Assembly (NCBI GenBank): GCA_963844965.1
Contig: CAWJQC010000004.1
Location: forward strand, 1 to 64,000
Direction of reading: 5' to 3'
Origin: an uncultured bacterium
Lineage (GTDB): Bacteria > Patescibacteriota > Minisyncoccia > UBA6257 > 2-01-FULL-56-20
DNA length: 64,000 nt
Of this stretch, positions 1 to 64,000 are shown piece after piece. Below the pieces are notes generated by a model that saw nothing but the letters and a program-made list of their open reading frames with translations, did not search any database and had not been told where the DNA came from. Every line of letters begins with the position of its first letter. Positions within the stretch are counted from its first letter, which is position 1. The translations under genes were made by a program, and so were the position numbers.

Positions 1-3000
1 TATAGGCGGCGGCAGCAAAAGCTGCCAGTCCGCTCGGCAGTGAATTCGGATTTGTCGTCCACGCGCCGGTGCTGGAGGTGTTGATTTGGGCATAGAGAAC
101 CGTATGGTGCCTCCGTTACCGTTGCCTGTATTTGCGGTGCCGCCGAGATTGTAGATATAGCCATTCCAGACGACAGCCGAGTTGTACTCCAGCGCCGTAG
201 GCAGGAATTGGGATTTTTATACCACGTGCCGGTGCTTGAAGCGTTTATCTGAGCATAAAACACTGGAGGTGTTAACGCCGACTCCATTATCCTCGCCTCC
301 GATTGAATATATGTATCCGTTATAGGCAACGGCAGCCGTGTTATAAATAAGTGAAGCGGGCATATTGTTCGGATTCGTTTTCCACACGCCTATGGTGCCA
401 TTGGAGTTTATCGGAGCATAGTAAACATTATTGGTGTCCCCACCTAACGTATAAATATATCCGTTGTAAACGACGGCGGAGTAATGATTAAGCGCAACGG
501 GCAGCGAATTTGGTCGTCTGCCACGCCTGCACGATTGGCGACGCGTTGATGTGCGACGGAATCGTATTGAAACCGCTCACGGTCGCCGAGGAATCACTCA
601 ACTGCTGTTCCGCTCCGCCGAATGTGAAGGAAGAAGTCGCGTAATGCTGGGAACTCGTTGCCAGGAAATGTCCCAAACCGTCACTGAAGGCGGTACCGGA
701 TATGGCGAGGGTTGTTGAGGAATTGCCGGCGTTGCTCACATAGTGGATTTGGTTCGTGGAGCTGGTGTTCTGGCCGACGAGGAGCGTGCCGTAGGTTGAG
801 GACGCGGGCGAAACGTTAAAGCCCGTGAGGACGACAACGTCCACGTTGGAGGAAGTTGAGTTAGTGACACTGGATGTCGCACCCTCCTTGTCCACCGCCA
901 CGGCGTAAGCCACCCAATCCTGCGTGGGATAACTTGAGGTCGGCGATTGGCTGCCCGTGGAATCGGCGAAGTAGTAAAGTGCAACGGTATCGGTTTCGTT
1001 GTAATTCGTGCCGCTCACACAGGAACCAGTGGAAGAGACGACTCCGAGGTAGCACCAGCGGTTGTCGGTCGTGGGATTGGCTGTTTCACAAGTGGAAGAA
1101 GCGCCGGTGCGGAAAGCGGTGGAAGTAACGTGATAAATGTCCGTGTAGCCGTTCAGGTCCTGCACTGTGTAGTTTATCGTGAAGGTCGTCGTGGCGTTCA
1201 CGGTCAAGTTCAGATTGCTGTTGTTGTTAAGTTTCACAGCGGAGATAGTCGGTGTGTAATTGTGGTAAACATTCAACGCGATGCATGAAGTATATAGTCC
1301 GATGTCCTCTACGGTTGAAGTAGCGTGCCTCCGGTGCTCTTGCCGCCGACCATGTAGAGATAACCGTTCGCGATAGCAACCCTGCTGGTAGAGAGGAAGA
1401 GGCGTTGACGAGGCGGTGAGCCAGCTTGAGAGAGTGCCCGTGCCCTGATACCAGTACGTGCCCGTGGGAGTAGTTAATTGTTGGGCATAAAGAACGGTCG
1501 TGGTCACCCCTCCGTAGGCGGCGGTTGACGAACCGCCGGTAACGTAAATGAAGTTGTTGTAGCCCTCAACGTCCGGCTGGATGATGGGGGCGGGAAGTGC
1601 CGTGGCGGTCGTCCAGGAAGCGACCGAGCCGTCGGAGTTGAGATAGGCCATGTTCACGGTGGTCGTAATCGAGGAAAGCGAAGTGCCGGTGCTGCCTCCT
1701 ATGTTATAGATGACGTTATTGAGGATGGTTCCGTTCTGTTTTGTCATGGCAGCCGGAAGGCCTGGGTTGAGCTCCAGTTGGCTATGGTTCCCGTGGAACT
1801 TATGAGACCGTAGAGAACGGAAGTTGTGGCATTGCTCGTGTCATCGCCGCCTACGACATAGACATAGCCGGTATTAGGGTTAACTCCCGCGAAAGCGTTG
1901 TTGCGGTTTGCGGGAAGCTGGGCGGAGACGCTCGTGCTCCAGGAGCGAGAGTGCCGTTTGAGGCGATGGTTGACTGCGCGACCTGCGTGCTCGCCGCGCT
2001 TACCGTAGTTCCGCCGCCCACGACGTACATTATGGTAGTGCCGCCGGAGTTCGTGTAAGCGAAGGCCTGGTGCTGGACGCTGGCGGAGGGAAGCGCGGTC
2101 GTATTCCCTGAGCCGGTAGTTGTCCCGTTTGAGCCGACCGAGAAGTAACTCACTGTCGTCGTGCCGTTCGTACCGTCCGATGTTCCGCCTATGGAATAAA
2201 GATAGTTGTTGGAGAAGACGGCCTGGTTCAGGGAAATGGAGGTTGAAACCGCTCCCTGGGTCACCCAGCCCTCGGCGGCGGTCATACCCTGCTGGTTTAT
2301 CTGGGAGTAGAAAACTGTGGTCGTGGCGACGCTTATAGTACTCGTTCCTCCGGTCGTGTATATATAACCATTGGAGACAACCGCGGAGAGTTCGTCAAGT
2401 GGGCTCGGAAGAGCGGTGGCGGCGGTGCTCCAGGAGCCGACCGTGCCACTCGCCTGAAGCGGGGCATAGAAAATTGTGGTAGTAGCGCTGGAAATTGTGC
2501 TGCTTCCTCCCACCGTGTAGATGTATCCGTTATAGGCGACCGCGGAGTGCAGCATAAGCGGGCTCGGCAAGGAATTGGAGTTCAAGCTCCATGTTCCCAC
2601 CGTGCCGCTCTGATTTATCTTGGCGAAGAAAACGGAAGTGGTGGGGACGCCGGAAGTGGTCGTGGCTCGCCAGTCGTATAGATGTATCCGTTATAGGCGA
2701 CGGCGGAATGGAACATAAGCGGGCTCGGCAAGGAATTGGAATTCAGTGTCCACGTTCCTACGGTGCCACTGGAGTTTATCTGGGCGTAGAAAACAGAGGT
2801 GGTGGCGGGAGCGCCGGCGGCCGTGTTCGTGGCACCGCCGATCGCATAAAGATAACCGTTATAGGCGACAGCGGAAAGTTCGTTAAGAGGGCTAGACAAG
2901 GAACTGGAATTCAGGGTCCACGTTCCCACGGTGCCGTCCTGATTTATCTTGGCGAAGAAAACGGAAGTGGTGGCAGGAACGTTGGCGGCCGTGGTCGTGG

Positions 3001-6000
3001 CGCCGCCAATCGTATAGATGTATCCGTTATAGGCGACCGCGGAATGGTTGGCGATACCGCTCAGAAGTTTATTGGAGTTCGTAGACCACGCTCCCACCGC
3101 GCCGTTGGAACTTATCTGTGCATAGAAAACGGAGGAAGTAGCCGGAGTTGTGGCGGGAGCGCCGGTGGTTGATGTGGCTCCTCCCGTCGTGTAGATGTAG
3201 CCGTTGTAGACGACGGCGGAATGCCCGTAAAGAGCCGCAGTTGCGGGCAGGGAGGCCGCGTTCGTCGCCCACGTGTTGTCCACGCGCGTGAGGGTGCTTG
3301 AGCCATATAGGCCCGAGTTGTCGGGGTCATAGGCCTGCGCGCCCCACCAGTATGTGCCGGCTGTCAAGGTGTACTGAAAAATGCCGCTTGTTCCCGTCGC
3401 CGAAGTGGCGGAATAGGCCGTGCTGTTACTGGAACCGGAGGAAGCGTTCTGCCCGCTCCAGTTGGTCTGGCTTGAGGGCTCGGTGCTTGAAGTTACAACA
3501 TCCGTACACGCCTCGTTCTGGTAGAGAACCCACTTGTACTGCACGTACTGGTTAGAGGTTGATGTCAAAGTCGCCGTCATTTTGAATGTCGTGGAAGCGG
3601 TGTCAACTGTCGTCGTCGCGGCCACCGGAAAATTCAGTATCGGCCGCCGCGGCTGCGGCAGGGAAAGCGAAAGCGCGGGGTAGACGTTGTAAGAGTCAAA
3701 CGCAACAAAGCTCGCGCTCGTTGCCTCCTGAAGCCGGAAGTAGTAGGTTCCGTTGTTACCGTAGACATCCTGCGGACCAGCGCGGATGGCGTATTCCACT
3801 TCCGTCCAGGTAGAGGTCGGACTGCTGTAGGAAAAACCTATATTGACGAGTCCCGTCGTGCTTGAGGACTGCTTTATTTGGCCGGAAGTGGAAGCATTGG
3901 CGTCCGCGGTAAGCTGGGCGGTCGTGGAAGCGCCATCCGTAAAATTCGTTGAGGAGGCGATAAGGAAAAGTTGGCTGGAAAAAGTGGAGGTTGTGGGGAC
4001 CAGTGTCCAGGAACCGGAAGTCGCGTTGTATTGGTACTGAAGCTGGAGTTTGGGCTGGGTCGTTGTGGCGCGGGTGTTCGTAACCTCAATGCGCAGACGG
4101 TAAACGTTGGCCGTTGAGGTTGCGCTGCCCGTAGCGTTCTCCGCCGCCGTCTGCCAGACGGAGCTGGTTTCCGAGCCGGTATCGTTCCGCCAGCGGTAGC
4201 GCGTCTGCGTAAGATTGGGGGCGGCAGTGTAGGTAATGACGATGATACCCTTTGTGCCGTTGCCGCCGGCATTGGCTCTTCCTCCTCCTCCTCCGGCGGC
4301 GCCGGTAGGCGCCGCCGTTACTACCTGCCACGTTGCTGTTCGCTCCTCCTCCTCCTCCTCCGGCGCCGCCCGTCTCGTTGTTATTGGGAGAGGTTGCCGT
4401 CCAGTCCGTGTGCGTGCCGCCGACGCTTCCCGCCGCTCCTCCGAGCGCGCCGCAACCGCCGTTTCCGCCACGGCTGCTGGGGGTTGAACTCCCGACGCCG
4501 CAGTAGCTGGCAGCGCCTCCGCCCCCGCCGCCGACTGAAGTGGCGTTTGATCCGGCGCCACCGCCGTATAATATACTTCCGATGGAGCTTATTGTCGCTC
4601 CTCCCGCGCCTCCGGCTCTTTTGCTGTCGGTAGTGCTTGCCGCGCCGAATCCTCCCGCAGCGCACATCGAGGCACCGGTGCCTCCGCATGTCGTAGTGCT
4701 TACAGAAGCGCCGAACATCGTAGCGGTGCCGGTAGTCGCTGGCGTGGTGGAAGCGCCCAAGCCAACGTCGCCTACCTTAATACTTACGGAGGAACCGGCG
4801 ACGAGAGAGGTGCTGCCGTTTGCTATTTCAGCGTAGGCGGCGCCGCCTCCTCCTGCGCCGTAGCGGCCGCTACTAGCGCTTGTTGCTTTGGAGGCGCCGC
4901 CGCCGCCGCCGATGCCCTCAATCGTGTTTGAAGCAAGGTTCCAGTCGGCGGGCACTATCCAGCTCGTAACGGCGGTAGAGGTCACAAAAACGACCGTGTT
5001 CGCCGTGCCGGCGTCCGCCGCTATCTGCCACTGCCTCGTTTCTATAGGACTTATAAGACCTATAGGACTTATAGGAGCCGCGGTGAGCGGGCCCAGGAGA
5101 TAGAACTCCGGGCTCACGTTCGGCGCCTGGAATTCGTACCAAAGCGTGTGACTCTCGCCGGCCCGCCAGTTGACCTGCCAGGAAATATTTTGCGTGTCCG
5201 AACCGCAATTCACGAGACAAGTACTGCCGGACACGAGTACCCGTGACCTGCGACAGAAAACCGTTATCCTGCGATGCGTTGCCCGTTCCTTGCGTAGTGC
5301 CATCCATTCCCTGTTCCGCAACCTGGAAACCTTTCGGGACGGTTTCCGTGACCGTTCCGGAGAAATCCGACTGCGCGGCCGCCTTGATCTCCATCCTGTA
5401 GAACGCGGGCGGGTAAATTCTCGTGCGACCGATACGCTCCACGTTCCACAGCGGCGAATCCTCAACCGTGAAGCTGTCGCTCGTCGTTCGTTCGCCGTTC
5501 GCCGTCGTCGCCGTGAGCGTTACATTATAAGTGCCGGTCGCGTCCGGCTTGAAGGTCGCGTAGTAGTCGGGGGCGTTGGTGACGGTGGACGCGCCGCACT
5601 CGGAACTGCGCGTGATGGTGCCGTCTTCGGTGCTCATGACCGCGACGCCTCCGCTTGGCAGACCTGCCTGCGCAGGCAGGCTTATCGTGATATCGGCCTC
5701 GGCGTCGCAAATCGTGTGCCCCATGTCGTCCAAAACCGAAAATCCGATTCCCGCCTCGTCGCCGTCGCTCAAACTGTAAACCGTTTTATTGAAATTCAGA
5801 GCGATGACGCCCCAACTGAAGTCGCTCTGCGAGACATATACAGTGCCGTCCTTGACTATGAAAACCTTCACGGTGTAGCGGCCGGGGCGGAAGGAACTCC
5901 TTTTCGGGAAAGTGAACGTCAAACTGCTTCCGTTTTCCGTTGCCGAAGGCGAAATGTCCGGCATGAAATTCCCGTCCGGGCCGAAAACCTGAATGGCGTA

Positions 6001-6213
6001 GGGCGGAGCGGCACGGGCATGGGACACACCACACGCAACATGTAGCATGCAACATGTAACACCAGATAAAAAGAGGAAGGCAAAAAAGGCAGCAGCAAAA
6101 AATAACAAGAAATATGGGTGATACCGCCGGCTATTTTGAAGTTGAGAGGGAGTCATTTTGCCATATACCGCAAAACCAGCGGGACGAACAACCGCTTGTT
6201 CTAATTTTAACAC
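1..6213 (-). CDS. Giant secreted or cell-surface protein (about 2000 aa if contiguous) with N-terminal signal/TM, Ig/fibronectin-like beta domains, a Gly-rich segment and many Kelch-like beta-propeller repeats (motif AVAYNGYIYTxGG); broken into five or more frames (ORFs 4918..6213, 4086..5465, 2615..4561, 1851..2600, 488..1747, unlisted repeats in 1..487); runs off the left edge
   Basis: Consecutive minus-strand ORFs whose real parts abut; frame switches near 5230, 4330, 2670, 1800, 1350 and 480; repeats YNGYIYTIGG/SAVAYNGY in every piece; at 2670 one repeat unit is 1 nt shorter than its neighbours. Confidence 0.6.
2450..3250 (-). repeat. About 160-bp tandem coding repeats (5 units) encoding Kelch-like blades inside the giant surface-protein gene
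   Basis: Near-identical DNA units ...gtatagatgtatccgttataggcgac... recurring every ~160 bp. Confidence 0.8.
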
Positions 6214-6285
6214 ATATAAAACTGACCGACTTATTAACAGAGGCCGTTCGCGAGTTAACGAGTTGCGAGTTAACGAGTTGGCCGG

Positions 6286-6675
6286 CTACTTTTTTAAAAA
6301 TTGCCTGCTTATTCTTTTCCCCTCCAGATAAACTATAAAACTGCCTGTTTGATTGGCTAAATCCTCAAGTTTGCCGTTAATCCGGCTGAATTGCGCGCCG
6401 GAAATATAACCGACGGCTAACGCAACGTGAAGTTGGTTCCTTGTTTCGCCCACAGAACCCTTGGCGATTTTTAGGTAACGGATAAATTCATTGTTGTTGT
6501 TCTTTTCAAAACCCTCGGCAATATTGGAACTGATGGAGATAACGGCTCTTCTTATCTGATCGCGCAGACAAAAATCCCTGGAAAATTCTTTCTGGCTGGT
6601 CAAATCGTAAATTTCCTTCGTTATTTCCAAACTCAACTTCCAAATATTCAAATCCTCAAATTTAGTTATTCTCAT
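6286..6675 (-). CDS. Four-helix bundle protein (PF05635/TIGR02436, the 23S rRNA intervening-sequence protein family)
   Basis: 129 aa; typical ...ISISSNIAEGF..., ...KGSVGETRNQL... motifs; flanked by inverted CGAGTTAACGAG repeats (6251-6278 and 6688-6711). Confidence 0.8.
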   Translation of the reverse strand: MRITKFEDLNIWKLSLEITKEIYDLTSQKEFSRDFCLRDQIRRAVISISSNIAEGFEKNNNNEFIRYLKIAKGSVGETRNQLHVALAVGYISGAQFSRINGKLEDLANQTGSFIVYLEGKRISRQFLKK

Positions 6676-6725
6676 GAGTTGAATTAAACTCGTTAACCCG
6701 TTAACTCGTTAATTTATTAATGCAC

Positions 6726-6980
6726 CTATGGTAACTTATTCAAATCAATCTTAATGACCGGCTCCTCGTTTGACCTGTAGTCGGTTTTCGTTGGCGCCAT
6801 CGCACCGCTTGATGAAGAAACCTGGACCTGCGGCAGGTTGGGGAAGGGGTTGGGAGCGGAATACGGTGCCGTGGTCCCACCCGCCCCGCCGGATCTCTGC
6901 TCACTCACCATCGCCAAGTGGATGAGCACAAGCAGGATTATCACGGCGGCGAAAATCAAAATTATTTCTTTTGTCCGCAT
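6726..6980 (-). CDS. Small membrane-anchored protein (85 aa); its C-terminus is paralogous to a segment of the upstream 664-aa surface protein
   Basis: Internal Met of ORF 6726..7169; TM IILIFAAVIILLVLI; APNPFPNLPQ...EEPVIKIDLNKLP resembles NAPNPFPGLPQ...EEPTINIDIGDLP in ORF 7039..9033. Confidence 0.4.
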   Translation of the reverse strand: MRTKEIILIFAAVIILLVLIHLAMVSEQRSGGAGGTTAPYSAPNPFPNLPQVQVSSSSGAMAPTKTDYRSNEEPVIKIDLNKLP

Positions 6981-7038
6981 TGCTAAATTAGATCGATGAA
7001 CGAGAGGCAAAAAATGCCAATTGCCGATTCCCAATAAT

Positions 7039-9033
7039 CTATGGCGACGTTGACGATGCGCCGGCCGCTGAAGATGTATCTGTTGTTGAGGGTACGTCTG
7101 TCGTTGATGATACGTCTGTTGTTGGAGATGCGTCCCCCGTTGAAGACGCAGGTGTCGCAGAAGATACATCTGAAGAACTCGCCGACTCCCCAGTTGAAGA
7201 CACGACGGAAGAACTTGCCGGTTCCTCCGTCGAAGACGCGACGGAGGAACTTGCCGGTTCGGCGGCTTGGGCTTCGTCGTTCACGAAGACGGCCGGTTCG
7301 TTTGACGTTGACGATCCCGACCCGCTCGGCGTTGACGACTCGTTTGATGTTTGCTGCGCCGCGGAAATGCCGGCTGTTGACGTTTGCGTTTCGTAATCCG
7401 TAGACGACTGCTGCCCGGCGTAGGGTCCGGTCCCGCTTCCGCTAACGTTACCCAAGATGCTGCTCGCGACGGATATCGCGGACGGCAACAACGAGTCCCA
7501 AGTCGTTGACGGCAGATCGCCTATGTCTATGTTAATCGTCGGCTCTTCCCCGCCGCCCCAGTACTTTTTCTGGACATTGAGGCCGCTGCCCTCGGGCAAA
7601 GCCGACTGGGGCAGACCGGGAAAAGGATTGGGAGCGTTATTAAAGGACGGCTCGGCTGACCCGGCGGCGGGCGTGGAACTCCCGTTACTTATGGGATACA
7701 GAAATTGCAAATCCGGAGATGCCGTCGCCTCATAGTGGACCTCCATAAGTATTCCGTCCAGATACACGCGCGGCGGCTGTATGGTCGTCGGGATTGACTC
7801 TACCCTTACCTGAATTTTTTCAAGATCGTCCCAGTCCCCCACGGGCAACGAAACGGTAAGATTTCTCCAGTTATCTTCGTTCACCATCGCGAGTTCCGCC
7901 CATGTTTGGCCGTCGGTGCTGTAACTTATTTTCAGAAAATTTTCGTCCGGTGGTGCCGGCTCCACCACGGGCAAGGTGCTTGTAACCAAGGTACCGCTCG
8001 CGATCTCGGGCGTGCCGCTCGCCTCCTCGGTCCCCGTCGCAACCGGTCCGAGTTCAGCACTGAGCGGCGGGCCGATAATCACGGTCTCCGAGGCCTCTGT
8101 TGTTGAAGTCGTCTCTTGCGCCGCTTCCGTGCTTGAAGGATTCGCTCCCGAAACGGAGTTTACGGGTGATTCCGTTCCGCTTCCGGCTGTGCTGCTTGAG
8201 ATATCTTCCGACGAGGCGGGCGCCGCTTGCGATCCGGAATCTCCGTTAGAGCCAGCGGACGCTGAATCCGGCGCTGCTTCCGAGGCAGAAGAATTATCCG
8301 AAGATGCGTCGGAAGATTCTTGGGCGAAAGCGGGACTGATAAAAACGTAGCGCAGGTTCCCGAACCAAAAGGATTGCGTCGTTGATTGTCCCTCTGTGCC
8401 GCTCGGGGCAGGCATGACCGGCACGGTTTGTTCGGTTGACGACGCACCTCCGCCGGCAGGCGAAACAGGTTCTGGCGTGGTTGAAGATGGTACTATCGGA
8501 TTCACGGTCGGAGCCGCAGCGGGCACTTGTCCCTCGGCGCCGCTCGGGGCAGGCGCCACTTCCGCAGCGCTAAACTCCATCTGCCAGACAAAAGTTAGTC
8601 CGACGCCATTTATTTCCCCGCCGGCTTTATAATCCGGCGGGACAAAACCGCCGCAATATATCTGACCGCTCACGGACGGCGCGAGGATCGCGGAGTTGCT
8701 AGCATCAAAAACCGCCGGAGCGCCGACCGAAACCAGATTCTCCGGTTCATCCTGGGCATTTGACGGATTTTGCCATATGCCAAGACAGGTTGAAGGATAA
8801 AAATCGGCTACCTCGGCGCGCGTGGAAATATTCCGCACAAAGAAAAGTAAAGCAACGGCAAATATCACAAGGACAGCCGCCCAAAAAGGGTATCGTTTAT
8901 AAAAGGCCGGCTTCAGATTCACCGTCTGACCGTGATTTCCCAACCATCCGAGCGGCTTCAATCCTTCGCCGTGCGGCGTTGATTTAACATCCAAAAACCG
9001 CCTCTCGTGTTTTTTCCCGTTTGAGGCATTCAT
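7039..9033 (-). CDS. Ser/Thr/Ala/Pro-rich low-complexity surface protein with N-terminal TM anchor
   Basis: 664-aa ORF; TM FWAAVLVIFAVALLFFV near the N-terminus; long S/T/P/A-rich tracts. Confidence 0.55.
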   Translation of the reverse strand: MNASNGKKHERRFLDVKSTPHGEGLKPLGWLGNHGQTVNLKPAFYKRYPFWAAVLVIFAVALLFFVRNISTRAEVADFYPSTCLGIWQNPSNAQDEPENLVSVGAPAVFDASNSAILAPSVSGQIYCGGFVPPDYKAGGEINGVGLTFVWQMEFSAAEVAPAPSGAEGQVPAAAPTVNPIVPSSTTPEPVSPAGGGASSTEQTVPVMPAPSGTEGQSTTQSFWFGNLRYVFISPAFAQESSDASSDNSSASEAAPDSASAGSNGDSGSQAAPASSEDISSSTAGSGTESPVNSVSGANPSSTEAAQETTSTTEASETVIIGPPLSAELGPVATGTEEASGTPEIASGTLVTSTLPVVEPAPPDENFLKISYSTDGQTWAELAMVNEDNWRNLTVSLPVGDWDDLEKIQVRVESIPTTIQPPRVYLDGILMEVHYEATASPDLQFLYPISNGSSTPAAGSAEPSFNNAPNPFPGLPQSALPEGSGLNVQKKYWGGGEEPTINIDIGDLPSTTWDSLLPSAISVASSILGNVSGSGTGPYAGQQSSTDYETQTSTAGISAAQQTSNESSTPSGSGSSTSNEPAVFVNDEAQAAEPASSSVASSTEEPASSSVVSSTGESASSSDVSSATPASSTGDASPTTDVSSTTDVPSTTDTSSAAGASSTSP

Positions 9034-9146
9034 CCCGTTAGAAGCAGGTCGCTGTCAACGCCTGCATCATTATATTTATATTTAAAGTTAATTTTTCTGT
9101 CCCGTCATGTGCCGTACCGTAACGCGACCGCGGCTTCTAACGGGAT
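9032..9146. repeat. Inverted-repeat element of the ATCCCGTTAGA(A/G)(G/A)C family (copy A); about 115 bp, no ORF; right arm abuts the ATG of gene 7039..9033
   Basis: atcccgttagaagc at 9032-9045 and gcttctaacgggat at 9133-9146, with an extended imperfect stem (aggtcgc/gcgacc). Confidence 0.7.
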
Positions 9147-9312
9147 TCATCACCCTTATTTTAACATTATTGCCGCAAAAAATTGTCCCCTCCTCTGGGG
9201 ATTAACGAAAACGGCCGGTTAGCGAATTGGTGTATTAACGAATTAACGTATTAACGAATTGTTTTTAATGCGTTAATTCGTTAATCCGTTAATTAACAAT
9301 AATCCGATAAAA

Positions 9313-9881
9313 CTAGAGTTTTTTGTACTCAATAATTATCTCCTGTTTATCTTTCAGGACCAGATTCTCATATTCGGTGCTAGGTTTGCCGTCAACGGTC
9401 ATCGTGAGTTCATGATCGGCGTCGCGATAATAATCCATTATCCAGTCCTTGGAAAATCTCTCGCCCCAGACGGCGAAGAAATCCCCCAACGTGAACGGCG
9501 TATTATCATAGGGCTCTACGTCAATCGTTCCGCTCGCGTCGTCCGTGTGGATTATCCGCTCGCAATCCGCGGTGAGGCCAATGCCGGCCGGTATCGTGAC
9601 GCTCTTGCCGTTAACGATGATCGCGAGATGCGGATAGATGCGGTATTGCTGCGGAGGCGGATTCAAGAAACTCGCGCATGGCACTTCGTGGATGGCAGAG
9701 ACAGCCGTATTAGAGCTTGAAGCGGCGTTCGGCGTGCTGCTTTCTTCGGTCTCTACGGAAGGAGCCGTGCCGAAACTGGCATGCGCGAAAGTCCGCCCAA
9801 CCCCATGACCACGGTGAGACCCATGATGACCACGAGAACTATTGTGAGCGTTCTTTTGCCGCTGCCGCTTTTCTTTTTCAT
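9313..9881 (-). CDS. Hypothetical protein with N-terminal TM segment (MKKKSGSGKRTLTIVLVVIMGLTVV...); frame-shifted about 80 codons in
   Basis: ATG at 9881 overlaps the GIY-YIG stop as ATGA; downstream ORF 9313..9684 is in another frame. Confidence 0.4.
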
Positions 9882-10135
9882 CCCGTTAGAGACAGGAAAC
9901 GCTTTAACCTATTCTTGAGGTAGCGCTTACCCATGCCAGACTTTAAATATTTTTCTCTCGACTTTGCATCTTCCTCATTAAGACATGCTTCGTAATATAT
10001 CAGACGATACGGTCCATTATAGCTGGTATATTTCGATTTCCTTGCATTGTGGTCATTAAAGCGTTTCCGTAAATCCGAGGTATATCCTGTGTACCAACGT
10101 CTATTCTTATTTTCTAATACGTATACGTAGTACAT
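9878..10135 (-). CDS. GIY-YIG nuclease family protein (85 aa)
   Basis: N-terminal YYVYVLEN...RWYTGYTSDLRKRFNDHN is a GIY-YIG motif; gene lies between inverted repeats atcccgttagagac (9880-9893) and gtctctaacgggat (10146-10159). Confidence 0.8.
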   Translation of the reverse strand: MYYVYVLENKNRRWYTGYTSDLRKRFNDHNARKSKYTSYNGPYRLIYYEACLNEEDAKSREKYLKSGMGKRYLKNRLKRFLSLTG

Positions 10136-10199
10136 GAAATGGGTGGTCTCTAACGGGATTCATTGCAAATAAAAAAACTGACCATTATAATTATTTCGT

Positions 10200-10640
10200 A
10201 TTCTATAACATAATCGCAAGCGGGTCTAATAACACCTTGCCAGGTCGCCTGCCTGCCGGTTTACCCGCCGAAGGAGGACAGGCAGGTCTAACGGCCCACG
10301 CACCAAAACAAAGTTTGGTACGGGGTAAATAGGACATCGGCCGGCGCGAAGTCCCGCATAAAGCTGCGGGGTCGTCTAACTTGCCCCGCCGCACTTTAAA
10401 AAATCAAAAATAAATTTCTTGCCAGTGCTGCCGGGTCGTCTAATGGTAGGACATCGGCCTTTGGAGCCGAGTATCTTGGTCCGACTCCAAGCCCGGCAGC
10501 ACTGGCCGGAAAAGTGCGGCGGGGTGAAGTAGGACACGGGCCTTTGGAGCCCGGTATGAAGGTTCGATTCCTTCCCCCTCAGCACGAGCCACCGCAGTAT
10601 AATCCGACCCTACTCGCCATAGGTCGAGGAAGGCCGGATA
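10200..10640 (+). repeat. Cluster of tRNA-like repeats and pseudo-tRNAs; GTAGGACA(T/C)(C/G)GGCC occurs three times, gtcgtctaa twice, plus a P1/P2 palindrome
   Basis: Recurrent tRNA D-arm and anticodon-arm-like segments; only one unit folds into a complete cloverleaf. Confidence 0.5.
10429..10499 (+). tRNA. tRNA-Gln (anticodon TTG), no encoded CCA
   Basis: Acceptor tgccggg/cccggca, 3-bp D stem gtc/gac, anticodon stem tcggc/gccga with loop ctttgga, T arm cttgg-tccgact-ccaag; unusual C55 in the T loop. Confidence 0.5.
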
Positions 10641-10648
10641 GAAAAATT

Positions 10649-11176
10649 TCAAAATTCTAACGTGAACTTCGCCCGTTCCCCTTTCTTGAACGGGTGTTTT
10701 ATTTCTTTCATTTCGGTCACCAAATCGGCCGCGCCAATAAATTCACGCGGCGCGTTGCGGCCGGTCAAAATCAAAATTTTACCTTCCGGAAAACTTTTTA
10801 TGGCGCGCAATACCCGCTCCGCGGAAAGCAACCCCAATTTCACCGCAACATTTATTTCGTCCAGGACCATCAAATGCCACTTGCCGCTTTTCAATTCCTT
10901 CGCAAAATATTTGAGCGCTTTCTCCGCGGCTTCAGCGTGTTTCTTCTTCGGCAGTTTATCGCCAAGTATTCCCACGAACCCCAAACCCATTTTCTTGATT
11001 GAAAATTGAAAATTGAAAATTGAAAATTTTTCCGCGAATTCATCTTCGCCCGACCGCCACGGCCCCTTGATGAATTGGATCATGAGCGCCGATTTTCCGC
11101 GCCCCAAAACCCGCACCATCTGCCCCAAAGCCGCGGTCGTTTTCCCTTTTCCGTTTCCCGTGAAAACTATTATCAT
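10649..11176 (-). CDS. btuR: Cob(I)yrinic acid a,c-diamide / cob(I)alamin adenosyltransferase (CobO/BtuR family)
   Basis: MIIVFTGNGKGKTTAALG...IQFIKG P-loop typical of CobA/BtuR; the CDS contains a gaaaatt x4 microsatellite (FSIFNFQFS). Confidence 0.7.
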   Translation of the reverse strand: MIIVFTGNGKGKTTAALGQMVRVLGRGKSALMIQFIKGPWRSGEDEFAEKFSIFNFQFSIKKMGLGFVGILGDKLPKKKHAEAAEKALKYFAKELKSGKWHLMVLDEINVAVKLGLLSAERVLRAIKSFPEGKILILTGRNAPREFIGAADLVTEMKEIKHPFKKGERAKFTLEF

Positions 11177-11185
11177 TTCTGTCGG

Positions 11186-11258
11186 GCCGCTGGGAATCGA
11201 ACCCAGTCTTTATCCGCCAAAGGCGGACAGGCGCACCCTCACCCCCACACCGATTGTA
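11186..11258 (-). ncRNA. tRNA-like 3' portion (anticodon arm with TTT, T arm ctggg-ttcgatt-cccag, acceptor 3' strand cggcccg) directly downstream of tRNA-Pro
   Basis: Lacks its own 5' acceptor; the complementary cgggccg lies at 11399-11405 on the far side of tRNA-Pro. Confidence 0.5.
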
Positions 11259-11263
11259 ATTTG

Positions 11264-11334
11264 TCGGGGAGCCGGGAATCGAACCCGGTCTTCACGCACC
11301 CGAAGCGCGCGTACTGCCGGTATACTACTCCCCG
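11264..11334 (-). tRNA. tRNA-Pro (anticodon CGG)
   Basis: Acceptor cggggag/ctccccg, D arm gtat-accggca-gtac, anticodon stem cgcgc/gcgtg with loop ttcgggt, T arm ccggg-ttcgatt-cccgg. Confidence 0.75.
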
Positions 11335-11405
11335 GTAAATTGGTGTGGGGGCGTGGCGCACGCCTGTCCGCCTCCGGCGGATACTACCGGTATACTACGG
11401 CCCGT
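11335..11405 (-). ncRNA. tRNA-like 5' fragment (acceptor cgggccg plus D arm tagtataccggtagta, nearly identical to the tRNA-Pro 5' half), followed by a tccgcc-ggag-ggcgga hairpin and an inverted-repeat arm caggcg...cccccacacc
   Basis: No T arm; its 3' tail is complementary to the head of the 11186-11258 fragment (ggtgtggggg...cgcctg). Confidence 0.5.
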
Positions 11406-11457
11406 TGTGTCTTTAGCTTACAGTAAACGACTTATCTGGTAAAGAATGCGGAAGGGA

Positions 11458-11889
11458 CTATGCCGTCCCCGTACTGCCGAACCCCCCGCGGGTTTTCTTG
11501 CCCATTTTTTCCACTTCTTTCCAGTCGGCTCTCGCGAATTGCACGAACATCCCCTGCGTTACGCGTTCGCCTTTTTCTATTACCACCGGCTTGTCCGTGA
11601 AATTGTAGTATGCCGACCTGAACTCATCCTCGTCGCCGCAAAAGTCGGGGTCAACGATGCCTACGCCATTCGCGAGCATCAGTCCCTTTTTATAAGTTGA
11701 GCTCCGTGCAGCCAAAAGTATAAAATGTCCGGCGGGCGCCTCTATCGCGACGTTCAGCGGCACAAAACGGATTTCCTTCGGCGGAATTTCCACGGCCTCG
11801 CGCGCGCACAGATCAAAGCAAGCCGCGCCATCCGTCTTATGCGCCGGCAGAGGCAAATCTTTATTAAACCGCCTTATTTTGACCAGCAT
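11458..11889 (-). CDS. dut: dUTP diphosphatase
   Basis: 143 aa; C-terminal GGFGSTG; dUTPase motifs. Confidence 0.85.
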   Translation of the reverse strand: MLVKIRRFNKDLPLPAHKTDGAACFDLCAREAVEIPPKEIRFVPLNVAIEAPAGHFILLAARSSTYKKGLMLANGVGIVDPDFCGDEDEFRSAYYNFTDKPVVIEKGERVTQGMFVQFARADWKEVEKMGKKTRGGFGSTGTA

Positions 11890-11892
11890 TTT

Positions 11893-12294
11893 TTAGCCGA
11901 TTTTTCTCTTCGTTTTTTCCCGATGCAAACGCTTTGACTTTTGCGTCAAAGCGAAAACGGACAAAACCATAATGTAATCGGCTACGACTTCCGAAGAAAC
12001 CTTGTAAGCCGAACCCAGAAAAAATGAGGCGATGATGAGCGCGAAGATGACGACGGTCCAAAGAAGCACAAAAACTTCGCCGGGATGGCGGCTTTCGTGA
12101 ATATCGTACCACCTGTCAAATTCCTTTGTTCCGGCGTAGAGGCCCAAGACGCCCACATAAACCACGCTAAAAGGCGCGATGAGATACCCATAGGCATCAG
12201 CCGCGAAAAAATTTATCACTACGAAAACAATAAAAACCATCGTCCAAAAATTCACGATGTTGCGCAAAATTTTTTCGTTATGAAACAGGTCCAT
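11893..12294 (-). CDS. Hypothetical integral membrane protein (3-4 TM)
   Basis: 133-aa ORF with hydrophobic helices. Confidence 0.45.
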   Translation of the reverse strand: MDLFHNEKILRNIVNFWTMVFIVFVVINFFAADAYGYLIAPFSVVYVGVLGLYAGTKEFDRWYDIHESRHPGEVFVLLWTVVIFALIIASFFLGSAYKVSSEVVADYIMVLSVFALTQKSKRLHREKTKRKIG

Positions 12295-12486
12295 TACTTT
12301 ATATGATACTTTTCTTTCATCTCCTCTTCAACAACCACGCCCTCCCGCTCGGCAAATGCCGAGCGAGGCTCGCCCACTATCGTGGGCGGCAAACTCCATT
12401 ACTGAACATGATACTTATCTTTTATTTCTTGCTCAATCCCTGTTTCAAACTCCTCTTTGGCTCCCTTGGCTTTTTCGGAAAGTTTT

Positions 12487-14040
12487 TTAAGCTCCGCGTC
12501 CGGCATTTTCCCTAACTCCTTGATCCTTTTCTTCCAGCTTCTCTTTTATGTTTCGCTTCGGGTCGTCCAGAACTTCTTCAAGTAAAACCGACAAGATGAA
12601 CCCCACTCGCGGGCCGGGCGGAATGTCCAAAATCTTCATCACGTCGTCGCCTTTAACTTTGAGCATCTTCGGCGAGATCGGGTCGTGCTTCACTTTTTCT
12701 ATCATGAACAAAAGATGGCGCAGCTTATATGGGAAAGCTTTCGGGACGCCGGAACCGATGCGGTCGGCCTCGCGCACTTTGAGCAAGTCGGGAACGTTCT
12801 CCGGGCCGACGCGCGCCAAAAACCTCCGTACGCCTGCTTCCGTCACTTCTCCCACGTTGTAGTAGAAAAGATGGTAGCGCACGAGGTGCACGACTTTTTC
12901 CGCGAAATCCTTTGAGAAACGCAGGCGGTCCAGAGCTTTCGCCGCCATTTTCGCGCCGATATATTCATGCTGATAAAAAGTTGAGTCGGGCCCCTCGCCT
13001 CTTTTTGACTTGGGCTTGCCGAGGTCGTGCAAAAGCGAAGCCAGCCGCACTTCAAGCGAATAATTTTGCTTTACGGCGTAATCAAGCGCGCGGATGTTGT
13101 GCTCAAAAACCGAATAGATGTGATGCTTGTTCTGGCCGACGCCGAGCCCCTCCCGCAGTTCCGGCAGGACATACTGGAGCAAATTCAATTCTTCCAAAAG
13201 CAGAATTCCCTGCGCGGCGCGCGGCGCCATTATTATCTTCTCAAACTCGTCGCGGATCCGCTCTTTGGCGACGGCGTCCAGCAGCGGGCTCAGTTTTTCT
13301 ATCGCGCGGCGCGTTCCCAAATCGATCTGCCAGCCAGAGGCTGGTCCGCCTCCGGCGGAAAAATCAACCCCTCGACTTTGCTCGGGGTTGGCTCGTTCAT
13401 CGAACGAGCCAAGTTCCACGGCGAACCGCACGGCGCGCATGAGACGGAGCGCGTCTTCGTTGAATCGCTCTTCCGGCAGGCCCACGGTGCGGATAATTTT
13501 ATCTTTCAAATCTTTCCGGCCGTCGTACGGATCAATGATTCCCCCAGCTGTCCACCTGACAAGACCCATTGCGATCGCGTTTATCGTAAAATCGCGCCGC
13601 GACAGGTCTTCGTCAATCGTTTTCGCGAAGGTGATGTAATCGGGATGCCGCTTGTCGGTATATTTCCCCTCTTCCCGGAAGGTCGTCACCTCTACCACTC
13701 TTGTGGTCGCAGATACTCGCGGACTTAACGCCGAATCACGCTGAAAACTTTCTGCGTTATTCTGCGTACTGTCTGCGTCCTTCCGCGGTGCGAGTTTAAC
13801 GAGCACAGTGCCGAAATCGTTCTCGTAAACCGTTGACGGATTTTCCGGCGTGCCGCCGTGGAAATTCAGAAACAATTCCTGCACTTTATCGGGCGTCGCG
13901 TTAGTCGCCACATCCCAATCTTTCGGTTCCCGCCCGAGCAAAAGGTCACGCACGCAGCCGCCGACAAGATAGGCCTCGTAACCCTTTTCGCCAAGCAACG
14001 CGCCGATTCTCTTTTACTTCTCCGGGAATGTCGTGTTTCG
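12487..14040 (-). CDS. cca: CCA-adding tRNA nucleotidyltransferase with C-terminal HD domain; N-terminus disrupted by a 1-nt indel in an AAAA run near 13995
   Basis: GYEAYLVGGCVRDLLLGREPKDWDVAT; upstream frame MERKTKHDIPGEVK continues the canonical N-terminus; carries an in-frame palindromic insertion (FSAGGGPASGWQ) at 13331-13368. Confidence 0.85.
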
Positions 14041-14158
14041 TTTTCCTTTCCATTACCCATACTTTACCGGAAAATTTTAAATTGGACAAACTCCCCCCAA
14101 TATACTATATTGTGGCTAGCAACATCTGCGTAGTTTAACGCCAACAAAAGGAGGACGT

Positions 14159-14485
14159 ATGGCAGTAACTTATATGAAAGTAGACGACGGCTTTTATGTA
14201 AGGGTGGATGGCCAGCTTTTTACCCACCTGCGAAAAGGCGATGGATTCGTAGATGACCCCAACGTCAAGTTCAGAGAAACGGTCCTTGTAGTTTCTGCCG
14301 CGGATCTCATTGAAATCGCCATAAAGGCGGACGAAGTGAAGCAATATGGCGCGGAAATACCGACATGCCAATCCTGCAAGGGAACGCCGAATTTTCCAGG
14401 GGAAGTCTGTAATCCAAATGAGGGCATGCAGCAATGCTGTAGTCCTTTCCATCCATTCAATATCAGGAACTTCGGCCGGCCGTAG
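14159..14485 (+). CDS. Hypothetical protein with Cys-rich C-terminus (CQSCKG...CNPNEGMQQCC)
   Basis: 108-aa ORF with strong RBS aaaaggaggacgtATG. Confidence 0.5.
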   Translation: MAVTYMKVDDGFYVRVDGQLFTHLRKGDGFVDDPNVKFRETVLVVSAADLIEIAIKADEVKQYGAEIPTCQSCKGTPNFPGEVCNPNEGMQQCCSPFHPFNIRNFGRP

Positions 14486-14580
14486 ACCATAAACGACAAG
14501 TTCAATCCCCCGCCACCGGCAGCGCGCCACGCTCGCCGGCTTTTGTTTTTTTGCTTGATCTGCAAACCAAACCTCAACTC

Positions 14581-15267
14581 TCAGCGGGATTCCGTGTGAT
14601 CGCGGACCTTGTTAATGAGATGCGCCGCGTATTCACGCCCGCCCAAACCGAAGGCCAGTCCGCCGGCAATCGCCACCATGGCAATGAAGCCGGTGATAAC
14701 GGTATTAATGACGCTCGCGGCGATATTCAACTGCACGAGAGCCGTCAAAAATCCGAACACAACCACAGACCACCACGTAAGCGTCCCCAAGAGATGCGCG
14801 GCGTGCAGGCGGGCGCTCATCACGGATGCCATCACGAGCTTCCTCAAGAAACCGGCTACGACGAGCGACGCAAGTATAACGATGACCGCCACTATCACGT
14901 TGGGTATGTACGCCAGCACGCTTTCTCTCAGAAACGTGGAGAGAGCGGTGAGCTGCAGAATATCTGACGCGGCAAGAAGAAAAGCCACAACGATAAACCA
15001 GTAAACCAGCTTGCCGAGGAAGTGAGCGCCGCGCAAGCGAAGGCCGGCTCTCTCAAAATAAGGAGCAAGTCCCAGCTTCGCCAAAGCGGCGTCCAGCTTT
15101 ATCGCGTCAAACAATTTCTCAACGAGCGTGCCCAAACCGGCGGCGACCACCAAGCCGATTATAAGAACGATCAGAGCTCCGATAAGATTGGGAACAAAAC
15201 CTATAAAACCATACCAGAGGTTCTGCAAAGAAGTTGCAACCACGTCCGTCCAACTTTGAACAACCAT
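14581..15267 (-). CDS. Membrane protein with repeated TM-helix modules (PF05552-like, as in MscS-associated proteins)
   Basis: 228 aa; four similar hydrophobic segments (LIGALIVLIIGLVVA..., FIVVAFLLAAS..., IVAVIVILASLVVAG..., VVVFGFLTALVQL...). Confidence 0.5.
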   Translation of the reverse strand: MVVQSWTDVVATSLQNLWYGFIGFVPNLIGALIVLIIGLVVAAGLGTLVEKLFDAIKLDAALAKLGLAPYFERAGLRLRGAHFLGKLVYWFIVVAFLLAASDILQLTALSTFLRESVLAYIPNVIVAVIVILASLVVAGFLRKLVMASVMSARLHAAHLLGTLTWWSVVVFGFLTALVQLNIAASVINTVITGFIAMVAIAGGLAFGLGGREYAAHLINKVRDHTESR

Positions 15268-15279
15268 GTGTTAAGGGAA

Positions 15280-15545
15280 AATTTATGGAACGTACTTCGA
15301 CCTTTGCCCGGTAGTAGAACTTCGAACAGGACAGTTCTGCCGCCAATGTGTAGTTATAAAACAAAGCGTCACCAGTGCAATTGCCAGCAAAACAACCGCA
15401 CAACCCCCATTCGAAGTCTTCACTACCGGGTTTGCTGTCGTGTCTCGCTCTTGCGAGCCACGATTCGTACCTCACAAAAGTGAGGCACGAGGAACTTTTA
15501 TTAATTATAGCAAGGCTTATTAACTTTTGCACAACCCCCCCTCCA
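15280..15545 (-). promoter_or_regulatory. Structured 250-nt leader upstream of the TM-helix protein gene with a candidate sigma70 promoter (TTGTGC-17-TATAAT, read on the minus strand at about 15510-15540); possible riboswitch or ncRNA
   Basis: Several hairpins (cctcac-tttt-gtgagg, ctcgc-aaga-gcgag); no credible ORF. Confidence 0.3.
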
Positions 15546-15600
15546 TCACGCTCCAGGGCTGGTTAAAACCGCATCTGCACAATATCCTCATTTTTTACTG

Positions 15601-15680
15601 TGGACCCGCCGGGAATTGAACCGGGACCACTGCCTACCGGCAGGCAGGTCAGCAACTCCGCACATAAACTTGTCATAACC
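15601..15680 (-). ncRNA. Non-canonical tRNA-like element: encoded CCA and a T-arm-like segment joined to a P1 palindrome (ctgcctaccggcaggcag) in place of a normal D/anticodon region
   Basis: tggacccgccgggaattgaaccggg is the reverse complement of a tRNA 3' end; no full cloverleaf can be drawn. Confidence 0.35.
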
Positions 15681-15694
15681 CGGTCGCTTAAAAA

Positions 15695-16123
15695 TCACTT
15701 AATTAAAGCGAGGGAGAGCAATACTGCCGCTAAGGAAAGAATGATTAACCCGGAAAAAAATATATAATCAGCAACGTTCTCATAAAGATTAGATCTGCGT
15801 TCAGAAGCCGCGCGCATTGACATGAAGGAGAACAGGCTGCTTACGCAGAATAAAAGAATCTCCGCAGTTGCAATTTTGTCAATTATAGTTATGTTCGGCA
15901 GACCAAGAACCCTGACGGTGGTAAGTACTATGAACGAAAAACCTACCAGGTTTGATGAGGCATTCAATATGTGGGGTGAATTATTATTGTTGTCGTTGTT
16001 GGTAGACATGAGTAGATATAAATAGTTTATAGTGGATTTTGGTGGACCTAGGCGGAATCTCCCGATATTTCTCCCGACTTTAGTCGCGGATGAAATATCG
16101 CGGATACTCGATTTTGTAATCAA
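15695..16123 (-). CDS. Hypothetical small membrane protein (likely start at the internal Met, MSTNNDNNNN)
   Basis: ORF with two or three TM helices. Confidence 0.4.
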   Translation of the reverse strand: MITKSSIRDISSATKVGRNIGRFRLGPPKSTINYLYLLMSTNNDNNNNSPHILNASSNLVGFSFIVLTTVRVLGLPNITIIDKIATAEILLFCVSSLFSFMSMRAASERRSNLYENVADYIFFSGLIILSLAAVLLSLALIK

Positions 16124-16180
16124 ATCGGAGATTTGAACAAAATCGGGAGAACCGCCGCCTCGTCAATGTCCCGATAGCTG

Positions 16181-16254
16181 TGGTGGACCCACCGGGAATT
16201 GAACCCGGACCTCGGCAATGCGAATGCCGCGTAATGCCGTTTTACTATGGGCCC
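16181..16254 (-). tRNA. tRNA-Ala (anticodon CGC), CCA encoded
   Basis: Acceptor gggccca/tgggtcc (one G-U pair), D arm gtaa-aacggca-ttac, anticodon cggca-ttcgcat-tgccg, T arm ccggg-ttcaatt-cccgg. Confidence 0.8.
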
Positions 16255-16299
16255 GTCTCGTGAAAAATTGTAGAACGTTTGAGAATAAACCGCAAACAA

Positions 16300-17115
16300 C
16301 TACTTCTTCAAGATATCCCAGATAAAGATCACGATTTCAATAACAATCAATATGATAACAACCCACTCAAGGAAGTGCGCTTTTTGCGCGGTGATAAAGT
16401 TCAAAAGTGTGGTATTGTTCTCCGACAAGAAATCTATTTTCTCGTTCAGGATGTCAAAGCGGTCGCGGAGCTCGTACTCGTCACGCAATCTGTCGTAAAG
16501 TTTTTCTATCTCTTCGCGCTCCCACGTTTCGTTGGGCTTATCAAATAAGGACAGGCTGGACACCGCGTTCTGCTTAACCGACAGAACATTTCCAACTTGT
16601 TTGAGAAGGTTTGATTGCGTAGTGCGCGTGCGGCCGGAACTTTTCAGATTTTCCACGATCTTGCCAAGCTCATCAAGCCGCTCGTCTATCTCGTTTTCAT
16701 ATCTGTCCAACGCCACTGACTGCGCCGAGACATAAGAAATGATCTTTATCTTTTCCAGATCCAGACCTCTGATGTAAAGTTCTTCAAACGTGGCTTTCTC
16801 ATTGTAGGAAGTTCCGACATGGACAACAAGCGTGTCCGCGTAATCGTACCTTTCCCGCCGGCTTTTCACGAACGGCATTATTTCCCTCGCGAACTCGCTC
16901 GCCAAATTTTTCTTTACGTTCCAAAAAGTAACCGTGCCGAATTTCGTGAGCACGGCGTACTCGCCCTCCAGAAGCTGGACCACAAGCGGGTGGTCGCGGT
17001 TCATAAAATGGTACTTCTTCACGCCCTCCTGCAGATGCTTCAGATCCAACTGCTCGCCAAGGTAGCGGGTCTCAACAAAATACTTTGAAGTTTTTTCTTT
17101 GCGTCTGCTGGGCAT
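16300..17115 (-). CDS. DUF155 / RMD1-family protein with C-terminal TM helix
   Basis: 271 aa; family-like architecture with terminal TM VVIILIVIEIVIFIW. Confidence 0.55.
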   Translation of the reverse strand: MPSRRKEKTSKYFVETRYLGEQLDLKHLQEGVKKYHFMNRDHPLVVQLLEGEYAVLTKFGTVTFWNVKKNLASEFAREIMPFVKSRRERYDYADTLVVHVGTSYNEKATFEELYIRGLDLEKIKIISYVSAQSVALDRYENEIDERLDELGKIVENLKSSGRTRTTQSNLLKQVGNVLSVKQNAVSSLSLFDKPNETWEREEIEKLYDRLRDEYELRDRFDILNEKIDFLSENNTTLLNFITAQKAHFLEWVVIILIVIEIVIFIWDILKK

Positions 17116-17181
17116 TTTACCGGTTACTTACTTTCCCACCCTAACATAAAATTGCCTTGCCGGCAAAGTCAGAATCAGCAA

Positions 17182-19416
17182 CTACTTCTCCAATTTCAGC
17201 GATAAAATTTTGGACGTCCCGTCCTCATTCAATGTCACACCATAGAGTATGTCCGCGACTTCCATCGTGGCGCGGTTGTGCGTCACGATGACGAACTGCG
17301 TGCGTTTGGCAAACTCCTTGAGCATTTCGGCGAACCGCCTCGCGTTCCGTTCGTCAAGCGCGGCGTCAATCTCATCCAAAACCAGGAACGGCGGCGGGCT
17401 CACGGAGATCAAGGCAAAGAGCGCGGCGATTCCCACCAAACTTCTCTCGCCGCCGGAGAGCATCTCCAGGGAATTCACCTTCTTTCTCGGCAGGCGCAAT
17501 TCAATCTCCACGCCGCCTTCTTCCTCCGGCTCTTCTTCCGCTCCTCCTGCGGTTTTGTTCTCGTCGGGAACTTCCTGCGCCTCTTCATCCGTCCCCTCTT
17601 GACTCGTGACGCTTGACGCCTGACGCTTCTCTATCTTCAACTTCGCGTGCCCGCCGCCGAACATCACTTCAAAAAACTTGCCGAACTCCTCGTTTATACG
17701 GACGAGCGCTCCGCCAAATTCTTCCTTTATCTTTTCGCTTAGGTCCTTGATTAATTTCCTCAAATCAACGACCGCTTCCTCCAAATCCGCGGATTCTTTT
17801 TTCAGGAATTCGTACCGGGTTTCCGTATCGTGGGCTTCCCTCATCAGCGCTTCGTCTATTTCACCGATGCTCGCCAGGTCGCCACGTAATTTGAAAATTC
17901 TGCGCTCAATCTCTGGTAAATCTGTCTGAGCAACTATTTCTCCGCCAGAGGCGGATCCGCCTTCGGCGGAAAATTCGCGCGAATTACGCCCGGCTTGCGT
18001 TATCTGCCTCTCCAACTCCTCGCGCCTCAGCTCCAGACGTTCCTTTTCAAACAGAATTTCGCGATTTCGCGCCTCCCACTTCTCTATCTTATCCTTTACG
18101 GCCTCCACTCCCGAAACCGCCGTTTTAAAGGCGTGATAAAATTCCTCCTGATTTTTCTCCAACGCTTTCTCCTTATTTTTGAGATCAATCAATTCTTTCT
18201 CAAGCGCTTCCAGGTCGCGGTTAACTTTTTCAAATTGCGATTCTAAAGCGGGATTCGGCTCGGGCTTCGCCTTTGCCGCGCCGCTTTCTTTTATCTTTCC
18301 GCCTAAAATCTCTTCAATTTCCTCTATTGCGCTCCGTATCGCTTCCTGCATCTCAATCATGTCGCCGCGGAGGCCGTTCTCAAGCGTGCTCTTTATCCTT
18401 TTCACGAGTTCAAGTAATTTCGCGGAACTTGCGGCCTGCCCCGAATCGCCGCGGGGAGCGGCCGCCTGCGACATTTCTATCTGCGCCTCGATCCGTCCGA
18501 GTTCCTTCTGCAGCTGGCCCTTTTTGCCGAGCAGCTCCTGCGTCTGCTCTTTTATCTTTTCAATATCCCTTCTTCCTTCGGGCTGGCTCGCTTCCACTTT
18601 CGCCTGTTCCGCCTCCGCGGCTTTTTTCTCTCTTTCAAGAACCGCGAGCTCGCCGCGGTTCGCACCCGACTTTTTCTCCACATCGGCAAGACCCGTTCTG
18701 ATATCTTTAAGCTGGCTGCCGAAAAATTGATTCTCCAGATTTAGCAATTCTTCCGCGTACTCGCCTCGTTTTTCCCAGCGCGAGGTCTGGCGTTTCAACG
18801 ACCGGAGATGCGGCAGAATTTCCTCAACCAACGCTTTAACTTTATCCAAATTTATCTGGCTGTTTTTGAGCCGCCGCTCGGCGTCCGTTTTTTTAAGCTG
18901 ATATTCCCGAAGCCCGAGCACCTCTTCTATCATTTCCCGCCTCTCTTTCGGCGAAACGCGGATAAAAACGTCGCTGTTGCCTTGCGTCACGACAACAAGC
19001 CCGCGCGAGCCGAGCCGCGCTTTGGCGAAGAAATCAACGAGGTCGCGGAGTAGAATTTCCGACTTGTTCAAAAAGTAGCGGCTCGTGCCGTCGCGCCGGA
19101 TTTCGCGCATGACGGAAACCTCGGCAAAATCCACCGGGAAAAAATTATTGGCATTCTCAAAGTGCAAACTCGCCTGCGCCTGTCCCAGGCGCGGGCGCTT
19201 CGCCGTGCCCGCGAAAATCAAGTCGTCAATTCTGCCGCCGCGCAAACTTTTTGCGTCGCGCTCGCCGAGTAACCAGCGAATGGCGTCAACGACATTGGAC
19301 TTGCCGGAACCATTCGGCCCGACTATCGCCGTAATCCCTCCCGGAAACTCCAAAACCGTCTTCCCGGCGAAGGACTTGAAACCGTTTAATTCTAAGCGTT
19401 TGAGAAAGTGGGGCAT
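17182..19416 (-). CDS. smc: Chromosome segregation protein SMC (short form, 744 aa)
   Basis: Walker A GPNGSGKSN, coiled coils, signature LSGGERSLVGIAALFAL, Walker B VLDEIDAALDE; in-frame palindromic insertion FSAEGGSASGGE at 17942-17973. Confidence 0.85.
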   Translation of the reverse strand: MPHFLKRLELNGFKSFAGKTVLEFPGGITAIVGPNGSGKSNVVDAIRWLLGERDAKSLRGGRIDDLIFAGTAKRPRLGQAQASLHFENANNFFPVDFAEVSVMREIRRDGTSRYFLNKSEILLRDLVDFFAKARLGSRGLVVVTQGNSDVFIRVSPKERREMIEEVLGLREYQLKKTDAERRLKNSQINLDKVKALVEEILPHLRSLKRQTSRWEKRGEYAEELLNLENQFFGSQLKDIRTGLADVEKKSGANRGELAVLEREKKAAEAEQAKVEASQPEGRRDIEKIKEQTQELLGKKGQLQKELGRIEAQIEMSQAAAPRGDSGQAASSAKLLELVKRIKSTLENGLRGDMIEMQEAIRSAIEEIEEILGGKIKESGAAKAKPEPNPALESQFEKVNRDLEALEKELIDLKNKEKALEKNQEEFYHAFKTAVSGVEAVKDKIEKWEARNREILFEKERLELRREELERQITQAGRNSREFSAEGGSASGGEIVAQTDLPEIERRIFKLRGDLASIGEIDEALMREAHDTETRYEFLKKESADLEEAVVDLRKLIKDLSEKIKEEFGGALVRINEEFGKFFEVMFGGGHAKLKIEKRQASSVTSQEGTDEEAQEVPDENKTAGGAEEEPEEEGGVEIELRLPRKKVNSLEMLSGGERSLVGIAALFALISVSPPPFLVLDEIDAALDERNARRFAEMLKEFAKRTQFVIVTHNRATMEVADILYGVTLNEDGTSKILSLKLEK

Positions 19417-19418
19417 TC

Positions 19419-20108
19419 TTATTTATATCTTTTCAGCGCTTCTTTCGCCGCCTCCAACTCCCCTTCCTGTTTTGAGGCGCCGACGCCTTCGGCGATGAAT
19501 TCATCGCCGAAAAAGACGCCGATTCTGAAAATCCGCTTGTGCGCCGGGCCGGACTCGTCCAGAACCTTATATGTCGGCGTCACCTTGAGTTTTTCCTGCA
19601 CAATTTCCTGAAGTTCGCTCTTTGAATCCTTATAGCTCTTCGTTTTCATAATCGTGCCGAGGTTTGTCATCACGAATTTGCCGACGAAATTGCGGACGAC
19701 CTCCGTTCCTTGGTCAAGATAAATCGCGCCGATCACGGCCTCAATGGCGTTCGCGAGAATTACCTCGCGCGCCTTGCCCGTATCTTTTTTCTCGCCCCGA
19801 GAAAGCAAAATGAAATCGTCCAAGTCGATTCCCTCGGCGACTTTTGCCAGCGTCTGGTAATTCACGAGCGCCGCGCGCAAAACTGTCATCTGACCCTCCG
19901 GATAATTTGGGAACCTACTAAAAAGCTCCTCGGAAACTATAAGTTCCAGAACAGCGTCGCCCAAAAACTCCAGCCGCTCGTTGTGCGGCAGGCGCCAGTT
20001 CGGAAATTCGTTCAGATAGGAACGATGCGTCAGCGCCTCCGTTGGTAAATCCTTGTTTTTAAATTGTATTCCGATCTTTTGCTCAAATTTATCTAATTTC
20101 GGCGGCAT
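19419..20108 (-). CDS. rnc: Ribonuclease III
   Basis: ERLEFLGDAVLELIVSEELF RNase III signature plus C-terminal dsRBD. Confidence 0.9.
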   Translation of the reverse strand: MPPKLDKFEQKIGIQFKNKDLPTEALTHRSYLNEFPNWRLPHNERLEFLGDAVLELIVSEELFSRFPNYPEGQMTVLRAALVNYQTLAKVAEGIDLDDFILLSRGEKKDTGKAREVILANAIEAVIGAIYLDQGTEVVRNFVGKFVMTNLGTIMKTKSYKDSKSELQEIVQEKLKVTPTYKVLDESGPAHKRIFRIGVFFGDEFIAEGVGASKQEGELEAAKEALKRYK

Positions 20109-20203
20109 TCACATGCGCAAATTTCTAATTTCTAATATCTAATTTCTAAACCGCGAACGGTATCCGAAATTGGAAATTAGGAATCAGGAATTTACAAGAT
20201 TTT

Positions 20204-20692
20204 TTATTGCTGTTTATTTTTGTCCACCGCCACTTTTTCGTCCTTCTCCTCCGGCGGTTTCGCATTATTATTTTTTTCGCCCAGCTCACGGTAAATCGTG
20301 CCTAGGACACCGTTTATAAACCGCGCGGCGTTCGGCCCGCCGTAATTTTTAGCGATCTCAATCGCTTCGTTGATAGCCACCTTCGGCGGAACCTCATTCG
20401 GATCGGCGTACAAAAGTTCGTAAATGCCGATGCGCAAAATATTGCGGTCAATGATGGCTATCTTTGAAAGCGGCCATTCTGGTGCGGCTTTCGTGATGAC
20501 GTTGTCAATTTCTTTAATGTGTTCGGCAATGCCTTTCATTATCTTCCAGGCGAACTCCGGCTCGTCTATTCCAGGCGCGAATTCGGTGAGGTTTCTGTCC
20601 AGGATCGCCACCAAGTCCTTTTTCTGGTTATAAAAATCCCACTCGTAGAGGGATTGCAGTATTACCGTTCTTACAAGGTGCCGCGTGGCCAT
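20204..20692 (-). CDS. nusB: Transcription antitermination factor NusB
   Basis: 162 aa; NusB-like helical fold with [12 protein letters not shown]. Confidence 0.8.
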
Positions 20693-20743
20693 AATGAAAG
20701 TTTAAAGTTCAAAAATCAAAGTGCAGAATCGTAAAACCAAAGA

Positions 20744-20998
20744 TTACGAAACGTTTTCTTCATCTTCGTCTTTGTTGGATTCTCCGCCGTCCATTTCCTC
20801 CGCGGACAGCTCAATCTCCTCCTGCGGTTCAACGTCGTAACCGCTGCTTCCCCTTTTCGCCAGCGCCTCCTTTCCCGCAGCGGTGTCCATCCAAGCCCGC
20901 GCGTCTTCCTCCGAGGCAAATCCGCCTTTCACAACCTCACCGTCTGAATCCACAACCGCCCAAAGGCTTTCCTCTTGCGCCAGTATATCATCGTCCAT
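20744..20998 (-). CDS. Hypothetical acidic protein
   Basis: 84-aa ORF rich in D/E. Confidence 0.35.
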   Translation of the reverse strand: MDDDILAQEESLWAVVDSDGEVVKGGFASEEDARAWMDTAAGKEALAKRGSSGYDVEPQEEIELSAEEMDGGESNKDEDEENVS

Positions 20999-21050
20999 GG
21001 TAGTTGCTACTTATAAAGGTTCTACGTTGCTGTTTTCTGCTTTTTAATTC

Positions 21051-21203
21051 CTATTTTTTCCCGCACTGCCGGCAAACGCGGTGCGCCTCTTTGGGTCCGC
21101 CGCAACCCACGCAAACCAAAAGCCGCGTCCGCTTCAAAGCCAGATGCGACCGCCTGCGGCCGACCTTCCCGTGACTATGATGTTTTACCGGTACGCCGCC
21201 CAT
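21051..21203 (-). CDS. rpmF: 50S ribosomal protein L32 (not in the supplied ORF track)
   Basis: Translates to MGGVPVKHHSHGKVGRRRSHLALKRTRLLVCVGCGGPKEAHRVCRQCGKK: RRSHxAL motif plus a Cys4 zinc ribbon. Confidence 0.7.
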   Translation of the reverse strand: MGGVPVKHHSHGKVGRRRSHLALKRTRLLVCVGCGGPKEAHRVCRQCGKK

Positions 21204-21317
21204 TTGTTTCCATTTTATTGCACTATCCAAGAAACGTCAACCTGCGAAGGCAACTCCAATTATATCGTTGTATAAAACAAAAAAGCGGCGGAATTCGTGT
21301 CCTCGCCGCATGAACCC

Positions 21318-21345
21318 CCACACCTATGCATAGGTGTGGGGGTGA
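21318..21345. repeat. Perfect 28-bp palindrome cccccacacctatgcataggtgtggggg after gene 21348..21758
   Basis: Self-complementary; the cccccacacc motif recurs in the tRNA-Pro locus inverted repeats. Confidence 0.7.
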
Positions 21346-21347
21346 AA

Positions 21348-21758
21348 TTATCGCTTCCGCTTCTTCGGAAACCGCTGATTCTTTAACAGTTTTTCAGTAG
21401 GAAATACCACCAAATCGTCACCAATCATTCTCTCGCGAAGGTATTCTCCGCGCAGAAGCTCATCTATGTAATTAATATGCCCACCGGCTTGTGCCAGCTC
21501 GGATTTTTTGACACCCACGAAACAATCACAGTCGGTAACCTTCCCCAAAGCAAGAAGCAGAGCCGCAACAACTTCCAGTTCCGCTTTGCCCAAGCTACGA
21601 AGCCTCTGCTTACCATTGCACCGGCGAACATCATATACCACACCCAGTTTCTCCAACTCCTCATCGGAATAATACCCGCTGAAAAGCGTCTTGATTTCAA
21701 CCTTCCTGCCGCGCGCGTCGGTAAAGTTCGTAACATTACTCTTTCTTCTCGTCTCCAC
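21348..21758 (-). CDS. Hypothetical protein
   Basis: 136-aa ORF. Confidence 0.4.
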   Translation of the reverse strand: METRRKSNVTNFTDARGRKVEIKTLFSGYYSDEELEKLGVVYDVRRCNGKQRLRSLGKAELEVVAALLLALGKVTDCDCFVGVKKSELAQAGGHINYIDELLRGEYLRERMIGDDLVVFPTEKLLKNQRFPKKRKR

Positions 21759-21892
21759 AAGCTCCTCCTGTAACAGTTAGTATAATTGCTGCCCCCAGTA
21801 TAAAGGAATATTGCGGCAGATGTCAACCTACGACCTCCGTTTCATATGTATAACAACAAAAAGGCGGGCGCGAAGCACCCGCAGGAAAACCG

Positions 21893-22090
21893 CTAGAACT
21901 TTGGGAGGTTAATGGGCTTGGCGTCGCGCATGCACGACGCCTTGACCATTACGCCGGGGCCGTTGTCATCGAAAAGTTCGCGCTCCGCGGGACAGCTTAT
22001 AGTCCCCGCGTTCGCGGCTTTGGTTTCAGAATCAAATTCCTTAATGAACAGATGGCCATTGGAACATCTGTACACACGCTCTGTCTTCAT
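21893..22090 (-). CDS. Small zinc-ribbon protein
   Basis: 65 aa; CxxGH...C...CP cysteine pairs. Confidence 0.4.
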   Translation of the reverse strand: MKTERVYRCSNGHLFIKEFDSETKAANAGTISCPAERELFDDNGPGVMVKASCMRDAKPINLPKF

Positions 22091-22139
22091 GTGGCCTCCT
22101 CGGGCTGTGAATTGCCGAATTAAAGATATGGCCTATCTG

Positions 22140-22943
22140 CTACAAAGTCAAGTGCTCGCAGAATGTCCGCCTGTGAACCGGGGAAATCCCCAATCGTCTT
22201 ATCGCTCTCCGGTGAGCACTCGTTCCGTACCCCTTGTGGACCTCAAAACCATACCGCGGATATTTTTTCGCCAGGCGGACCATCGCGCGGTCGCGCGAGA
22301 CCTTGGCAACTATGGAAGCCGCGGCGACCGCCTTTATTTTTTCGTCGCCCCGCACGACCGTGCGCGCTGATAAACGCAGATTTCTACGCGGATGTACGCG
22401 GATGTTCACGAAGCCATCGTTGTCGTTTTTCATATTACCCAGGTAAAGTCCGCCGTCCAAACAAACGCGACAAGCGACAAGCGACAAGTGACAAGTTACT
22501 ATGAGCCGACGGAATGCTCGCAATGCCGCCAAATTAGCGGCGCGCGAGATGTTCATCTTTTCTATTTGCCGTGGATAAACCCACGCGACCTCATAGGCAA
22601 CTGCCGGATGCTTTCTGAAATATTCAAACCACCTCTCCCGCTGTCTCGGGGTTAACCTCTTAGAATCCCGAATTTTTGTTTGAAAATTAGAAATTGCTTG
22701 CCCCGTACCGACCTGCCTGGCAGGCAGGGCTTTGCTCTGGTACGGGGAAAATTGAAAATTCCGTGGCGCCGCCACGGCCGCGACAACTACCGGTCCAGCC
22801 AAAGAACCCCGCCCCACCTCGTCAATACCAATTACAAATCGAGTGGGCGAGGCTCCCGGCCTCGTCCTCGACTGGATGAGTCGAGGCAGGCGCCTCTTGG
22901 CGGCGCGACCGACTTCGTCTATGCCGATGATATAATGCATCAA
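22140..22943 (-). CDS. rnhB: Ribonuclease HII with an in-frame N-terminal insertion/duplication
   Basis: IIGIDEVGRA...(30 aa)...VIGIDEVGRGSLAGPVVVAAV duplicated catalytic motif; a P1 palindrome lies in frame at 22712-22728. Confidence 0.8.
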   Translation of the reverse strand: MMHYIIGIDEVGRAAKRRLPRLIQSRTRPGASPTRFVIGIDEVGRGSLAGPVVVAAVAAPRNFQFSPYQSKALPARQVGTGQAISNFQTKIRDSKRLTPRQRERWFEYFRKHPAVAYEVAWVYPRQIEKMNISRAANLAALRAFRRLIVTCHLSLVACRVCLDGGLYLGNMKNDNDGFVNIRVHPRRNLRLSARTVVRGDEKIKAVAAASIVAKVSRDRAMVRLAKKYPRYGFEVHKGYGTSAHRRAIRRLGISPVHRRTFCEHLTL

Positions 22944-23004
22944 TTAATTTTAGCCACACCTTGCGGAAAAACAAAATGGGCTGCTCGAACAGCCCACTAA
23001 AGTT

Positions 23005-23403
23005 TCAGTCAAAAAATCCCAGTTCTAACGCTTGAACGAGTTTTTCAAGTTCCGCCGGCTGCGCTTTGTGGTCGTCGTGAAGAATTTCGCGACACAGATC
23101 AAGGGCTGGTTCGGAAAGATCCAGCGGCTCCTCTGTCGCAAGCCCAAAAAGAATGAAGTGGCCGATAAAACTTTCTATGTCGTCGGACGTATATCCGCCG
23201 ATTCCCCAATCAATGGAGAAATCTTTTGTATCAAGGTCGATCTTCCCTTTGAGTTCAATGACTTTATCGGTCATCGCGTAAATCTCGCGATCCGACTCCG
23301 GGCAACTCTCGCGAAATTTTATGCTGTCCTGATTTTTCACGAACCAGAGAACAACCGCAGCACAAATGGAACGTTTCGGCACCGTAAGTTTTTCCATACC
23401 CAC
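23005..23403 (-). CDS. Hypothetical protein
   Basis: 132-aa ORF. Confidence 0.4.
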   Translation of the reverse strand: MGMEKLTVPKRSICAAVVLWFVKNQDSIKFRESCPESDREIYAMTDKVIELKGKIDLDTKDFSIDWGIGGYTSDDIESFIGHFILFGLATEEPLDLSEPALDLCREILHDDHKAQPAELEKLVQALELGFFD

Positions 23404-23460
23404 TCCTTTTCGTAAATGAAAATACCGATTTCAGAATAAGCCCACTCAAACGCAAAGTCA

Positions 23461-24622
23461 ATGTTTGTATGCTTGCGGAATTTTCCGGTACCTGCTATAA
23501 GATTCTTAATGAAAAAATCATTGTTTGGGATTATACTTGGGTGTTTACTTGTTTTCGCGCCGGAGTATTTGGTGAGCGCGACTTATCACTTTTCAAATTA
23601 CCAGGGCAAGCCGCCGCTGCACATTTACCGCTACGCAGAGAAAGCGCCTTCGGGCGTCACGCCGAGCGAAATAAAAGCAGTTTACAATCTGCCGAGCCGG
23701 GGCGGGCATGGAACAATCGCGCTAATCGGCGCCTACGACGACCCGACAATAGAGAAAGATTCTGAATACTTTCAGTAGCGCCTTCGGCCTGCCAACGTGT
23801 ACGACAAAGAATGGCTGTTTTGAAAAACATAAGATGGTGTCGTCGGTCGCGGCTAATTCCGGCTGGTCCCTAGAAACATCGCTTGATGTGGAATGGACTC
23901 ACGCCATCGCGCCGGACGCGAAAATTCTTTTAGTGGAAGCGAAAACTCCGAGCGGCGCGAATTTATTGAAAGCGGTTGATTATGCCGCGTCGCGTGCCAA
24001 TGTCGTTTCCATCTCCATGAGCTGGGGCGGCGCGGAATTCCCGGAAGAAACAGGCATGGACAGCCACTTTACGAGCAAAGCCAGCGCGGTTTTCTTCGCG
24101 TCTTCCGGCGACGACGGCTGGGGCGCGAGCTGGCCCGCTTCCTCGCCCAATGTTGTTGGCGTCGGCGGCACAACTCTCAATCTTTCCGCTACTGGGAAAT
24201 TGGTTTCCGAGACCGCGTGGTCGGGAAGCGGCGGCGGAGTGAGTTCCTACGAATCCCAGCCCAATTACCAGAAATCCTACGATATTCCCAAAGCGAACGG
24301 AAAGCGCGCGATACCGGATGTTTCTTACGACGCCGACCCGCAATCGGGATTTCCAGTTTACCGCACGACGGGCTCCTCAAAGAACGGCTGGTTCACTTTG
24401 GGCGGCACGAGCGCCGGCTCCCCGCAGTGGGCGGCAATCCACTCGCTCGGCCTTTCCGTTTCGCTCCAGAAACTTTACGACGACAAATCGTCCGCCGACA
24501 ACGCGAAATATCTCCGCGACATCGTAAGCGGCGCGAACGGCACGTGCAAATATTATTGCGAAGCGAGAAAGAGATACGACTATGTCACCGGCCTCGGCAG
24601 TCCGCAGACGACTAAGTTCTAA
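23461..24622 (+). CDS. Secreted S8/S53 (sedolisin/kumamolisin-like) serine peptidase; +1 frame shift near 23750
   Basis: Signal peptide; ...IEKD|NTFSSAFGLPTCTT continues in the next frame (extra t in gattctg); C-terminal GTSAGSPQWAA catalytic Ser motif. Confidence 0.7.
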
Positions 24623-24660
24623 CTTAACAGGAGTGGACGATCTTCGAACGATGCTATCCC

Positions 24661-24993
24661 GTGAATCAATCTTGGGATAACAAGGCCTTGACTCAAGCTG
24701 GTCCCAGCGATAAGGTGTATGCAGATACTGTTAATATTTTTTTGAAGAAGGAGCGCACAATGGCGGGAACGAAGGATGATTCACCGGTAATGGTCCGCAC
24801 AGATGAAGGCTATAAACCAGTGACGGTCGAAATGGTTCGCAGGGCCGTTGAGGAATACGACAAGCACGAGAACGACCCTTATGCATATTACCAAGAAGAA
24901 ATTGACGCCGTCCGAAACCTGCGTCTCAATGCCCGAGAGTTTATCGGCTTCTTACTGAAACAGCTGGACGAAGGCGTGACTCCCCAAAAGTAA
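24661..24993 (+). CDS. Hypothetical protein
   Basis: 110-aa ORF followed by intrinsic terminator ggccctgtgtatgcgggcc-T run (25008-25045). Confidence 0.4.
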   Translation: MNQSWDNKALTQAGPSDKVYADTVNIFLKKERTMAGTKDDSPVMVRTDEGYKPVTVEMVRRAVEEYDKHENDPYAYYQEEIDAVRNLRLNAREFIGFLLKQLDEGVTPQK

Positions 24994-25099
24994 CTAACCG
25001 AAGCAAGCAAGGCCCTGTGTATGCGGGCCTCTTTTATTTCGTTTTTGTGCGGGGTATTGGACCAGGTTCGAACCTATTTTAAGTCCATAGTTTGACAGG

Positions 25100-25273
25100 G
25101 TCGGTCATTATTTCAACTTCTTTGCGTAATACCAGTTGTGCACACGCGCGGCGACATATCCAATCCAGATACCGCAGATAACTGAGAAAATATCGTGGAA
25201 TGTGGCGGCGGAGGCAAGGAAGTAACCGACAGCCAATATAACAAGGGTTACGGCGATAGTCCCAATATAATAT
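25100..25273 (-). CDS. Small hydrophobic protein (57 aa, one or two TM)
   Basis: MKKYYIGTIAVTLVILAVGYFLASAATFHDIFSVICGIWIGYVAARVHNWYYAKKLK; not in the ORF track. Confidence 0.3.
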
Positions 25274-25369
25274 TTTTTCATATTTTGTATTTAGGTCTTT
25301 ATGGCCCTTAGAATCAAATCAAATTTGAAACTATTTCGTGCGGAAAATACGTTTTATAGATGCCCTAGG

Positions 25370-25522
25370 AATCTCGAGTAGAATGCTATAAATATTAGGA
25401 CAATTCCCACATTCACAGCTAGCCGTTCCCAAAAGAGGTTCCTGAAGAATAGGATATCCACGCCGATTATGATGGCTACCATCAGCACAACGAAGACCGC
25501 TGCGACATATGAGGAGTTCATG
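25370..25522 (-). CDS. Small hydrophobic protein (about 50 aa)
   Basis: MNSSYVAAVFVVLMVAIIIGVDILFFRNLFWERLAVNVGIVLIFIAFYSRFLGHL; not in the ORF track. Confidence 0.3.
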
Positions 25523-25607
25523 ACTTAATTATACTCCTATTTAAATAGATTCGCTCTAAGGTTCGAACCTATTTTACCCAATTAAAATCTATACTTTTTG
25601 TCTTTGT

Positions 25608-25688
25608 GCGCGGGAGAGGAGTCGAACCTCCATGCCTTGCGGCGCTACCACCTCAAGGTAGTGCGTCTGCCAATTTCGCCACCCGCGC
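25608..25688 (-). tRNA. tRNA-Leu (anticodon GAG), long variable arm
   Basis: Acceptor gcgcggg/cccgcgc, D arm gcg-aaattggcaga-cgc, anticodon ctacc-ttgaggt-ggtag, T arm ggagg-ttcgact-cctct. Confidence 0.75.
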
Positions 25689-25829
25689 AGATACTAACAA
25701 TTATCCTAAATTTATAAAAAAATGCAACAAACAAATCTGTAATCCGTCGCATGCGTTTTTGACTTTATAGGCCGATATTTATAAAATTACATCAGCCATC
25801 CACCATGGACGTTTGAAGGATGCCAAAAC

Positions 25830-26468
25830 ATGAACAAGAAAAATGAAATCCGGGGAATCGTGTTTGATCTTGGCGGTGTTTTGGTCCGGAGCTTCGAGTT
25901 TAATTTCTATAAAGTCGCCGGACGAAAAATTGGGCTGTCTCCTTCTACAATTGCAAAGATAGCGGAAAGCGAATGGGCAACGCTTGAGGTGGGAAAAGAA
26001 ACAAACAGCGAGCTGTGGCATCGGATCGCAAAAAAGCTTGGGAATCCAGGCCTCGGCAACGTACTGGCCTCGTTGTGGCTCAGACACTATAAACGCGATG
26101 CGAAGATCAAAAAAGCAGTCCTCGAAATAGTGAAGCGTCTACACCATAAGTACAAAATGGGCGTGATCTCAAACACACAAAGAGAGCACAGTATTGTCGA
26201 CAGGAAAAGGGGGCTTTTTAAACATTTCGATGTCGTACTCCTCTCGAACGAAATCGGCTTAAGAAAACCGCAGCATGAAATTTTCGCGCTCGCATCTGAG
26301 AAGTTGCGGGTTCCGCCTCAAAATCTGCTTTTTATCGATGACGATAGCCGATGGACGACGACCGCAAAACGATACGGGTGGAAGGCTTTGCGATTCATTT
26401 CCGCCCGCCAACTCAAAAAATCGCTCAAACGACTGGGAATCCGAACGAATCGTCGGTCGAAATCCTAA
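25830..26468 (+). CDS. HAD-superfamily hydrolase (subfamily IA-like)
   Basis: IRGIVFDLGGVLV motif I with downstream HAD motifs. Confidence 0.8.
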   Translation: MNKKNEIRGIVFDLGGVLVRSFEFNFYKVAGRKIGLSPSTIAKIAESEWATLEVGKETNSELWHRIAKKLGNPGLGNVLASLWLRHYKRDAKIKKAVLEIVKRLHHKYKMGVISNTQREHSIVDRKRGLFKHFDVVLLSNEIGLRKPQHEIFALASEKLRVPPQNLLFIDDDSRWTTTAKRYGWKALRFISARQLKKSLKRLGIRTNRRSKS

Positions 26469-26576
26469 TCCTGAAAACTAATGGCGCTTCCAACAGAGCG
26501 CCGTTTTTATTTGCAATTTAAAAATTATAATTATAAGTGAGCTTTTCACTGGCTTTGCGCCTGCCTACCGACAGGC

Positions 26577-26601
26577 AGGTCTGCCAATTTCGCCACCCGC
26601 G
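26577..26601 (-). repeat. Duplicated 5' end of tRNA-Leu (gcgcgggtggcgaaattggcagac) fused to a P1 palindrome (cctgcctaccgacaggcagg, 26560-26579); no T arm, so a tRNA fragment
   Basis: 25/25-nt identity with 25664-25688. Confidence 0.75.
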
Positions 26602-26701
26602 CGGGCACAGATAGAATTATAAACAAATTTCTCGTCATTTTCAAACCACCGAAGCTCATCGGGACTTTATTTGCTTACGCAAAGTATGCTAACATGTAGT
26701 C

Positions 26702-28145
26702 ATGTCCCCGAAGAAATTCTCCAGAACTAAAATAATAATCATTGTAGTTGTCGTCGCGCTCGCGGCCTGGCTCATTTATAAAATCGCAAATCCTAAACCG
26801 CCGGCAGTGAACGAGGTCACGGCAACGCGCGGAAACATAACGCAGAATCGTAAGCGTCACGGGAAACGTGGAACCGGCCGAAAACGTTGATCTCGCTTTT
26901 GAAAAATCCGGCACGGTAACCGGCGTCTACACGGATGTCGGCGAAATCGTGTCCGCCAGCCAGAAATTGGCCGAACTTGACACGTCGGAGCTCGCGGCGA
27001 GTCTGGCCAAAGCGCAAGCGGATGTGGCAACGCAACAGTCGGACCTGAACAAAACCGAGGTCATCCTCGCCAATTATTATGCTAGCGCTCCCGACATCCT
27101 GAACGATGCCTACACAAAAAGCAACGATGCGGTTAAAACACAGATTGACCCGATGTTCACAGACACGGACATAAATAATCCGCAGCTGACTTTTTCGGTT
27201 CTCAATTCGCAGGAAGTGACCGACGCCCAATCCCAGCGCCTGCAAATGAACAATATCCTGAGCGATCTCTTGACCGAAATAAATCAGCTGATTCCGAGCT
27301 CGTCAAGCATGGTTGAAGCGACGCTCGCCGACACCCAGTCAAAACTTACGACAACTCGCACTTTCCTTGACTTGCTCGCGAAGGTAGTTGACGACTCAAA
27401 CAATCTTACCGCTTCCACCGCGAGCACCTACAAGACGTCGCTTACCACGGCGCGAAACGAAGTAAACACGGCGCTCACCAACATCAATGACGAGGAACAG
27501 AACGTCGCCGTGGAGAAAGCGACCGCCTCCTCGGACCAGGCCGCGATAGAAAGTTCGCAAGCGGACATACAAAACATACAGGCGCAGATAAGCAAGGCCA
27601 CCCTCTACTCCCCGATTGACGGCACGGTAACGCGCGAAGACGCCAAAGTCGGCGAGATCGCGCCCGCCAACACGACGTTAATTTCGGTGATTACCGCTTC
27701 CAACCTAGAGGTTGACGCGGACATTCCCGAAGCCGACATCGCAAAAGTCAAAATCGGCAATCCCGCGGCGATAACGCTTGACGCCTACGGCAGCGATGTC
27801 GTCTTTGACGCCAAAGTCATCTCCATTGACCCGGCAGAAACGATGATTGAGGGCGTCGCAACATACAAAACCAAATTTCAGTTCGTTAAAAATGACAGTC
27901 GTCCCAAATCCGGCATGACCGCGAACATTGACGTCATGACTGACAAGCACGAGAACGTGGTCCTAATTCCCCAGCGGGCTGTGACAGCTCAAACCGACGG
28001 CAAATACGTGCTCGTGGATAATGGCAATCCGCAAAAACCGGAAGAACGTCTGGTGCAGACCGGACTCCGCGGCACCGACGGGAATGTGGAAATCACGGAC
28101 GGGCTCAGAGAAGGAGAAAAGGTGATAATTCCGACGCTGGAATAG
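26702..28145 (+). CDS. Efflux-pump periplasmic adaptor (HlyD/MacA family), frame-shifted near 26850
   Basis: N-terminal TM then ...VTATRGNITQN|(frame change)...GNVEPAENVDLAFEKSGTVTGV, a typical MacA lead-in; coiled-coil and beta-barrel regions. Confidence 0.7.
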
Positions 28146-28222
28146 GAGTATAACTTAGCAAAAGCGCAAAGCGCGTAGCGCAAATCGATCAGCGCTCCGC
28201 GATTAGCGATTCGCGACGCATT

Positions 28223-28939
28223 GTGCCTCTAATCGAAGTCCAAAATCTTGAAAAGACCTACGATAGCGACGGCGTCCAGACGCCCGCCTTGCGCGGCGTT
28301 TCTTTTTCCATGGAAAGCGGCGAATTTCTCGCCATCATGGGCCCGTCCGGTTCCGGCAAGTCCACGCTTCTCCACGTCCTTGGATTTTTGGACAGAAACA
28401 GCGGCGGCGCGTATCGCTTTGACGGCAAAGCGATGGACGACTACACCGACGACGAACTCGCGCACGTACGCAATAAAAAAATGGGATTTGTTTTTCAGTC
28501 CTTCAATCTCCTGCCGCGGGCATCGGTCCTGGAAAACGTGAAGCTTCCTCTGTATTATTCCGGCATAAAAGAATCGTTCTGGGACGAAATGGCCAGGAAA
28601 GCGGTTGATGAGGTCGGGCTCTCGCACCGCGCAAACTACGAAACCGCGCGGCTCTCGGGCGGCGAGAAACAACGCGTGGCAATAGCGCGGGCGCTCGTGA
28701 ACCACCCTCAGGTGATTTTCGCCGATGAACCGACGGGAAATCTGGACTCAAAATCCGGTGGCGTCATCATGGAAATCCTGCAAAAACTCAACGACGAGGA
28801 TGGCCATACGATAGTGCTCATCACGCACGAAACCTACACAGCCGAACACGCTAAACGAATAATTCATCTCTTGGACGGCAAAATAGACAGCGATAAAACT
28901 GTCGCGCACCGCCTCTCCAGCGACAGCTTTATCAAATAA
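28223..28939 (+). CDS. ABC transporter ATP-binding protein (MacB/LolD type)
   Basis: Walker A GPSGSGKST, signature LSGGEKQRVAIARA, Walker B IFADEPTGNLD. Confidence 0.9.
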   Translation: MPLIEVQNLEKTYDSDGVQTPALRGVSFSMESGEFLAIMGPSGSGKSTLLHVLGFLDRNSGGAYRFDGKAMDDYTDDELAHVRNKKMGFVFQSFNLLPRASVLENVKLPLYYSGIKESFWDEMARKAVDEVGLSHRANYETARLSGGEKQRVAIARALVNHPQVIFADEPTGNLDSKSGGVIMEILQKLNDEDGHTIVLITHETYTAEHAKRIIHLLDGKIDSDKTVAHRLSSDSFIK

Positions 28940-28941
28940 TC

Positions 28942-30180
28942 ATGACACTAAAATACAGTTTCAAAACTGCGGCCACGGGACTCAAAACCCACATGTCCCG
29001 CTCGCTTCTCACAATATTGGGAATTGTCATCGGCATCGCCGCCATAATTCTCGTCGTCTCGCTCGGACAAGGCGCGCAAAATTTGATTTTGAGCCAGGTG
29101 CAAAGCATCGGCTCAAAGACAATCGCCGTCGTACCCGGCAGACAACCGAAGGGACCGACGGACATAGCGGCGTCGCTCACCAGCTCCCTGAAAGAACAGG
29201 ATGTAACCGCGCTCCTGAACAAAAACAATGTGCCGCACCTTGCGAAACTTATGCCGGTTATTTTCGGAAGCACTGTTGCGATTTACGGTTCAAATTCTTA
29301 CAGACCGACGATTTTCGGAGTGACGGATTATTTCGCGGAGATTTATAATTCGTATCCAGCCGAAGGACGCATCTTTGACGAAGACGACATCAAAAGCTAC
29401 GCAAGCGTGGTGGTCATAGGCTCGAAGGTCAAAGACGAACTTTTCGGCAACGACGAAGCCCTGAACCAGAAAATAAAGCTGAACGGCAGAAATTTTACGG
29501 TCATCGGAATTCTGTCGAGCAAGGGCCAGTCGTCGTTCGTTGACTTCGACGAGGCCGCCATTGTCCCCTACACCACCGCGCAGGAATATATTTTCGGCAT
29601 CAAATACTACAACCGCCTCGTTGTTGAAGCAGACAGCGAAGCCAACGTGGCGCAAACCGTTCAGGACATAACAACGACTCTCCGCAATTTACACAATATA
29701 ACCGACCCGTCAAAAGACGATTTCTACATAGAAACGCAGGCGAGCGCCATGCAAATGGTGAGCACCATCACGAATGTTCTCACGCTCTTCCTTGCCGCCA
29801 TTGCCGCGATATCTCTCATTGTCGGCGGCATCGGCATCATGAACATCATGCTCGTTTCTGTAACGGAACGAACCCGCGAGATCGGCCTCCGTAAAGCCGT
29901 CGGCGCGACCGAAAGAGATATACTTTCCCAATTCCTTCTTGAAGCCACGATTTTAACGGCAACGGGCGGCGTAGTGGGCATCACCATCGGCGCCGGATTT
30001 TCTTTTCTCATCGCTCTCCTCTTGAGTAAATTTTACGCGCTCGCGTGGATATTCAGCTTCCCGGTAAATGCCGCTCTTCTGGGATTGGGCGTAGCCGCCG
30101 CCGTCGGTCTTGTTTTCGGAATTTATCCGGCGTGGAGAGCTTCGCGCTTGAGTCCGACGGAAGCGCTACGTTACGAATAA
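28942..30180 (+). CDS. ABC transporter permease (FtsX/MacB family)
   Basis: 412 aa; N-terminal TM, periplasmic domain, then three C-terminal TM helices. Confidence 0.85.
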   Translation: MTLKYSFKTAATGLKTHMSRSLLTILGIVIGIAAIILVVSLGQGAQNLILSQVQSIGSKTIAVVPGRQPKGPTDIAASLTSSLKEQDVTALLNKNNVPHLAKLMPVIFGSTVAIYGSNSYRPTIFGVTDYFAEIYNSYPAEGRIFDEDDIKSYASVVVIGSKVKDELFGNDEALNQKIKLNGRNFTVIGILSSKGQSSFVDFDEAAIVPYTTAQEYIFGIKYYNRLVVEADSEANVAQTVQDITTTLRNLHNITDPSKDDFYIETQASAMQMVSTITNVLTLFLAAIAAISLIVGGIGIMNIMLVSVTERTREIGLRKAVGATERDILSQFLLEATILTATGGVVGITIGAGFSFLIALLLSKFYALAWIFSFPVNAALLGLGVAAAVGLVFGIYPAWRASRLSPTEALRYE

Positions 30181-30216
30181 AAAGCGATTGATTTGCCCGG
30201 ATTTTTGGAGCTTGAC

Positions 30217-30245
30217 AAATCTTACCAATTTGCTATAATATACAC
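30217..30245 (+). promoter_or_regulatory. Near-consensus sigma70 promoter TTGACA-16-TATAAT
   Basis: cttgacaaatcttaccaatttgctataat. Confidence 0.5.
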
Positions 30246-30283
30246 AGTAAAAGTGGGGCACATCCGGGCGGAGGTTGAAGGTT

Positions 30284-30439
30284 ATATGAGTTTAATATCC
30301 AGAGTTTACAGTTCCACTTTCGGCTATTCCGAAAAGAAGCGGCGACGGTTAAAAGAAAAAAACCGCCAGAGGAAGCGTCGGGGACAGAAACCACTCAAAG
30401 AGCCGAAGCCTCAAATAGTAAAAATCGGCCGTTTTCTTT
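30284..30439 (+). CDS. Small highly basic protein (51 aa; MSLISRVYSSTFGYSEKKRRRLKEKNRQRKRRGQKPLKEPKPQIVKIGRFLS), followed by terminator at 30470-30500
   Basis: RBS ggaggttgaaggttatATG; hairpin cggctcggctattagccgagc plus T run downstream; ORF 30193..30444 in the track spans the promoter and is probably spurious. Confidence 0.35.
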
Positions 30440-30570
30440 CCTGACTTTCACGCAAGCAGAACACTACCGGCTCGGCTATTAGCCGAGCTTTCTTTTTCTC
30501 CAAAAACCTGCCTACCGGCCCGCTTCGCCATAGCTTTAACGAGGCGAGCAGGCAGGTTTGGGCGGGTAAC

Positions 30571-30600
30571 TTGCAAATATTTACTATCCGCGCTATAATG
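30571..30600 (+). promoter_or_regulatory. Near-consensus sigma70 promoter TTGCAA-17-TATAAT
   Basis: cttgcaaatatttactatccgcgctataat. Confidence 0.5.
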
Positions 30601-30649
30601 ATGCCAGCGTTTCAGTGGTTCAATTACTTCCGGAGCGTTGGAGGGTGAG

Positions 30650-30847
30650 ATGAGCAGAAGTATGTACGATTTTGACTTTCGACACTGTGAGGGCAAACCG
30701 TGCGGCAAAGAACCGCTCGGGATAGAACCGGAACCTAAAAAGAAATGTGTCGGCGCTGAATGCCACTTATATAGCTTGTGCGGCCTCGATAAGAAAACGC
30801 CCTGGGCCGAGCCGCTCGCGACAGGACCAGTCAGGTTGGCCGCATAA
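30650..30847 (+). CDS. Small Cys-rich protein (about 65 aa), followed by terminator at 30880-30905
   Basis: RBS ggagggtgagATG; CEGKPCG...CVGAECHLYSLCG; terminator gaccgccctcccggcggc plus T run. Confidence 0.4.
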   Translation: MSRSMYDFDFRHCEGKPCGKEPLGIEPEPKKKCVGAECHLYSLCGLDKKTPWAEPLATGPVRLAA

Positions 30848-30984
30848 ACACGAATGAATGGATAAAAAATAAAAAAGACCGCCCTCCCGGCGGCTTTGTT
30901 TTTTTGCTACACGTTACATGTTTCGTGTTACATGCCTACACCGATACACCGAGTTCACACCTCATCGGCGGGCAAGTCCGCCAA

Positions 30985-31284
30985 CTAAACCGATACACCT
31001 AATTTTTGGCGAATGCGCGCGCCGGATTCCTTGCGCACCCAATATAATTTAGCCCGGTGAACTTTTTTCGGTGAACTAACGACTGTAACCTTGTTAATAG
31101 CCGGTGAGTGTATAGGATAAACTTTCTCCACGCCGACGCCCGCGACAATCGCGCGCACCGTAAAGGTCGCGCCGGCCTCCGTTCCGTGCTTGCGCGCGAT
31201 GACCAATCCCCCGAACGGGACTTTACCTTCGTAAACCTTCACCCGCGCGCCGGGCTTTATTTTCTTCAGAAGTCTCCAGGTCAA
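30985..31284 (-). CDS. rplS: 50S ribosomal protein L19
   Basis: 99 aa; FTVRAIVAGVGVEKVYPIHSPAI...RRAKLYWVR. Confidence 0.85.
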   Translation of the reverse strand: MTWRLLKKIKPGARVKVYEGKVPFGGLVIARKHGTEAGATFTVRAIVAGVGVEKVYPIHSPAINKVTVVSSPKKVHRAKLYWVRKESGARIRQKLGVSV

Positions 31285-31369
31285 TCATAGTAAAAGGGTT
31301 TAGCCAATAGGATACAGCCAATGGAACTTTAATTCAAGTAGCTTAACTCTATGCCCTAGACCCTGTTGG

Positions 31370-31762
31370 CTACTTAAGGACGCTCTTGATTTTATTCACC
31401 AACTGATCAATGGAAACTTTTACCTTGACGAAGTATTCCGTCGCGCCGAATTGTTTGGCCTTGAGGACATCGCTTTCCTGCGCCAGGTTACTCAAAACTA
31501 TGACCGGGATCCGATTCATTAACGGATTCATGGAAATCGTCTCCAGCACCTCAAATCCCGACGCCTTCGGCAAGATCAAATCCAAAACAATAAGGTCGGG
31601 CTTCGCCTGTTTTAAAACATTCAACGCATCTGCCCCATCAAAGACCTGAACAACCGCAAAACCGTCTTTCTCAAGACGCGCTTTCAGGAGCGAAGAAAGA
31701 AATCGGTCGTCTTCAATGACGAAAACTGTCTTCTTGGTTGCCATGACATTATTATACCACAA
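31370..31762 (-). CDS. Response regulator, receiver domain only (CheY-like)
   Basis: VFVIEDDRFL...DLIVLDLILP...; conserved D/D/K positions. Confidence 0.8.
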   Translation of the reverse strand: MWYNNVMATKKTVFVIEDDRFLSSLLKARLEKDGFAVVQVFDGADALNVLKQAKPDLIVLDLILPKASGFEVLETISMNPLMNRIPVIVLSNLAQESDVLKAKQFGATEYFVKVKVSIDQLVNKIKSVLK

Positions 31763-32340
31763 TTGCGTGGGCAGTCGTGAATTTTACGCGGAAATGAACT
31801 TCCGCGCCGATCTGCGTTATGTCTGCGCTTGTCTGCGGTTGAACTTCGCCCGATATCTGAAAAAGAGCTTTTTAGTTGTCCCAACCTATCATGAAACACG
31901 CAACCTGAAACATGGAACATTACAAAATGTTTCATGCTTCATGTTTTATACTTCGTGCTTCACGTCGACTAACTATTTGTTAATAGTTTAATTGATCCAC
32001 GGGCAGCTTCCGCTACTCGTGCCTTGTTACGACTTATCCCATGTCACCGAGCTTAAGCTAAATCGCCTGAGGCGATCTTCACCTACTCCCGGCTCCCTTG
32101 GATTGACGGGCAGTGAGTACAGGACTCGAGAACGTATTCACCGCAACATAGCTGATTTGCGATTACTAGCGATTCCAGCTTCATGAGGGCAGGTTGCAGC
32201 CCTCAATCCGAACTGAGACCGGGTTTGATGGGATTAGCTCCGCCTTGCGACTTCGCAACCCATTGTCCCGGCCATTGTAGCACGAGTGTAGCCCAGGGCA
32301 TCAGAGGGCCATGCTGATTTGACGTCATCCCCTCCTTCCT

Positions 32341-32439
32341 CCCCGCTCAGAAACCACGAGACATGAGACACACGTCACGACTCACAAATTTATTGTGCAT
32401 CGTGCTACGTGTATCGTGCATCATGAACTCTGAGCGGGG
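32341..32439 (-). other. 16S intervening sequence 1: about 100-nt hairpin insertion closed by an 11-bp stem (ccccgctcaga/tctgagcgggg) in the helix 39/40 region
   Basis: Sequence between the conserved 1100 and 1190 blocks replaced by a self-complementary insert. Confidence 0.7.
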
Positions 32440-32511
32440 CAGTTTCGCGTGACACTTGTAACACACGATAGGGGTTGCGCTCGTTACCCCACTTAAGGGA
32501 ACACTTCAAAG

Positions 32512-32542
<31 letters not shown>

Positions 32543-32669
32543 ACGTGACGTCCTTGAGAGAGGGCCCGCCTTTCGGCAAGCTTTCGTCACGAATTTCAAG
32601 CCCTGGTAAGGTTCCTCGCTTACTGTCGAATTAAACCTCATGCTCCACCGCTTGTGCGAGTCCCCGTCT

Positions 32670-32701
<32 letters not shown>

Positions 32702-33161
32702 TCCCAGGCGGCCGACTTAACGCGTTAGCTCCGCCACTCCGAGGGTCGATACTCGAAACAGCAAGTCGGCATCGTTTAGGGCGTGGACTACAAGGGTATC
32801 TAATCCTTTTTGCTCCCCACGCTTTCGCGTCTCAGAGTCAGGAAGGTCCCAGTGCCATGCCTTCGCCTTTGGTGTTCCGCACGATATCAACGGATTTCAC
32901 CCCTACACCGTGCGTTCCAGGCACCTCTAACCTCCTCTAGTTTCGCCGTATCTCCTGCACTTCCACCGTTAGGCGGTGGGATTTAACAGAAGACGCACGA
33001 AACCTCCTACACGCTCTTTACGCCCAATAAATCCGGATAACGCTCGAGGTCTACGTATTACCGCGGGTGCTGGCACGTAGTTACCAACCTCTTTCCGTAT
33101 GGTACGGTCACCCAGCACTTTTGGAACGAACTTTTCTAATTTGCTCAAATTTTTGGAGGTA

Positions 33162-33190
33162 TTGACAACAGCAATCACTTCTGCTATAAT
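33162..33190 (+). promoter_or_regulatory. Perfect consensus sigma70 promoter (TTGACA-17-TATAAT) inside IVS-2, oriented antisense to the rRNA
   Basis: ttgacaacagcaatcacttctgctataat. Confidence 0.6.
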
Positions 33191-33269
33191 GCCCATAGCA
33201 CATTGGGAGACCAACGTGCCGCACGTCGGGCCTCAGCCCTTGTGCAATTCCCAAAAGGAGAATTGATTT

Positions 33270-33461
33270 ATGCGTGCCAAATTCCCGTCACAAGTCACGG
33301 ATCGAATACTGGAAGCAGCCAAGAAAGAGTACTCCTTCCAGATCAATCATGCGGAATTAGGGCGGCGGCTGTTTACGCGCAAGCACTGTGGCACGAGAAT
33401 GGTTCAGGTAAAAGTCTTTCTGCAAGGAAGACAACAACCTGCCATACTCGGAAAACAATAA
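33270..33461 (+). CDS. 63-aa ORF inside 16S IVS-2, antisense to the rRNA (MRAKFPSQVTDRILEAAKKEYSFQINHAELGRRLFTRKHCGTRMVQVKVFLQGRQQPAILGKQ); has its own promoter, SD and terminator
   Basis: SD aaaaggagaa 6 nt before ATG; intrinsic terminator ctgccaccagaagctttccggtggcag plus TTTTTT at 33543-33575. Confidence 0.45.
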   Translation: MRAKFPSQVTDRILEAAKKEYSFQINHAELGRRLFTRKHCGTRMVQVKVFLQGRQQPAILGKQ

Positions 33462-33542
33462 CCACAGATGCACGGACGCCGCAGTATGCCCCGTTTGTTT
33501 GCTGGCATATGTCATGACTAACGACTAGCTGCCACCTTTCTA

Positions 33543-33575
33543 CTGCCACCAGAAGCTTTCCGGTGGCAGTTTTTT
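33543..33575 (+). terminator. Rho-independent terminator of the IVS-2 mini-gene
   Basis: 11-bp GC-rich stem followed by a T6 run. Confidence 0.6.
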
Positions 33576-34434
33576 AAATCCAAAAATTTGAGCAAATTAG
33601 TTTTCCCGCCAAAAGTGCTGGGTTCTTCCCATACTACCGCAGTTTACAACCCGAAGGCCTTCTTCCTGCACGCGGCGTCGCTCGATCAGGCTTTCGCCCA
33701 TTGTCGAATATTCTCGGCTACTGCCACCCGTAGGTGTACGAACCGTTTCTCAGTTTCGTCGTTGGGGGTCAGGCTCTCACCTCCCCTACCGGTCATAGCC
33801 TTGGTAGGCCGTTACCCTGCCAACTAGCTGATCGGACCTAGGCCGCTCTTGGAGCGTCTTGCGACTTTGGATGCGAATGGCTTTCGCCCCCGCATCATCA
33901 TCAGGAATTACCCCGCCTTTCGGCGAGCTGTGCCCGTCTCCAAGGTACGTTACCAAGGTGTTACTAACTCGTTCGCCGCTCACTATTTTCCTTGCGGAAA
34001 ATAGTTCGCTCAACTTGCATGCCTTATCCACGCCGCCAGCGTTCATCCTGGACCAGGATCAAATCCTCAGTAAAAATCGCGCATTTATTCAATACGCGAG
34101 ATTGTGCGCCATGCATGACGCCCAAACTCGCGCATCTCACTCGTGCGTGAGTTCATACCGCGATTGATTTATTGATCTCGGTTTATTTCAATTCCAAACC
34201 GAAAAATGAATCTTATTGGGACAACTAAAAAACTCTTTTTTATTTACTTTTCTCATATTAATTTTTCAATCTGCAGTCGGCGCAGTCCTTTACCCCGCAC
34301 ATTACCTTCGGTAATAACGGGGCGAGCAACAAAACATCCCCCCTACACATTCTAAACCTCAGAAGAATGTGTAGGGCGGATGTCTTTAGACACACCATAA
34401 TATTGAGATATCAAACCTATCCGTTTTCCATATT

Positions 34435-34467
34435 GATAATTATATTCTACCCACAACCCTTGTCAAG
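34435..34467 (-). promoter_or_regulatory. Candidate rRNA promoter (TTGACA-16-TATAAT on the minus strand), about 370 nt upstream of the 16S 5' end
   Basis: Reverse complement reads cttgacaagggttgtgggtagaatataat. Confidence 0.4.
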
Positions 34468-34497
34468 CACCTATGATTGTGTATAATCTATAGCATT

Positions 34498-34770
34498 ATG
34501 GCCAAGAAAGACCTGCATCCCCAATATTATCCCGCCGCCAAGGTGCACTGCGCCTGCGGAAACACTTTCACAGTTGGCTCAACCAAACCCGAGATTCAGG
34601 TTGAAATCTGCCACAAGTGCCACCCGTTCTATACCGGCGAAGAAAAACTGATAGATACCGCTGGACGCGTGGAGAAGTTTAAGATACGACGGGCCAAAGC
34701 AGTCACGGCTCCCAAGAAAAAGCCCCGACGCGCCCGAGCAACGGAGGACAAGAAGGAACATCGGAAATAA
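34498..34770 (+). CDS. rpmE: 50S ribosomal protein L31
   Basis: [24 protein letters not shown]...[13 protein letters not shown]. Confidence 0.85.
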
Positions 34771-34955
34771 TCCCCCTACACATTGTTTGAATTTTGACAA
34801 TGTGTAGGGAAAACCAAGGAAACAAGGAAGCGGCCTCTACGTGAGGCCGCTTCGCGTTCTTGCTCGGATAAAAATCGGTCGTATTGCAAACTGTCCGATA
34901 TTTGTAAATCGGCTGCCCGCCACAATCGGCTGACCTCAAAAACGCGAAACTATTT

Positions 34956-35717
34956 CTAACCGACCTTCGGCAACGAGAAACGGAATGTTGAACCTTTACC
35001 TTCCCCCTCGCTTTCGGCCGAAATCTTCCCGCCATGCGCCTCAATAATGCTCTTAGTTATATGGGGCCCGATGCCCGAACCCATGATTTCGTTCCTCACG
35101 CGCTTATCGCGGACATATTCTCTGAAGTTCAGCGGATTCACGCCCGGATCAAAGCCAATGCCGGAATCTTTAACCATGAAGACCGCCTCGCCGTCCTTTT
35201 CTTCCACTCTCACGCCTACGAATCCCTCGGGGGTGTATTTGATAGCGTTGTCAATGAGATTTCTGATGGCGTGCTTCAGCTCCCGCGGGTCAGCGTTCAC
35301 GAAAATATCCCTCGCCGACGCGCTGAACGTCAGATCAATTTCTTGAACGTCGGCGAGCGGTCGCAAACCTTCAACCACGTCTTTTGCCAAACCCACCAGA
35401 TCGGTTTTTGAAAATTCGTACTCCATTTTTCCCTCTTCAACTTTTCTCAAATCAACCATGTTGGTTACGGTTTCAACGAGGTCGTCGGTCGTGGTTTCAA
35501 TTTTCCCGAGAGTTTCTTTCGCTTTCTCGTCTATAACTCCGCACAAGCCCTCACGCAGCAAGGTTGCATAACCTTTTATGACCGCGAGGGGAGTTTTCAT
35601 TTCGTGGGAAGCAATCGCAATAAGCCGGGTGCCGAAGCGATTGGCCTCTTCAAGTTTGCGCCGCATTTGTTCAAGTTCATCCGCAAGTTCCTGCAAGCGG
35701 GTATTAATGTCAGCCAT
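34956..35717 (-). CDS. Cytoplasmic sensor histidine kinase (HisKA plus HATPase_c)
   Basis: H-box IASHEMKTPL; N, G1 and G2 boxes (NLIDNAIKYT, VKDSGIGF, GSGIG). Confidence 0.8.
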   Translation of the reverse strand: MADINTRLQELADELEQMRRKLEEANRFGTRLIAIASHEMKTPLAVIKGYATLLREGLCGVIDEKAKETLGKIETTTDDLVETVTNMVDLRKVEEGKMEYEFSKTDLVGLAKDVVEGLRPLADVQEIDLTFSASARDIFVNADPRELKHAIRNLIDNAIKYTPEGFVGVRVEEKDGEAVFMVKDSGIGFDPGVNPLNFREYVRDKRVRNEIMGSGIGPHITKSIIEAHGGKISAESEGEGKGSTFRFSLPKVG

Positions 35718-35822
35718 ATTAAAATTCTAACATTGCGCCCAGAAATTTTGTAGATGCACTTGAAAAGCATGCCGCTTCCGTGTTATATTCGGATAAGCTA
35801 ATTTACATCTCTGTGAGGCGCG

Positions 35823-36665
35823 ATGAATTTTATGTATCGGATGGGGTTTTCGGCAATTCTGAAAGTGCGGAATGTCTACCTTGCCTTCCCAAGATGCTAT
35901 AAAGCGGCTGCCGAATGCTACGAAAAAATCGTTTGGTGGCACCTGCTCGTGGCGCCTATCATTCTCATAATCGGCGGCTTCGTGTGGGGCATCGTGACCG
36001 GCGGCCTTTTGTGGGGTCTGAAATGCGGCTCCGGCGTTTTCTTCCTGTTCTTCGAAGCCGAGGGCGTAATCGGATTCTGGGCAAAAGTCATCGGCATCTC
36101 GTTACGTGGGGCGGTGGTCCTCTCCATATTGTGCAGTTCTTACGATATCTTCTGTTTGTTCATACTATCAAACAAAGCGGTGGCTGGCCTAAGGCGTTCG
36201 GTAAAAGCCAACCCGGAAAAGGCCGGCGACTCCTGGACTGACAAATTTTTCTTTCTTGTGCGGGCATTTGAATCCCGCGCTCACGTGGCGGCCGCTGAGG
36301 TTGAAGACAAGGTAAAAAATCTGGAAACTGAATCGGACAACTCGCGGTTCGCCAGAGCATACCGTTGGTTCAAAAGACGCAAGTTACTTTACGCGACGCT
36401 TCCGATCTTCGGATTCGTAGTCGGCGCCCTTTTCATCGGCGTCCCCCTGTCCGTTGTCTGTGGGCTGAATCAGTTGCTTTCCTTTGTCCTAATCGTATCC
36501 GGCAATGCACTGAAGATGATCGCGGCCGGCTATACCGTCTTAAAGATAGGAATGTTCGGCGTCATTCTTTCAGTTGTAGCTGTGGCGTTCGCCGAAAAGG
36601 CAATCAAGTTCTGCATTAGAAAATGGCGGCATCGCCATCTGCAACATAAGAAGGGCCTCGCTTAG
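35823..36665 (+). CDS. Hypothetical polytopic membrane protein
   Basis: 280 aa with more than six hydrophobic helices. Confidence 0.45.
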   Translation: MNFMYRMGFSAILKVRNVYLAFPRCYKAAAECYEKIVWWHLLVAPIILIIGGFVWGIVTGGLLWGLKCGSGVFFLFFEAEGVIGFWAKVIGISLRGAVVLSILCSSYDIFCLFILSNKAVAGLRRSVKANPEKAGDSWTDKFFFLVRAFESRAHVAAAEVEDKVKNLETESDNSRFARAYRWFKRRKLLYATLPIFGFVVGALFIGVPLSVVCGLNQLLSFVLIVSGNALKMIAAGYTVLKIGMFGVILSVVAVAFAEKAIKFCIRKWRHRHLQHKKGLA

Positions 36666-36724
36666 CGGGGCCTTATTTAATCAATGGCAAAATCCGAGTA
36701 GGCGACAATTTCCCCCGACCATAA

Positions 36725-37126
36725 TCAGGGCGCAACATTCAACAATGTCTTGATTTGATCGACCGTCTTGTTCAGATCGTCGGATTTTTTGATGTACCCA
36801 TCGGCGCCCAATTCCCCGGCAAAGCGACGGTCAATTTCCTGTATTTCCCGCCGCGGATCGCCCAAACTTGATAGAAAAACCACTTTTATATTTTTGGTTT
36901 CGGGGTCACTCTTCAACCGCAATACTGCGTCGGCGCCGCTTACTCCCGGCATCTTCACGTCCATTAAAATTAAATCCGGCTTCAATTCTTTAGCCATTTT
37001 TATCCCGCTCTCACCGTCCCCAGCCGTTTCCACTCTAAATCCAGCACTGGTCAACTTCATGCCAAAAATCTCCAGAAAGTCCGGCTCATCGTCAACAATC
37101 AATATCAAGGGTTGTTTATCTGTCAT
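36725..37126 (-). CDS. Response regulator, receiver domain only
   Basis: LILIVDDEPDFLEIF...DLILMDVKMPGVSG. Confidence 0.8.
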   Translation of the reverse strand: MTDKQPLILIVDDEPDFLEIFGMKLTSAGFRVETAGDGESGIKMAKELKPDLILMDVKMPGVSGADAVLRLKSDPETKNIKVVFLSSLGDPRREIQEIDRRFAGELGADGYIKKSDDLNKTVDQIKTLLNVAP

Positions 37127-37337
37127 ATTACCTGCTTTAATTATACAATATCATTATATCATAATTGGCACTAAACACGGGAAGCGTGCCGAAACGCGTA
37201 GAGCGACAGCCGCGCCGGCACAATCCCCATTTACGAAACCATGAACAAAATAATCCTAGAAATCCGGGCTGGAACGGGCTTGCCCGCCATAGCCAAATTT
37301 TATAAATAATTCAAGTACGAAGTGGTGCAACAAAAGC

Positions 37338-38057
37338 ATGACAAATAAAGTTATTTTGGAAATAAGGGCGGGGGCGGGAGGTGACGAAGCCGCTATCTTT
37401 GCGGGCGATCTCGCGCGAATGTACCAACGCTACGCCGCAAGGCGCGGCTGGGGATTCGCGACGCTTGACTCAAACGAAACATCGCTCGGCGGCTATAAAA
37501 CATTTATCGCCGAGATAAAAGGAGAAAATGTTTATGACGCGCTGAAAAACGAATCTGGCGTCCATCGCGTCCAGCGCGTGCCGAAAACCGAGAAATCGGG
37601 ACGTGTACACACCTCAACCGCTTCAGTGGCTGTGATTCCCGAAGTGGAAGCAAAACTGGTTGATGTCAACCCGAACGACTTGGAAGTGACATTTTCTCGC
37701 GCCGGCGGCCCCGGCGGCCAGAACGTCAACAAGGTTGAAACGGCCGTAAGGATCTTGCACAAACCGACCGGCATCGTCGTTTCCTGCCGTGAAGAACGCT
37801 CACAGAACGCCAACCGCGAAAAAGCTCTGGAAATTCTGCGCGCGAAATTATTCGAACTTCAGCGCGAACAAGCAGCCGGCAAAGTAAGCGAAATCCGCCG
37901 CGAACAAATCGGCTCCGCCGAACGCGCGGAAAAGATACGCACATATAATTTCCCAGAAGACAGAATCACCGACCACCGCCTCGGAAAGAAGTTTCACAAC
38001 ATAGAGAAAATTCTTGACGGGGATTTGGAACCGATAGTCAAGGCTTTCCAAAAATAA
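37338..38057 (+). CDS. prfA: Class I peptide chain release factor, RF1-like, lacking the N-terminal domain; PKT in place of PAT
   Basis: GGQ motif ([10 protein letters not shown]), [14 protein letters not shown]; only 239 aa and only 207 nt of upstream space; a pseudo-start duplicate MNKIILEIRAGTG lies at 37241. Confidence 0.7.
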
Positions 38058-38067
38058 AACGAGGCGG

Positions 38068-38406
38068 TTATTTCCGCCTCTTGACCTTCTTGGTTTTGGA
38101 ATCCCGCCTTCCCGCGGGCTCCGGCTCCGTCCTACCGCCAAAATACATCCGGCTGTCAATTTCAATCCTGGTGCCGCATCCCGGGCAGGGAACATAATGA
38201 ACAATAAAATCCTGTGTGCCGACAGCGCCTCCGTCAACTGTCTGGATTTGCGCGACCACCTTTTTTCCATCATTTTTCTCAAGTTGGAATTGGCATGCGC
38301 AAATACTGTTGTTGCATACCCAAACTTTTTCCAGCCAATCAGGCCAAACGCTCTTAGATTTCCATTCTCTTACTACGTGCACGCGCCGACTAACCAGTAT
38401 TTTCAT
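38068..38406 (-). CDS. Hypothetical zinc-ribbon protein
   Basis: CPGCGTRIEID plus CNNSICAC cysteine pairs. Confidence 0.4.
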   Translation of the reverse strand: MKILVSRRVHVVREWKSKSVWPDWLEKVWVCNNSICACQFQLEKNDGKKVVAQIQTVDGGAVGTQDFIVHYVPCPGCGTRIEIDSRMYFGGRTEPEPAGRRDSKTKKVKRRK

Positions 38407-38500
38407 TGCTAACCTCCTTCCTTCTTGTGAAATATCACTCAACCACATGACAAGGCAACTGAGAATACAATATTGCACAATTATTAAAAAGTCAAATGAG

Positions 38501-38998
38501 CTACCGCGCCTTGCTGATTAATCCGTCCACATCTTTCAATTCTTCCCAAATGCCGTCAATCAAATCATATTTCTTAGCCTCTTCAAGCGTTACCCAGACG
38601 TGATCGGTCAGGTCCTTGCACAATTTTACTTCACCGCTTTTGTAAAACGTCCAGTATGACAGCGTGACCACGGGGAAACCATCAGGGCGGATGAAAACCA
38701 AATCCGTCAAATATTGCGGCTTCTCTATTTCCAGACCGACCTCCTCGCGCACCTCCTTGCGCACGAGCCAATCCATAATGCCGTAGTATTGAAAATATTC
38801 CGTCTCGTGCGGCAGTTTCTCGTATTCATGAACCACAAGTTTCCCGCCCGGCACGGTCCATTTATTCGGGAACGCTTTCTCGTGCGGCGCGCGCTTGGCG
38901 ATCAAAAACCGCGCAACGTCCTGAGCCGAAGGCGAAGGATCTCTTTTGACGATAATCGCTGTCGCGGTTACGAAATGCAGGCGAGGGTCAGTGTCCAT
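38501..38998 (-). CDS. NUDIX hydrolase
   Basis: Nudix box G.....E.....REVREEVGLEI. Confidence 0.8.
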   Translation of the reverse strand: MDTDPRLHFVTATAIIVKRDPSPSAQDVARFLIAKRAPHEKAFPNKWTVPGGKLVVHEYEKLPHETEYFQYYGIMDWLVRKEVREEVGLEIEKPQYLTDLVFIRPDGFPVVTLSYWTFYKSGEVKLCKDLTDHVWVTLEEAKKYDLIDGIWEELKDVDGLISKAR

Positions 38999-39115
38999 TT
39001 CAATTTAATTCCCGACATTTACGAAAGCTCAAAGGGGTAAATTATTCTTCTTCCCTGTGTTCTAAAACTTTCTCGCGCGCCGCTGCAAGTCTACTCGCCT
39101 CTTCGGTTTGGCGAA

Positions 39116-39514
39116 TCACATCTTTCCGACGATCTCTTCGATTTTCACTAAACCCTTCCCAACCATTTCCAGTCTATTCGCCAAAGCACCGACATTCTTC
39201 ATCTCTGCCTCGATTCTCTCAGTTTCTTCTCCTTTTTCCGCATTTTTATATTTCCCCTTAAGCCCCTCTTCCAACTTACGAAGTCCTTCACAAATCGTAT
39301 GCATGTCATGCTCAGTAAAATATTTACCAAGATCTTTTGACATCGAATCTGTTTTTATCATCTCTCTCTTAGCCTCTGCTTTCTGGTCGCCCGTTGCAAT
39401 AAGTCGTCCTTCTCTGTCAACCTCGGCTCCTCCTTTTACCATCTCGGCCTCTTGTATTCTGGCGCTTGCTATTTCCTCCGGCGTCATTCTTGGGAATTCT
39501 TCTGATTTTGGCAT
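39116..39514 (-). CDS. Hypothetical protein (charged, helical)
   Basis: 132-aa ORF. Confidence 0.4.
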   Translation of the reverse strand: MPKSEEFPRMTPEEIASARIQEAEMVKGGAEVDREGRLIATGDQKAEAKREMIKTDSMSKDLGKYFTEHDMHTICEGLRKLEEGLKGKYKNAEKGEETERIEAEMKNVGALANRLEMVGKGLVKIEEIVGKM

Positions 39515-39666
39515 TGTTTTAACTGTTTAATAATTTTACGGATACGACCTTTTTAGTAAGATACCAATATACAAATGCATGCAAATGATACAAATAATAC
39601 GAATTAATTATTAGTATCCATTCGTATCATTAGTACCATTTGTATATTTGTATCATAGTTTCAAAT

Positions 39667-40749
39667 TTATTCCAGTATTTCTGCAATTTGTTTGATCATC
39701 GCGAGCGCTACCGGTGCCGGCAATAAACTATAGGAATCAACGCCTTCGTCATCTTTCACGACCCACGGACTTTCAACGACTTTTATTTTCCCCGAAGAGT
39801 CGCGCTCGTAACTGTAAGCCGGCGTTATTTCGTAATCATCCACAAACTCCGCGGCCTTCGCGACCGGCACAGAGTTGCGGAGATAAACCTTGGGCACGCC
39901 GTGAAGTTCAAGAAGTTTGTTGAAAACCTTCTCGTCGGTTTCCAAGCGCTCTCTGATGGGCTCAATGCCGAGTTCGTCACCCTCTTTGGGCACCATCCGC
40001 GCGCCGTTGCACGAAGGGTTATCGCATATCAAATAAAATTCTTTTTTATCCCTGTCGTATCCCACCTCCTTCGTGGCAAGGAGTTTCGTGTTGCGCGGCG
40101 TCTTGCAAATCGGGCAGACGACGCGCGTTTTTATCCTTGCGTCAATGATGGAAGTCGGCAAACTTATGAACACAAAAAAGTCCGGGTCATCGCGGTAGCC
40201 CAGAAGCTCGCGCAAAAATATTGAATAATTTATCTGGTCCAAGCCGCGCGGAAAGCCGTCTATGAAAATCGCTTGCCTCGGCCGCTTGGAAATCTCATAT
40301 TTCAAAAGGGCCAAAATAAGTTCGGTGGAAACGAGCGAGGACTGACTCCGCCCCTCTATCAATCCGTCTATTTCTTCCAAACTGTGAAAGCCGCGGTAGT
40401 TCTTTTTGAAAAATTCGCTCAATTCTTTTTTCTTCGCCGAATCGGAAAGCCCGGCATGCACGTCACGGACGATGTCCCCCACCGCCACGTGGCCGACATG
40501 GCCTGCCTCGCCGGCAGGCAAACCGCCGCCGATGGTCTCCATGAAAAGCTTGGAGTAAGTGCCCTTGCCAGAATTCTTTTTGCCCAAAAGGTAGCCGACG
40601 AACGTTTTGCCGCTCGCTAAATATTTCCTTATTTTTTCAATTTCCTTGCCGGCCTTCAATTTAAAATACTCCCGGCGCTCGTCCGGGTCGTTCAGGTTGA
40701 ACTTTCGGTCAACTCCCTTTACTTTTGTTTTGAATATAGGGAAATCCAC
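39667..40749 (-). CDS. Atypical long adenylate/nucleoside-monophosphate kinase family protein with a zinc-ribbon LID
   Basis: P-loop GKKNSGKGTYSKLF, FIDGFPRGLDQ, CPICK...CDNPSCNG; in-frame P1 palindrome encodes GGGLPAGEAGHVGH at 40502-40520. Confidence 0.55.
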   Translation of the reverse strand: MDFPIFKTKVKGVDRKFNLNDPDERREYFKLKAGKEIEKIRKYLASGKTFVGYLLGKKNSGKGTYSKLFMETIGGGLPAGEAGHVGHVAVGDIVRDVHAGLSDSAKKKELSEFFKKNYRGFHSLEEIDGLIEGRSQSSLVSTELILALLKYEISKRPRQAIFIDGFPRGLDQINYSIFLRELLGYRDDPDFFVFISLPTSIIDARIKTRVVCPICKTPRNTKLLATKEVGYDRDKKEFYLICDNPSCNGARMVPKEGDELGIEPIRERLETDEKVFNKLLELHGVPKVYLRNSVPVAKAAEFVDDYEITPAYSYERDSSGKIKVVESPWVVKDDEGVDSYSLLPAPVALAMIKQIAEILE

Positions 40750-40794
40750 GCGTTTTTTTGTTTTTTTCCCCGACGCTACGGTCGGGGTCTTCGG

Positions 40795-42252
40795 CTATGC
40801 CTTTGACTTTTTAATTCCCAATCCTAACTCATTCAATTGTTTTTTGTCCACATCGCTCGGCGAACCCATCATCGGGTCATAGCCCTCGCCAGTTTTCGGG
40901 AATGCAATAACTTCGCGGATGTTCGGCTCGTTTTGCAAAACAGTAACCAGGCGGTCAAGTCCCCAGGCGATGCCGCCATGCGGCGGCGCGCCGAAACTCA
41001 GCGCCTCAAGCATGTGCCCGAACTTCGCCTGTATCTCCGTGTCACTGTAGCCCATAATACTAAACACTGCCTTGAGTGCTTCGGGCCTGTGATTGCGCAT
41101 ACTGCCGCCGCCGATCTCCAGTCCGTTCAAAACAACATCGTATTGGCTTGTCAAAATTCCGGCAATATTTTTCTGCGCCAGCAAATCATCCATAAACTCC
41201 GGCTTCGGCGCGGAAAATGGGTTGTGCGTAAAAGTCCATTTGGTTTTCTCTCCGCCAGAGGCGGATCCCTGCCCGCCGGCAGGCGCGGCGCCTTCGGCGG
41301 AAAAAAACGGAAAATCAATTATCCAGCAAAAAGCCAAAAGGTTCGGGTCGTTCTTATCCTTCCGTAAATCCGGCCGGTCGGTTTTATATTTTTCAGCAAC
41401 ATCTTTATAGCTCAGACGCGGGAAAGGAATTTCCTGAATTTTTTTGTCCGGATAGAGGGTCTCCACTATCTTTATCAGAAGTTCTTCGTTTATCGCCATC
41501 ACATCCTCGCGTTCCACGAAGCTCATCTCCAGATCAAGTTGCGTGAATTCCGGCTGCCTGTCTCCTCTTGTGTCCTCGTCGCGGAAACAACGGGCAATCT
41601 GGAAATATTTTTCCAATCCGCCGACCATCAAAAGCTGTTTATACTGCTGCGGCGACTGCGGCAAAGCGTAAAACTGTCCTTTGAAAATGCGTGACGGCAC
41701 AAGATAATCGCGTGCGCCTTCCGGCGTGGATTTTGACAGCACCGGCGTTTCTATTTCCAAAAATCCTTTCCCATCCAGAAAATCTCGTATTAACTTGATT
41801 ATTCTGTGCCGCGAAATCAAGTTTTTCTGCAAGCGCGCGCGCCGCAAATCCAAATATCTGTATTTCAGGCGGGTTTCCTCGTTGATCTCGTAACCGTCGG
41901 CGTCAACGGAAATCGGCGTGGCTTCCGAGCGATTCAGGATTTCCAGTTCGGTCGCGCTGACTTCATAGTGACCGGTCGGCAACTTGTCGTTCACCATCGC
42001 CGGCGGCCGCTTCTTGACCTCGCCTTTCACTCGCACGACATATTCCAGCCGCAGGTCGCCGGCGCCTGATAATGATGGCCCTCCGCCAGAGGCGGATCCG
42101 CCTTCGGCGGAAAAAACGACCTGCGCTAAACCGCTCCGGTCGCGGAGGTCAATAAAAACCAATTTCCCGTGGTCGCGCCGCGCGTGAACCCAACCGCAAA
42201 GCTCAACTTCTTTGCCTTCGTTTTTTATGATTTCTGATACAGATACCCGCAT
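40795..42252 (-). CDS. aspS: Aspartate--tRNA ligase, archaeal/eukaryal-type short form (no GAD domain)
   Basis: Class II aaRS motifs, N-terminal OB fold; 485 aa; two in-frame palindromic insertions (42083-42114 and 41262-41304). Confidence 0.85.
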   Translation of the reverse strand: MRVSVSEIIKNEGKEVELCGWVHARRDHGKLVFIDLRDRSGLAQVVFSAEGGSASGGGPSLSGAGDLRLEYVVRVKGEVKKRPPAMVNDKLPTGHYEVSATELEILNRSEATPISVDADGYEINEETRLKYRYLDLRRARLQKNLISRHRIIKLIRDFLDGKGFLEIETPVLSKSTPEGARDYLVPSRIFKGQFYALPQSPQQYKQLLMVGGLEKYFQIARCFRDEDTRGDRQPEFTQLDLEMSFVEREDVMAINEELLIKIVETLYPDKKIQEIPFPRLSYKDVAEKYKTDRPDLRKDKNDPNLLAFCWIIDFPFFSAEGAAPAGGQGSASGGEKTKWTFTHNPFSAPKPEFMDDLLAQKNIAGILTSQYDVVLNGLEIGGGSMRNHRPEALKAVFSIMGYSDTEIQAKFGHMLEALSFGAPPHGGIAWGLDRLVTVLQNEPNIREVIAFPKTGEGYDPMMGSPSDVDKKQLNELGLGIKKSKA

Positions 42253-42264
42253 GGATTGGCGTCC

Positions 42265-42576
42265 TTATTTAGCTCTTGCCTTATCAACCCTATCTATGGC
42301 GCTCTGATACTGATCGCGTATCTTTTCAAGCTCCTTGCGCTGATCGATCAGTGCATTTGCTGTCGCCTGACCATGCCTGACGCCATATTTTACTTGTTCT
42401 TGAATCTGCTTCTGAAGCTCCGCAATCTCTGCTAACTTCTTCGCAAGTTCTTCCTTGTAAATTTCGTACATTTCCTCGTCTTCTTGCGAAGCTTCGCCGC
42501 TATTTTGAATTATTTCTTTCCCGTCCATATGAGTATGATATAATTTCACTATACACCAATGCTGACTTTTGAACAA
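42265..42576 (-). CDS. Hypothetical coiled-coil protein
   Basis: 103-aa ORF. Confidence 0.4.
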   Translation of the reverse strand: MFKSQHWCIVKLYHTHMDGKEIIQNSGEASQEDEEMYEIYKEELAKKLAEIAELQKQIQEQVKYGVRHGQATANALIDQRKELEKIRDQYQSAIDRVDKARAK

Positions 42577-43047
42577 ATGATCTTGCGACTCATCGTCGCC
42601 CTCGCCCTCGGAGCGCTCATTGGCCTTGAGCGCGAACTCATCGGCAAAGAAGCCGGAATACGCACGACGATGCTTGTTTCAAGCGGAGCGACAATCTTCT
42701 CAATCATCGCGATGACTCTCCCCTACCTTGTCGCGACGGACGCGTCGCAGTTGCCCGACATCCTCGCGCACAACGGCGGCTTCCTCACAATAATAGGAAA
42801 CATCATCGTCGGCATCGGCTTTATCGGCGCAGGCATAATACTCAAGGAAGAAGGGCGCGTGCGCAGCCTGACCACCGCGGCGGATGTCTGGTTCGCCGCC
42901 GCCGTCGGCATTCTTGTCGGTATTGGCCTGCTCAGCTTCGCTGTCGCTTCCGCAATACTCGTTGCCGGCCTTCTCTACTTACTGCGAAAAGTTAGGCTCT
43001 CCGAATACGTGCGGCCGGAAGATAAGGCCGAAAACGTGTCGGACTAA
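42559..43047 (+). CDS. mgtC: MgtC/SapB family membrane protein
   Basis: LIGLERELIGKEAGIRT motif; four TM helices. Confidence 0.75.
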   Translation: MLTFEQMILRLIVALALGALIGLERELIGKEAGIRTTMLVSSGATIFSIIAMTLPYLVATDASQLPDILAHNGGFLTIIGNIIVGIGFIGAGIILKEEGRVRSLTTAADVWFAAAVGILVGIGLLSFAVASAILVAGLLYLLRKVRLSEYVRPEDKAENVSD

Positions 43048-43065
43048 AAAACTTGTACCTTCTAC

Positions 43066-43096
43066 GCAAACAAAAACGCCCCGTTCATCGGGGTAT
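43066..43096 (+). terminator. Intrinsic terminator after mgtC
   Basis: cgccccgttcatcggggta followed by a T run. Confidence 0.6.
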
Positions 43097-43604
43097 TTTT
43101 GTTGCTGGCAATCCGTAAGCCGGATTCTGTCGCGCCTGCCTGTCGGCAGACGATGCGATCATTTATCTGGGCCCTTGATTGCTCGCGGGCTCAAGCGGCA
43201 CTTCCACCTCATCGGCGGACACGGCCTTGCACCCAGTAAGGATTTAGCCGTTTCATCTCCACTTTTTTATCCCTATGGCGGAGCTGGACCGACTAGCTTG
43301 GGATTGGGTCCGTCCGACTTTTTCAAATCGGACCGTTTCTGCTCGCACCTCTATTCTTACGAACGACGGCTGTTAGCCGCTACTATTTTATCCCTCCCCA
43401 GTTTTGCCAGTAATGTCACTGGCAAAACTGGGGAGGGATGGTGTCCGGACTTTCCTCCCTACATTTTCTAGAATTTTAAGAAAATGTAGGGCGATCGCCT
43501 AGATTGCCAGCTAACTACAGTGTAACATTCTATCAAAAAAAATCAAGTCCGGAAGCAGTGTTCGCGACTAGCCGGTGATATTTTAATTCACGGCGGACAT
43601 ACCT

Positions 43605-44699
43605 TCAACTTATATTGAAAAGCAACTTGAATATGATAAAACACAACGCCGCGAGAACCCCACTCGCGATAATATTAACAAAGCAGACAAATCCCGAATC
43701 TTTTACCAGCCGCCAGCAAACCGCTTTAAAGCGGGATGCCACATCCGCTTCAGCTGTTGAGGATGAGATAACCTGCGCCGTGGAAAGCGGGTAACCGAAA
43801 ATTGTAAAAGTATAAATCACGAACGCCGATGCCATTTGCGGCGCGAAGGCGCGCGTCGGTTTAACTTTGCGTGAACGCACCCCCACTGCCTTAATCGCCC
43901 TCCAACCGCCGGCCATCACGCCCGCGGCGATGCCAAGCGAACACAACGCTATCACCCACCACGGAATAACCACCGAATCTCCCGCTCGTAAGACATTAAT
44001 GCCGACTATCACAAGTGTGAAAGCAATGACGCCCATCGCCTTTTGTGCTTCATTCGCGCCACAAGAGAACGTCTGTGCCGCCAAAGACACAGCTTGCATA
44101 TTTTTAAACGATCTATCGGCGCGGTGTCCAAATAGTCCCGAAAAACGGACCGCCACTTTAGCAAAAATACGCGCGACAGCAAACCCGACGAGAGGAGCGA
44201 TAAGCATTATAACTACGATCAAGAGCACTTTCAGCCAATGAATCGGCTGAAATCCCCAAGCGATTAAAAACGCACCGACAAGCCCGCCGATGAGCGCGTA
44301 AGATAAGGAAGACGGGACCCTAAGGCGCCTGGCCAAGAAGTTCCACACTATCGCCCCAAGCAGCGCGGCTATAATTACGAACGCGCCTACGCTCCTTTCT
44401 CCCAAAAAGCTCGGGTCAATAATTCTCTGGCTAATGGTTCTCGCTACCGCCGTTCCCAAAAGAAACGCGCCGGCAAAATTTCCCGCCGCCGCGAGCAAAA
44501 ACGCCCGGGTCGGTGAAACAGAACCAGACATAATCACCGCAGCTGTTCGGTCAGACGAATCGCCAAAACCATTCATGAAGTCAAAAAACAAGCCGAGCGC
44601 TATAGCGATCGCCGCGAGCAAGATTGCCAATCCGGTCACCGGTTCTATGACTTGCATCAATGTAAAAGTTAAATCGTTCGCGAATCGGCGCCCTAACAA
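43605..44699 (-). CDS. pit: Inorganic phosphate transporter, PiT (PHO4) family
   Basis: FDFMNGFGDSSD and GANEAQKAMGVIA signature repeats; about 10 TM helices. Confidence 0.8.
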   Translation of the reverse strand: MLGRRFANDLTFTLMQVIEPVTGLAILLAAIAIALGLFFDFMNGFGDSSDRTAAVIMSGSVSPTRAFLLAAAGNFAGAFLLGTAVARTISQRIIDPSFLGERSVGAFVIIAALLGAIVWNFLARRLRVPSSLSYALIGGLVGAFLIAWGFQPIHWLKVLLIVVIMLIAPLVGFAVARIFAKVAVRFSGLFGHRADRSFKNMQAVSLAAQTFSCGANEAQKAMGVIAFTLVIVGINVLRAGDSVVIPWWVIALCSLGIAAGVMAGGWRAIKAVGVRSRKVKPTRAFAPQMASAFVIYTFTIFGYPLSTAQVISSSTAEADVASRFKAVCWRLVKDSGFVCFVNIIASGVLAALCFIIFKLLFNIS

Positions 44700-44770
44700 G
44701 TTAGTGGGCTCTAGAGTGCTTTGTTTATATTCAGTTAGCCCGCGAACTCGTCAACTGAACAATTTTTCAA

Positions 44771-45205
44771 CTATAACCCATTCTTGTTCAAAACCTCATT
44801 CACGACTCTATCCGCTTTTCTGTTCTCCTCGCGCGGCACGTGGCGGAATTCCACCATTTTAAAGTCAAATTTCAAATTCCATACACCGACGAACAGTGGC
44901 TGCAGGTTTTCTTCCATGATCTTATACTTGCCGTTCAGTTGTTTCACCACGAGTTCGGAATCCATCCTTATTTCAACATCCGACTCCTTCGCTTTCGCTT
45001 TGCCAATGAGCTGTTTTATTTTTTTAAGCGCGAAAATGACCGCTTCGTATTCGGCCTGATTGTTGGTCTTCTCGCCTAGATATTCGCCATATTCTTTATT
45101 ATCAATCACAACCCCGATAGCGGCCGGACCTGGATTTCCCCTGGAACCGCCGTCGGTATAAACGACGTATCTTTGATTCTTTGAATAATTGACCCTTCTT
45201 CATTT
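44771..45205 (-). CDS. rnhA: Ribonuclease HI; N-terminus out of frame (indel in an AAA run near 45120)
   Basis: ...VVYTDGGSRGNPGPAAIGVV (alternate frame) then TNNQAEYEAVIFAL. Confidence 0.7.
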
Positions 45206-46153
45206 TAGCCTTTCAACAACTTCCATAGCGACCCTTCCAGCGTCTTCCTTACTTTTGAAGAAAGCACCCGCGGCGCCCTTGTGGCCGCCGCCGCCGTATT
45301 TTGCCATAAGTTCACCAGCATGAATTTTTGCCTCGCGCATTCGCCAGGGATTCGCTGAAAGCCCTACCTCAAAAAGGTTGTCGCTCCTTTGCAGGCGGAC
45401 GGCATAGATGGTCTTCGGATAAAGATAGTATGGCGCGAACCGCAGCTTGCCGCTACCTGCCAATGTCAGGTCTATAAATGTCGCCTTGCCGCGAACTTTT
45501 ATGTTCTTCCGGTAAAATCTCAATCCCAATCTTATCTTTTTGCGCGCACCGGCTGCGCATTCCTGAACGCGCGGGTCTTTAGCTATTTCCCTGAGCGACT
45601 TCCGGGAAAGAAGGTCTATGAGCGGCCGGCGCGTGCTGTTATCATTGGCGTTCTTTTCAATGAAGGCGTCAATGCGGAGTGCCGGCTCCTTTACTTCAAG
45701 CGTCTGCTTGGCGGATCCATAACCCGCTCCGTCAATAATGTCCAGCCATTTCGTCAACTCCTTGAAGTGCTTGGGTGGTTTCCAGTCGAAACCGACGCGC
45801 AGTGACGCCTCGGTAAAATGGCACGCCGACTTATACGACGGATCGTAACGGCGGAACTTGGATGGTCTGAACTTTTTCCGCCAGCTTTCTTTCTGAAAAG
45901 CGGTCGGATGGTGGTCAAACCAAAAAAAAGCCCCTGGGTGGTATTGGAAATCCAAAACGATGGCCGGATTGCGCCTGCCGCGGAAGAGTTTGTGCTTCAA
46001 AAAGAATTTTTCGTCCCGCCACTGCGGTAAAATATCAAAACCGAGAGGAACATAACGCTCAATATCGTCGCCGCGGTCGCGCAAAAATGCAAGCATCACC
46101 GCCGCTGACGCCCATCCGTCAAAATCGTTGTGAAAATAGACGTCGTAAGTCAT
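45200..46153 (-). CDS. DHH-family phosphoesterase (NrnA-like, DHH plus DHHA1)
   Basis: FHNDFDGWASAAV (DHH motif I) and C-terminal GGGGHKGAAGA (DHHA1). Confidence 0.7.
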   Translation of the reverse strand: MTYDVYFHNDFDGWASAAVMLAFLRDRGDDIERYVPLGFDILPQWRDEKFFLKHKLFRGRRNPAIVLDFQYHPGAFFWFDHHPTAFQKESWRKKFRPSKFRRYDPSYKSACHFTEASLRVGFDWKPPKHFKELTKWLDIIDGAGYGSAKQTLEVKEPALRIDAFIEKNANDNSTRRPLIDLLSRKSLREIAKDPRVQECAAGARKKIRLGLRFYRKNIKVRGKATFIDLTLAGSGKLRFAPYYLYPKTIYAVRLQRSDNLFEVGLSANPWRMREAKIHAGELMAKYGGGGHKGAAGAFFKSKEDAGRVAMEVVERLK

Positions 46154-46340
46154 TCTCTATTATGATAACGCCTGCCGCCCCTCCTCGCCAACTATCTGAA
46201 GTCATCGGCGAAAAATTCATAACCGCAGATTAGCACGGGCGTGGAAAGAAAATACCAGAATACCACGTCGTCTATGGGAAAAATATGGCCGAAAACAAGA
46301 ATTGGAAAGATATATTTTCCGGGTGACCAGGACCCCGTAA

Positions 46341-47460
46341 TTTAGACACAAAGGTCGAAACAAACTACCATTGTGTCATGAGCAACAAAAAAGGGCATCG
46401 GATTGCAAAGGAAGTGAAGGCGGACATCCTCCGCCGCGTGAAGGAAGAAGGCGTTTCGGTGGCCCAAGCCGCGAAGGACCACGGCTTGCACGAGTCCACC
46501 ATCTATAACTGGCTCGGAGCCGGAGCGGCAGGCGCTCCCTCGTGGAGCGAGTTCTCCCGCCTGCAGAAGCAGAACCGCGAGCTCTTTGAGGTGGTGGGCG
46601 AGCTCACCGTGAAGCTCTCTCAGGCCCAAAAAAAGAGTTGACGGAGAAACGGGACAAGTCGGCCCTGGCCAGGGCCATGGGCGTCTCACGGGCATCGCTC
46701 TACTACGTTCCGAAACAGTACGCGAAGGATTGGGCATTCAAGATCCTGATCGAGGAAGAGCTGCGGCGCCATTCCTCGTACGGCTCGCGGCGCCTGGCGC
46801 AAGCCCTCCACGCGAACCGCAAACGGACCAGGCGTGTGATGAAGCTCTTTGGCATCAAGCCATACCGGAGGCGGGGCAAGAAATATCGTAAATCAAAGGC
46901 ATCGCGGGCCTTTCCGAACCTCTTACTTGCCATCATGCCCTCGTACGCGAACCACGTCTGGGCAACCGATTTCACGGAGTTCCTGTATCGCGGCAAGAAA
47001 GTGTACGTGTCCACGATACTCGATCTTTTCACGAGACGATTGATGGGCGTCCATGTGGCGTTGCGGAAAGGATCGCCCCTCACGATACAGACCCTGGCCA
47101 ACGCGCTTTTCCACCATCCGCATCCGGTCATCTTCCATTCGGACAACGGCAGCGAGTACAAGGCACGAGCGTTCACCGATACACTGGGGGACTGTGGCAT
47201 CACGATCTCGCGGTCGCGGCCCGGTGCCCCATGGGAAAACGGCTACCAGGAATCGTTCTATGACAAGTTCAAGATTGACCTCGGTGATCCCAACCGGTTC
47301 GGGACCTTCGGCGAGCTCGTGGCGGAGATCTACAGCACCTTGTGGCAGTACAACCACACGCGGATCCACTCCGCCCTCAAGATGCCGCCGTCCGTGTTTG
47401 CCGAGAAGATTGCGGCTTAACGAAAAAAAACGGCAAAAAGCCGTCGAATCACTGTCTAAA
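46341..47460 (+). mobile_element. IS3-family insertion sequence (about 1.1 kb); orfA 46378..46641 (HTH) and orfB 46638..47420 (rve integrase/DDE) joined by a programmed -1 frameshift at A AAA AAG (46626-46632); terminal inverted repeats tttagacacaaaggtcgaaac / ccgtcgaatcactgtctaaa
   Basis: OrfB DFTEFLY...HSDNGSEYKARAF...ENGYQESF; slippery heptamer at the orfA end; GC content clearly above the flanks; exact ends uncertain by about 20 bp. Confidence 0.8.
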
Positions 47461-47472
47461 GAAACCTATCCT

Positions 47473-47736
47473 TTACAGGTGTTTATAGCTGCCATCTTCT
47501 GGTGCCCAAGACTCAAACAATTTCTTTAAGTCCTCTATGATTCCCACCTCCCACTCCATAATAACAAGCGCTGCAGTCGTTCCAAAAACGAATATGTGCG
47601 CGATTCCGTCCGAGAGGCCGGATTGCTTGACCACCGCAGCAACCCGATCGGTGATGTTTATAAAATCGTAGTGACCTTTTGTTTTGACGGAAAGGATCAT
47701 CGCCATATTATCTCGAAAGTTGCGGGTGGGGTGCAA
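47473..47736 (-). pseudogene. YjbQ/UPF0047 family gene lacking its C-terminal half, ending 13 nt from the IS3 right end
   Basis: HIFVFGTTAALVIMEWE...EDGSYKHL stops mid-family at the conserved Y.H; the expected remainder is absent on the other side of the IS. Confidence 0.55.
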
Positions 47737-48050
47737 ACGATTCTACCGCAAACTGGTTTTTTTTGCGGTTTTGACATGTCCATGTTTCCCAACTCTATCA
47801 CTTTAATTCTATCAGAACAGAGAAAATTATATGCATCTCGGTCTGTCCGATACTAAAACTAGGTGCGGGGAGTAGTGGACGACGTTAGAACCTGTTTGAT
47901 GGAAAATGCCAGCAAATTCAGTATCCCGAGTCTTGTGAGTTAGGTTCCCCCACCCTATCACCCACCATATCTACTCCGGTGGTTGGACGACATAAGGGCC
48001 TGTAAAAAAACCGAACATTCTTATCGCGATCAGCTTTGAGAAATTAACTT

Positions 48051-49106
48051 CTAGTTCCCCATCTTCGGCCCGCTTACGTCGCCATTGTTATTATATCCAG
48101 ACTTTTCCCACGTGCCTTTGTAATTAATATCATCGGACAACTCAATTTTGGTTATCCATTTTATCCATTTGTATCCCCATTTTTGTTCCGCAACAAGCTG
48201 AAACGGGAAGCCTTTTTCTGCCGGAATGACAACGTTATTCATTTTATAGGCCAAGAGAATATTATTATTTTCAATATAATCCAGGGGCAGTGAGGTGGTA
48301 TAACCATCGCTCGCATAAAATATGACAACTTTTGCTTGTGCTTTAATACCGGCCGATTCCAAAAGGTCTTTGACCAAGACCCCTTCCCATAAAATTTTTG
48401 CAGTCCAGCCCTCGACACAATCAAGCTCCACAACCTTAGAATATTTCTGAAAATTTAGAACTTGATCGTAGGTATAACTTTTTGGAGTCTGGACCAAGCC
48501 AGAGATTTCCAATGAGTAATTATCAATGTCTATATATTGAGTTCCTTTAATCGCGTTATCCTGAATATCGGCAATTGATGATAATTTTTCTCCCTGGTAC
48601 TCCTTAACCTGACTATCTGTTAATTGTTTTGTTGCGTAATCAGACGATAATTTAATTCTGATAAAAGAAATGCTTGCGATTCCGGCCAGCACCAAAAAAA
48701 TTATTAAAAACCAAATTTTGGTTCTCAAACCTAAAAATTTATTTTCAGGAGTTGCGTTGAGTGTTTTTTCGGAAACTTTAATTCGGCCCAAGACGATATT
48801 CATCAATGCCAAAACTACTATAATAATACCCGACCAATCATGTGCAAAATTTATCCAAAATAACGGCAAAGGCGCATAGCCAATTACATGATACAATTCC
48901 AAAAACTTAAAAACGCCCGTAATAACCAGTATTGGAACAAAAAATATCAAAACCAGTCGAACAATTTTTCTTAATGCAATCACGCTTTTATTATATCGTT
49001 TCCATCCGAAGTCAACAAAAGCGAAGAGCGTCAAAAAACCACCCCGTGTGCGGAGCGGCGGAAATTTACTCCAACGGGTGGACGGTGTTAGAATATAAAT
49101 CGCCAA
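48051..49106 (-). CDS. Membrane-anchored molybdopterin-dependent oxidoreductase (sulfite-oxidase fold, MsrP/YedY-like) with N-terminal 4-TM domain; AT-rich relative to neighbours
   Basis: C-terminal SUOX-like domain (...YASDGYTTSLPLDYI..., WGYKWIKW); strong compositional contrast with the flanks. Confidence 0.55.
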   Translation of the reverse strand: MAIYILTPSTRWSKFPPLRTRGGFLTLFAFVDFGWKRYNKSVIALRKIVRLVLIFFVPILVITGVFKFLELYHVIGYAPLPLFWINFAHDWSGIIIVVLALMNIVLGRIKVSEKTLNATPENKFLGLRTKIWFLIIFLVLAGIASISFIRIKLSSDYATKQLTDSQVKEYQGEKLSSIADIQDNAIKGTQYIDIDNYSLEISGLVQTPKSYTYDQVLNFQKYSKVVELDCVEGWTAKILWEGVLVKDLLESAGIKAQAKVVIFYASDGYTTSLPLDYIENNNILLAYKMNNVVIPAEKGFPFQLVAEQKWGYKWIKWITKIELSDDINYKGTWEKSGYNNNGDVSGPKMGN

Positions 49107-49163
49107 AAGTTAGAACCTCAAATTGCTTACCGGATAAGCGTTAACCGAGAAAAATTATCGTAG

Positions 49164-49234
49164 CGGGGGCAGTAGGAATCGAACCCACGTTAGCGGTTTT
49201 GGAGACCGCTGTCCTGCCACTGAACGATGCCCCC
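49164..49234 (-). tRNA. tRNA-Trp (anticodon CCA)
   Basis: Acceptor gggggca/tgccccc, anticodon gcggt-ctccaaa-accgc, T loop ttcgatt. Confidence 0.75.
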
Positions 49235-49332
49235 TTGCGCTCCGACCATGGTCGGAGCGCAATTTTCAAATCACAATTTCCAATTTTCAAACCATTACTG
49301 AATTACCACTAATTACAACTGAATTACATCTA

Positions 49333-49515
49333 TTACTTCCCTCCTATCTTAACCTCCTTGTGTGCCGTATGTTTTCGGCACCACTTGCAGAATTTTTTAT
49401 ATTCCAGTTTCCGCTCAACTTTCTTCTTGTTCTTGGTCGTATAATAATTCCGCCGTTTGCAGACGGAACAACGCAGGGCTATTAAATTCTCGGAATGCTT
49501 GGATTTAGCTGCCAT
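49333..49515 (-). CDS. rpmG: 50S ribosomal protein L33
   Basis: MAAKSKHSENLIALRCSVCKRRNYYTTKNKKKVERKLEYKKFCKWCRKHTAHKE. Confidence 0.8.
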   Translation of the reverse strand: MAAKSKHSENLIALRCSVCKRRNYYTTKNKKKVERKLEYKKFCKWCRKHTAHKEVKIGGK

Positions 49516-49635
49516 GGAATCAGAAAGTAGAAGGTAGAAAATAGAATTTAGAACATAGAACTGAGGGCGCGGAGAGAACAATCCTCAAAATTCCACACAG
49601 GAAATCTTAGCAGAAAACCGGTTTTCGCGCAAATC

Positions 49636-51424
49636 TTAAACGGTCCCTCGGGGTGACGCGCGGAACGCAGCCTCAACATCCAGGTCCTCCCAGCCGGCTT
49701 TCTTCAATTCGCCGCGAATCACGTCGTCCACAAACGCGGCGGCGCGGGCGGCCCTGATATATTCCACGAGCTCCGGATTCTGGGAACCGGCTTGGGTTGA
49801 TTTCACTTCCGCGGCCGGAGAAGCGGCGGTTGCGGCGTCCGCGCTAACTTGCCGCGCGGCTTCAGGGTTCGCCGCTGAAGCCGCTGAATTGTTTTTCTCC
49901 GCTTCTTCCCGCGTCGCCTCATGTTTTATAAGTTCTTTCTCTTCCGTCTCCAGCTTCACTATTTCCTCCTCCTCTTTTTTCATCCGCTTGCGAAGCATGA
50001 CTACGACAAACGCCGCTATTATCAGAACCAACACTCCGCCGCCCGCGATAAGCCACGCGGTGAGTCCGACTCCGCTCAGCCGCTCCTTTATGACATCCCA
50101 TGGCGTATCAAGCGACCCGCCCGCGGCGATAAGCGCCGCGCACTGCTCTATATACGGGTCAGCGTATTTGTTTACGGAGAATTTCGCGTCGGAATTCTCG
50201 GCTATCTTGAATTGCTCCGTCGCTTTCTTGCACTGCTTGGCGTGCAGAAGCGCGAGACCCTGTTCCATTGAATCGGTGAAGCCGCTTGTATCGTTTTTCA
50301 GCGACTGTGCGTCAAGCGCGGCTTTCGCCAGTTCAACCGGAACGGCGGATGCGAAATTATCCCCTAAAATGTCGCTGAGCCCCGATTCAAATGTCACCAA
50401 ACCAATGACCTCTCCGTCAGCTCCGAAGAGCGGCCCTCCGCTTGAACCTTCGGAGATCTTCGCGTCCGATTGCAATATTTTGAAATCCTTATTTTGGGAA
50501 TCTTTGATGGCGGTTATCACTCCCTGTGTGAACGTCGGCTCAAGATAATCTTGCGACCCGATACTGGGCCGTACCCGGAAAGCCAAACACGTAAATTTTC
50601 TGGCCGACAGCGGCCAACGCCGAAGCGCCGAGCTTCATGGCCGCGAGGTTACTTTCGCCAATCTTAAGAATAGCGACGTCCTTGTCGTCAAGGTTGTAGT
50701 TATCATTCACGCTCAAAACCGTTGCCGGAAACGAATCTTTGATAAGTTCGGTGAGTTTTTGTTTCGTTGATGTCGGATTCAGCACGACGACCTCCCGCAA
50801 GATGTCAAAGCGGCTGTTGGCTTCCAGGGCGGATAAAATTTTCTTTCCATATTCTTCTCCCATGCTTTCCGCATCCAGCGAGTCAATCCCTTTATCTTTA
50901 TAATACTTTTCCAAGTCCTGTATTTCATTCGGTTTCAAGGAGAACATTTCTTTGAATATCACCGACGTCATAGCCGCGCCGAGTATCGCCTGCCGCATGG
51001 TCTCTTCCGAAACAACATGGGAGTTTGTGAGGACCAGGCCGGATGGATTCACGACGAAACCGCTGCCCGCGAGATACTGCTCCGTGGAAGTGCCGTTAAC
51101 GGCGCCTGATTTCGGAAACGACACGGCAAACGTTCGGAGGTCAATGCTAAAATCGGGCACCGTTGAGGTTACCAGGAAATGCGTGAGCACCCGAACAATG
51201 GACGGCTTCGTTATGTCCGCCAATTCCTCTTCGCTCATCGCGAGCGGCTGCGGCGTGGGCATGCTCCAAAGATCGGAGAGCGACGCCGTCCCCGATCTCC
51301 CACCGCCGGGCAAACTGCGGAGAGCAACGGCGCCCAAAAACGCCGTGCTCACAAAAAGCGCGACCAAAAACAAAAAGAGCGGTAGCCATATCCGTCCACC
51401 TTCCCTACCGTTGCCGATAAATGG
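49636..51424 (-). CDS. Trypsin-like (S1) serine protease with N-terminal TM anchor, C-terminal TM plus coiled-coil/charged tail; frame-shifted near 50560
   Basis: GSGFVVNPSGLVLTNSHVV (His region) in ORF 50540..51514; GSSGGPLFGADGEVIGLV (Ser region) in ORF 49636..50586. Confidence 0.7.
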
Positions 51425-51562
51425 CATGTATAAATTATAACAAACCCGGAATGAGCCTGGCACTTCACGACAACTTAAACGTGGGTCTGAATTAACTCGT
51501 TCAAATCCAGCCAAAACTTAACCCGTTGCCCTAAACACTTCGTGTCGGGCAGCTAAAACAAA

Positions 51563-51596
51563 AAAGCAGGCGATTCACCTGCTTTTTTGTTTTAGG
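51563..51596. terminator. Bidirectional intrinsic terminator (aaaaaagcaggcgattcacctgcttttttgtttt) just 3' of tRNA-Thr(GGT)
   Basis: GC-rich hairpin flanked by an A run and a T run. Confidence 0.6.
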
Positions 51597-51599
51597 CTG

Positions 51600-51672
51600 A
51601 GCCGATGGCCGGATTTGAACCGGCGACCTACTCCTTACCATGGAGTTGCTCTACCAGCTGAGCTACATCGGC
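51600..51672 (-). tRNA. tRNA-Thr (anticodon GGT)
   Basis: Acceptor gccgatg/catcggc, D arm tagctcagctggtagagca, anticodon actcc-atggtaa-ggagt, T arm gccgg-ttcaaat-ccggc. Confidence 0.8.
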
Positions 51673-51808
51673 GAACTTAGTCCCGACGCGCTTCGGGCAT
51701 CGGTTTAAGTTTACTATTACGAAAACGCACAGTCAAAACACCGTGTTTTTATCCCGTCACACGGTCCTCATTTCTGGCGTGCCGGTGATTCTTCAAAAAT
51801 AGCCCGGA

Positions 51809-52060
51809 CTAGGCGGCACCGGCCGTGTCGGATTTGTCCTTGCTTATGCCGAGCTTGTTCATTAAACCCTTTCTCGTTTTCTCCAGCTCGGGCAACAGCA
51901 CTCGGTCCTCTACCGTAGAATTACCGGCTCCCATCCACATGTTCAATTCTGCAATCCGCTTCTCAAGATTCTTAAGCTCGGCTATATCGGCCTCGCGCCT
52001 TGCCATTTTTGCCTCATCCTCTAACCTTTTTTCTTTTCGTTCAAACCATCCCATAAACAA
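51809..52060 (-). CDS. Hypothetical coiled-coil protein
   Basis: 83-aa ORF. Confidence 0.4.
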   Translation of the reverse strand: MFMGWFERKEKRLEDEAKMARREADIAELKNLEKRIAELNMWMGAGNSTVEDRVLLPELEKTRKGLMNKLGISKDKSDTAGAA

Positions 52061-52142
52061 ATGTTAGCAAGCAAACGCCACAATATCAATATTTATGCCT
52101 ACGCGTCTTATTTAAACCGAACTGTTTTACCCCACACTTTCC

Positions 52143-52180
52143 GCCGAATGAGCCGAGGAGAGGAGTCGAACCTCCAACCT
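52143..52180 (-). ncRNA. tRNA 3' fragment (T arm ggagg-ttcgact-cctct, identical to that of tRNA-Leu, plus acceptor 3' strand cctcggc) directly downstream of tRNA-Thr(TGT)
   Basis: No room for a 5' half before the adjacent tRNA; a complementary acceptor strand gtcgagg lies at about 52402-52408. Confidence 0.5.
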
Positions 52181-52212
52181 ACGGTTTATCCCGATTTTGC
52201 AAAATTTGCCTT

Positions 52213-52284
52213 GAGCCGGCGGTCGGATTTGAACCGACGACCTGCTGTTTACAAAACAGCTGCTCTGCCGCTGAGCTACGCCGG
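52213..52284 (-). tRNA. tRNA-Thr (anticodon TGT)
   Basis: Acceptor gccggcg/cgccggc, D arm tagctcagcggcagagca, anticodon gctgt-tttgtaa-acagc, T arm gtcgg-ttcaaat-ccgac; flanked by direct repeats ttttgcaaaat (52187-52199 and 52289-52300). Confidence 0.8.
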
Positions 52285-52329
52285 CAATTTTTTTGCAAAA
52301 TCGCGGACTCGCGATATTGTAAGCAAATC

Positions 52330-52408
52330 GTAGATTTGCACAATATCGGAGCAAAACCGTTGCTCCCTGCCCCGCACCGAGCTTTGCTCTGGTGCGCGGG
52401 TGCCATTG
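52330..52408 (-). ncRNA. tRNA-like 5' fragment (acceptor gtcgagg plus D-loop-like tagttcaatggca) followed by two hairpins
   Basis: Hairpins ccgcgcacc...ggtgcggg and ggagcaa-cggtt-ttgctcc; acceptor complementary to the 52143-52180 3' fragment, with one G-U pair. Confidence 0.4.
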
Positions 52409-52520
52409 AACTACCTCGACAAATATGCCTGAACCCAAAAATTATTCTAACAGAAAATTGAAAAATCGGCAATTTTCATCAAAAAAGCCCCGCGCTCGAA
52501 GCACGGGGCTACTCAAAATA

Positions 52521-52784
52521 TCATTGCGCCAATACCTTGTTAGGTTGAGCAACTTGCCGTCTCCCGGTGTATCCCCTGATCTCACTCAGCCCGGCATAAA
52601 TGACGTGACCAACCATCAATTCCGGACGATCTTCGTCCATACCCCCTACAAACTCACAGGGAAAACCGGCTCCCATAACAAGCTGGCAAGCATCCCTTGA
52701 TTCGTTTGACACTCCAAAGATCAGAAGGGCTTCATCTCTGATGGGGATTTCTGTTGCCATTACAAGTCTCCTTTCGTAATTCAT
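52521..52784 (-). CDS. Hypothetical protein
   Basis: 87-aa ORF. Confidence 0.35.
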   Translation of the reverse strand: MNYERRLVMATEIPIRDEALLIFGVSNESRDACQLVMGAGFPCEFVGGMDEDRPELMVGHVIYAGLSEIRGYTGRRQVAQPNKVLAQ

Positions 52785-52919
52785 AATAAACTACTTTCAT
52801 AATAAGTCGCGGCGCAAATTTTGTCAAATTTTCACGCATATGTGCATAAATCCTCTTTCGCGGACGCGAGAATTTCTCTATGATTAAGGAAACAACAACC
52901 GAGACCGTCAAAATTTTTT

Positions 52920-55900
52920 ATGTCCAAGTTCACGCATCTCCATATCCACTCCCACTATTCTCTGCTTGACGGCCTCACAAAAATTGACGACCTTGTCGCG
53001 CGGGTAAAGGAACTCGGAATGGATTCGGTAGCGCTCACCGACCACGGCGTTCTCTACGGCGCCGTTGAATTTTACAAAAAGGCGCGGGCCGCCGGCATAA
53101 AACCGATCCTCGGCCTCGAAACCTACGTCGCGCCGAGGGACAGGTTCAGTAAAGAAACGAGTGAGCGGTATTATCACCTCATACTCCTCGCGGAAAGCAA
53201 CACCGGCTGGAAAAATCTCATAAAACTTTCCACCAAAGCGCACCTGGAAGGGTTTTATTACAAACCCCGCGTTGACAAAGACCTTCTGCGGGAATGCCAC
53301 GAGGGACTCATCGCGCTCTCGGCATGCCTAGGCAGCGAGATCGGCCAGGCGCTCCTTGAAGGCAACACGGAAAAAGCTGAGCGCATCGCTCGGGAGTATG
53401 AAGAAATATTCGGCAAAGGAAATTATTTTCTGGAGATCCAAAAACATCCGCGCATTGCCGATTCAGAAAAGATAGAGACGGGACTCATAGACCTGTCGCG
53501 CGCTACCGGCATCCCTCTCGTCGCCACGCAGGACAGCCACTACCTCCGCTCAGAGGATGCGGAATACCACGACGTGCTTCTCGCTGTGCAGACCGGCAAT
53601 CAACTCGCCGACCAGGACCGCCTGACGATGAAAGACGATGACTTCTCCCTCCTTTCTCCGGAAGCAATGGCGGAAAAATTCGTGCGCGTTCCCGAAGCCA
53701 TCGCCCAGACTTCCGTTATCGCCGAGCGCTGCAATGTTGAACTGCAACTCGGAAAAGTTATCCTGCCGAATTTTCCCAAGCCGGAGGATAAAACCGCGAA
53801 CGAATACCTGAGCGACTTGATAAACGAAAAGATCGGTAATCGCTTCACAAAAGAAAAACAAACTCCTGAACTTTTGAAGCGATTGGAATACGAGCTCACT
53901 ACGATCGAGAAGACCGGATTCGCCGATTACTTTTTGATAGTCGCGGACATGATCAACTGGGCCAAAACCCACGGCATAGCCGTAGGCCCTGGCCGCGGTT
54001 CCGCCGCCGGAAGCCTGGCTTCGTATATCCTCGGCATAACGGACATCAATCCGCTTGAATACAACCTCCTTTTTGAGAGATTCCTGAACCCCGACAGGGT
54101 TCAAATGCCGGACGTTGACATGGATTTCGCCGACACGCGGCGCGATGAGGTCCTGGCATATCTGCGCGAAAAGTACGGCACCGACCATGTGGCGCAGATA
54201 ATAACTTTCGGAACGATGATGGCGAGAGCGGCGTTGCGGGACGCGGGCCGCGCGATGGGATTTAGCTATAATTTCTGCGACCAAATCGCCAAGCTGATCC
54301 CGTTCAATCCGACACAAGGAATGAAAGAAGGATGGCTGGACAGGTGTCTCGCCATGGTGCCGGAACTTAAATCCACCTACGAAGGCAATGTGGACGCCAA
54401 GCGCCTCATTGACACCGCACGGCATCTTGAAGGAGTGGCGCGCCACGCGTCGGTCCACGCCTGCGGTACGGTGATCTCCAAAGAGCCGCTCGTGAATTAC
54501 CTGCCGTTGCAGCTCGCGCCACAGGACAAAAACAATGTCATCACACAATTTGAGATGCACAGCGTGGAAGACCTGGGACTCCTCAAAATGGATCTCTTGG
54601 GACTCAGGAACCTCACCGTAATAGAGGAAACCGTACGCCTCGTGAAAGACACGCGCGGCGAGGAGTTGAAAATTTCCGAACTGCCGCTCAACGACAAAAA
54701 AACATTTGAACTTCTGCGGGCGGCGAACACCACGGGCGTCTTCCAGTTCGAAAGTTCCGGCATGAAACGCTATATGAAGGAAATTGAACCGACAAGCATT
54801 GAAGACCTAATCGCCCTCGTCGCTCTTTTCCGCCCCGGCCCGATGGAACTTATTCCGTCCTTTATCAATCGCAAGCATGGGCGGGAAAAAATCACATATC
54901 TTCATCCCCTGCTTGAACCAATCCTAAAAAACACCTACGGCATCGGCGTTTATCAGGAACAAATGATGCAAATCGCCCGCGACCTCGGCGGCTACACGCT
55001 CGCGGAAGCCGACACCCTGCGGAAAGCGATCGGCAAGAAAATAAAAAAACTTCTGGACGAACAGAAAGAAAAACTCATAAGCGGCATGCGCAAAAAAGGC
55101 ATACCGCAAAAGACGGCGCAAGCTATCTGGGAACTCTTCCCACCTTTTGCGCGCTACGGTTTCAACAAATCGCACGCCGCCTGCTACGCCCTGATCGGCT
55201 ACCGGACTGCATATCTCAAAGCGCACTATCCGGAGGAATTCATGGCGGGACTCCTCAATTCCGAGCTGAGCGATATTGACCGCATCTCGGTTCTCATAGA
55301 AGAAGCGAAGCAGTCCAACATCGGGATACTGCCGCCGGACATTAATAAAAGTTTCGTAAATTTCACACCAGAGGGAGAAAAAATCAGGTTCGGTCTGGTA
55401 GCTGTGAAAAATGTCGGCGAAGAGATAGCGAAGAACATCATAGAAGAACGGATCCGCGGCGGCCCGTTCAAGAATTTTGAGGATTTCCTCTCGCGGGTTC
55501 AGCACAAAGACCTGAACAAAAAATCCCTGGAGTCGCTCATAAAAGGCGGCGCGTTTGACTCGCTTGGCGTGGAGCGCAATCAGGCCCTCCAAGGAATGGA
55601 GGATGTGCTCAGGTTCGCGAACGTTTTCCGCAAAGGCGCAGCATCCATGAATGGCAGAAGTACTTCCCTCTTCGGTGTGAGCACGCCCAAAGCTTCGTTA
55701 AAATTGAAAATTGTTCCGCCGGCGACAAACGAGGAAAAGCTTGCCTGGGAAAAGGAACTCCTCGGATTCTACCTGTCCGAGCATCCTCTGAAGGCCTACG
55801 AGAAAAAAATAAACGGCTACAACGCGAAGCCGATATCCGAAGTGCGGAAGATAACGAACGGCCAGCTTACGGTGCGGACCGCGGGCCTTGTCTCACAAAT

Positions 55901-56117
55901 CAAAAAAATTCTCACGAAGAACGGCCAGCCGATGCTCTTCGCGAAAATTGAGGACCTCTCCTCGCAGCCTATTGAGGTTGTCGTATTCAACAGCACTTTA
56001 GAAAAAACGGCGAAGGCCTGGGTTCTAAACAACGTCGTCCTGCTTGAAGGCCGCGTCAACTGGCGCGACAACGAACCCAAAATCATCTGCGAGCGAGCGG
56101 CGAAGCTGGAAGCGTAA
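52920..56117 (+). CDS. dnaE: DNA polymerase III alpha subunit (short 1065-aa form)
   Basis: N-terminal PHP domain HLHIHSHYSLLDG, polymerase core, OB fold. Confidence 0.9.
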   Translation: MSKFTHLHIHSHYSLLDGLTKIDDLVARVKELGMDSVALTDHGVLYGAVEFYKKARAAGIKPILGLETYVAPRDRFSKETSERYYHLILLAESNTGWKNLIKLSTKAHLEGFYYKPRVDKDLLRECHEGLIALSACLGSEIGQALLEGNTEKAERIAREYEEIFGKGNYFLEIQKHPRIADSEKIETGLIDLSRATGIPLVATQDSHYLRSEDAEYHDVLLAVQTGNQLADQDRLTMKDDDFSLLSPEAMAEKFVRVPEAIAQTSVIAERCNVELQLGKVILPNFPKPEDKTANEYLSDLINEKIGNRFTKEKQTPELLKRLEYELTTIEKTGFADYFLIVADMINWAKTHGIAVGPGRGSAAGSLASYILGITDINPLEYNLLFERFLNPDRVQMPDVDMDFADTRRDEVLAYLREKYGTDHVAQIITFGTMMARAALRDAGRAMGFSYNFCDQIAKLIPFNPTQGMKEGWLDRCLAMVPELKSTYEGNVDAKRLIDTARHLEGVARHASVHACGTVISKEPLVNYLPLQLAPQDKNNVITQFEMHSVEDLGLLKMDLLGLRNLTVIEETVRLVKDTRGEELKISELPLNDKKTFELLRAANTTGVFQFESSGMKRYMKEIEPTSIEDLIALVALFRPGPMELIPSFINRKHGREKITYLHPLLEPILKNTYGIGVYQEQMMQIARDLGGYTLAEADTLRKAIGKKIKKLLDEQKEKLISGMRKKGIPQKTAQAIWELFPPFARYGFNKSHAACYALIGYRTAYLKAHYPEEFMAGLLNSELSDIDRISVLIEEAKQSNIGILPPDINKSFVNFTPEGEKIRFGLVAVKNVGEEIAKNIIEERIRGGPFKNFEDFLSRVQHKDLNKKSLESLIKGGAFDSLGVERNQALQGMEDVLRFANVFRKGAASMNGRSTSLFGVSTPKASLKLKIVPPATNEEKLAWEKELLGFYLSEHPLKAYEKKINGYNAKPISEVRKITNGQLTVRTAGLVSQIKKILTKNGQPMLFAKIEDLSSQPIEVVVFNSTLEKTAKAWVLNNVVLLEGRVNWRDNEPKIICERAAKLEA

Positions 56118-56206
56118 TTTTAGAAAATAGTAAGTAGAAATTAGAAAATAGAATTTTGTCGGGATTTTCGGCGAAGTTCCGATTTCTATTTTCTATTTAC
56201 TATTTT
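56118..56206. terminator. AT-rich long inverted repeat (tagaaaatagtaagtagaaattagaaaatagaattt / tttctattttctatttactattttctactttcta) between convergent dnaE and the nucleotidyltransferase gene; likely bidirectional terminator
   Basis: Member of a TAGAAA(A)TAGAA family also at 20110-20190, 49500-49560 and 59750-59840. Confidence 0.5.
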
Positions 56207-56614
56207 CTACTTTCTATCTACGATATTGCTTTTATATCTATGCGGCTCGTGCGCCCTCAAAACAACCATCTTCGGCCGCCAACGAAATTCCTTGCGGTGA
56301 TTTTTCAGGTCCTCTTTGAGCGCCACCTGGTCGTAACCCAAAGCGATAACGTCGGGCTTGTGCTTTTTCACGACCTCGTAAACGCCGAGTTCAGCGTCGC
56401 CGAGCGCGACCTCGTCAACAAGAGGTTCTTTTCGCAGGTCGTCAATTCTCCGCGCGAGATTTCTCTGCGGCAGACGGCCCTTCAAGTACTCAGCCGTATG
56501 GTCCTGCGCGACTGCGACGAGCAAATAATGGCCGTATTCCCTGGCTTGTTTAAAAAATTGACGGTGACCTTCATGGATGCCGTCAAAAACGCCGAAGACC
56601 AGAACTTTTTTCAT
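56207..56614 (-). CDS. Cytidylyltransferase-family nucleotidyltransferase (HxGH; RibL/TagD-like)
   Basis: VLVFGVFDGIHEGH motif; 135 aa. Confidence 0.65.
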   Translation of the reverse strand: MKKVLVFGVFDGIHEGHRQFFKQAREYGHYLLVAVAQDHTAEYLKGRLPQRNLARRIDDLRKEPLVDEVALGDAELGVYEVVKKHKPDVIALGYDQVALKEDLKNHRKEFRWRPKMVVLRAHEPHRYKSNIVDRK

Positions 56615-56676
56615 GTATCACGCAACATGAAACATGTAGCAGTTAAAACGGTGCTACATGTTTCGTGTTATATGTT

Positions 56677-58125
56677 TCATTTTTTCGGACGCATCAGCGG
56701 GAAAATCACGGTCTCGCGCACGGGCTTGTCCATCAAAATCGCGAATAGGCGCTCTGACATGCCGAAACCGGCGGCGGGCGGCATACCGTACTCCATAGCT
56801 TCCAAGTAATCCTCGTCCAGCCGCTGGGCTTCATTGTCCCCTTCCGCACGCAACTTCATCTGCTCCTCAAACCGCGCGCGCTGGTCAAGGGGGTCATTCA
56901 GTTCCGAAAAACCATTTCCCACTTCCGTGCCACAGGCCACTACCTGAAACCGTTCCGCGACTTTCGGATTTTTCCGACTGCGTTTGGCCAAGGGTACTAA
57001 TTCAACCGGTGGGTCAACCAAAAAGCACGGCTCAATCAGTTTGGGTCGGATGGCTTTCTTATATATCAGATCAATAAGGCGTCCTCTGCCGAGATTTTCC
57101 TCCGGCTGCAGGCCGAAAGAACGTGCCGTGATAAAAAGCTCTTTGCGCGTGGCAACCGTCGGGTCAAGCCCGGCAGCTTTCTTAAATTCCTCCACGTAAT
57201 TCACTTTCGGCCACCTCTTCCCCCAGTTTATTTTTTTGCCGCCGAAGGTCACGGTAAAACCGCCGCAGGTTTTTTTGACAACGGCTTTGTACATTTTTTC
57301 CACGGACGCCATCATGTCGTTGTAATCGGCGTAAGCCCAGTAGTATTCCATGTGCGTGTAGTCCTGCAGATGTTCCTTGTCTATGCCTTCGTTGCGGAAC
57401 ACGCGGCCAATCTCAAAGACCCTTTCAAAACCGGCGACGAGAAGTTTTTTCAAAGACAGTTCCATGGATATGCGCAGGTAGAAGTCAACATCCAGCGCAT
57501 TGTGATGCGTTTTGAACGGCTCGGCGTCCGCGCCTCCGGGAACGCTCTCCAGAACGGGCGTTTCCACTTCCAAAAATCCTTCGCCCTTAAGATAATTGCG
57601 GATAGTTTCCCAAAAAACGGCTTTCTTCTCAAAAAGCACCTTTGCTTCCGGATTCATAAGCAAATCCAGGTATCGTTTCCGCAGGCGCGTTTCAATGTCT
57701 TCCAGCCCGTACCACTCGCTCGGCAACGGACGCAGGGATTTCGCCAGTATTTTAAGCTCTTTAACTTCCAGACTTTCCTCTCCTTTTTTCGTCTTGAACA
57801 ACGAGCCACCCGCGTAAATAAAATCGCCGATGTCCAAAACGGATTTCCAAAATTCAAAATCCGGCAAATTGTCTTTCTTCAAAACCAGCTGCAGCTTGCC
57901 CGTGGCGTCTGCCAGATCAAGAAACACGATATTCCCCTGGTCGCGCGAGCCCAAAATGCGCCCGACCAAAGAAATCTTCTTCCGGGATTTCGCCAGCGCG
58001 TTGAATCTTTTCCGCGCCTCGGCAATCGCAAGCGTCCGCTTCGCCTCCGGCGGATACGGGTCGAGCTTCACTTTCTTTATTTCTTCCAGCTTCTTCAACC
58101 GCTCTTTGATAAGATCGTCAAGCAT
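56677..58125 (-). CDS. lysS: Lysine--tRNA ligase (class II)
   Basis: 482 aa; N-terminal OB fold and class II motifs 1-3. Confidence 0.9.
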   Translation of the reverse strand: MLDDLIKERLKKLEEIKKVKLDPYPPEAKRTLAIAEARKRFNALAKSRKKISLVGRILGSRDQGNIVFLDLADATGKLQLVLKKDNLPDFEFWKSVLDIGDFIYAGGSLFKTKKGEESLEVKELKILAKSLRPLPSEWYGLEDIETRLRKRYLDLLMNPEAKVLFEKKAVFWETIRNYLKGEGFLEVETPVLESVPGGADAEPFKTHHNALDVDFYLRISMELSLKKLLVAGFERVFEIGRVFRNEGIDKEHLQDYTHMEYYWAYADYNDMMASVEKMYKAVVKKTCGGFTVTFGGKKINWGKRWPKVNYVEEFKKAAGLDPTVATRKELFITARSFGLQPEENLGRGRLIDLIYKKAIRPKLIEPCFLVDPPVELVPLAKRSRKNPKVAERFQVVACGTEVGNGFSELNDPLDQRARFEEQMKLRAEGDNEAQRLDEDYLEAMEYGMPPAAGFGMSERLFAILMDKPVRETVIFPLMRPKK

Positions 58126-58356
58126 TAGATTAATTATGCCCCATTATCAATCAAAATTCAAAATCGGGATAACATAAAAAGCTGTTTTTGCCGACAGGCT
58201 AAAACACCTTATATCCAAAAGAATTGAGTGGCGTTTCTTGGGAAACCCGCAGCCGATTTAGCTAGGTCTTTGCCGAAAGGCAAAGTAAATCGGCGAGGAC
58301 AAGTCGAATTTGCCGCCGGAGCAAATTCGACGGGTTCCCAAGAAATCTCGCCGCTC
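58126..58356 (-). promoter_or_regulatory. Structured greA-lysS intergenic leader: about 125-nt multi-stem element (20-bp outer stem ggcgagatttcttgggaacccg/cgggtttcccaagaaacgcc enclosing two hairpins, one with a GAAA tetraloop), then a terminator-like hairpin plus U run about 60 nt before the lysS ATG
   Basis: Begins right after the greA stop; no T-box consensus found; candidate attenuator/riboswitch, or a palindromic repeat element. Confidence 0.4.
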
Positions 58357-58823
58357 GATTCCCTCACTCTATCTTAGTAATCTGGTATACAATCTGTCCC
58401 GCCGGCGCGTTAACGGTCACGCTGTCGCCGACTTTCCTGCCGATGAACGCTCTGCCGAGCGGCGATTCGTCGGAAATCTTTCCTTCCTCCGGCTTCGCTT
58501 CATAAGAACCGACTATCGTGTAACGCGCAATCTGATTCTCCTTTCTTGGCGAAAACCGTGGAGCAGACGCCAACTTTCTCCGCTCCTTCTGTCTTCTTTA
58601 TAATCACCGCTTTTTTCAGAAGTTCCTCCAGATCAAAAATCCGCGTCTCAACGAGCGCCTGCTCTTCCCTCGCCTCCGCGTACTCGGAATTTTCCGAAAG
58701 GTCGCCGTATTCCTTCGCGTGACGCAAACGCTCCGCGATTTCCGCGCGTTTCGTATTTTTCAGAACGTCAAGTTCCTGCTTCAATTCCTCAAGACGTTCT
58801 TTTGTTAAGTAATATCTGTCCAC
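58357..58823 (-). CDS. greA: Transcription elongation factor GreA; frame-shifted near 58540
   Basis: N-terminal coiled coil ...GDLSENSEYAEAREEQ... (ORF 58500..58823); C-terminal FKBP-like ...SPLGRAFIGRKVGDSVTVNAPAG (ORF 58364..58573). Confidence 0.8.
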
Positions 58824-58885
58824 GATAGAAAATTAAAAAATTTAAAAATCAAAATGCAAAATTTGGGTGTCCTACGGACCAGATT

Positions 58886-59749
58886 TTATAATTTGTCAAT
58901 TTTAAATTTTTCATTGTTATTTTGAACTTTGATTTTTACATTTTCAACTTGATACTTGCCGGTCCACAGCCACCAACGAATTTTACACGTTTCCCATAAA
59001 GTTTTCAAGTAGGCGGAAGCCGGAAGCCTTGAGCGGGCATCGTTCACCCAATGAACCGGAATTTCCTTAATTTTGTAGCCGAATTTCTTGGCCAATGCCA
59101 GGATCTCCACGTCAAATCCCCAACCGCTGATTTTTGATAAATTGAAAATTTTTTCCGCTGCCTCATCCGTAAACGCCTTGAAGCCACACTGCGTGTCCCA
59201 AATCTTCGGCAACAGCAGTGCTTGAATGATCAAATTCCCGACCTTTCCCGGGATCTGGCGGTAGAAGGGCTGCGGCGGGTCAAGTTTGCTTCCTTTGAGC
59301 ACGCGGTCACAGATCACGACATCATATCTCTCGCGCGCCGCCACGGTCGGCGCAGAAAGCGTTCCCAGTTTCATATCATCCGAATCCGACTCAACTGGTA
59401 CGCCTCCCGGAGCAAAATACGGCATCATGGCATTGAAGTGATCTATGGACGTAGAATTGTCGGCATCGGTGAAGAGCCGAATCTTCCCCCTTGCGAGAAG
59501 CATTCCCTGCCGGACAACTCCGCCCTTGCCCTTGTTCTCGGAATTATCTATCAGCTTGAGGTTTTTGATAAGCTTCGCCATATTGCTGACGATTTGGGCG
59601 GTGTTGTCCTTTGAGCCGTCGTTCACGACCAAAATTTCGTAGGAATATTCCGCGTCTGCCAGGCGCTTGTCAATATCAACGAGCGTCAAGGGCAGCCGCT
59701 CGGCCTCGTTGTAGGCGGGAATGATGATAGAAAGATAGGGCTGGGCCAT
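58886..59749 (-). CDS. Family 2 glycosyltransferase (polyprenyl-phosphate sugar synthase-like)
   Basis: LSIIIPAYNEAERL...VVNDGSKDNT... Confidence 0.85.
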   Translation of the reverse strand: MAQPYLSIIIPAYNEAERLPLTLVDIDKRLADAEYSYEILVVNDGSKDNTAQIVSNMAKLIKNLKLIDNSENKGKGGVVRQGMLLARGKIRLFTDADNSTSIDHFNAMMPYFAPGGVPVESDSDDMKLGTLSAPTVAARERYDVVICDRVLKGSKLDPPQPFYRQIPGKVGNLIIQALLLPKIWDTQCGFKAFTDEAAEKIFNLSKISGWGFDVEILALAKKFGYKIKEIPVHWVNDARSRLPASAYLKTLWETCKIRWWLWTGKYQVENVKIKVQNNNEKFKIDKL

Positions 59750-59884
59750 TGAAATAGAAAATAGAATTTAGAAAGTAGAAAGTAGTAGGTAGTAGGAAGA
59801 AAAAACTGAAAATTTCTAAATTCTAATTTCTGATTTCTAAACAATTAAAATTATAACACAAAAGAAACAGCTGAAATTCCACGC

Positions 59885-60646
59885 TCAAATCTTGGTTAGT
59901 ATTCTTGTTCCCTGTTCTGTTATAGCAACCGTATGTTCCCAATGAGCGGATGGTGAGCCGTCGGCGGTGATAAAACTATCGTCGGCGAGCTGCTTTGTCG
60001 CCCCGGAGCCCATCGCTACCATCGGCTCAATCGCGAGCACCATTCCTGGCACAAGTTCTTCGCCTTCGCCTTTGCGGCCAAAATTCAGAACTTGCGGCTC
60101 TTCGTGAAGGTCGCGGCCGATACCGTGACCCGTGAGCGAACGAACGACCGAGAAACCATTTTTTGTCACGAACTTTTCAATAGCACAACCGATGTCCCCC
60201 ACCATTTTTCCAGGCCTCGCTTCCGCAATACCAATATTAAGTGCTTCTCTCGTGACGTGAATTAATTTCTGTGCTTCACGGCCGATAGCGCCAACGGGAA
60301 CGGTAATCGCCGAATCGGAATAAAATCCCTTGTATTTTAGTCCCAAATCCAATTTAAGAAGATCGCCGCTCTTCAGCGCGTAATCCGACGGCAACCCGTG
60401 CACGACAACGTCGTTCAGGGATGCGCAAATCGTAAATGGATATGGCTTTTCGGAGCCCGCTGGTCGGTAACCCAAAAACGCCGGCTCGGCTCCAGATTCT
60501 TTTATCAGCTTCTTCGCCAATTTGTCCAAAAAAATTGTGGTGACGCCCGCGCGGACCTCTTTCCTAAGCGCCTCAACAACCGAAGCGAGCCGCTGCCCAG
60601 CCTCGGCCATGATTTCAACCTCAGCGGGAGTTTTTATGGTGGTCAT
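59885..60646 (-). CDS. map: Methionine aminopeptidase, type I
   Basis: 253 aa; pita-bread fold metal ligands. Confidence 0.9.
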   Translation of the reverse strand: MTTIKTPAEVEIMAEAGQRLASVVEALRKEVRAGVTTIFLDKLAKKLIKESGAEPAFLGYRPAGSEKPYPFTICASLNDVVVHGLPSDYALKSGDLLKLDLGLKYKGFYSDSAITVPVGAIGREAQKLIHVTREALNIGIAEARPGKMVGDIGCAIEKFVTKNGFSVVRSLTGHGIGRDLHEEPQVLNFGRKGEGEELVPGMVLAIEPMVAMGSGATKQLADDSFITADGSPSAHWEHTVAITEQGTRILTKI

Positions 60647-61401
60647 TACGAAAACAAAACCCGATAAAAGTCCACTGAGCCGGCGGAGGCCTTCCTCACG
60701 GTGGTTTTTCTGCCGATGCCGCGCGTTCGCAGCATAATCGTACCAATTATCTTGTTGAGCACTTTATATGGCGCGGCTCTGGCGTTAATAACTTCCAGGT
60801 TGTAACCCAATTTATCCAAAATATTGAAAACCGGCTCGGTGCGATTCTTATACTCCTTAAGACGTACCTTGATCACCTCCGGTTTATCCAATGAACGTCT
60901 GTAAAAATTTCCGCCGCACACGGGGCAATACCTCGGCTTAACCTTGGGGTAATATTTCGCAAGCAGCGTGTAGCCGCAGGATTTACACACCATGCGGGCG
61001 CCGTTTCTCTTGATTGAATATTCTGCCGGCAGCCGCAACTCAAAAATAAATATATTCTCCCGGCCATAAAGCCGATCCAAAATCGGCATAAGCCGCTCGC
61101 CTTCGTAAACGGTGCGCGGCGAGCCGCTGAAAGCGACGCCGAATCCCGCCTGCGCGATCTTCGTGACCGCGTTCGCCACCTCGCGCGAAACAAAGCTCGG
61201 TGTCATCAAAATCCCGCCATCAAAAAGTTTCCGCTCGCGCTTTACAATTTTTTCTTTCTGCCGCGCCTGGTCGTGCACAACCGATTCCAAAAATTTTCCC
61301 GTGTCAAAATGAATCAGGTTCAGTTTTTGCGCCAATAAATTCGCCTGTGTTCCCTTACCCGAACCCGGCGGCCCGTAAATTATAATGGCGATTTTTTTCA
61401 T
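60646..61401 (-). CDS. adk: Adenylate kinase (long form with zinc-ribbon LID)
   Basis: IIIYGPPGSGKGTQ P-loop, CKSCG...CPVCGG LID; the adk-map gene order is typical of the end of the ribosomal protein operon. Confidence 0.9.
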   Translation of the reverse strand: MKKIAIIIYGPPGSGKGTQANLLAQKLNLIHFDTGKFLESVVHDQARQKEKIVKRERKLFDGGILMTPSFVSREVANAVTKIAQAGFGVAFSGSPRTVYEGERLMPILDRLYGRENIFIFELRLPAEYSIKRNGARMVCKSCGYTLLAKYYPKVKPRYCPVCGGNFYRRSLDKPEVIKVRLKEYKNRTEPVFNILDKLGYNLEVINARAAPYKVLNKIIGTIMLRTRGIGRKTTVRKASAGSVDFYRVLFS

Positions 61402-61526
61402 CCCGTTAGAGACAGGGAACGCTTCGCCAGTTAGACGAACCGCTATCTGTCATTATTATTTTTGATAAATGAAGTTGGTTTGTGTAAATTAAGCGTCCCC
61501 GTAGCGAAGCGGTCTCTAACGGGATT
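61400..61526. repeat. Inverted-repeat element of the ATCCCGTTAGAGAC family (copy C), about 127 bp, abutting the adk ATG
   Basis: atcccgttagagac at 61400-61413 and gtctctaacgggat at 61513-61526, with extended stem gcttcgc/gcgaagc. Confidence 0.7.
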
Positions 61527-61648
61527 CATGCACTTGAAACAATTCTAACACAAGATGCCCCTGCAATTTAAGGGGGATTTATGCACAGCAAATCGGCACA
61601 CGCCATGTCGCGACAAACAAAAACCCCGATTCTCATCGGGGATGCAAA

Positions 61649-62314
61649 CTATTCCGGCTCAATACCAAGAACATCGCAAACGGCGCAGAAAAGGCGCTCT
61701 TTCTTCTTTTTGAAACCTGTAGAATTATCAATTACCGTCAAATTTCTGTGTGGTCGCCAACCGGCGAGAATGCGCCGATCCAAAGCGCGGGCTTTTTTAG
61801 GGGTCTCGTATCTCACTTCGTTGCTTTTATTCCCATAATGCTTCTCTGCGCCCAACGCGGCCGTCACAAGGTGTATCACGGCGTCGTATCTCGTATAGAT
61901 GTCGTGAAGCAACATTTCCTTGTCTTTCAAAATCTTTTCCAATGAAACTAGACCGTCGTATCCAACCCGATCGACGATTCCACGATCGCACAAGATTACT
62001 ATATTTTCACGGGGCAAGGTTTTTGCCAAAACCTCAGTCCCGTCTTCAAGGGCTAGTTGCAAATCAACAATATATCTCCCCATAAGGAAAGAGGTGTGTG
62101 AATCTTCCGCAACAATTCTCTTTATGTCGTATGCGCCCGTGCCTATACCGAAAAGGATGGTTGCAGCTTCCGGAACGAGCAATGGTTGCCAACCAGCCGC
62201 CTTCAACTTTCTAACGACGTACTTTATTCCCAGCGTTTTTCCCGAACAAGGCCCACCGGTAATGGCAATCTTTATAATCCTTCCCATTTGCGACCTCCCG
62301 GAAGATAATTTCAA
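61649..62314 (-). CDS. P-loop NTPase (AAA_28 / NadR-kinase-like)
   Basis: IAITGGPCSGKTL Walker A. Confidence 0.5.
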   Translation of the reverse strand: MKLSSGRSQMGRIIKIAITGGPCSGKTLGIKYVVRKLKAAGWQPLLVPEAATILFGIGTGAYDIKRIVAEDSHTSFLMGRYIVDLQLALEDGTEVLAKTLPRENIVILCDRGIVDRVGYDGLVSLEKILKDKEMLLHDIYTRYDAVIHLVTAALGAEKHYGNKSNEVRYETPKKARALDRRILAGWRPHRNLTVIDNSTGFKKKKERLFCAVCDVLGIEPE

Positions 62315-62442
62315 TTTCGCTGCCTAAAATATATCAGAACCTTAAAATTTGTGCAACAAAAAGTTTTGTATGGTAGCGGTCAATGGACAACAACGTAGGA
62401 ATGATTTAGAATTTAGTCAGCATCACAAAATACGGGAGGTGG

Positions 62443-62801
62443 CAATGGCTACTAAGAAAAAATTCAGATTGACGAAGAAAGAGCGCACAAAACGGAATCC
62501 GAAAGGAAAAATTTCCCGCCGAATTGCCGAATTGCGCCGGAAATTTAAAAAATTTTCAAAGACGCCTACAGACAACGTGTCTATTCGTTCCTTGGTTCGC
62601 TCTAATATTAAGCGCAAGATTAAGATGCTGAACGACCACCTGAAGGGCAAGATTGATATTTTTGCCGAGATTGCGAACGAAAAACCCAAGACCGAAGTTC
62701 TGCGTTCGGCAGAGCAGCAATTATCTTTAGCTCAAATCAGGGTAGACACGCTCAAGAAAGAATTGCAGAGAATTGTCTGGCTCAAAGATTTGGTCGGTTA
62801 G
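62443..62801 (+). CDS. Hypothetical basic helical protein
   Basis: RBS gggaggtggcaATG; K/R-rich, about 119 aa. Confidence 0.4.
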
Positions 62802-62987
62802 ATGTGGAATTTACCAGACAAAATAACGGCGCCCCCTCGGCGCCGGATTTTTTTCGGCAGTTGCACATGCTTAGTTATCTAAATTTTCCCAATGCGGAGG
62901 CCATTGCCTCTCAAAAAAGAAAGGGCCGGATTATCCATCCGGACCCTGCGGCCTGCCGTGGCCGCTTCAAACCGGTCTCGCCCCGCC

Positions 62988-63422
62988 TCATTTGCCAACT
63001 TTCGGAGTGACGTCAGCCGCCGGAACGGCAAACTTGATCTCTTCTATGTCGCTGCCAAAGTCAGTACCAAGGTTATAGACAAACCTACCAACACATACCT
63101 GCTCTCCGACTACCATCTTCAACCCTGGTTTAACAGGAACAGAACGGATCCTGTCACGCTGACTCTTGATTGCGACCCTGTCGAGGCCGAGGACCCCATC
63201 AGGTATCACCTTCACGACGGTATAACGATAATCGTCAATGCCCTTGACATAGATGCGCAGGGACTCCCGACTGACGAGATCAATGTCTTTTTGTTCGCGC
63301 AACGCTTCTTGCTTGACGACATCGCGGGCGTGATCGTAGGCGGGTTGAGTTGCCCTCCAAACGATTCCCGCCAGAAGCAATACCGCAGAAATTAATAAAG
63401 CGACCGTAAAGTTCTTCCCCAT
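62988..63422 (-). CDS. Hypothetical membrane-anchored protein (N-terminal TM, beta-rich periplasmic domain)
   Basis: 144-aa ORF, TM ALLISAVLLLAGIV. Confidence 0.4.
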   Translation of the reverse strand: MGKNFTVALLISAVLLLAGIVWRATQPAYDHARDVVKQEALREQKDIDLVSRESLRIYVKGIDDYRYTVVKVIPDGVLGLDRVAIKSQRDRIRSVPVKPGLKMVVGEQVCVGRFVYNLGTDFGSDIEEIKFAVPAADVTPKVGK

Positions 63423-64000
63423 GTTTCTTCCCTCCGATTTGAGATACCCAACCAGAAAAAGCTGGGCTATAAGACCGAAAACTAGATTGTGCAGAACTAC
63501 TTATATGTTAGCATATAGTCAATAATAAGTCAAGTGCTTAAAAACGCTTGATTTTGTTGGCTAAAACGTACTTCGCCCTGCTATCAAGAAAGCGCACGGA
63601 GATTCTTCGCATGGCTCAGAATGACACCGGCTCTTTATAAAAAATCCGTTTTGCGCCAGCAAAACTCCTTATTTCCTACAGCATTGAGGGATGTTTCTTT
63701 GGAACCAGAAGCGGAGGCCGCGCAAAAATGAATGAGTGCGGCGAAGATTTTTAAAAGCCGATTTTGCCGTGAGGCAAAATCACCTTAAGCACTCGCAGAA
63801 GTTTTTGTTTCGCGAGGGTGTATCGCAGGAGCGAAGGCGACGAGATGCAGCGCGTTTTCAGCAGAAAACGACGCGACCATCGCGAAATAAAAACTGGAGC
63901 TACTCGATGCCCTCGTATTCGCGAACCGTCAGCTGCGAATCCACCTGCCTCATTGTCTCCAAGCGCTACCGCGACAACGATCAGAAGCGCCGTGCCCGAA

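What the first reader, a model, noticed from the sequence alone, without database searches (positions are those of the whole stretch)
11186..11405. tRNA-Pro(CGG) gene nested between complementary halves of a second, Pro-like tRNA
On the minus strand the order is: a 5' fragment whose acceptor cgggccg and D arm tagtataccggtagta closely match the tRNA-Pro 5' end; a ccgcc/ggcgg hairpin; an inverted-repeat arm (caggcg...cccccacacc); the complete tRNA-Pro(CGG); the complementary arm (ggtgtggggg...cgcctg); a second ccgcc/ggcgg hairpin; then an anticodon arm (TTT), T arm and acceptor 3' strand cggcccg that is exactly complementary to the upstream 5' fragment. The arms would bring the halves together around the embedded tRNA. 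Possible explanations are a tRNA with a very large insertion or intron carrying another tRNA, a split or permuted tRNA, or a hairpin-bounded mobile element that inserted a tRNA into a tRNA.
Basis: partly seen in the sequence, partly recalled or inferred. Interest (0 to 1): 0.8.

Follow-up and report, generated by a model that had tools for sequence, protein, structure and literature searches.

The report
tRNA gene nested inside cognate tRNA
In this small-genome (Patescibacteria) bacterium the resident proline tRNA gene has been cut open in its anticodon by a short palindrome-bounded cassette carrying a second, intact proline tRNA gene, and the same arrangement recurs at two other tRNA genes nearby and in related genomes, which suggests a previously undescribed way of replacing tRNA genes.

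Summary
On the minus strand, 11404-11182 holds a complete tRNA-Pro(CGG) (11334-11263) flanked by two halves of a second tRNA-Pro.

Removing three sharply bounded inserts in silico restores a canonical 72-nt tRNA-Pro(CGG), 91-93% identical to the single intact gene at this locus in relatives:
- a 114-nt cassette between anticodon bases C34 and G35;
- two 19-nt mini-palindrome blocks.

The outer gene is therefore the resident one, disrupted, and the inner gene is a homeologous replacement (84.5% identical). The "TTT anticodon arm" is the loop of a genome-wide 15-nt palindrome, not an anticodon.

The closest relative has an empty site. Three other lineages carry nests: one clean with the same cassette, two with a different inner tRNA-Pro. 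In those lineages the outer gene is decaying, which argues against an intron or split tRNA.

Two more cognate nests lie in the window: Gln(UUG) in Gln(UUG) and Thr(UGU) in Thr(UGU).

Most likely reading: clean insertion of a palindrome-bounded tRNA cassette with no target-site duplication, the outer gene being a relic that supplies promoter and flanks. The insertion mechanism is unknown. I found no description of this in the literature searched.

The parts
11415..11443 (-). Conserved leader block upstream of the outer gene: TTTACC (11443-11438), 17-nt spacer, TAAGCT (11420-11415). Putative resident tRNA promoter.
   Evidence: The block is conserved in the window, L003, L007 and L011 (alignment). 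It falls below the threshold of the sigma-70 scan, so promoter function is inferred only.
11382..11404 (-). Outer (resident) tRNA-Pro(CGG), nt 1-24: acceptor 5' strand CGGGCCG, TA, D stem and loop GTAT-ACCGGTA-GTA.
   Evidence: Sequence. Repeat D2 is 82% identical to the inner 5' half. It sits at the same place as the single tRNA of L003 behind the conserved leader. It forms part of the restored tRNA.
11363..11381 (-). Block 1: mini-palindrome TCCGCC-GGA-GGCGGA plus CAGG (19 nt), inserted between outer nt 24 and 25.
   Evidence: Absent from the clean allele in L011. Member of a palindrome family found 9 times in the window against 0.38 expected. Its removal is needed to restore the outer tRNA.
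11353..11362 (-). Outer tRNA nt 25-34: C-G-TGCGC-CAC. This is the 5' strand of the anticodon stem, loop positions 32-33 (CA where relatives have TT), and anticodon base C34.
   Evidence: Virtual excision and comparison with the intact genes of L013 and L004.
11239..11352 (-). 114-nt cassette: left arm GCCCCCACACC, leader AATTTAC, inner tRNA, trailer CAAATTACAATC, right arm GGTGTGGGGGTGA. It sits between outer C34 and G35 with no target duplication or loss.
   Evidence: Inverted repeat I2. Limits. Core 93% identical to the L011 cassette, with the inner tRNA 72/72, while dut DNA is 73% and the leader 62% identical. The same arms form a stand-alone hairpin at 21314-21343.
11263..11334 (-). Inner, complete tRNA-Pro(CGG). 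Presumed to be the working gene. No CCA is encoded.
   Evidence: ARAGORN. Rfam RF00005 at 52.3 bits, all pairs standard. Anticodon loop TTCGGGT with U33 and G37, plus C1-G72 and A73, read from the sequence.
11232..11238 (-). Outer tRNA nt 35-41: GG (anticodon bases 35-36), GT, then GCG (start of the 3' strand of the anticodon stem).
   Evidence: Virtual excision and comparison with relatives.
11213..11231 (-). Block 2: CCTG plus mini-palindrome TCCGCC-TTT-GGCGGA (19 nt). It is the reverse complement of block 1 except in the loop, and sits between outer nt 41 and 42.
   Evidence: L007 carries the homologous block with loop TCC, which is exactly complementary to block 1's GGA loop.
11182..11212 (-). 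Outer tRNA nt 42-73: TA, variable AAGA, T arm CTGGG-TTCGATT-CCCAG, acceptor 3' strand CGGCCCG, discriminator A.
   Evidence: Sequence. Repeat D1. 25 of 25 identical to the outer 3' part of L011. Acceptor pairs 7 of 7 with 11404-11398.
10366..10582 (+). Second nest of the same kind: complete tRNA-Gln(UUG) (10429-10500) with a 14-bp inverted repeat CCCCGCCGCACTTT/AAAGTGCGGCGGGG, inside the D loop of an outer tRNA-Gln(UUG).
   Evidence: fold -118.8 kcal/mol, z = -7.85. Virtual excision gives tRNA-Gln(UUG) in ARAGORN. Rfam had scored the right arm plus outer 3' part as a weak tRNA of 32.8 bits.
52151..52420 (-). Third nest: tRNA-Thr(UGU) (52285-52213) with flanking inverted repeat GATTTTGCAAAA/TTTTGCAAAATC, inserted exactly between nt 35 and 36 of an outer tRNA-Thr(UGU). 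The outer gene also carries a hairpin of about 30 nt in its D loop.
   Evidence: (z = -7.1). Virtual excision restores tRNA-Thr(UGU) with loop TTTGTAA.
21314..21343 (-). Stand-alone hairpin ACCCCCACACCTA-TGCA-TAGGTGTGGGGGT with the same arms as the Pro cassette, just after a stop codon.

Best explanation
This is a 'Russian-doll' tRNA locus.

Shown:
- The resident tRNA-Pro(CGG) gene downstream of dut was split cleanly between anticodon bases C34 and G35. No bases were duplicated or lost.
- The insert is a 114-bp cassette: a second, homeologous tRNA-Pro(CGG) gene with about 7-12 nt of its own leader and trailer, bounded by 11-13-nt GC-rich inverted arms.
- Two 19-bp copies of a genome-wide mini-palindrome lie on both arms, at outer nt 24/25 and 41/42. 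They lengthen the inverted repeat to about 45 bp.

Inferred, on function:
- The inner gene is the working tRNA.
- The outer gene no longer decodes. It survives as a relic that supplies the promoter, leader and 3' flank.
- The transcript folds into a long stem capped by the inner cloverleaf. RNase P, a 3'-end nuclease and the CCA-adding enzyme release the inner tRNA.
- RNase III, whose gene lies in the window, may cut the long stem. The outer halves are by-products.

Inferred, on origin:
- The cassette belongs to a population of palindromic elements that insert into exposed hairpin loops without target duplication.
- Insertions into a single-copy tRNA gene survive only if the cargo is the cognate tRNA. 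That would explain why all three nests in the window are cognate.
- Once formed, a nested allele can spread between lineages by recombination through the outer halves. It can collapse back to a plain gene by recombination between the inner and outer direct repeats.
- The symmetric palindrome blocks may have been copied from one arm to the other by hairpin-templated strand switching.
For: The outer gene is the resident gene.
- It occupies the same position behind the same conserved leader as the single tRNA-Pro(CGG) of the closest relative, L001/L003, whose dUTPase is 94% identical in protein.
- Removing the three inserts gives an ARAGORN tRNA-Pro(CGG) that is 91-93% identical to the intact genes of L013 and L004.

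The inner gene is a normal tRNA. It is only 84.5% identical to the outer gene, and the differences in the acceptor and T stems are paired, so it is not a recent local copy.

The outer gene is a relic.
- The window copy has A33 and two inserts inside stems.
- The restored outer gene of L011 has anticodon CAG.
- The L007 outer gene has 2 acceptor mismatches, a 6-nt anticodon loop and a 31-nt hairpin in its T loop.
- The L040 region folds no better than shuffled sequence, z = -1.07.

The cassette behaves as a unit.
- Between the window and L011 the cassette core is 93% identical and the inner tRNA 72/72, against 73% for dut DNA and 62% for the leader.
- The outer remnants that touch the cassette differ between the two alleles.
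- L011 and L007 have 97% identical dut DNA but different inner tRNAs.
- The cassette arms recur as a stand-alone hairpin.

The arrangement recurs.
- Three of the 8 tRNA genes in the window are nested, each in its cognate.
- Plain tRNA genes lack complementary flanks. Flank duplex energy is -5 to -27.5 kcal/mol for plain genes and -28 to -83 for nested ones.

The mini-palindromes are a separate, later layer. They are absent from L011. They occur 9 times in the window, and four sites lie in frame in long ORFs: one in SMC, two in a 489-aa protein, and one in the CCA-adding enzyme, where a homologue lacks the insert.

An RNase III gene lies at 19419-20108.

Assembly artefact is unlikely. The L007-type nest occurs in four independent assemblies and the L011 type in two.
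Against: - No RNA data exist. Processing and the inactivity of the outer gene are inferred.
- The window's outer gene is remarkably intact. Its acceptor pairs 7 of 7, and its D and T arms are unchanged. This could mean a very recent insertion or some retained role.
- No transposase, integrase or reverse transcriptase was tied to the cassette, and no free or circular copy was found.
- The three cassettes in the window (Pro, Gln, Thr) share no sequence. The type-C inner tRNA in L007 and L040 has unrelated flanks. There is therefore no single element family with conserved ends.
- The selection-filter explanation for cognate pairing requires many failed insertions that cannot be observed.
- The chimeric outer gene of L007, whose 5' half equals the inner type A of the window and L011, needs extra events such as serial nesting plus deletions, or gene conversion.
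- Only 64 kb of the genome was available. Whether second intact copies of these tRNAs exist elsewhere is unknown.
Confidence: 0.75

Rival explanations
1. The nest is kept by selection as an RNA processing or stability scaffold. The outer tRNA-like shell and long stem would give RNase P, RNase III or the CCA-adding enzyme defined entry points, or protect or regulate the inner tRNA. On this view the outer halves are functional non-decoding RNA parts rather than decaying relics.
For: - In the window the outer acceptor pairs 7 of 7 and the D and T arms are intact.
- The long stem contains several G-U pairs that pair only in the minus-strand RNA.
- Extra hairpins in outer genes often sit in loops: the T loop in L007 and L040, and the D loop in the Thr nest.
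- The nest persists in several lineages.
- An RNase III gene is present.
Against: - The closest relative and most other relatives express this tRNA from a plain gene with no complementary flanks.
- The outer structure is degraded in L007 and L040.
- Blocks 1 and 2 interrupt stems of the outer tRNA.
- The two loop C-to-T changes that create G-U pairs are too few to show selection.
Confidence: 0.13
2. The outer gene is a functional tRNA-Pro(CGG) whose insert is an intron. The insert would be removed at the RNA level, for example after RNase P and RNase Z cut out the inner tRNA and a ligase joins the halves. Alternatively the two halves stay together as a split tRNA held by the long stem.
For: - The insertion sites (34/35 and 35/36) match typical bacterial tRNA intron sites. 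Patescibacteria are rich in group I introns at 35/36 (PMC13011429).
- Virtual excision restores exact 7-nt anticodon loops in the Pro and Thr nests.
- The arms bring the halves together.
Against: - Rfam finds no group I core at E <= 10, and the insert is only 114 nt.
- No bulge-helix-bulge motif appears in the folds.
- Cutting out the inner tRNA would leave about 40 nt of arms in the loop.
- Blocks 1 and 2 disrupt the D and anticodon stems.
- The restored L011 outer gene would be a Pro-bodied tRNA reading CAG. The L007 outer gene has a broken acceptor.
- The inner gene already supplies the same anticodon.
Confidence: 0.05
3. The locus consists of independent tandem tRNA genes that were damaged by indels. 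A truncated copy, an intact copy and a degenerate copy lie side by side, and the apparent pairing of the far ends is merely family resemblance.
For: - Rfam aligns 11252-11182 as a weak complete tRNA of 22.7 bits, and 10515-10582 as one of 32.8 bits.
- In the Gln nest the right arm TGCGGCGGGG resembles a tRNA-Gln 5' acceptor strand.
Against: - The Pro arms have no similarity to tRNA-Pro halves (sequence).
- Removing the delimited inserts restores one canonical gene with nothing left over.
- Relatives have one gene at this site, not an array.
- The arms are complementary over 11-45 nt, which tandem copies do not predict.
Confidence: 0.03
4. The nest is a metagenome assembly artefact: a fold-back or strain chimera at a repeated tRNA sequence.
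For: The window is a metagenome-type sequence. Palindromes and repeated tRNA sequences are hard for assemblers.
Against: - The same nest architecture occurs inside long contigs from independent samples and assemblers. L007, L008, L009 and L014 come from contigs of up to 412 kb, and L011 and L012 from two separate runs.
- There are three nests within one window.
- The junctions are exact to the base with respect to tRNA structure.
Confidence: 0.02

Closest known systems
Group I introns in the anticodon loop of bacterial tRNA genes, including the 35/36 introns of Patescibacteria (PMC13011429)
   Same: Same phylum. The insertion lies in the anticodon loop at 34/35 or 35/36. It is clean, so removal restores the loop, and there is no target duplication.
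   Different: No ribozyme core (no Rfam hit). Only 114 nt long. The cargo is a complete cognate tRNA gene. The host gene is not restorable in relatives. One nest sits in a D loop.
Integrative elements (phages, genomic islands) that integrate into tRNA genes and carry a copy of the displaced tRNA segment (from my own knowledge of the att-site literature)
   Same: An insertion into a tRNA gene is made harmless because the incoming DNA supplies tRNA sequence. Partial tRNA repeats flank the insert.
   Different: Here a whole tRNA gene is supplied, not a 3' segment. The insert is 114 bp with no integrase. The result is a nest (5' half, insert, 3' half) rather than an intact chimeric tRNA plus a distant 3' repeat.
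Split and permuted tRNA genes (Nanoarchaeum equitans, Caldivirga, Cyanidioschyzon; own knowledge)
   Same: Two tRNA halves are separated by other sequence, and complementary GC-rich stretches could bring them together.
   Different: Those occur in archaea and algae and depend on a bulge-helix-bulge motif and the splicing endonuclease. Here the halves are contiguous, in normal order and in a bacterium, with no such motif. The joined product is not needed because the inner gene has the same anticodon.
Archaeal tRNA-Trp intron that encodes a C/D box small RNA (own knowledge)
   Same: A second functional RNA gene is housed in an insert in a tRNA's anticodon loop and released by processing.
   Different: There the host tRNA is spliced and functional and the guest is a guide RNA. 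Here the guest is the cognate tRNA and the host looks defunct.
Rickettsia palindromic elements, REP-like repeats and mitochondrial GC clusters (own knowledge). These are the analogue for blocks 1 and 2 and the cassette arms.
   Same: Short palindromic repeats are scattered through a reduced genome. They are inserted in frame into protein genes and into RNA genes, and nested in each other.
   Different: Units of 15-30 nt are much shorter than RPEs. No sequence relationship was tested. None of those families is known to me to carry a tRNA gene.

Membership tests
Canonical bacterial tRNA-Pro gene (inner gene) | Cloverleaf scoring above the Rfam tRNA gathering score; anticodon CGG in a 7-nt loop with U33 and G37 | tested here: met
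   52.3 bits against 29, with no non-standard pairs. ARAGORN calls Pro(cgg). Loop TTCGGGT read from the sequence.
Canonical bacterial tRNA-Pro gene (outer gene as it stands) | Uninterrupted cloverleaf with an anticodon loop | tested here: not met
   Neither ARAGORN nor Rfam detects it across 11404-11182. It becomes a tRNA only after three inserts are removed in silico.
Group I intron in a tRNA | Conserved catalytic core (Rfam Intron_gpI) | tested here: not met
   No such hit at E <= 10 in 10300-11600 or in 51300-52700. The insert is 114 nt.
Group I intron in a tRNA | The host tRNA is restored to a functional sequence in all carriers | tested here: not met
   The window copy is restored with A33. 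L011 gives anticodon CAG. L007 gives a 6-nt loop and 2 acceptor mismatches.
Archaeal-type intron or split tRNA | Bulge-helix-bulge motif at the junctions | tested here: not met
   The predicted folds show a near-continuous helix with one 1-nt bulge and one mismatch. There are no paired 3-nt bulges 4 bp apart.
Archaeal-type intron or split tRNA | tRNA splicing endonuclease and ligase encoded in the genome | not tested
   Only 20 ORFs of the 64-kb window were scanned against Pfam. The rest of the genome was not available.
Permuted tRNA | The 3' half is encoded upstream of the 5' half | tested here: not met
   The order on the minus strand is 5' half, insert, 3' half.
MITE-like non-autonomous transposon | Terminal inverted repeats | tested here: met
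   Arms GCCCCCACACC and GGTGTGGGGGTGA.
MITE-like non-autonomous transposon | Target-site duplication | tested here: not met
   Excision restores the 7-nt anticodon loop with no duplicated base in the Pro and Thr nests.
MITE-like non-autonomous transposon | Multiple copies in one or several genomes | tested here: inconclusive
   The same cassette is in L011 and L012. Its arms recur once as a hairpin without cargo at 21314-21343.
Integrase-borne island in a tRNA gene | Integrase gene in the insert, and a direct repeat of the tRNA 3' segment at the far end | tested here: not met
   The insert is 114 nt with no ORF. The flanking genes are dut and a cobalamin adenosyltransferase homologue.
REP/RPE-like palindromic repeats (blocks 1 and 2) | Short palindromes in many copies per genome, including in-frame copies in protein genes | tested here: met
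   9 copies against 0.38 expected. In-frame 'SAEGGSASGG'-type inserts occur in three ORFs. The insert is absent from a homologous CCA-adding enzyme.
REP/RPE-like palindromic repeats (blocks 1 and 2) | An associated transposase (for example a RAYT) or sequence homology to a named family | not tested
   None was seen among the 20 ORFs scanned. No comparison was made with REP or RPE consensus sequences.

The most novel reading that the evidence does not exclude
The cassettes are a new class of selfish element that encodes no protein. Each is a palindrome-bounded unit carrying a whole tRNA gene. It inserts cleanly, without target duplication, into an exposed loop of its own cognate tRNA gene, making the host depend on the cargo copy. 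The nested allele then spreads horizontally between Patescibacteria lineages. The working copy can be invaded again, which would explain the serial 'Russian-doll' replacement suggested by L007, whose outer 5' half equals the inner tRNA of L011 and the window.
Probability: 0.3. Interest if true: 0.85.

Novelty: new variant of a known kind. Interest (0 to 1): 0.68.

Why it matters
tRNA genes are usually seen as passive targets. Introns and integrating elements must either splice out or rebuild the gene end. Here the insert brings a complete replacement gene. The pattern recurs at three tRNA genes within 64 kb and at the Pro locus in several lineages.

If this is a general process, it would matter in three ways:
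- It is a route for horizontal replacement of tRNA genes in very small genomes.
- It is a source of tRNA pseudogene halves that annotation pipelines misread. Rfam called one arm plus half as a weak tRNA.
- It is a new example of how selfish DNA can neutralise its own damage.

It also offers a natural test of how RNase P, RNase Z and RNase III handle a tRNA buried in a 45-bp stem. The accompanying mini-palindromes inserted in frame in housekeeping proteins point to an active hairpin-inserting process in this lineage.

Tried and rejected
- **Lys-like tRNA with anticodon TTT.** Rejected. TTT is the 3-nt loop of a repeated palindrome.
- **The ccgcc/ggcgg hairpins as the ends of the mobile element.** Rejected. 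They are absent from the L011 allele.
- **Phage or plasmid origin.** The inner 5' half gave no exact match in viral contigs. The 222-nt locus gave no blastn match among phage records.
- **tmRNA or two-piece tmRNA, and Y RNA-like (YrlA).** Only chance-level Rfam hits: tmRNA_permuted at 17.2 bits near the Pro nest and YrlA at 15.8 bits near the Thr nest. The acceptor is Pro-type, not Ala-type.
- **Complementary flanks as a general feature of tRNA genes in this clade.** Rejected. Plain tRNA genes have weak flank pairing.
- **Local tandem or self-duplication as the source of the inner gene.** Disfavoured. Inner and outer genes are 84.5%, 74.6% and 69.4% identical for Pro, Gln and Thr, with paired stem differences.
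- **Orthologous context through the cobalamin adenosyltransferase homologue.** Its close homologues sit in a different neighbourhood with no tRNAs, so this was uninformative for the Gln nest.
- **Source genome.** A 100% identical protein exists on a 216-kb NCBI/ENA contig. No accession could be retrieved.
- **Wider scan for the right junction.** A metagenome scan returned only the L007 lineage.
- **Literature.** Four searches found no description of a tRNA gene nested in a tRNA gene.
- **Chance test.** My crude acceptor-plus-T-arm scan gives 7 long hits against 0.7 in shuffles. It is lax, and some hits are cross-combinations of neighbouring tRNAs. The excision tests are the real evidence.
Full report
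**1. Observation**

On the minus strand the region reads, 5' to 3':
- CGGGCCG-TA-GTATACCGGTAGTA (11404-11382);
- TCCGCCGGAGGCGGACAGG (11381-11363);
- CGTGCGCCAC (11362-11353);
- GCCCCCACACC-AATTTAC, then a complete tRNA-Pro(CGG) at 11334-11263, then CAAATTACAATC-GGTGTGGGGGTGA (together 11352-11239);
- GGGTGCG (11238-11232);
- CCTGTCCGCCTTTGGCGGA (11231-11213);
- TA-AAGA-CTGGG-TTCGATT-CCCAG-CGGCCCG-A (11212-11182).

ARAGORN and Rfam find only the inner tRNA, at 52.3 bits. The repeat finder reports that both outer fragments resemble the inner gene: 82% over 28 nt on the 5' side and 76% over 46 nt on the 3' side. It also reports two inverted-repeat pairs, 23 nt at 91% and 19 nt at 84%.

As RNA, 11410-11180 folds into a stem of about 45 bp capped by the inner cloverleaf, closed by a 7-bp outer acceptor stem. 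The energy is -139 kcal/mol with z = -8.3.

**2. What the outer halves are**

The upstream gene is a dUTPase whose homologues are from Patescibacteria. The window's 2,090-nt 16S gene, matched to a 1,533-position model, also fits that group.

In the closest relative (L001/L003, dUTPase 94% identical in protein and 89.6% in DNA) the same conserved leader is followed by one ordinary tRNA-Pro(CGG). The outer 5' fragment of the window starts at that position.

I removed three delimited pieces from the window: block 1, the 114-nt cassette and block 2. The result is CGGGCCGTAGTATACCGGTAGTACGTGCGCCACGGGTGCGTAAAGACTGGGTTCGATTCCCAGCGGCCCGA. ARAGORN calls this a 72-nt tRNA-Pro(CGG). It is 93% and 91.5% identical to the intact genes of L004 and L013.

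The outer gene is therefore the resident tRNA-Pro(CGG). Its anticodon is split C34 | G35 G36 by the cassette, with no base duplicated or lost.

The palindrome TCCGCC-NNN-GGCGGA occurs 9 times in the window against 0.38 expected.

**3. Relatives with the nest**

- **L011/L012** (dUTPase 74% identical in protein). These carry a clean version with no mini-palindromes: outer CGGGCCG-TC-GTATAGTGGCAGTAT-A-CACGC, then CGC, the same cassette with an identical inner tRNA, then AGGT-GCGTG-CGGT-CTGGG...CGGCCCG-A. Its restored outer gene would read CAG.
- **L007/L008/L009/L014** (75%; four assemblies, contigs up to 412 kb).
  - They have the homologous right junction and block 2.
  - They have a different left hairpin and a 31-nt hairpin in the outer T loop.
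  - The outer acceptor has two mismatches.
  - The inner tRNA-Pro(CGG) is a different type, C, 73.6% identical to the window's.
- **L040** (70%). It has type C nested 5' of an intact outer anticodon arm, with unrelated flanks.
- **Other relatives** have one plain gene: L004, L010, L013, L016, L019-21, L035 and L036.

The outer gene decays wherever the nest is older. The inner gene always stays canonical.

**4. The cassette as a unit**

Between the window and L011 the cassette core is 93% identical and the inner tRNA 72/72. By contrast dut DNA is 73% and the leader 62% identical. The outer remnants that abut the cassette differ between the two alleles.

L011 and L007 have 97% identical dut DNA yet carry different nests. 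The restored outer gene of the window is closer to the genes of L004 and L013 than to that of its nearest relative L003, which is 87% identical. The locus is therefore exchanged or invaded independently of the surrounding genome.

The cassette arms recur in the window as a stand-alone 13-bp hairpin at 21314-21343. The inner gene is 84.5% identical to the outer one, with paired differences in the acceptor and T stems. It has therefore evolved as a working tRNA elsewhere and is not a fresh local copy.

**5. Recurrence in the window**

Two more nests were found.
- **Gln, plus strand, 10366-10582.** A complete tRNA-Gln(UUG) with a perfect 14-bp inverted repeat sits in the D loop of an outer tRNA-Gln(UUG).
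- **Thr, minus strand, 52420-52151.** tRNA-Thr(UGU) with flanking repeats sits exactly between nt 35 and 36 of an outer tRNA-Thr(UGU). The outer gene also has a hairpin in its D loop.

Virtual excision restores both outer genes in ARAGORN. Three of eight tRNA genes in 64 kb are thus nested, each in its cognate. Inner and outer genes are 74.6% identical for Gln and 69.4% for Thr.

Across all loci held, plain tRNA genes lack complementary flanks: duplex energy is -5 to -27.5 kcal/mol, against -28 to -83 for nested genes.

**6. Mechanism**

Shown:
- the insertions are clean, at loop positions 34/35, 35/36 and the D loop;
- the inserts are bounded by inverted repeats;
- the cargo is the cognate tRNA;
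- the outer gene decays in relatives;
- the cassette is better conserved than its surroundings.

Inferred, on expression. Transcription probably starts at the resident promoter-like block TTTACC-N17-TAAGCT. This block is conserved but falls below the scan threshold. The inner tRNA would then be released by RNase P and a 3' nuclease and completed by the CCA-adding enzyme; no CCA is encoded. Genes for the CCA-adding enzyme (12487-13998) and RNase III (19419-20108) lie nearby. The long stem is a plausible RNase III substrate.

Inferred, on origin.
- The lack of target duplication argues against DDE transposition or end-joining capture.
- It is compatible with single-strand (HUH-type) transposition, site-specific recombination between hairpin loops, or an RNA-level insertion followed by reverse transcription. 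None of these could be tested.
- Cognate pairing is best explained by selection. A hit in a single-copy tRNA gene survives only if the cargo replaces it.
- After that, the nested allele can spread by recombination through the outer halves.
- The mirror-image blocks 1 and 2 may reflect hairpin-templated copying from one arm to the other. In L007 the loop of block 2 is the exact complement of the loop of block 1 in the window.

**7. Rivals**

- **Intron or split tRNA.** No ribozyme core, no bulge-helix-bulge motif, stems interrupted by blocks 1 and 2, and unrestorable outer genes in L011 and L007.
- **Tandem damaged genes.** The Pro arms are unrelated to tRNA-Pro, and excision leaves nothing over.
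- **Assembly artefact.** The nests are seen in independent assemblies.
- **Retained scaffold function.** This cannot be excluded for the well-preserved window copy. It is not needed in relatives with plain genes.

**8. Comparison with known systems**

The nearest relatives in kind are:
- group I introns of Patescibacteria tRNAs (PMC13011429);
- integrative elements that rebuild tRNA ends;
- archaeal split tRNAs and the tRNA-Trp intron that houses a small RNA;
- palindromic repeats such as RPEs.

The locus fails at least one defining feature of each of the first three families. Only the mini-palindromes behave like REP/RPE-type repeats. Four literature searches found no report of a tRNA gene nested in its cognate tRNA gene. 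The Patescibacteria intron paper does not mention nesting.

**9. Verdict**

The finding is a real and recurrent gene arrangement, apparently undescribed. It is best read as replacement of a resident tRNA gene by a palindrome-bounded cassette that carries the cognate tRNA. The way it inserts remains open.

Noticed in passing
window 13330-13359, 17941-17970, 41251-41301, 42082-42111, 58040-58054: Copies of the mini-palindrome TCCGCC-NNN-GGCGGA, often as a 30-nt double hairpin, lie in frame in long minus-strand ORFs. They encode 'SAEGGSASGG' in SMC and in a 489-aa protein (once intact and once interrupted as 'SAEGAAPAGGQGSASGG'), and 'SAGGGPASGW' in the CCA-adding enzyme, where a 68%-identical homologue lacks the insert. 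At 41251 one hairpin is itself interrupted by another. This resembles Rickettsia palindromic elements.
   Followed up: partly
window 15601-15640 (minus strand), about 580 nt downstream of tRNA-Ala(CGC) at 16181-16254: A relic T arm plus acceptor 3' strand resembling tRNA-Ala (GGTCCCGGTTCAATTCCCGGCGGGTCCAC) lies downstream of the intact tRNA-Ala, preceded by a GC hairpin and separated from it by a small membrane-protein ORF. A second GGTCCACCA end lies at about 16046-16038. This may be a displaced 3' end left by a larger insertion.
   Followed up: no
window 31985-34074 (minus strand) and 43101-43510 (minus strand): The 16S rRNA gene spans 2,090 nt against a 1,533-position model, so it holds about 550 nt of insertions. 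RNase P RNA spans 410 nt against 367 and only just reaches the Rfam threshold (100.2 against 100). No 23S gene is in the window, although a 23S-IVS protein gene is present at 6286-6675.
   Followed up: no
L042 300-470 and L043 190-355 (relative from the same sample as L007): The cobalamin adenosyltransferase homologue starts with MIIVFTGNG and is then interrupted by about 110 nt of GC-rich hairpins before the reading frame called by the gene finder. Hairpin insertion into coding regions therefore also occurs in related lineages.
   Followed up: no
L027 343-526 (Buchananbacteria): A 5' fragment of tRNA-Asn carrying GC hairpins in its D loop, together with a duplicated leader, lies directly upstream of the intact tRNA-Asn(GTT). 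This is a tandem partial duplication, not a nest.
   Followed up: no
L007 3487-3755 compared with L011 2509-2697: The two genomes have 97% identical dut DNA. In L007 the outer 5' half is identical to the inner tRNA (type A) of L011 and the window, while the inner gene is another type (C). This could reflect serial nesting followed by deletions between direct repeats, or gene conversion. It is unresolved.
   Followed up: partly
window 9878-10135 (minus strand): A small stand-alone GIY-YIG nuclease-domain protein (85 aa, Pfam E = 7e-15) lies about 230 nt from the Gln nest. No link to the insertions was tested.
   Followed up: no

What the first reader, a model, noticed from the sequence alone, without database searches (positions are those of the whole stretch)
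17942..17973. A 32-36 bp palindromic element inserted in frame into aspS (twice), smc and cca, encoding FSAEGGSASGGE
The identical DNA, on the coding strand TTTTCCGCCGAAGGCGGATCCGCCTCTGGCGG (two tandem ccgcc/ggcgg hairpins), occurs at 17942-17973 (smc), 42083-42114 and 41262-41304 (aspS, the latter with a nested ctgcccgccggcagg palindrome), and as a variant at 13331-13368 (cca). It always lies in surface loops of highly conserved enzymes and always preserves the frame. This resembles Rickettsia palindromic elements that insert in frame into protein genes.
Basis: seen in the sequence. Interest (0 to 1): 0.8.

Follow-up and report, generated by a model that had tools for sequence, protein, structure and literature searches.

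The report
Thirty-base palindromic in-frame insertion element
A 30-base double-hairpin DNA element has been spliced, without disturbing the reading frame, into essential genes of this uncultured bacterium, and identical copies sit in hundreds of sites in genomes of several bacterial phyla, so it looks like an exceptionally small and widespread piece of selfish mobile DNA.

Summary
The core is 30 bp, TCCGCCGAAGGCGGA|TCCGCCTCTGGCGGA: two tandem 15-nt hairpins. It lies in frame in SMC and in AspRS. AspRS also holds a 51-bp form with a third hairpin, and the CCA enzyme holds a variant with compensatory stem changes.

Orthologue alignments show exact 10-aa insertions (SAEGGSASGG). An 81-86% identical relative lacks all copies across 22 kb of synteny. 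There is no target duplication, and both flanks show the symmetric target TTY^RAA.

Exact copies occur at more than 236 sites in metagenome-assembled genomes labelled as many phyla. Gene content confirms Patescibacteria and Bacteroidota (a clean 10-aa insertion in a T9SS tail). Non-Patescibacteria-type metabolic genes and a complete Omnitrophota chromosome add weaker support. The "archaeal" hits sit on misbinned bacterial contigs.

71-79% of coding copies use the two Gly/Ser/Ala frames. Both orientations and non-coding copies also exist. Viral, phage and plasmid collections hold no exact copy; viral contigs hold two loop variants. No paper contains the sequence, and no gene is linked to it.

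Best reading: a non-autonomous hairpin element moved in trans, whose visible copies are survivors of selection. It behaves like Rickettsia palindromic elements but is not one. The enzyme is unknown.

The parts
17941..17970 (-). Canonical 30-bp element (two 15-nt hairpins) in the SMC-like gene. It encodes SAEGGSASGG between a host F and a host E.
   Evidence: It sits in a hypervariable loop of the SMC orthologues. It is absent from the sister orthologue P0122 and present in P0123 and P0130.
42082..42111 (-). Canonical 30-bp element in AspRS site 1, a loop of the OB-fold domain. It is an exact 10-aa insertion between a conserved F and GP.
   Evidence: GTT TTT^GGG CCA; empty orthologues read GTT TTT ACG and similar. 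pLDDT is below 50 at residues 51-58. The insert is absent from T. thermophilus AspRS.
41251..41301 (-). 51-bp form in AspRS site 2: the same two end hairpins with a 21-bp third hairpin (CCGCGCCTGCCGGCGGGCAGG) placed between GGCG and GATCC. It encodes SAEGAAPAGGQGSASGG.
   Evidence: pLDDT is below 50 at residues 321-335. The same site holds the plain 30-mer in 8 other AspRS genes.
13330..13359 (-). 30-bp subfamily variant in the CCA-adding enzyme: loop GGA in the first hairpin, and the second stem changed compensatorily from CCGCC/GGCGG to CAGCC/GGCTG. It encodes SAGGGPASGW after a host DF.
   Evidence: It is an exact 10-aa gap against the 81%-identical relative L239. The identical variant occurs in L102.
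13366..13410 (-). Adjacent 45-bp in-frame insertion (GSFDERANPEQSRGV) made of two single-copy hairpins. It is not a member of the repeated family but has the same style.
   Evidence: the 75-nt stretch of the insertion folds at -35.8 kcal/mol and is absent from L239. Searches show it is single-copy.
11213..11227 (-). Single 15-nt unit TCCGCC-TTT-GGCGGA (read on the minus strand). It is the 3' half of a split variant of the element.
   Evidence: The unsplit GGA/TTT variant exists in other loci.
11367..11381 (-). Single 15-nt unit TCCGCC-GGA-GGCGGA (read on the minus strand). It is the 5' half of the split variant. The 139 bp between the two halves (11228-11366) holds tRNA-Pro(cgg) flanked by its own inverted repeat.
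   Evidence: (fold z-score -9.9).
17182..19416 (-). SMC-like host gene.
40795..42252 (-). AspRS host gene. It is a short bacterial type that lacks the insertion domain.
12487..13998 (-). CCA-adding enzyme host gene.

Best explanation
The element is a non-autonomous, selfish mobile DNA of only 30 bp. It consists of two tandem 15-nt hairpins, each T-CCGCC-NNN-GGCGG-A.

**Shown**
- It is added precisely to DNA, with no target-site duplication and no loss of target bases.
- It inserts at the dyad of an AT-rich mini-palindrome, TTY^RAA.
- It inserts in either orientation, in coding and in non-coding DNA.
- Its length is 10 codons and it has no stop codon in any of the six frames.
- In the two mirror-image frames it encodes the linker-like peptides SAEGGSASGG and SARGGSAFGG.
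- The copies that persist are concentrated in those two frames. The AspRS copies sit in predicted disordered loops, and the SMC copy sits in a hypervariable segment.
- It forms subfamilies whose stems change by compensatory pairs.
- Identical copies exist in several bacterial phyla.
- It occupies the same preferred sites repeatedly in orthologous genes.

**Inferred**
- It is moved in trans by an enzyme that recognises the folded hairpins. The likeliest candidates are a single-strand or structure-specific recombinase of the kind that leaves no duplication (HUH/Y1 of the IS200/IS605-RAYT type, or another TSD-less recombinase). No gene is linked to it and the enzyme is not identified.
- The hairpins, rather than the peptide, are what is conserved.
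For: **Insertion is shown**
- There are exact 10-aa gaps in orthologues at AspRS site 1, in CCA and in a Bacteroidota T9SS tail protein (P0391 against 38 empty orthologues).
- In L087, removing the 30-bp core restores a perfect CTTTCAA heptad array.
- The 22-kb syntenic block of relative L239 (SMC 86% identical over shared columns, CCA 81%) has no copy.

**Target**
- 118 copies retrieved with the bare 30-mer show T 58/81/64% at positions -3 to -1. Position +1 is A or G in 86% of copies, and A makes up 86% and 62% at +2 and +3.
- No direct repeat flanks the element.

**Repeat family**
About 1e-6 matches are expected by chance.
- 48 non-identical relatives lie in the 1.7 Mb around the anchor copies. 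In these, 51 changed stem pairs still pair and 34 are broken.
- The same variant is shared by the window and L102.

**Selection filter**
- 83 of 105 and 66 of 93 coding copies are in the two Gly/Ser/Ala frames (p = 1e-21 and 2e-13).
- Non-coding copies are oriented 14:13.

**Loops**
- pLDDT is below 50 only at the two inserts and at two other loops (residues 172-183 and 223-234, which lie where class-II synthetases have mobile active-site loops).

**Hairpins**
- Single-stranded DNA folds at -12.8 kcal/mol with z-scores of -3.5 to -3.9.

**Recurrence**
- Filled AspRS and SMC alleles are scattered among empty ones on the trees.
- Flanking synonymous sites are saturated.

**No linked gene**
- Clustering of all ORFs in 238 loci gives only housekeeping host families.
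Against: - No transposase or other partner enzyme was found, so mobility in trans is an inference.
- The symmetric bias on both flanks of oriented copies does not fit the one-sided targets of IS200/IS605 elements.
- No strand bias was seen in non-coding copies, although n = 27 is small.
- The exact element is absent from 2.9 million viral contigs, GenBank phages and PLSDB plasmids. Only two loop variants occur in viral contigs. There is therefore no obvious vehicle for spread between phyla.
- All AspRS alleles filled at site 2 share a shortened native loop (EKTK, ENTK, EKAL) that empty alleles do not have. Pure independent insertion does not explain this.
- Retrieval by exact match inflates the impression of sequence invariance.
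- Taxon labels of metagenome-assembled genomes are unreliable: three 'archaeal' loci proved to be bacterial.
Confidence: 0.7

Rival explanations
1. The element is a functional DNA or RNA motif kept by selection. It could be a protein-binding site, a DNA-uptake signal for these competence-dependent bacteria, or an RNA hairpin affecting processing or translation. In this view its identity across lineages reflects purifying selection or biased transfer rather than recent transposition.
For: - The insert is identical while the flanking synonymous sites are saturated (third-position identity 0.93 against about 0.43).
- Compensatory stem changes preserve the hairpins.
- The same orthologous sites are filled in distant lineages.
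- Some copies sit just upstream of start codons, where their GGAG end could act as a ribosome-binding site (L012, L019, L029, L093).
- Patescibacteria contigs carry type IV pilus genes, which could serve competence.
Against: - The element arrives as a 30-bp insertion, not by point mutation as uptake sequences do.
- Its density is only about one per 16-35 kb.
- It occurs in unrelated genes, in both orientations, in coding and non-coding DNA, and in phyla with different biology.
- Close relatives do without it.
- Unbiased samples show decayed copies, such as SAEGGSSSGG, SAEGGEK and SARGGQTVGS.
- The high identity is partly caused by selecting exact matches.
Confidence: 0.12
2. The 30-mer is not the mobile unit. 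It is the two 15-bp ends of a larger transposon family left with nothing between them, either as a 'solo-ends' internal-deletion derivative or as an excision remnant. The forms with a third hairpin or with cargo would then be the more complete members.
For: - Forms with 21-36 bp between the two end hairpins occur in the window and in L013, L037, L091 and L231.
- A split variant encloses 139 bp (11228-11366) containing tRNA-Pro.
- 15 bp is a typical length for a terminal inverted repeat (own knowledge).
Against: - No member carrying an ORF was found in 1.7 Mb around 238 copies.
- The inner pieces are themselves unrelated small hairpins, so they look like secondary insertions at the dyad.
- Relative L239 has the tRNA-Pro cassette without the end units.
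- The plain 30-mer is by far the commonest form.
Confidence: 0.12
3. The peptide is ancestral or convergent sequence native to these proteins, not an insertion.
For: The same peptide appears at the same site in AspRS genes that are only 49-75% identical.
Against: - The great majority of orthologues, including the closest ones, lack it.
- The same 30 nt occur in dozens of unrelated genes and in non-coding DNA.
Confidence: 0.02
4. The element is a laboratory or assembly artefact, such as a palindromic adapter or linker, or chimeric joins at a repeat.
For: - It is palindromic and contains a BamHI site.
- It encodes a linker-like Gly/Ser peptide.
- It is seen only in metagenome assemblies.
Against: - It occurs in assemblies from many laboratories, sites and assemblers.
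- The orthologous protein continues in frame on both sides.
- Diverged and compensated variants and nested forms exist.
- There is strong frame bias and target preference.
- The element is shorter than the assemblers' final k-mers (own knowledge).
Confidence: 0.02

Closest known systems
Rickettsia palindromic elements (RPE)
   Same: - Palindromic repeats inserted in frame into unrelated, often essential, protein genes.
- They add a conserved peptide in tolerated positions.
- No transposase is linked, and they are regarded as selfish DNA (PMC10969869).
   Different: - RPEs are about 150 bp, fall into some ten families and are confined to Rickettsia.
- This element is 30 bp.
- Its exact copies occur in at least Patescibacteria and Bacteroidota, and in Omnitrophota- and Planctomycetota-labelled genomes.
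- It shows a defined TTY^RAA target without duplication.
REP/REPIN sequences mobilised by RAYT (HUH Y1) transposases
   Same: - Size of 20-40 bp.
- GC-rich imperfect palindromes, often in pairs.
- Hairpin structure maintained.
- No target duplication.
- Presumed single-strand hairpin recognition (PMC3733652 abstract; otherwise own knowledge).
   Different: - REPs carry a GTAG or CGTC head, are extragenic and are specific to a genome or species.
- This element starts with TCCGCC, is mostly intragenic in the sampled genomes and is shared across phyla.
- No RAYT gene was found nearby.
Prokaryotic MITEs (for example Correia, Nezha, ERIC)
   Same: - Non-autonomous.
- Multi-copy.
- Terminal inverted symmetry.
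- Occasional in-frame fusions with host genes.
   Different: - MITEs are 50-800 bp (PMC11602168), have target-site duplications, and about 90% are intergenic.
- This element is 30 bp, has no duplication, and consists of nothing but its two 'ends'.
IS200/IS605 family and its palindrome-associated derivatives (PATEs)
   Same: - Hairpins at both ends.
- Insertion without duplication next to a short specific sequence.
- Wide distribution in bacteria and archaea (own knowledge).
   Different: - Those elements recognise a 4-5-nt target on one side only and show strand bias.
- Here both flanks are constrained symmetrically and no strand bias was detectable.
- The element leaves no room for guide sequences outside the hairpins.
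DNA uptake sequences (USS/DUS)
   Same: - Short motif shared among related genomes.
- Tolerated in particular reading frames inside genes.
- Often palindromic pairs.
   Different: - Uptake sequences accumulate by point mutation and biased uptake at about one per kb (own knowledge).
- This element arrives as a discrete 30-bp insertion at about one per 16-35 kb.

Membership tests
Rickettsia palindromic elements (RPE) | Palindromic repeat inserted in frame in protein-coding genes, adding a conserved peptide | tested here: met
Rickettsia palindromic elements (RPE) | Length of about 100-150 bp and membership of one of the RPE sequence families | tested here: not met
   The core is 30 bp. RPEs are about 150 bp (PMC10969869).
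Rickettsia palindromic elements (RPE) | Restricted to Rickettsia and close relatives | tested here: not met
   The hosts are Patescibacteria, Bacteroidota and Omnitrophota-labelled MAGs, among others.
MITE | Target-site duplication flanking the element | tested here: not met
   Filled and empty site pairs show a clean 30-bp gain with no direct repeat.
MITE | Terminal inverted repeats, no coding capacity of its own, multi-copy | tested here: met
   The two 15-nt units are inverted copies of each other apart from the loops. More than 236 exact copies were found.
MITE | Size of 50-800 bp | tested here: not met
   The element is 30 bp. The size range is taken from PMC11602168.
REP/REPIN (RAYT-associated) | 20-40 bp GC-rich imperfect palindrome | tested here: met
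REP/REPIN (RAYT-associated) | Conserved GTAG or CGTC tetranucleotide at one end | tested here: not met
   The element begins with TCCG and its flanks are TTY/RAA. The criterion comes from the PMC3733652 abstract.
REP/REPIN (RAYT-associated) | Extragenic location | tested here: not met
   About 80-90% of copies lie in long ORFs.
REP/REPIN (RAYT-associated) | A RAYT gene present in the same genome | not tested
   Only 8-14 kb around each copy and one 64-kb window were available. No recurrent neighbouring gene was found.
IS200/IS605-derived PATE | No target duplication and hairpins at both ends | tested here: met
IS200/IS605-derived PATE | Insertion 3' of a specific tetra- or pentanucleotide on one strand only | tested here: inconclusive
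   A 5' TTY preference is present, but an equally strong 3' RAA preference is seen in oriented copies.
IS200/IS605-derived PATE | Orientation bias with respect to replication (lagging-strand template) | tested here: inconclusive
   Non-coding copies split 14:13 relative to local GC skew. Coding copies simply follow the gene strand.
DNA uptake sequence | Arises by point substitutions and is very dense (about one per kb) | tested here: not met
   The element is a discrete 30-bp indel and its density is one per 16-35 kb.

The most novel reading that the evidence does not exclude
The 30-mer may be the smallest known autonomous-looking mobile unit. It would be a bare double hairpin that needs no element-encoded transposase and is inserted at palindrome dyads by a structure-specific enzyme common to many bacteria, such as a junction- or hairpin-processing nuclease/ligase or a widely shared recombinase. 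That would explain several observations:
- Identical copies are active in several phyla.
- No linked gene exists.
- It is nearly absent from viruses and plasmids.
- It re-hits the same TTY^RAA sites.
- Its own dyad receives further hairpins, and even a tRNA cassette.
Probability: 0.15. Interest if true: 0.9.

Novelty: new variant of a known kind. Interest (0 to 1): 0.7.

Why it matters
- **A new lower size limit.** If confirmed, this would be mobile DNA well below the size range that MITE and repeat finders scan (50 bp and up), so it is invisible to standard annotation. It nevertheless alters essential proteins (AspRS, SMC, CCA enzyme, and others such as MnmA-, GatC-, RecA- and release-factor-like proteins by motif) in the large uncultured Patescibacteria radiation and in other phyla.
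- **A marker of genetic exchange.** The shared 30-mer marks recent exchange, or a shared enzymatic activity, across phyla in groundwater and sediment communities.
- **A natural experiment.** The filled and empty alleles show which protein loops tolerate a 10-residue Gly/Ser linker.
- **A practical warning.** The insert can break HMM domain matches. The T9SS tail domain is not called in the filled protein P0391 but is called in its empty orthologues.
- **A path to the enzyme.** Finding the enzyme that places a 30-nt hairpin precisely and scarlessly at TTY^RAA could have tool value.

Tried and rejected
- **Literature.** Full-text search for the DNA and peptide strings found nothing. Topic searches found only general MITE, RPE and REP papers.
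- **Rfam.** No family matched the element.
- **Vectors.** There was no exact copy in IMG/VR viral contigs, GenBank phages or PLSDB plasmids. A loop-degenerate pattern found only two viral contigs.
- **Partner gene.** All-against-all clustering of 4227 ORFs from 238 loci gave only housekeeping host families and no transposase.
- **Replication-strand bias.** GC skew follows the coding strand, and non-coding copies split 14:13.
- **Insertion into larger palindromes.** Enrichment is only 2-3-fold and affects few copies, so it is not a defining feature.
- **'Designed' stop-free sequence.** 38% of shuffles of the 30-mer are also stop-free in six frames, so this is not evidence of design.
- **Cross-domain spread.** This was rejected. 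The 'Methanosarcinales' and 'Nanoarchaeota' loci carry bacterial PilM/PilN, T2SS-K, PilB with an MshEN domain, and FtsK-gamma genes.
- **Recent co-transfer of flanks with the element in AspRS.** Flanking synonymous sites are at background identity, apart from a slight rise just upstream.
- **Retrieving the rest of the source contig.** The two window proteins tried (SMC and AspRS) are not on record in the contig index.
- **Outer tRNA.** ARAGORN run with introns allowed did not call the outer tRNA-like shell at 11185-11405.
Full report
**1. Checking the observation**

The 32-mer TTTTCCGCCGAAGGCGGATCCGCCTCTGGCGG occurs exactly twice on the minus strand, at 17942-17973 and 42083-42114. None of 100 shuffles of the window produced a match.

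A third copy at 41251-41301 has the same ends with 21 extra bases inside. A fourth, at 13330-13359, is a variant.

The host ORFs are:
- an SMC-like ATPase (17182-19416, minus strand);
- a short bacterial-type AspRS (40795-42252, minus strand);
- a CCA-adding enzyme (12487-13998, minus strand).

All four copies are in frame.

**2. Anatomy**

The repeated unit is 30 bp: TCCGCCGAAGGCGGA followed by TCCGCCTCTGGCGGA. These are two tandem 15-nt hairpins, each with a 6-bp stem and a 3-nt loop. The whole is a near-palindrome centred on GGA|TCC.

As single-stranded DNA, either strand folds into the two hairpins at -12.8 kcal/mol, with z-scores of about -3.5 to -3.9.

Several independent filled/empty comparisons show that the mobile unit is exactly 30 bp and that the flanking T's and A's belong to the host:
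- AspRS site 1 is a gap of exactly ten residues (SAEGGSASGG) between a conserved Phe and Gly-Pro. At the DNA level it reads GTT TTT^GGG CCA, against GTT TTT ACG, GTT TTT AAC and similar in empty genes.
- The CCA enzyme of a relative (81% identical) lacks exactly the ten residues after Asp-Phe.
- In a Bacteroidota/Ignavibacteria T9SS-tail protein, the filled allele reads YEVKF[SAEGGSASGG]DAGKLASGIY. Its 81%-identical orthologue reads YEIKF-DAGKLASGIY, and 38 of 40 orthologues are empty.
- In locus L087, deleting the 30-bp core restores a perfect array of CTTTCAA heptads.

None of these shows a target-site duplication or a loss of target bases.

**3. Target**

I retrieved copies with the bare 30-mer, so that neither flank was imposed. 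I oriented them by the asymmetric loops (GAA, then TCT). The 118 metagenome copies show:
- T at positions -3, -2 and -1 in 58%, 81% and 64% of copies (plus C in 24% at -1);
- A, G or C at +1 in 49%, 37% and 12%;
- A at +2 in 86% and at +3 in 62%.

The target is therefore the mini-palindrome TTY^RAA, cut at its dyad. In coding DNA this explains the recurring Phe before the insert and the Glu, Lys, Asp or Asn after it. A minority of copies sit at the centre of longer palindromes such as terminator-like hairpins, with a 2-3-fold enrichment.

**4. Distribution**

A scan of JGI metagenome contigs hit its limit at 120. About 1e-6 matches are expected by chance.

All hits are metagenome-assembled genomes or contigs. 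Sample names point largely to groundwater and other subsurface or sediment sites on several continents. Most are Patescibacteria (CPR). Others are labelled Omnitrophota (including a complete 1.55-Mb chromosome), Bacteroidota/Ignavibacteria, Planctomycetota/Brocadiia, Cloacimonadota, Elusimicrobiota, Kiritimatiellia and more.

I tested the labels where I could.
- The T9SS sorting domain with SBBP repeats (L074) and the family-wide alignment for L088 establish genuine Bacteroidota hosts.
- L017 interrupts an adenylosuccinate lyase and L071 a 2-hydroxyglutaryl-CoA dehydratase subunit. Neither is typical Patescibacteria gene content (the typicality is own knowledge).
- The three loci labelled archaeal carry bacterial type IV pilus, T2SS and FtsK-gamma genes, so they are misbinned. 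Cross-domain spread is not supported.

The exact element is absent from 2.9 million viral contigs, GenBank phages and PLSDB plasmids. Only two loop variants occur in viral contigs.

**5. Frames and orientation**

All six frames of the element are open. This is not remarkable for its composition, because 38% of shuffles are also stop-free.

Among copies lying in long ORFs, 83 of 105 (genomes) and 66 of 93 (metagenomes) use the two mirror-image frames that read SAEGGSASGG or SARGGSAFGG. One third would be expected by chance (p about 1e-21 and 2e-13). The first frame is preferred 2-3.6-fold over the second.

Non-coding copies show no orientation bias relative to GC skew, at 14:13.

I read this as insertion in either orientation followed by selection for the harmless Gly/Ser/Ala translation. 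The AlphaFold2 model of the window's AspRS (mean pLDDT 82) has pLDDT below 50 only at the two inserts (residues 51-58 and 321-335) and at two other loops, 172-183 and 223-234, which lie where class-II synthetases have mobile active-site loops (the assignment is own knowledge). Comparison with T. thermophilus AspRS and B. stearothermophilus CCA enzyme confirms that the segments are extra. The SMC copy lies in a segment that is hypervariable in all orthologues.

**6. A family with conserved structure**

In the 1.7 Mb surrounding the anchor copies there are 48 further relatives with 1-7 differences, and almost no further exact copies. Retrieval by exact match therefore exaggerates the element's invariance.

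Differences concentrate in the loops. In the stems they tend to come as compensatory pairs, such as CAGCC/GGCTG, CCTCC/GGAGG and GCGCC/GGCGC: 51 changed pairs still pair and 34 do not. The CCA-gene variant of the window recurs base for base in L102, so subfamilies propagate.

Longer forms carry a third, variable hairpin of 21-36 bp between GGCG and GATCC. A single-unit form (SAEGG) also exists, probably produced by slippage between the tandem units (P0118).

**7. Recency and recurrence**

A relative of the window organism (SMC 86% identical over shared columns, CCA 81%) is syntenic over 22 kb and has no copy at all.

On an AspRS tree, the alleles filled at site 2 fall in at least six places among empty ones, and the alleles filled at site 1 fall in three.

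On an SMC tree, P0121 is filled and its sister P0122 is empty. P0123 is filled with a nested form. The distant P0130 is filled while its sister P0131 is empty.

Nine AspRS genes that share the exact 30-mer at site 2 are only 49-75% identical in protein. Their synonymous third positions are saturated, at about 0.43 identity against 0.93 inside the element. Only a slight rise is seen just upstream.

The pattern nevertheless argues for repeated hits on a very good target (TTTTTT^GAAAA) plus a tolerance filter, not for ancestry.

One detail remains unexplained. Every allele filled at site 2 has a short native loop after the element (EKTK, ENTK, EKAL, ETK), whereas the empty alleles read EKTDEGG.

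**8. How it most likely works**

*Shown:*
- a precise, scarless 30-bp gain at TTY^RAA;
- both orientations;
- multi-copy subfamilies with conserved hairpins;
- survivorship in benign frames, and in loops where this could be checked (AspRS model, SMC alignment);
- presence of identical copies in several phyla;
- no linked gene.

*Inferred:* the element is moved in trans as folded or single-stranded DNA by a recombinase of a class that makes no duplication. An HUH/Y1 enzyme of the IS200/IS605-RAYT kind is the most natural candidate. I give that specific identification only about 0.25, because the two-sided symmetric target and the lack of strand bias do not fit it well. I give the general model (a selfish, non-autonomous insertion element) 0.7.

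*Rivals:*
- a selected DNA or RNA motif or uptake signal (0.12);
- the bare ends of a larger transposon (0.12);
- ancestral sequence (0.02);
- artefact (0.02).

**9. Comparison with known systems**

In behaviour the element is closest to Rickettsia palindromic elements, but it fails their size, sequence-family and host criteria. In size and hairpin nature it resembles REP sequences, but it lacks the GTAG/CGTC head and is intragenic. It fails the MITE criteria of target duplication and of size of at least 50 bp. It is not an uptake sequence, because it arrives as an indel.

No paper in the searchable library contains the sequence. That library does not cover most subscription journals.

I therefore classify it as a new variant of a known kind, namely in-frame palindromic selfish DNA. 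Three features are unusual: extreme smallness, scarless insertion at a palindromic target, and identical copies across phyla.

**10. Verdict**

The element turns out to be far more widespread than one genome. The enzyme and the route between phyla are open questions. Interest 0.7.

Noticed in passing
window 11185-11405 (minus strand): A nest of structures.
- The outermost layer is a tRNA-like shell with acceptor stem, D arm and T arm but no anticodon loop.
- Inside it are the two halves of a variant of the element (loops GGA and TTT).
- These enclose a long inverted repeat (CAGGCG..CCCCCACACC / GGTGTGGGGG..CGCCTG).
- That repeat encloses an intact tRNA-Pro(cgg).

The whole folds as one long helix tipped by the tRNA (z-score -9.9). 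ARAGORN calls only the inner tRNA. Relative L239 (19760-20095) keeps the tRNA-Pro, the inverted repeat and remnants of the shell, but carries other hairpins in place of the element halves.
   Followed up: partly
window 13366-13410 (minus strand, in the CCA gene): A second in-frame insertion of 45 bp (GSFDERANPEQSRGV) lies right next to the element variant. It is made of two hairpins that are single-copy in the window and in all 241 loci, and it is absent from the 81%-identical relative. Unique palindromes are therefore also being added in frame.
   Followed up: partly
window 21314-21343: A perfect 30-bp palindrome, ACCCCCACACCTATG|CATAGGTGTGGGGGT, lies in an intergenic spot. Its arms are the same CCCCCACACC motif that flanks tRNA-Pro at 11242-11351. 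It may be another small palindromic repeat family.
   Followed up: no
AspRS orthologues P0002-P0120, at the site equivalent to window 41251-41301: The same loop carries other recurrent insert peptides in other lineages: PSTGSGQAG, AHSEASA, HPELVEGR...GSTGSPQTS. These may be further families of in-frame insertions in Patescibacteria; their DNA was not examined.
   Followed up: no
L006 1000-1160: A complete tRNA-Glu(ttc) is followed by a second, partial copy. The element sits in the anticodon loop of that copy (TTTT^CAT), and its 5' half is degenerate.
   Followed up: partly
L012, L019, L029, L093: The element lies immediately upstream of the start codon of orthologous genes of about 500 aa (GGCGGAGAATAAAATG). 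Its GGAG end is placed where a ribosome-binding site would be.
   Followed up: no
L053, L087 (MAG labelled Nanoarchaeota) and L096 (MAG labelled Methanosarcinales): These contigs carry bacterial type IV pilus, T2SS and FtsK-gamma genes. They are probably misbinned bacterial (likely Patescibacteria) contigs inside archaeal MAGs.
   Followed up: yes
window 10515-10582 (plus strand): Rfam finds a second, weaker tRNA (32.8 bits) with a UUG anticodon loop, a shortened D loop and acceptor-stem mismatches. It lies 16 bp after tRNA-Gln(ttg) and ARAGORN does not call it. It may be a decaying tandem copy.
   Followed up: no
window 40795-42252: This AspRS is of the bacterial type by sequence, but it lacks the roughly 140-residue insertion domain present in the T. 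thermophilus and E. coli enzymes. The element sits close to where that domain would be.
   Followed up: partly
P0403 (orthologue of the L088 T9SS protein): The same F^D site carries SARGGQTVGS. This looks like a decayed copy of the element in the opposite orientation, that is, a second independent hit on the same site in Bacteroidota.
   Followed up: no
P0391 against P0392-P0430: The precomputed Pfam T9SS tail domain (PF18962) is missing only, or mainly, from the protein that carries the insert. The 10-residue insertion is enough to break domain annotation.
   Followed up: no

Follow-up and report, generated by a model that had tools for sequence, protein, structure and literature searches.

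In a 64,000-nt stretch of DNA from an uncultured bacterium (hereafter, the window), the 5′ end of a tRNA-Leu(GAG) gene is repeated upstream of the intact gene. We consider it probable that this upstream repeat is a promoter-bearing tRNA-Leu 5′ stub split by a palindrome, designated P1, and that it corresponds to the conserved left end of a GIY-YIG/tRNA-Leu module. This module recurs in many CPR (Patescibacteria) genomes. Its canonical form consists of tRNA-Leu nt 1-23, P1, and tRNA-Leu nt 24 to 32-38, followed by a linker, a gene encoding a GIY-YIG domain only (77-90 aa), and an intact tRNA-Leu gene. The left end and the intact tRNA gene are present in the window and the nuclease gene is absent; therefore, the window holds a nuclease-less derivative of the module, in which a HAD hydrolase unit either replaced the nuclease gene or came later between the stub and the tRNA gene. 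Searches of the open-access literature yielded no account of P1, of the module, or of GIY-YIG genes located at tRNA-Leu genes in bacteria, and the module is apparently undescribed.

The repeat was exact and 24 nt long (GTCTGCCAATTTCGCCACCCGCGC), with copies at 25665-25688 and 26579-26602. No such match occurred in 100 shuffles, and the BLAST E value was 1.6e-8. Copy 1 corresponds to nt 1-24 of tRNA-Leu(GAG), and copy 2 lies in the same orientation 914 nt upstream of the tRNA. The original prediction of a direct repeat of the tRNA-Leu 5′ end was thus borne out, except that it had given a length of 25 nt and coordinates off by one. It had also described a repeat copy fused to a palindrome, and copy 2 indeed abuts a perfect palindrome with a 7-bp stem (CCTGCCTACCGACAGGCAGG; Table 1), the 24th base of the copy doubling as the last base of the palindrome. 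The same copy had been said to lack the rest of the tRNA. It is truncated, but CGCAAAGCC comes after the palindrome on the minus strand (26559-26551) and begins with four bases identical to tRNA nt 24-27. These nine bases matched nt 24-32 of the tRNA-Leu(GAG) allele of locus L256 (CGCACAGCC) at eight of nine positions. Comparison of the post-P1 bases of the window (CGCAAAGCCA) gave 8/9 matches with L256 (CGCACAGCCA) and 6/9 with the resident tRNA (CGCACTACC); these bases resemble the resident tRNA less than they resemble a foreign tRNA-Leu(GAG) allele.

Read on the tRNA strand, copy 2 runs through GCGCGGGTGGCGAAATTGGCAGA, CCTGCCTGTCGGTAGGCAGG, and CGCAAAGCC in this order, and deletion of the 20-nt palindrome gives back tRNA nt 1-27 exactly. 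With the palindrome followed by the bases of tRNA nt 24-32, copy 2 therefore consists of tRNA nt 1-23, the palindrome, and nt 24-32. It is not a bare 25-mer but part of a tRNA-Leu gene, interrupted by the palindrome precisely behind nt 23 and truncated near nt 32. Beyond the repeat, similarity between the flanks was no better than in shuffles on either side, ending at tRNA nt 1 and near nt 32. The 23-nt 5′ segment of tRNA-Leu is conserved across phyla (95 species-representative loci), so the identity of the two copies is no proof of recent local duplication; in each of 80 listed loci, a stretch of up to 8 kb contained the segment a single time. A functional tRNA that is split, permuted, or interrupted by an intron was rejected for the Leu stub, which stops at approximately nt 32, the window being devoid of a 3′ part.

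Table 1. Coordinates of features at the tRNA-Leu(GAG) locus of the window
Feature	Position	Strand	Basis and remarks
Intact tRNA-Leu(GAG)	25606-25688	-	ARAGORN; Rfam tRNA model, 49.6 bits; nt 1-24 = 25665-25688 (repeat copy 1)
Sigma-70-like promoter for HAD gene, TTGACT-17-TAAAAT	25759-25787	+	Consensus scan, 10/12; putative function
HAD-IA (variant 3) hydrolase, 212 aa, antisense to tRNA	25830-26468	+	Pfam HAD_2 and Hydrolase; TIGR01509
Terminator-like hairpin after HAD gene, readable on the minus strand too	26480-26505	+	Consensus match
tRNA-Leu nt 24-32 past the palindrome, CGCAAAGCC	26551-26559	-	Match to neighbouring tRNA and L256 allele
P1 palindrome, CCTGCCT-ACCGAC-AGGCAGG, between tRNA nt 23 and 24	26560-26579		Sequence
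tRNA-Leu nt 1-23, repeat copy 2, 5′ stub of truncated gene	26580-26602	-	Repeat search
Near-consensus promoter, TTGAAA-17-TATAAT	26616-26644	-	11/12 consensus matches; putative function
P1-like palindrome with expanded loop, between two small ORFs in the 5.3-kb segment	30507-30556		Sequence
rplS (L19), usual upstream neighbour of tRNA-Leu(GAG)	30985-31284	-	Pfam Ribosomal_L19

The near-consensus promoter ends 13 nt upstream of stub nt 1, and its hexamers are also found ahead of tRNA-Leu(GAG) in L045 and L066, two relatives with an empty site. No comparable promoter was flagged by the consensus scan upstream of the intact tRNA gene of the window. The promoter and terminator calls in the window are consensus matches only. 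Given the near-consensus promoter and the shared hexamers, the stub therefore resembles the 5′ end of a tRNA-Leu gene that was once expressed. Retention of the stub and P1 for a function, as a structured 5′ leader, an antisense RNA against the HAD gene, or a decoy, would agree with a promoter directed at the stub and, beyond it, at the antisense strand of the HAD gene, and with a P1 stem that is invariant in very divergent lineages. Such a role is improbable, given that the stub plus P1 matched no Rfam family, that P1 is found in either orientation and in numerous unrelated settings, and that P1 is followed on the minus strand, after about 55 nt, by a terminator-like hairpin. It is extremely improbable that the arrangement results from an assembly error or from chimeric joining in a metagenomic contig: a MAG is the probable source and frameshifted genes (macA-like and S53-like) lie nearby, but the same junction was present in independent assemblies from different projects, a 24-nt repeat is below typical final k-mers, and a palindrome-fused stub with its own promoter would not be expected from such an error.

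As originally predicted, the HAD-IA hydrolase gene is the sole ORF between the copies with Pfam or NCBIfam support. Its product scored 50.8 bits against TIGR01509 (cutoff, 29.4), and the motifs FDLGGV, SN, K, and FxD were invariant in 11 homologues, the family motifs being intact. A database copy of this product was 100% identical, and no contig was on record for either. Homologues (≤59% identity) were encoded in unrelated contexts and never adjoined tRNA-Leu; the loci of four of them (L001-L004, 57-59% identity) had neither a tRNA gene nor a linked P1. The GC content of the gene was 47%, compared with a window mean of 51 ± 4%, and base composition was not decisive. The HAD gene occupies the slot held by the GIY-YIG gene in the canonical module, in the opposite orientation. 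The window shares with the module a stub of nt 1-23, P1, and nt 24-3x (26551-26602) that lies upstream of, and is co-oriented with, an intact tRNA-Leu gene. It has no 77-90-aa GIY-YIG ORF ending 0-9 nt before the tRNA gene or overlapping it; tblastn, HMM searches, and manual translation of the 140 nt and 90 nt beside the HAD gene revealed no GIY-YIG ORF or trace at 25689-26560. The spacing between stub and tRNA gene also departs from that of the module (914 nt versus approximately 305-385 nt). The difference from the spacing of about 310 nt arises because an oppositely oriented, self-contained HAD unit occupies the slot. No second example of a HAD gene or another non-nuclease gene in the Leu slot was found.

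The distance from rplS to tRNA-Leu was 76-375 nt in 33 of 37 loci and 5.3 kb in the window. The 5.3-kb segment contains, in this order, two small ORFs with the P1-like palindrome, macB, macB, a frameshifted macA-like gene, the stub, and the HAD gene, and its genes are all accessory genes on the plus strand. The stub sits between the macA-like gene and the HAD gene; therefore, the repeat lies inside the accessory segment and not at its edge. The empty tRNA-Leu site expected in related genomes from the original prediction was found in the 33 loci with short spacers, all of them distant (L19 identity ≤75.8%), an example being L066, in which a response regulator gene, rplS, a 215-nt spacer, and tRNA-Leu follow one another. 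The closest relative compared, L094, had about 74% nucleotide identity. A search anchored on the macA-like gene gave no match among the species representatives, which therefore do not include the genome of the window. Inserts of other kinds were observed in the spacer in L094, L045, L047, and L069. The locus thus occurs in an empty state (33/37), with the canonical module (L256), and with other inserts (e.g., L094 and L045).

The original prediction attributed the repeats to integrase-mediated insertion at the tRNA gene. According to this explanation, a tyrosine-integrase element inserted at the tRNA-Leu 5′ end, leaving the 24-nt repeats as attL and attR, and later lost its integrase. Direct repeats of a tRNA end do bracket an accessory gene that is absent from the locus in other genomes, as in tRNA-att islands. 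Such islands also have a recombinase in or beside the repeat-bounded segment and a shared core, normally the 3′ part of the tRNA, that bounds the whole insert. In agreement with the prediction that no integrase remains, no Phage_integrase or resolvase domain was detected by Pfam searches in the 56 window ORFs scanned, among which the sole recombinase was an rve DDE transposase (46638-47417), 20 kb away. The repeat comprises tRNA nt 1-24, lies at the 5′ end, and is located within the 5.3-kb insertion instead of bounding it; copy 2 runs past the palindrome into nt 24-32, unlike a shared attachment core. Moreover, the identical architecture in other genomes accommodates a 78-aa nuclease gene in approximately 310 nt, with no room for an integrase. 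An attachment-site duplication is accordingly very improbable. The module has the palindrome-split fragment as its conserved left end, and thus the 5′ targeting, which had been regarded as unusual, is a regular feature of a GIY-YIG/tRNA-Leu module found in many genomes and not an odd integrase site. As a general label, the decayed cassette or scar originally proposed is a fair description.

The junction at which tRNA-Leu nt 23, P1, and nt 24 adjoin was present in the window and in L203 (caa), L256 (gag), L260 (cag), and L248 (taa), and P1 followed tRNA-Leu nt 15 in L177 (tag) and L109 (caa). In these six other loci, the stub adjoins a co-oriented intact tRNA-Leu gene with a GIY-YIG-only ORF alongside. 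The ORF lies between the stub and the tRNA gene in most modules and just 3′ of the tRNA gene in L203 and L109. In L203, nt 1-23, P1, and nt 24-48 are followed by the tRNA gene and then the ORF; in L177, P1 flanks the ORF on both sides; in L109, a pseudo-copy is split in two, each half with P1, around the tRNA gene plus ORF. The modules collectively cover all five Leu isoacceptors. Spacing between stub and tRNA gene was 305, 313, 312, and 385 nt in L256, L260, L248, and L177, respectively. Nested older stubs were observed in L256 and L203. Related arrangements were found at other tRNA genes: L061 contains tRNA-Cys nt 1-23, a 30-nt palindrome, and nt 24-27, followed by a GIY-YIG gene and tRNA-Cys; L134 contains a tRNA-Thr stub with two palindromes, a GIY-YIG gene, and tRNA-Thr; and in L223, tRNA-Gln is followed by P1, a 13-nt 3′ fragment, and a GIY-YIG gene.

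The three contigs selected through P1 (L203, L177, and L109) each encoded a GIY-YIG-only protein of about 79 aa (PF01541). Because of this selection, a test blind to P1 and tRNA was run. The homologues of the L109 protein (1,012 matches from CPR and Bacteroidota) were sampled by choosing three proteins, P0259, P0208, and P0256, from the protein match list alone. All three proteins, represented by 20 loci, were encoded between a stub with P1 and tRNA-Leu in every locus, with a linker of 15-30 nt and a tRNA gene that began 0-9 nt past the ORF or overlapped it. The isoacceptors were taa (L248-255), gag (L256-259), and cag (L260-267). In L256-L258, the module lies directly downstream of rplS, which is also the locus of the stub in the window; L259 contains the module but is a contig too short to reach rplS. 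Among the best 120 of the 1,012 family members, 26 were at least 88 aa long, and 11 of these 26 contained a peptide encoded by P1, mostly in an N-terminal extension across the junction, for example MAELADLPAGRQAR (tRNA nt ~9-23 plus P1). No P1-encoded peptide was found in 120 members of the other GIY-YIG family, the window-type 85-aa family. Searches for the two subfamilies returned 1,012 and 5,640 homologues. A GIY-YIG gene of the 85-aa family is located in the window itself at 9880-10135 on the minus strand, and its terminal inverted repeats (CCCGTTAGAGA and TCTCTAACGGG) are conserved in copies wedged between CPR operon genes.

P1 is 20 nt long (CCTGCCT-N6-AGGCAGG). Scanning of metagenome contigs with CTGCCTACCGNCAGGCAGGTC yielded at least 121 sites, of which at least 112 had distinct, unrelated flanks; these values are lower bounds on abundance. 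The base that completes the 7-bp stem, which the scan pattern left unspecified, was C in 110 of the 112 sites listed. Around P1 in the 112 contexts listed, neither target-site duplication nor general flank complementarity was detected, and there was a small excess of extended stems. P1 occurred in both orientations, in intergenic DNA, in frame in coding sequence (L161), in loop C of a 5S rRNA gene that is full-length apart from P1 (L127, 58.6 bits), and after nt 12 of a second, full-length copy of tRNA-Ile (L248). Five intergenic copies were present in the 64-kb window versus one in 667 kb of other tRNA-Leu loci. As a short palindrome in at least 112 unrelated, mainly intergenic contexts, P1 is REP-like. 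No Y1_Tnp match, indicative of a RAYT (Y1/HUH) transposase, was obtained among the window ORFs scanned. Matches of viral contigs to the P1/tRNA junction were rejected as chance matches within coding sequence.

This wide dispersal bears on the explanation that the window arose by independent local events with no role of GIY-YIG proteins, namely, a second tRNA-Leu copy, tandem or ectopic, was truncated, P1 inserted separately, drawn to the D-loop by GGCAG microhomology, and recombination, either illegitimate or homology-facilitated, then brought a HAD unit in between the two copies. The at least 112 contexts of P1 are mostly far from GIY-YIG genes, and besides the 5S rRNA loop and the full-length tRNA-Ile copy they include an ORF-less stub upstream of tRNA-Val. 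The P1 arm GGCAG is identical to the tRNA-Leu D-loop motif TTGGCAGAC, the rplS-tRNA-Leu spacer takes varied inserts, and the window locus has no nuclease gene. Nevertheless, the nt 23/24 junction together with nt 24-32 recurs in five lineages within one GIY-YIG module, all three blindly sampled nuclease genes carry it, and random insertion of P1 would be unlikely to repeat the same nucleotide in a redundant, upstream, co-oriented copy. We therefore regard independent events as rather unlikely.

The formation and movement of the GIY-YIG/tRNA-Leu module were inferred from sequence arrangements. The module may be a selfish, homing-endonuclease-like element that enters a tRNA gene at approximately nt 23/24 and supplies a tRNA 5′ part of its own. 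The promoter and nt 1-23 of the target would then stay behind as a dead, palindrome-capped stub, and a working tRNA would be rebuilt downstream from nt 1-23 of the element and the remainder of the target, giving the structure U-[1-23]-P1-[24-3x]-linker-ORF-[1-85]. The tRNA promoter would drive the promoter-less ORF of the element, and cleavage by RNase P would free the tRNA. The structure could originate through cut-and-paste of P1-[24-3x]-linker-ORF-[1-23] between tRNA nt 23 and 24, or through a Campbell-type single crossover that integrates a small circle with a P1-split 5′ segment. A symmetric dimer would be suited to recognising P1, which occurs in either orientation. The presence of both empty and occupied states at one locus in distant genomes, the five isoacceptors, the nested stubs, and the distribution over two phyla argue for putative mobility of the module, although neither an insertion nor an excision junction was observed. 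On the other hand, a 78-aa catalytic domain without a DNA-binding domain is an unusual homing endonuclease, and the intact tRNA copy would stay a potential target of the putative nuclease.

A broader reading, which we put forward tentatively as a possibility, is that the units of stub and P1 are the ends of an unrecognised class of very small mobile cassettes of Patescibacteria, moved by GIY-YIG nucleases that consist of the catalytic domain only and act on the palindrome. P1 itself would be a REP-like element that the nuclease recognises and that could also spread independently to rRNA, tRNA, and coding sequence. Each cassette would insert in a tRNA gene, rebuild the tRNA, and use the tRNA promoter; it could be mobilised in trans and could have non-nuclease cargo, such as the HAD gene at tRNA-Leu; a small membrane protein gene at tRNA-Ala, in mirror-image form, may be further cargo.

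The recurrent design of the module is compact: a promoter-less 78-aa nuclease gene is located within the transcribed 5′ region of a tRNA gene, the tRNA is rebuilt downstream, and a near-invariant palindrome caps the old 5′ end. If mobile, this design would be among the smallest autonomous elements known, would explain pseudo-tRNA fragments that confuse annotation, and would make tRNA 5′ regions, and not 3′ ends alone, entry points for accessory genes such as the HAD gene. P1 would be a candidate recognition site for a very abundant, uncharacterised GIY-YIG family.

Similar to tRNA-att islands, the module places cargo beside an intact tRNA gene, bracketed by a direct repeat of part of the tRNA, and has empty sites in other genomes; in both, the element supplies the duplicated tRNA part, so the tRNA gene stays functional. 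Unlike these islands, the module duplicates the 5′ and not the 3′ part of the tRNA and has no integrase, its displaced stub is palindrome-capped, and the canonical element comprises approximately 310 nt with a 78-aa GIY-YIG domain. A group I intron is located in the anticodon loop of tRNA-Leu(UAA) in cyanobacteria and plastids, which is likewise a mobile element associated with tRNA-Leu genes. In contrast, the window has no intron or ribozyme, and the functional tRNA is uninterrupted while the interrupted copy is a dead stub.

The Seg and Mob proteins of phage T4 are free-standing GIY-YIG homing endonucleases, and SegB is encoded in the tRNA gene region of T4. The module resembles them in that a small selfish GIY-YIG gene is wedged between or beside conserved genes, and the 85-aa family of the window is likewise found between operon genes in other CPR genomes. 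It differs in that the module proteins (PF01541) consist of the catalytic domain only, any cleavage or homing activity being putative, and in that the module includes a target duplication and a palindrome. Compared with REP/RAYT systems (REPINs), P1 is similarly short, GC-rich, dispersed, and mostly intergenic, and it flanks a small nuclease gene in L177 and L109 as REPs flank RAYT genes. Here, however, the candidate enzyme is a GIY-YIG protein and not an HUH/Y1 transposase, the link between enzyme and repeat is putative, and P1 is a 20-nt sequence that is near-identical across distant lineages and also occurs inside rRNA, tRNA, and coding sequence.

CPR/Patescibacteria have small genomes that were regarded as poor in classical mobile elements, yet their structural-RNA genes are full of insertions. 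CPR rRNA genes contain non-intron insertions, some of which encode GIY-YIG or 23S_rRNA_IVP proteins, and many of the insertions are located at the tips or bases of stem-loops (Tsurumaki et al. 2024, PMC11270868). The main text of that report makes no mention of tRNA or palindromes. The P1 copy in the 5S rRNA loop of L127 fits this picture. Insertion of the module duplicates the tRNA 5′ part, so the tRNA gene is uninterrupted, unlike the CPR rRNA genes with insertions (PMC11270868).

The 20-nt palindrome P1 (CCTGCCT-N6-AGGCAGG), which splits the tRNA-Leu 5′ stub at the main locus, occurs widely and was found in at least 112 distinct contexts among the metagenome loci L100–L219. At L127, a 5S rRNA gene that is otherwise full-length carries a copy in its loop C, and copies lying in frame within protein-coding genes, such as that at L161, encode LPTGRQV or LPAGRQ. 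The design consisting of a stub, a palindrome, a GIY-YIG gene, and an intact tRNA recurs at two comparison loci, L061 and L134, with other tRNAs and unrelated palindromes.

Positions of the features, in window coordinates unless a comparison locus is named
Feature	Position	Strand	Remarks
23S_rRNA_IVP-family protein gene	6289–6675		
85-aa GIY-YIG gene	9880–10158		Inverted repeats of 11 nt at its ends: CCCGTTAGAGA, TCTCTAACGGG
P1-like hairpin	10248–10286		Large loop; upstream of tRNA-Gln
Scrambled tRNA-Gln pieces	10330–10342, 10369–10379		Upstream of tRNA-Gln
tRNA-Gln	10429–10500		Within region 10222–10582
Degenerate second tRNA-Gln-like gene	10515–10582		Downstream of tRNA-Gln; Rfam only, 32.8 bits
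tRNA-Pro(CGG)	11263–11334	-	Region 11181–11404
~39-nt inverted repeats	11213–11251, 11342–11381		Flank tRNA-Pro(CGG)
Second tRNA-Pro-like gene	5′ half 11382–11404; 3′ half 11181–11212		Halves enclose tRNA-Pro(CGG) and repeats
tRNA-Ala nt 44–72 fragment	15600–15628		93% identity; joined to P1
P1 copy	15629–15648		Beyond hydrophobic ORF; fused to tRNA-Ala fragment
Hydrophobic ORF, 104–142 aa	15695–16123	-	After tRNA-Ala
Intact tRNA-Ala	16181–16254	-	
Palindrome ACCCCCACACC...GGTGTGGGGGT	21314–21343		Related to tRNA-Pro repeat hairpin
ORFs of putative split S53 peptidase	23461–23778, 23834–24622		
Exact 18-nt direct repeat AGGTTCGAACCTATTTTA	25064–25081, 25559–25576		Includes 12-nt palindrome
macA-like (HlyD-family) adaptor gene	26702–28145		
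16S rRNA gene	31985–34074		
rve (DDE) transposase gene	46638–47417		
Orphan 3′ fragment of class II tRNA	52148–52178		Variable arm, T arm, acceptor strand
L061, design with split tRNA-Cys	3950–4310	-	Split after nt 23 by 30-nt perfect palindrome
L134, design with split tRNA-Thr	4800–5250	-	Two palindromes interrupt the tRNA after nt 10
L127, 5S rRNA gene with P1	12852–12982		
L094, tRNA-Leu(GAG) with copy of its 3′ end	6346–6542		

Within the window, the tRNA-Ala locus (15600–16254) presents a mirror-image version of the stub/P1 arrangement. P1 takes the exact place of the anticodon arm in the tRNA-Ala fragment, and the hydrophobic ORF had no family match.

Nested and scrambled tRNA pieces were also observed. 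Each of the repeats around tRNA-Pro(CGG) starts with the hairpin TCCGCC-NNN-GGCGGA, and joining the halves of the second tRNA-Pro-like gene in silico results in a cloverleaf. The orphan class II fragment, which lacks a 5′ half and lies directly downstream of tRNA-Thr(TGT), contains a T arm that is identical over 20 nt to its tRNA-Leu counterpart.

Directly downstream of tRNA-Leu in the window, the 18-nt direct repeat encloses the ORFs of two small membrane proteins, 55 and 57 aa in length. At L094, from a Paceibacteria MAG that is the closest relative found, a 16–18-nt copy of the tRNA-Leu(GAG) 3′ end, preceded by a GC hairpin, is located about 90 nt downstream. Direct 3′-end copies were found 100–250 nt downstream at several other tRNA-Leu loci (L013, L017, L036, L039, L053, and L064).

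The macA-like gene of the window is read in two overlapping frames with a break near 26850, the cause being a frameshift or else an error in the sequencing; the macB ATPase and permease genes that follow are intact. The two ORFs of the putative peptidase look like parts of one secreted sedolisin-like (S53) protein, and neither had a Pfam match.

The 16S rRNA gene is 2,090 nt long versus 1,533 nt for the model and therefore carries insertions typical of CPR. The window also encodes a 23S_rRNA_IVP-family protein and an rve transposase. For the 85-aa GIY-YIG protein, 5,640 homologous matches were obtained, with 70–86% identity across many Patescibacteria lineages. Homologues at L220, L223, L225, and L228 are wedged amid operon genes, including COX1/COX3/COX4 and glycosyltransferase genes, and the terminal repeats of the window gene are kept at the ends of homologues. 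Together with its ends, this gene looks like a miniature free-standing element resembling those of homing endonucleases.

Follow-up and report, generated by a model that had tools for sequence, protein, structure and literature searches.

The CPR makes up a very large and uncultured section of the bacterial tree. Insertions in its rRNA genes are a hallmark of the group and cause 16S surveys to overlook these organisms. Those insertions that are introns with homing endonucleases are characterised, while the short ones that lack an open reading frame (ORF) have been left 'uncharacterized'.

CPR rRNA insertions were reported to be missing from transcripts for the most part (Brown 2015, cited in PMC9297842), and short, ORF-less, non-intron insertions are suggested in the text of PMC11270868 to be intervening sequences (IVSs) cut by RNase III; the 2024 survey reported there counted inserts from a length of 100 bp upward, relative to E. 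coli. According to the passages on IVSs in PMC5041132 and PMC11270868, RNase III-excised IVSs occur in 23S helices 9, 25 and 45 of Salmonella, Leptospira, Campylobacter and others, with rare 16S examples in Helicobacter canis and Campylobacter helveticus. Heptanucleotide repeats form a separate line of work: polymerase slippage has been proposed as the cause of their excess in repeat-rich bacterial genomes (Mrazek 2007, as summarised in PMC4679880), and the TAACTGA repeats of Beggiatoaceae and cyanobacteria are presented in the text of PMC4679880 as an example of a long heptanucleotide SSR.

The insert described here lies in helix 40 (h40) of the 16S rRNA gene of an uncultured Patescibacteria (CPR) bacterium and resembles bacterial rRNA IVSs in several respects: it is an ORF-less hairpin of about 100 nt that takes the place of the apical loop in a surface helix, its presence is sporadic, its sequence varies among close relatives and its host has RNase III. 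It differs from them in its site, 16S h40, and in the regular mirrored heptamers of its arms; we know of no described IVS with mirrored heptamer arms. With the CPR rRNA insertions (Brown et al. 2015; Tsurumaki et al. 2022, 2024; PMC9297842, PMC11270868) it shares the host group, Parcubacteria-group Patescibacteria, and the occurrence of several inserts per 16S, and it falls into the class 'short, no intron model, no ORF, uncharacterized'; at about 84–89 nt it would be missed by the 2024 survey because of the cut-off applied there. The dominance of period 7, the mostly intergenic arrays and the proposal of polymerase slippage recall the heptanucleotide SSRs as outlined in the text of PMC4679880, whereas here the unit is a different one at each locus, the units stand in inverted pairs that form hairpins with one mismatch per unit, and arrays also lie inside rRNA helices. 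As in rRNA expansion segments (eukaryotic ES, bacterial helix extensions), the addition sits at a helix tip, its base covaries, and its length is lineage-specific and varies continuously; its sequence, however, turns over far faster among close relatives than that of typical expansion segments.

CPR insertions and the anatomy of IVSs are already known; previously undescribed are the h40 hot spot and a repeat-built architecture that ties rRNA inserts to intergenic hairpins. A full-text literature search returned nothing relevant on h40 as a 16S insertion site, and no description of mirrored heptamer hairpin arms inside rRNA helices was found in the literature. Neither an h40 hot spot nor repeat-built hairpins are mentioned in the text of PMC9297842 or PMC11270868, in which the site maps are given as figures.

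Results

Position of the insert in the 16S rRNA gene

The RF00177 match in the window (the whole 64-kb stretch of DNA that was analysed) places the 16S rRNA gene on the minus strand (Table 1), with the full model matched and every conserved block and the flanking processing stems intact. A response regulator gene and rplS follow the 16S gene (30985–34240), an order kept in the related loci L072, L076, L079 and L080, and a 23S gene following the 16S was found nowhere in the 64-kb window.

The letters at 32341–32439 read CCCCGCTCAGA...TCTGAGCGGGG (99 nt), so that the coordinates and stem letters given for the insert in the preliminary description were correct on re-reading of the sequence. In the structure-aware cmscan alignment of the 3' part of the gene (CUGCCCCG-CU*[87]*-CGGGGAGG), the two strands of h40 are split by CU plus 87 nt, and the loop positions 1157–1161 of the model (5 nt) are replaced by the insert; 89 bases thus fall outside the normal helix, in the loop of h40, with a net gain of about 84 nt once the native loop is subtracted. 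As in IVSs, the apical loop of a conserved rRNA helix is replaced by extra sequence. The closing stem of 11 bp had been reported as perfect, which it is in sequence, although its outer five pairs (CCCCG/CGGGG) are native h40. Likewise, the insert had been placed at the tip of helices 39 and 40; covariance-model alignment and the relatives confine it to the apical loop of h40 and leave h39 uninvolved. Every relative has the short h39 (GUUACAAGUGUC-type), a lineage trait separate from the insert.

The 3' end of the 16S gene (31985–32000) reads GGAUCAAUUAAACU and lacks the CCUCC anti-Shine-Dalgarno, which was also not found in the spacer downstream of the gene. Loss of the anti-Shine-Dalgarno in about half of Parcubacteria has already been reported (PMC9297842).

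Table 1. Coordinates of the features discussed, in positions of the 64-kb window.
Feature	Coordinates	Strand	Evidence or remarks
16S rRNA gene	31985..34074	(-)	RF00177, 1347 bits, full length; 2,090 nt vs 1,533-position model
Reported element: h40 distal stem and insert, 99 nt	32341..32439	(-)	Imperfect hairpin, 47-nt arms, 5-nt loop
Extra DNA proper, 89 nt, in place of the ~5-nt h40 apical loop	32346..32434	(-)	cmscan alignment
Basal stem, 5' strand, 12 nt, CCCCGCUCAGAG	32428..32439	(-)	First 5 nt native h40
5' arm, five tandem heptamers UUCAUGA UGCACGA UACACGU AGCACGA UGCACAA	32393..32427	(-)	Lag-7 self-identity 0.65–0.67, z 5.0–5.5
Apical loop UAAAU	32388..32392	(-)	Predicted fold, inverted repeat
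3' arm, five mirrored heptamers UUGUGAG UCGUGAC GUGUGUC UCAUGUC UCGUGGU	32353..32387	(-)	Lag-7 self-identity 0.59–0.61, z 4.0–4.1
Basal stem, 3' strand, 12 nt, UUCUGAGCGGGG	32341..32352	(-)	Last 5 nt native h40
Pre-16S processing stem, 5' half	34216..34240	(-)	I2
Pre-16S processing stem, 3' half of 25 bp	31860..31884	(-)	Pairs with 34216–34240; I2, 96% complementary
h17 insert, ~510 nt	33111..33622	(-)	Perfect 22-nt and 15-nt closing inverted repeats (I3, I8)
rnc, RNase III, catalytic domain and dsRBD	19419..20108	(-)	PF14622 4e-39, PF00636 4e-27, PF00035 1e-14
Intergenic hairpins of mirrored 7–9-nt tandem repeats	9234–9294, 20119–20194, 31891–31962, 39560–39656, 56121–56217, 58829–58913, 59752–59841		Window spacers
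Copies of CACGCAACATGNANCATG	6032–6049, 30910–30927, 31897–31914, 56619–56636	(+), (-), (+), (+)	

Fold and heptamer build

The 99-nt segment was predicted to form one hairpin that continues h40, with 41 pairs, a free energy of -61.9 kcal/mol and z = -9.7, and none of 200 shuffled controls folded as well. Its arms (32341–32387 and 32393–32439) are the best inverted repeat of the region (I1). On the strength of the z-score, the shuffles, the rank of the inverted repeat and a homologue in L072 (see below), the hairpin is not a product of chance. RNase III-type IVSs have stems of about 20 bp or more; the 41 predicted pairs lie above this length, and the longest uninterrupted run is 12 bp.

In RNA sense the hairpin is laid out as 12 + 5x7 + 5 + 5x7 + 12 nt. 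Each heptamer is paired with its mirror heptamer at 5–6 of 7 positions, the mismatch falling at the unit boundary, and the tandem 7-nt period is above chance in both arms (lag-7 identity 0.59–0.67, z 4.0–5.5). The insert was not called by TRF at score 30; the heptamer units are only ~65% alike.

Tests of identity

No intron family matched in a covariance scan of the whole window or in a permissive scan of the insert, and with this result and a length of 89 nt, which is too short, a group I or group II intron was ruled out. No other Rfam family matches the h40 insert. Coding capacity, including that for a homing endonuclease, was limited to spurious ORFs of at most 45 aa that cross the insert. 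The preliminary description of a hairpin-type insert in the 16S gene was therefore borne out, as the element is a single hairpin without an ORF or an intron match at the tip of a conserved helix.

A blastn-short search for a second copy found none in the window, which covers 64 kb of the 216-kb source contig, or in 80 loci other than the orthologous site of L072, and a dispersed palindromic element of the MITE, REP or RPE kind, which would be multi-copy, was rejected within this scope. A link through CAYG chains between the insert and nearby CAYG-rich spacers was also discarded, since the four chains observed are matched by shuffles, which reach four. A heptamer-phased dispersed motif of 18 nt, CACGCAACATGNANCATG, does occur in the window in 4 copies against 0.04 expected, two of which bracket the response-regulator/L19 gene pair in inverted orientation; the h40 insert does not match it.

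Helix 40 across relatives

Relatives were collected with a gap-free pattern on the 1190–1230 block, which gave 70 genome loci, almost all from Parcubacteria-group Patescibacteria (Paceibacterota, Lipton-, Harrison-, Jorgensen-, Moran- and Azambacteria), and further loci came from a metagenome scan and from the response-regulator gene that follows the 16S. Among the 67 loci with a readable h40, the helix is minimal in 32 (17–18 nt, an 8-bp stem with a 5–6-nt loop) and extended in 35 (35–166 nt), with extension lengths that form a continuous series beginning at +17 nt. Every extension folds as a coaxial continuation of h40. Since about half of the loci are extended and all extensions continue the same helix, h40 is a recurrent, length-hypervariable insertion site in the Parcubacteria-group lineage. 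Coaxial extension is strongly supported by covariation, as the first 12 positions past the h40 base are 79–100% canonical in 33 distinct inserts, and a single position has as many as six pair types. The coaxial extension of a helix, the covarying base and the lineage-specific length are features of expansion segments, and the sporadic presence (32 minimal against 35 extended, the closest relatives having unrelated inserts) is a feature of IVSs.

The heptamer build is not confined to the window. In 8 of 20 distinct long h40 inserts, lag 7 or 8 scores best in each of the two arms (z ≥ 3), and the same period is present in the unrelated inserts of L018, L030, L040, L053 and L076, and in that of L072, at lag 7, and in L060 at lag 8.

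Larger h40 inserts of a CCCAGCC type, with a common basal stem, were seen in L003, L008/L073, L012, L018, L038, L040, L053 and L060. Conserved blocks near both of their ends, for example GCGCGCGAAGCGCGC and GCUCGC-UUCG-GCGAGC, flank a variable heptamer hairpin, and these end blocks could form local hairpins in a three- or four-way junction or be part of a single long stem.

The homologous insert in L072

An insert homologous to that of the window was found in one locus only, L072 (JGI Ga0265292_1001338), at the same site, with the same length and ~87% identity, so that the window-type insert is known from two sequences. L072 is syntenic with the window over the 16S, response regulator and L19 genes. 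Between the two hairpins there are two compensatory and three wobble-preserving changes in 41 pairs, and 4 of 82 cells are unpaired; 95% of cells are paired in the two sequences together, against 26–55% when the partner strand is slid. The metagenome scan for further carriers returned L072 only, synteny with the response regulator led to close relatives with different inserts, and a bait made from the spurious antisense ORF that crosses the insert found none.

Identity between the window and L072 is ~87% for the insert, about the level of the mature 16S, against only 30–58% for the spacers. However, the 25-bp processing stem, a discarded part of the pre-16S, is also 94–100% conserved in L072, which makes conservation an indecisive test of retention.

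The distribution of the insert conflicts with relatedness, a conflict that is based on two linked proteins and partial 16S comparisons. Amino-acid identity to the window is 75–83% for the response regulator and 84–90% for L19 in L076, L077, L079 and L080, against 57% and 67% in L072, and L076 is as close to the window as L072, or closer, in nearly every 16S segment. Nevertheless, the h40 inserts of the closer relatives L076 and L079 are unrelated to that of the window, and across the four loci an insert was either unrelated or h40 could not be read. No recombination tract flanking h40 was seen when the 16S segments were compared with L072 and L076. Because insert types conflict with relatedness in this way, the rRNA inserts appear to have been gained, lost or replaced independently in this lineage.

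Period-7 hairpins outside the 16S gene

Seven window spacers hold hairpins of the same construction (Table 1), the unit being different at each locus and the predicted stems having one mismatch per unit. A count of period-7 arrays gave 8 in the window and 31 in 465 kb of CPR loci, whereas 50 kb of E. coli and the shuffled sequences had none, and periods other than 7 are rare among the arrays of the window and the CPR loci. A mirrored partner (at least 70%) accompanies 19 of 73 period-7/8 arrays compared with 1 of 397 random controls, and 26 of the 73 lie inside 16S gene spans. What the rRNA inserts and the spacer hairpins have in common is an architecture rather than a mobile sequence, as the unit differs from locus to locus and the insert is single-copy.

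Two further repeat structures were recorded. The 16S gene of L076 has period-7 mirrored arrays also at 1584–1655. In the window, a 168-nt tandem repeat at 2514–3133 (3.2–3.7 copies, 73–80% matches) lies within the ORF 2615–4561 on the minus strand, which probably encodes a repeat-domain protein.

RNase III and its leader

As in the hosts of IVSs, RNase III is encoded by the organism itself, by an rnc gene in the window directly downstream of nusB. The rnc leader, that is the nusB-rnc spacer, contains one of the mirrored-heptamer hairpins (20119–20194; 7+6+5+2+6 bp with 1x1 mismatches, z -4.1). In E. coli, RNase III autoregulates its synthesis by cutting a hairpin in the rnc leader position. 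The leader hairpin of the window hints at a similar autoregulation, and it could also be there by coincidence, with ~7 such hairpins among roughly 60 spacers.

Among the other RNA genes, a class A RNase P RNA (43101–43510, minus strand) scored 100.2 against an Rfam gathering score of 100; P3 and the P12 region contain large inserts, and several elements are deleted.

The companion insert in h17

A companion insert of ~510 nt lies in h17 of this 16S gene. Antisense to the 16S it contains a sigma-70 promoter (TTGACA-17-TATAAT, 12/12 matches, 33162–33190, perfect extended), followed on the plus strand by AAGGAG-N8-ATG with a 63-codon ORF (33271–33462) and a stem-loop with a T-run (33542–33580). 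Since it appears to hold an antisense promoter-ORF-terminator cassette (33162–33580), the h17 insert is not a simple hairpin IVS. No intron model or other Rfam family matches the insert, which rules out an intron, and the 63-codon ORF had no Pfam match and matched only itself in the database. An AAGGAG ahead of this ORF is odd, given a 16S 3' end without the anti-Shine-Dalgarno.

The h17 insert is absent from L072 (2765–2786), which has the window-type h40 insert, and its two ends are common to L076 (168–467), whose h40 insert differs; the h17 and h40 inserts therefore assort independently. The 16S gene of L076 has two more inserts that are absent from the window, one of ~1.1 kb at 845–1941 (window sense position ~1275) and one of ~115 nt near the 3' end (2677–2793).

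Discussion

The element at 32341–32439 belongs to the helix-tip insertions that are common in CPR rRNA genes, and it prolongs h40 to an imperfect hairpin of ~41 bp. The explanation that we tentatively prefer, at somewhat short of an even chance, combines growth of the insert in place with its excision by RNase III. In such growth, a unit pair of about TGCACGA / TCGTGNC (5–6 bp and one mismatch) would have been multiplied in place to five copies per arm. Arms built of tandem repeats would remain paired when shifted by one unit, which would allow replication slippage on one arm, and hairpin-templated correction of the other arm would then copy the unit pair together with its mismatch. The proposed slippage and correction would account both for the single mismatch in every unit and for the symmetry of five units on each arm, and the same process may have given rise to the spacer hairpins of mirrored heptamers in these genomes. 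The heptamer build shared by 8 of 20 long inserts and many intergenic hairpins suggests growth by slippage. Against this, unit number does not differ between the inserts of the window and L072, nor was copy-number variation found at the neighbouring spacer hairpin in two assemblies of the same organism. The conflict between insert type and protein phylogeny likewise counts against growth in place and could mean lateral exchange.

As regards the fate of the RNA, the long duplex in the pre-rRNA would be a substrate for the organism's own RNase III, and the insert would be excised without re-ligation, the flanking 16S pieces being held together by the remaining base of h40 and by the ribosome. 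Were the h17 insert likewise cut out and the ends left unjoined, three pieces of about 450, 670 and 355 nt would make up the mature 16S. Excision and a fragmented 16S, which the preliminary description had predicted, are plausible because RNase III is encoded in the window, and we consider the chance of excision to be even or marginally better. Counting against it, the shortest h40 extensions are too short to be RNase III substrates, the longest perfect duplex in the insert is 12 bp, and an insert identity of ~87% also fits a retained functional segment. The mismatches at every ~7 bp may in addition be anti-determinants for RNase III.

These points lead to the principal alternative, a sizeable though minority possibility in our estimation, in which the insert is a retained expansion segment: a long extension of h40 would protrude from the head of the 30S subunit, the 16S would be continuous at this point, and the mismatches would shield the stem, in which perfect duplex never exceeds 12 bp, from RNase III. 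Extended h40s of continuously graded length in 35 of 67 relatives, some of them far too short for processing, agree with retention, and because the shortest (+17 nt) must be retained, the mature ribosome tolerates additional RNA at h40. Covariation in the basal 12 bp resembles that of a genuine rRNA helix, and from the window to L072 the insert has diverged about as much as mature rRNA, while the spacers are scrambled; the weight of this last point is lessened by the equal conservation of the discarded processing stem, so that conservation is no proof. The conserved putative local hairpins with UUCG loops that larger inserts of relatives keep suggest a structured domain, whereas the wholesale replacement of inserts among close relatives argues against a sequence-specific role in the ribosome. 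An exposed duplex of ~41 bp would furthermore be a natural substrate in a cell that encodes RNase III, and the reported absence of most CPR rRNA insertions from transcripts (Brown 2015, cited through the text of PMC9297842) speaks for removal. Overall, the sequence evidence can be explained by a retained expansion segment almost as well as by an excised IVS.

An unlikely origin is lateral acquisition of a palindromic element, in which the hairpin or a short 16S tract would have moved in the manner of a MITE or RPE or by gene conversion, the fate of the RNA being as under excision or retention. Such movement would explain why the only homologous insert is that of L072, whose linked proteins are distant (57% and 67%), when L076, L077, L079 and L080 are closer and have unrelated inserts or an unreadable h40, and classical IVSs are thought to spread horizontally, according to the text of PMC11270868. 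Nevertheless, a second copy is absent from 64 kb and 80 loci, there are neither terminal repeats nor target duplications beyond the helix itself, and no recombination tract flanks the insert, L076 being at least as close as L072 in nearly every 16S segment. That each lineage has a repeat unit of its own is easier to reconcile with local turnover than with a mobile sequence common to them. Finally, metagenome assemblies can produce chimeric or palindromic errors in rRNA regions, but an assembly artefact or a 16S pseudogene is highly improbable, given the same insert at the same site with compensatory changes in the independent JGI assembly of L072, the fully matched 16S model with intact conserved blocks and processing stems, and inserts at h40 in half of the related genomes.

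Returning to growth in place followed by excision, a wider and rather doubtful extension is that mirrored-heptamer hairpins are a self-expanding class of structure in Parcubacteria, active in spacers and at rRNA helix tips alike, with CPR IVSs that would be endogenous, arising recurrently from the loops of helices rather than by horizontal transfer, turning over fast and acting as handles for RNase III. The regular mirrored 7-nt build points to an endogenous, slippage-driven origin of IVS-like inserts, and the origin of such inserts is a question as old as the discovery of IVSs. Should the inserts instead be retained, those of h40 would be among the longest expansion segments of the bacterial small subunit.
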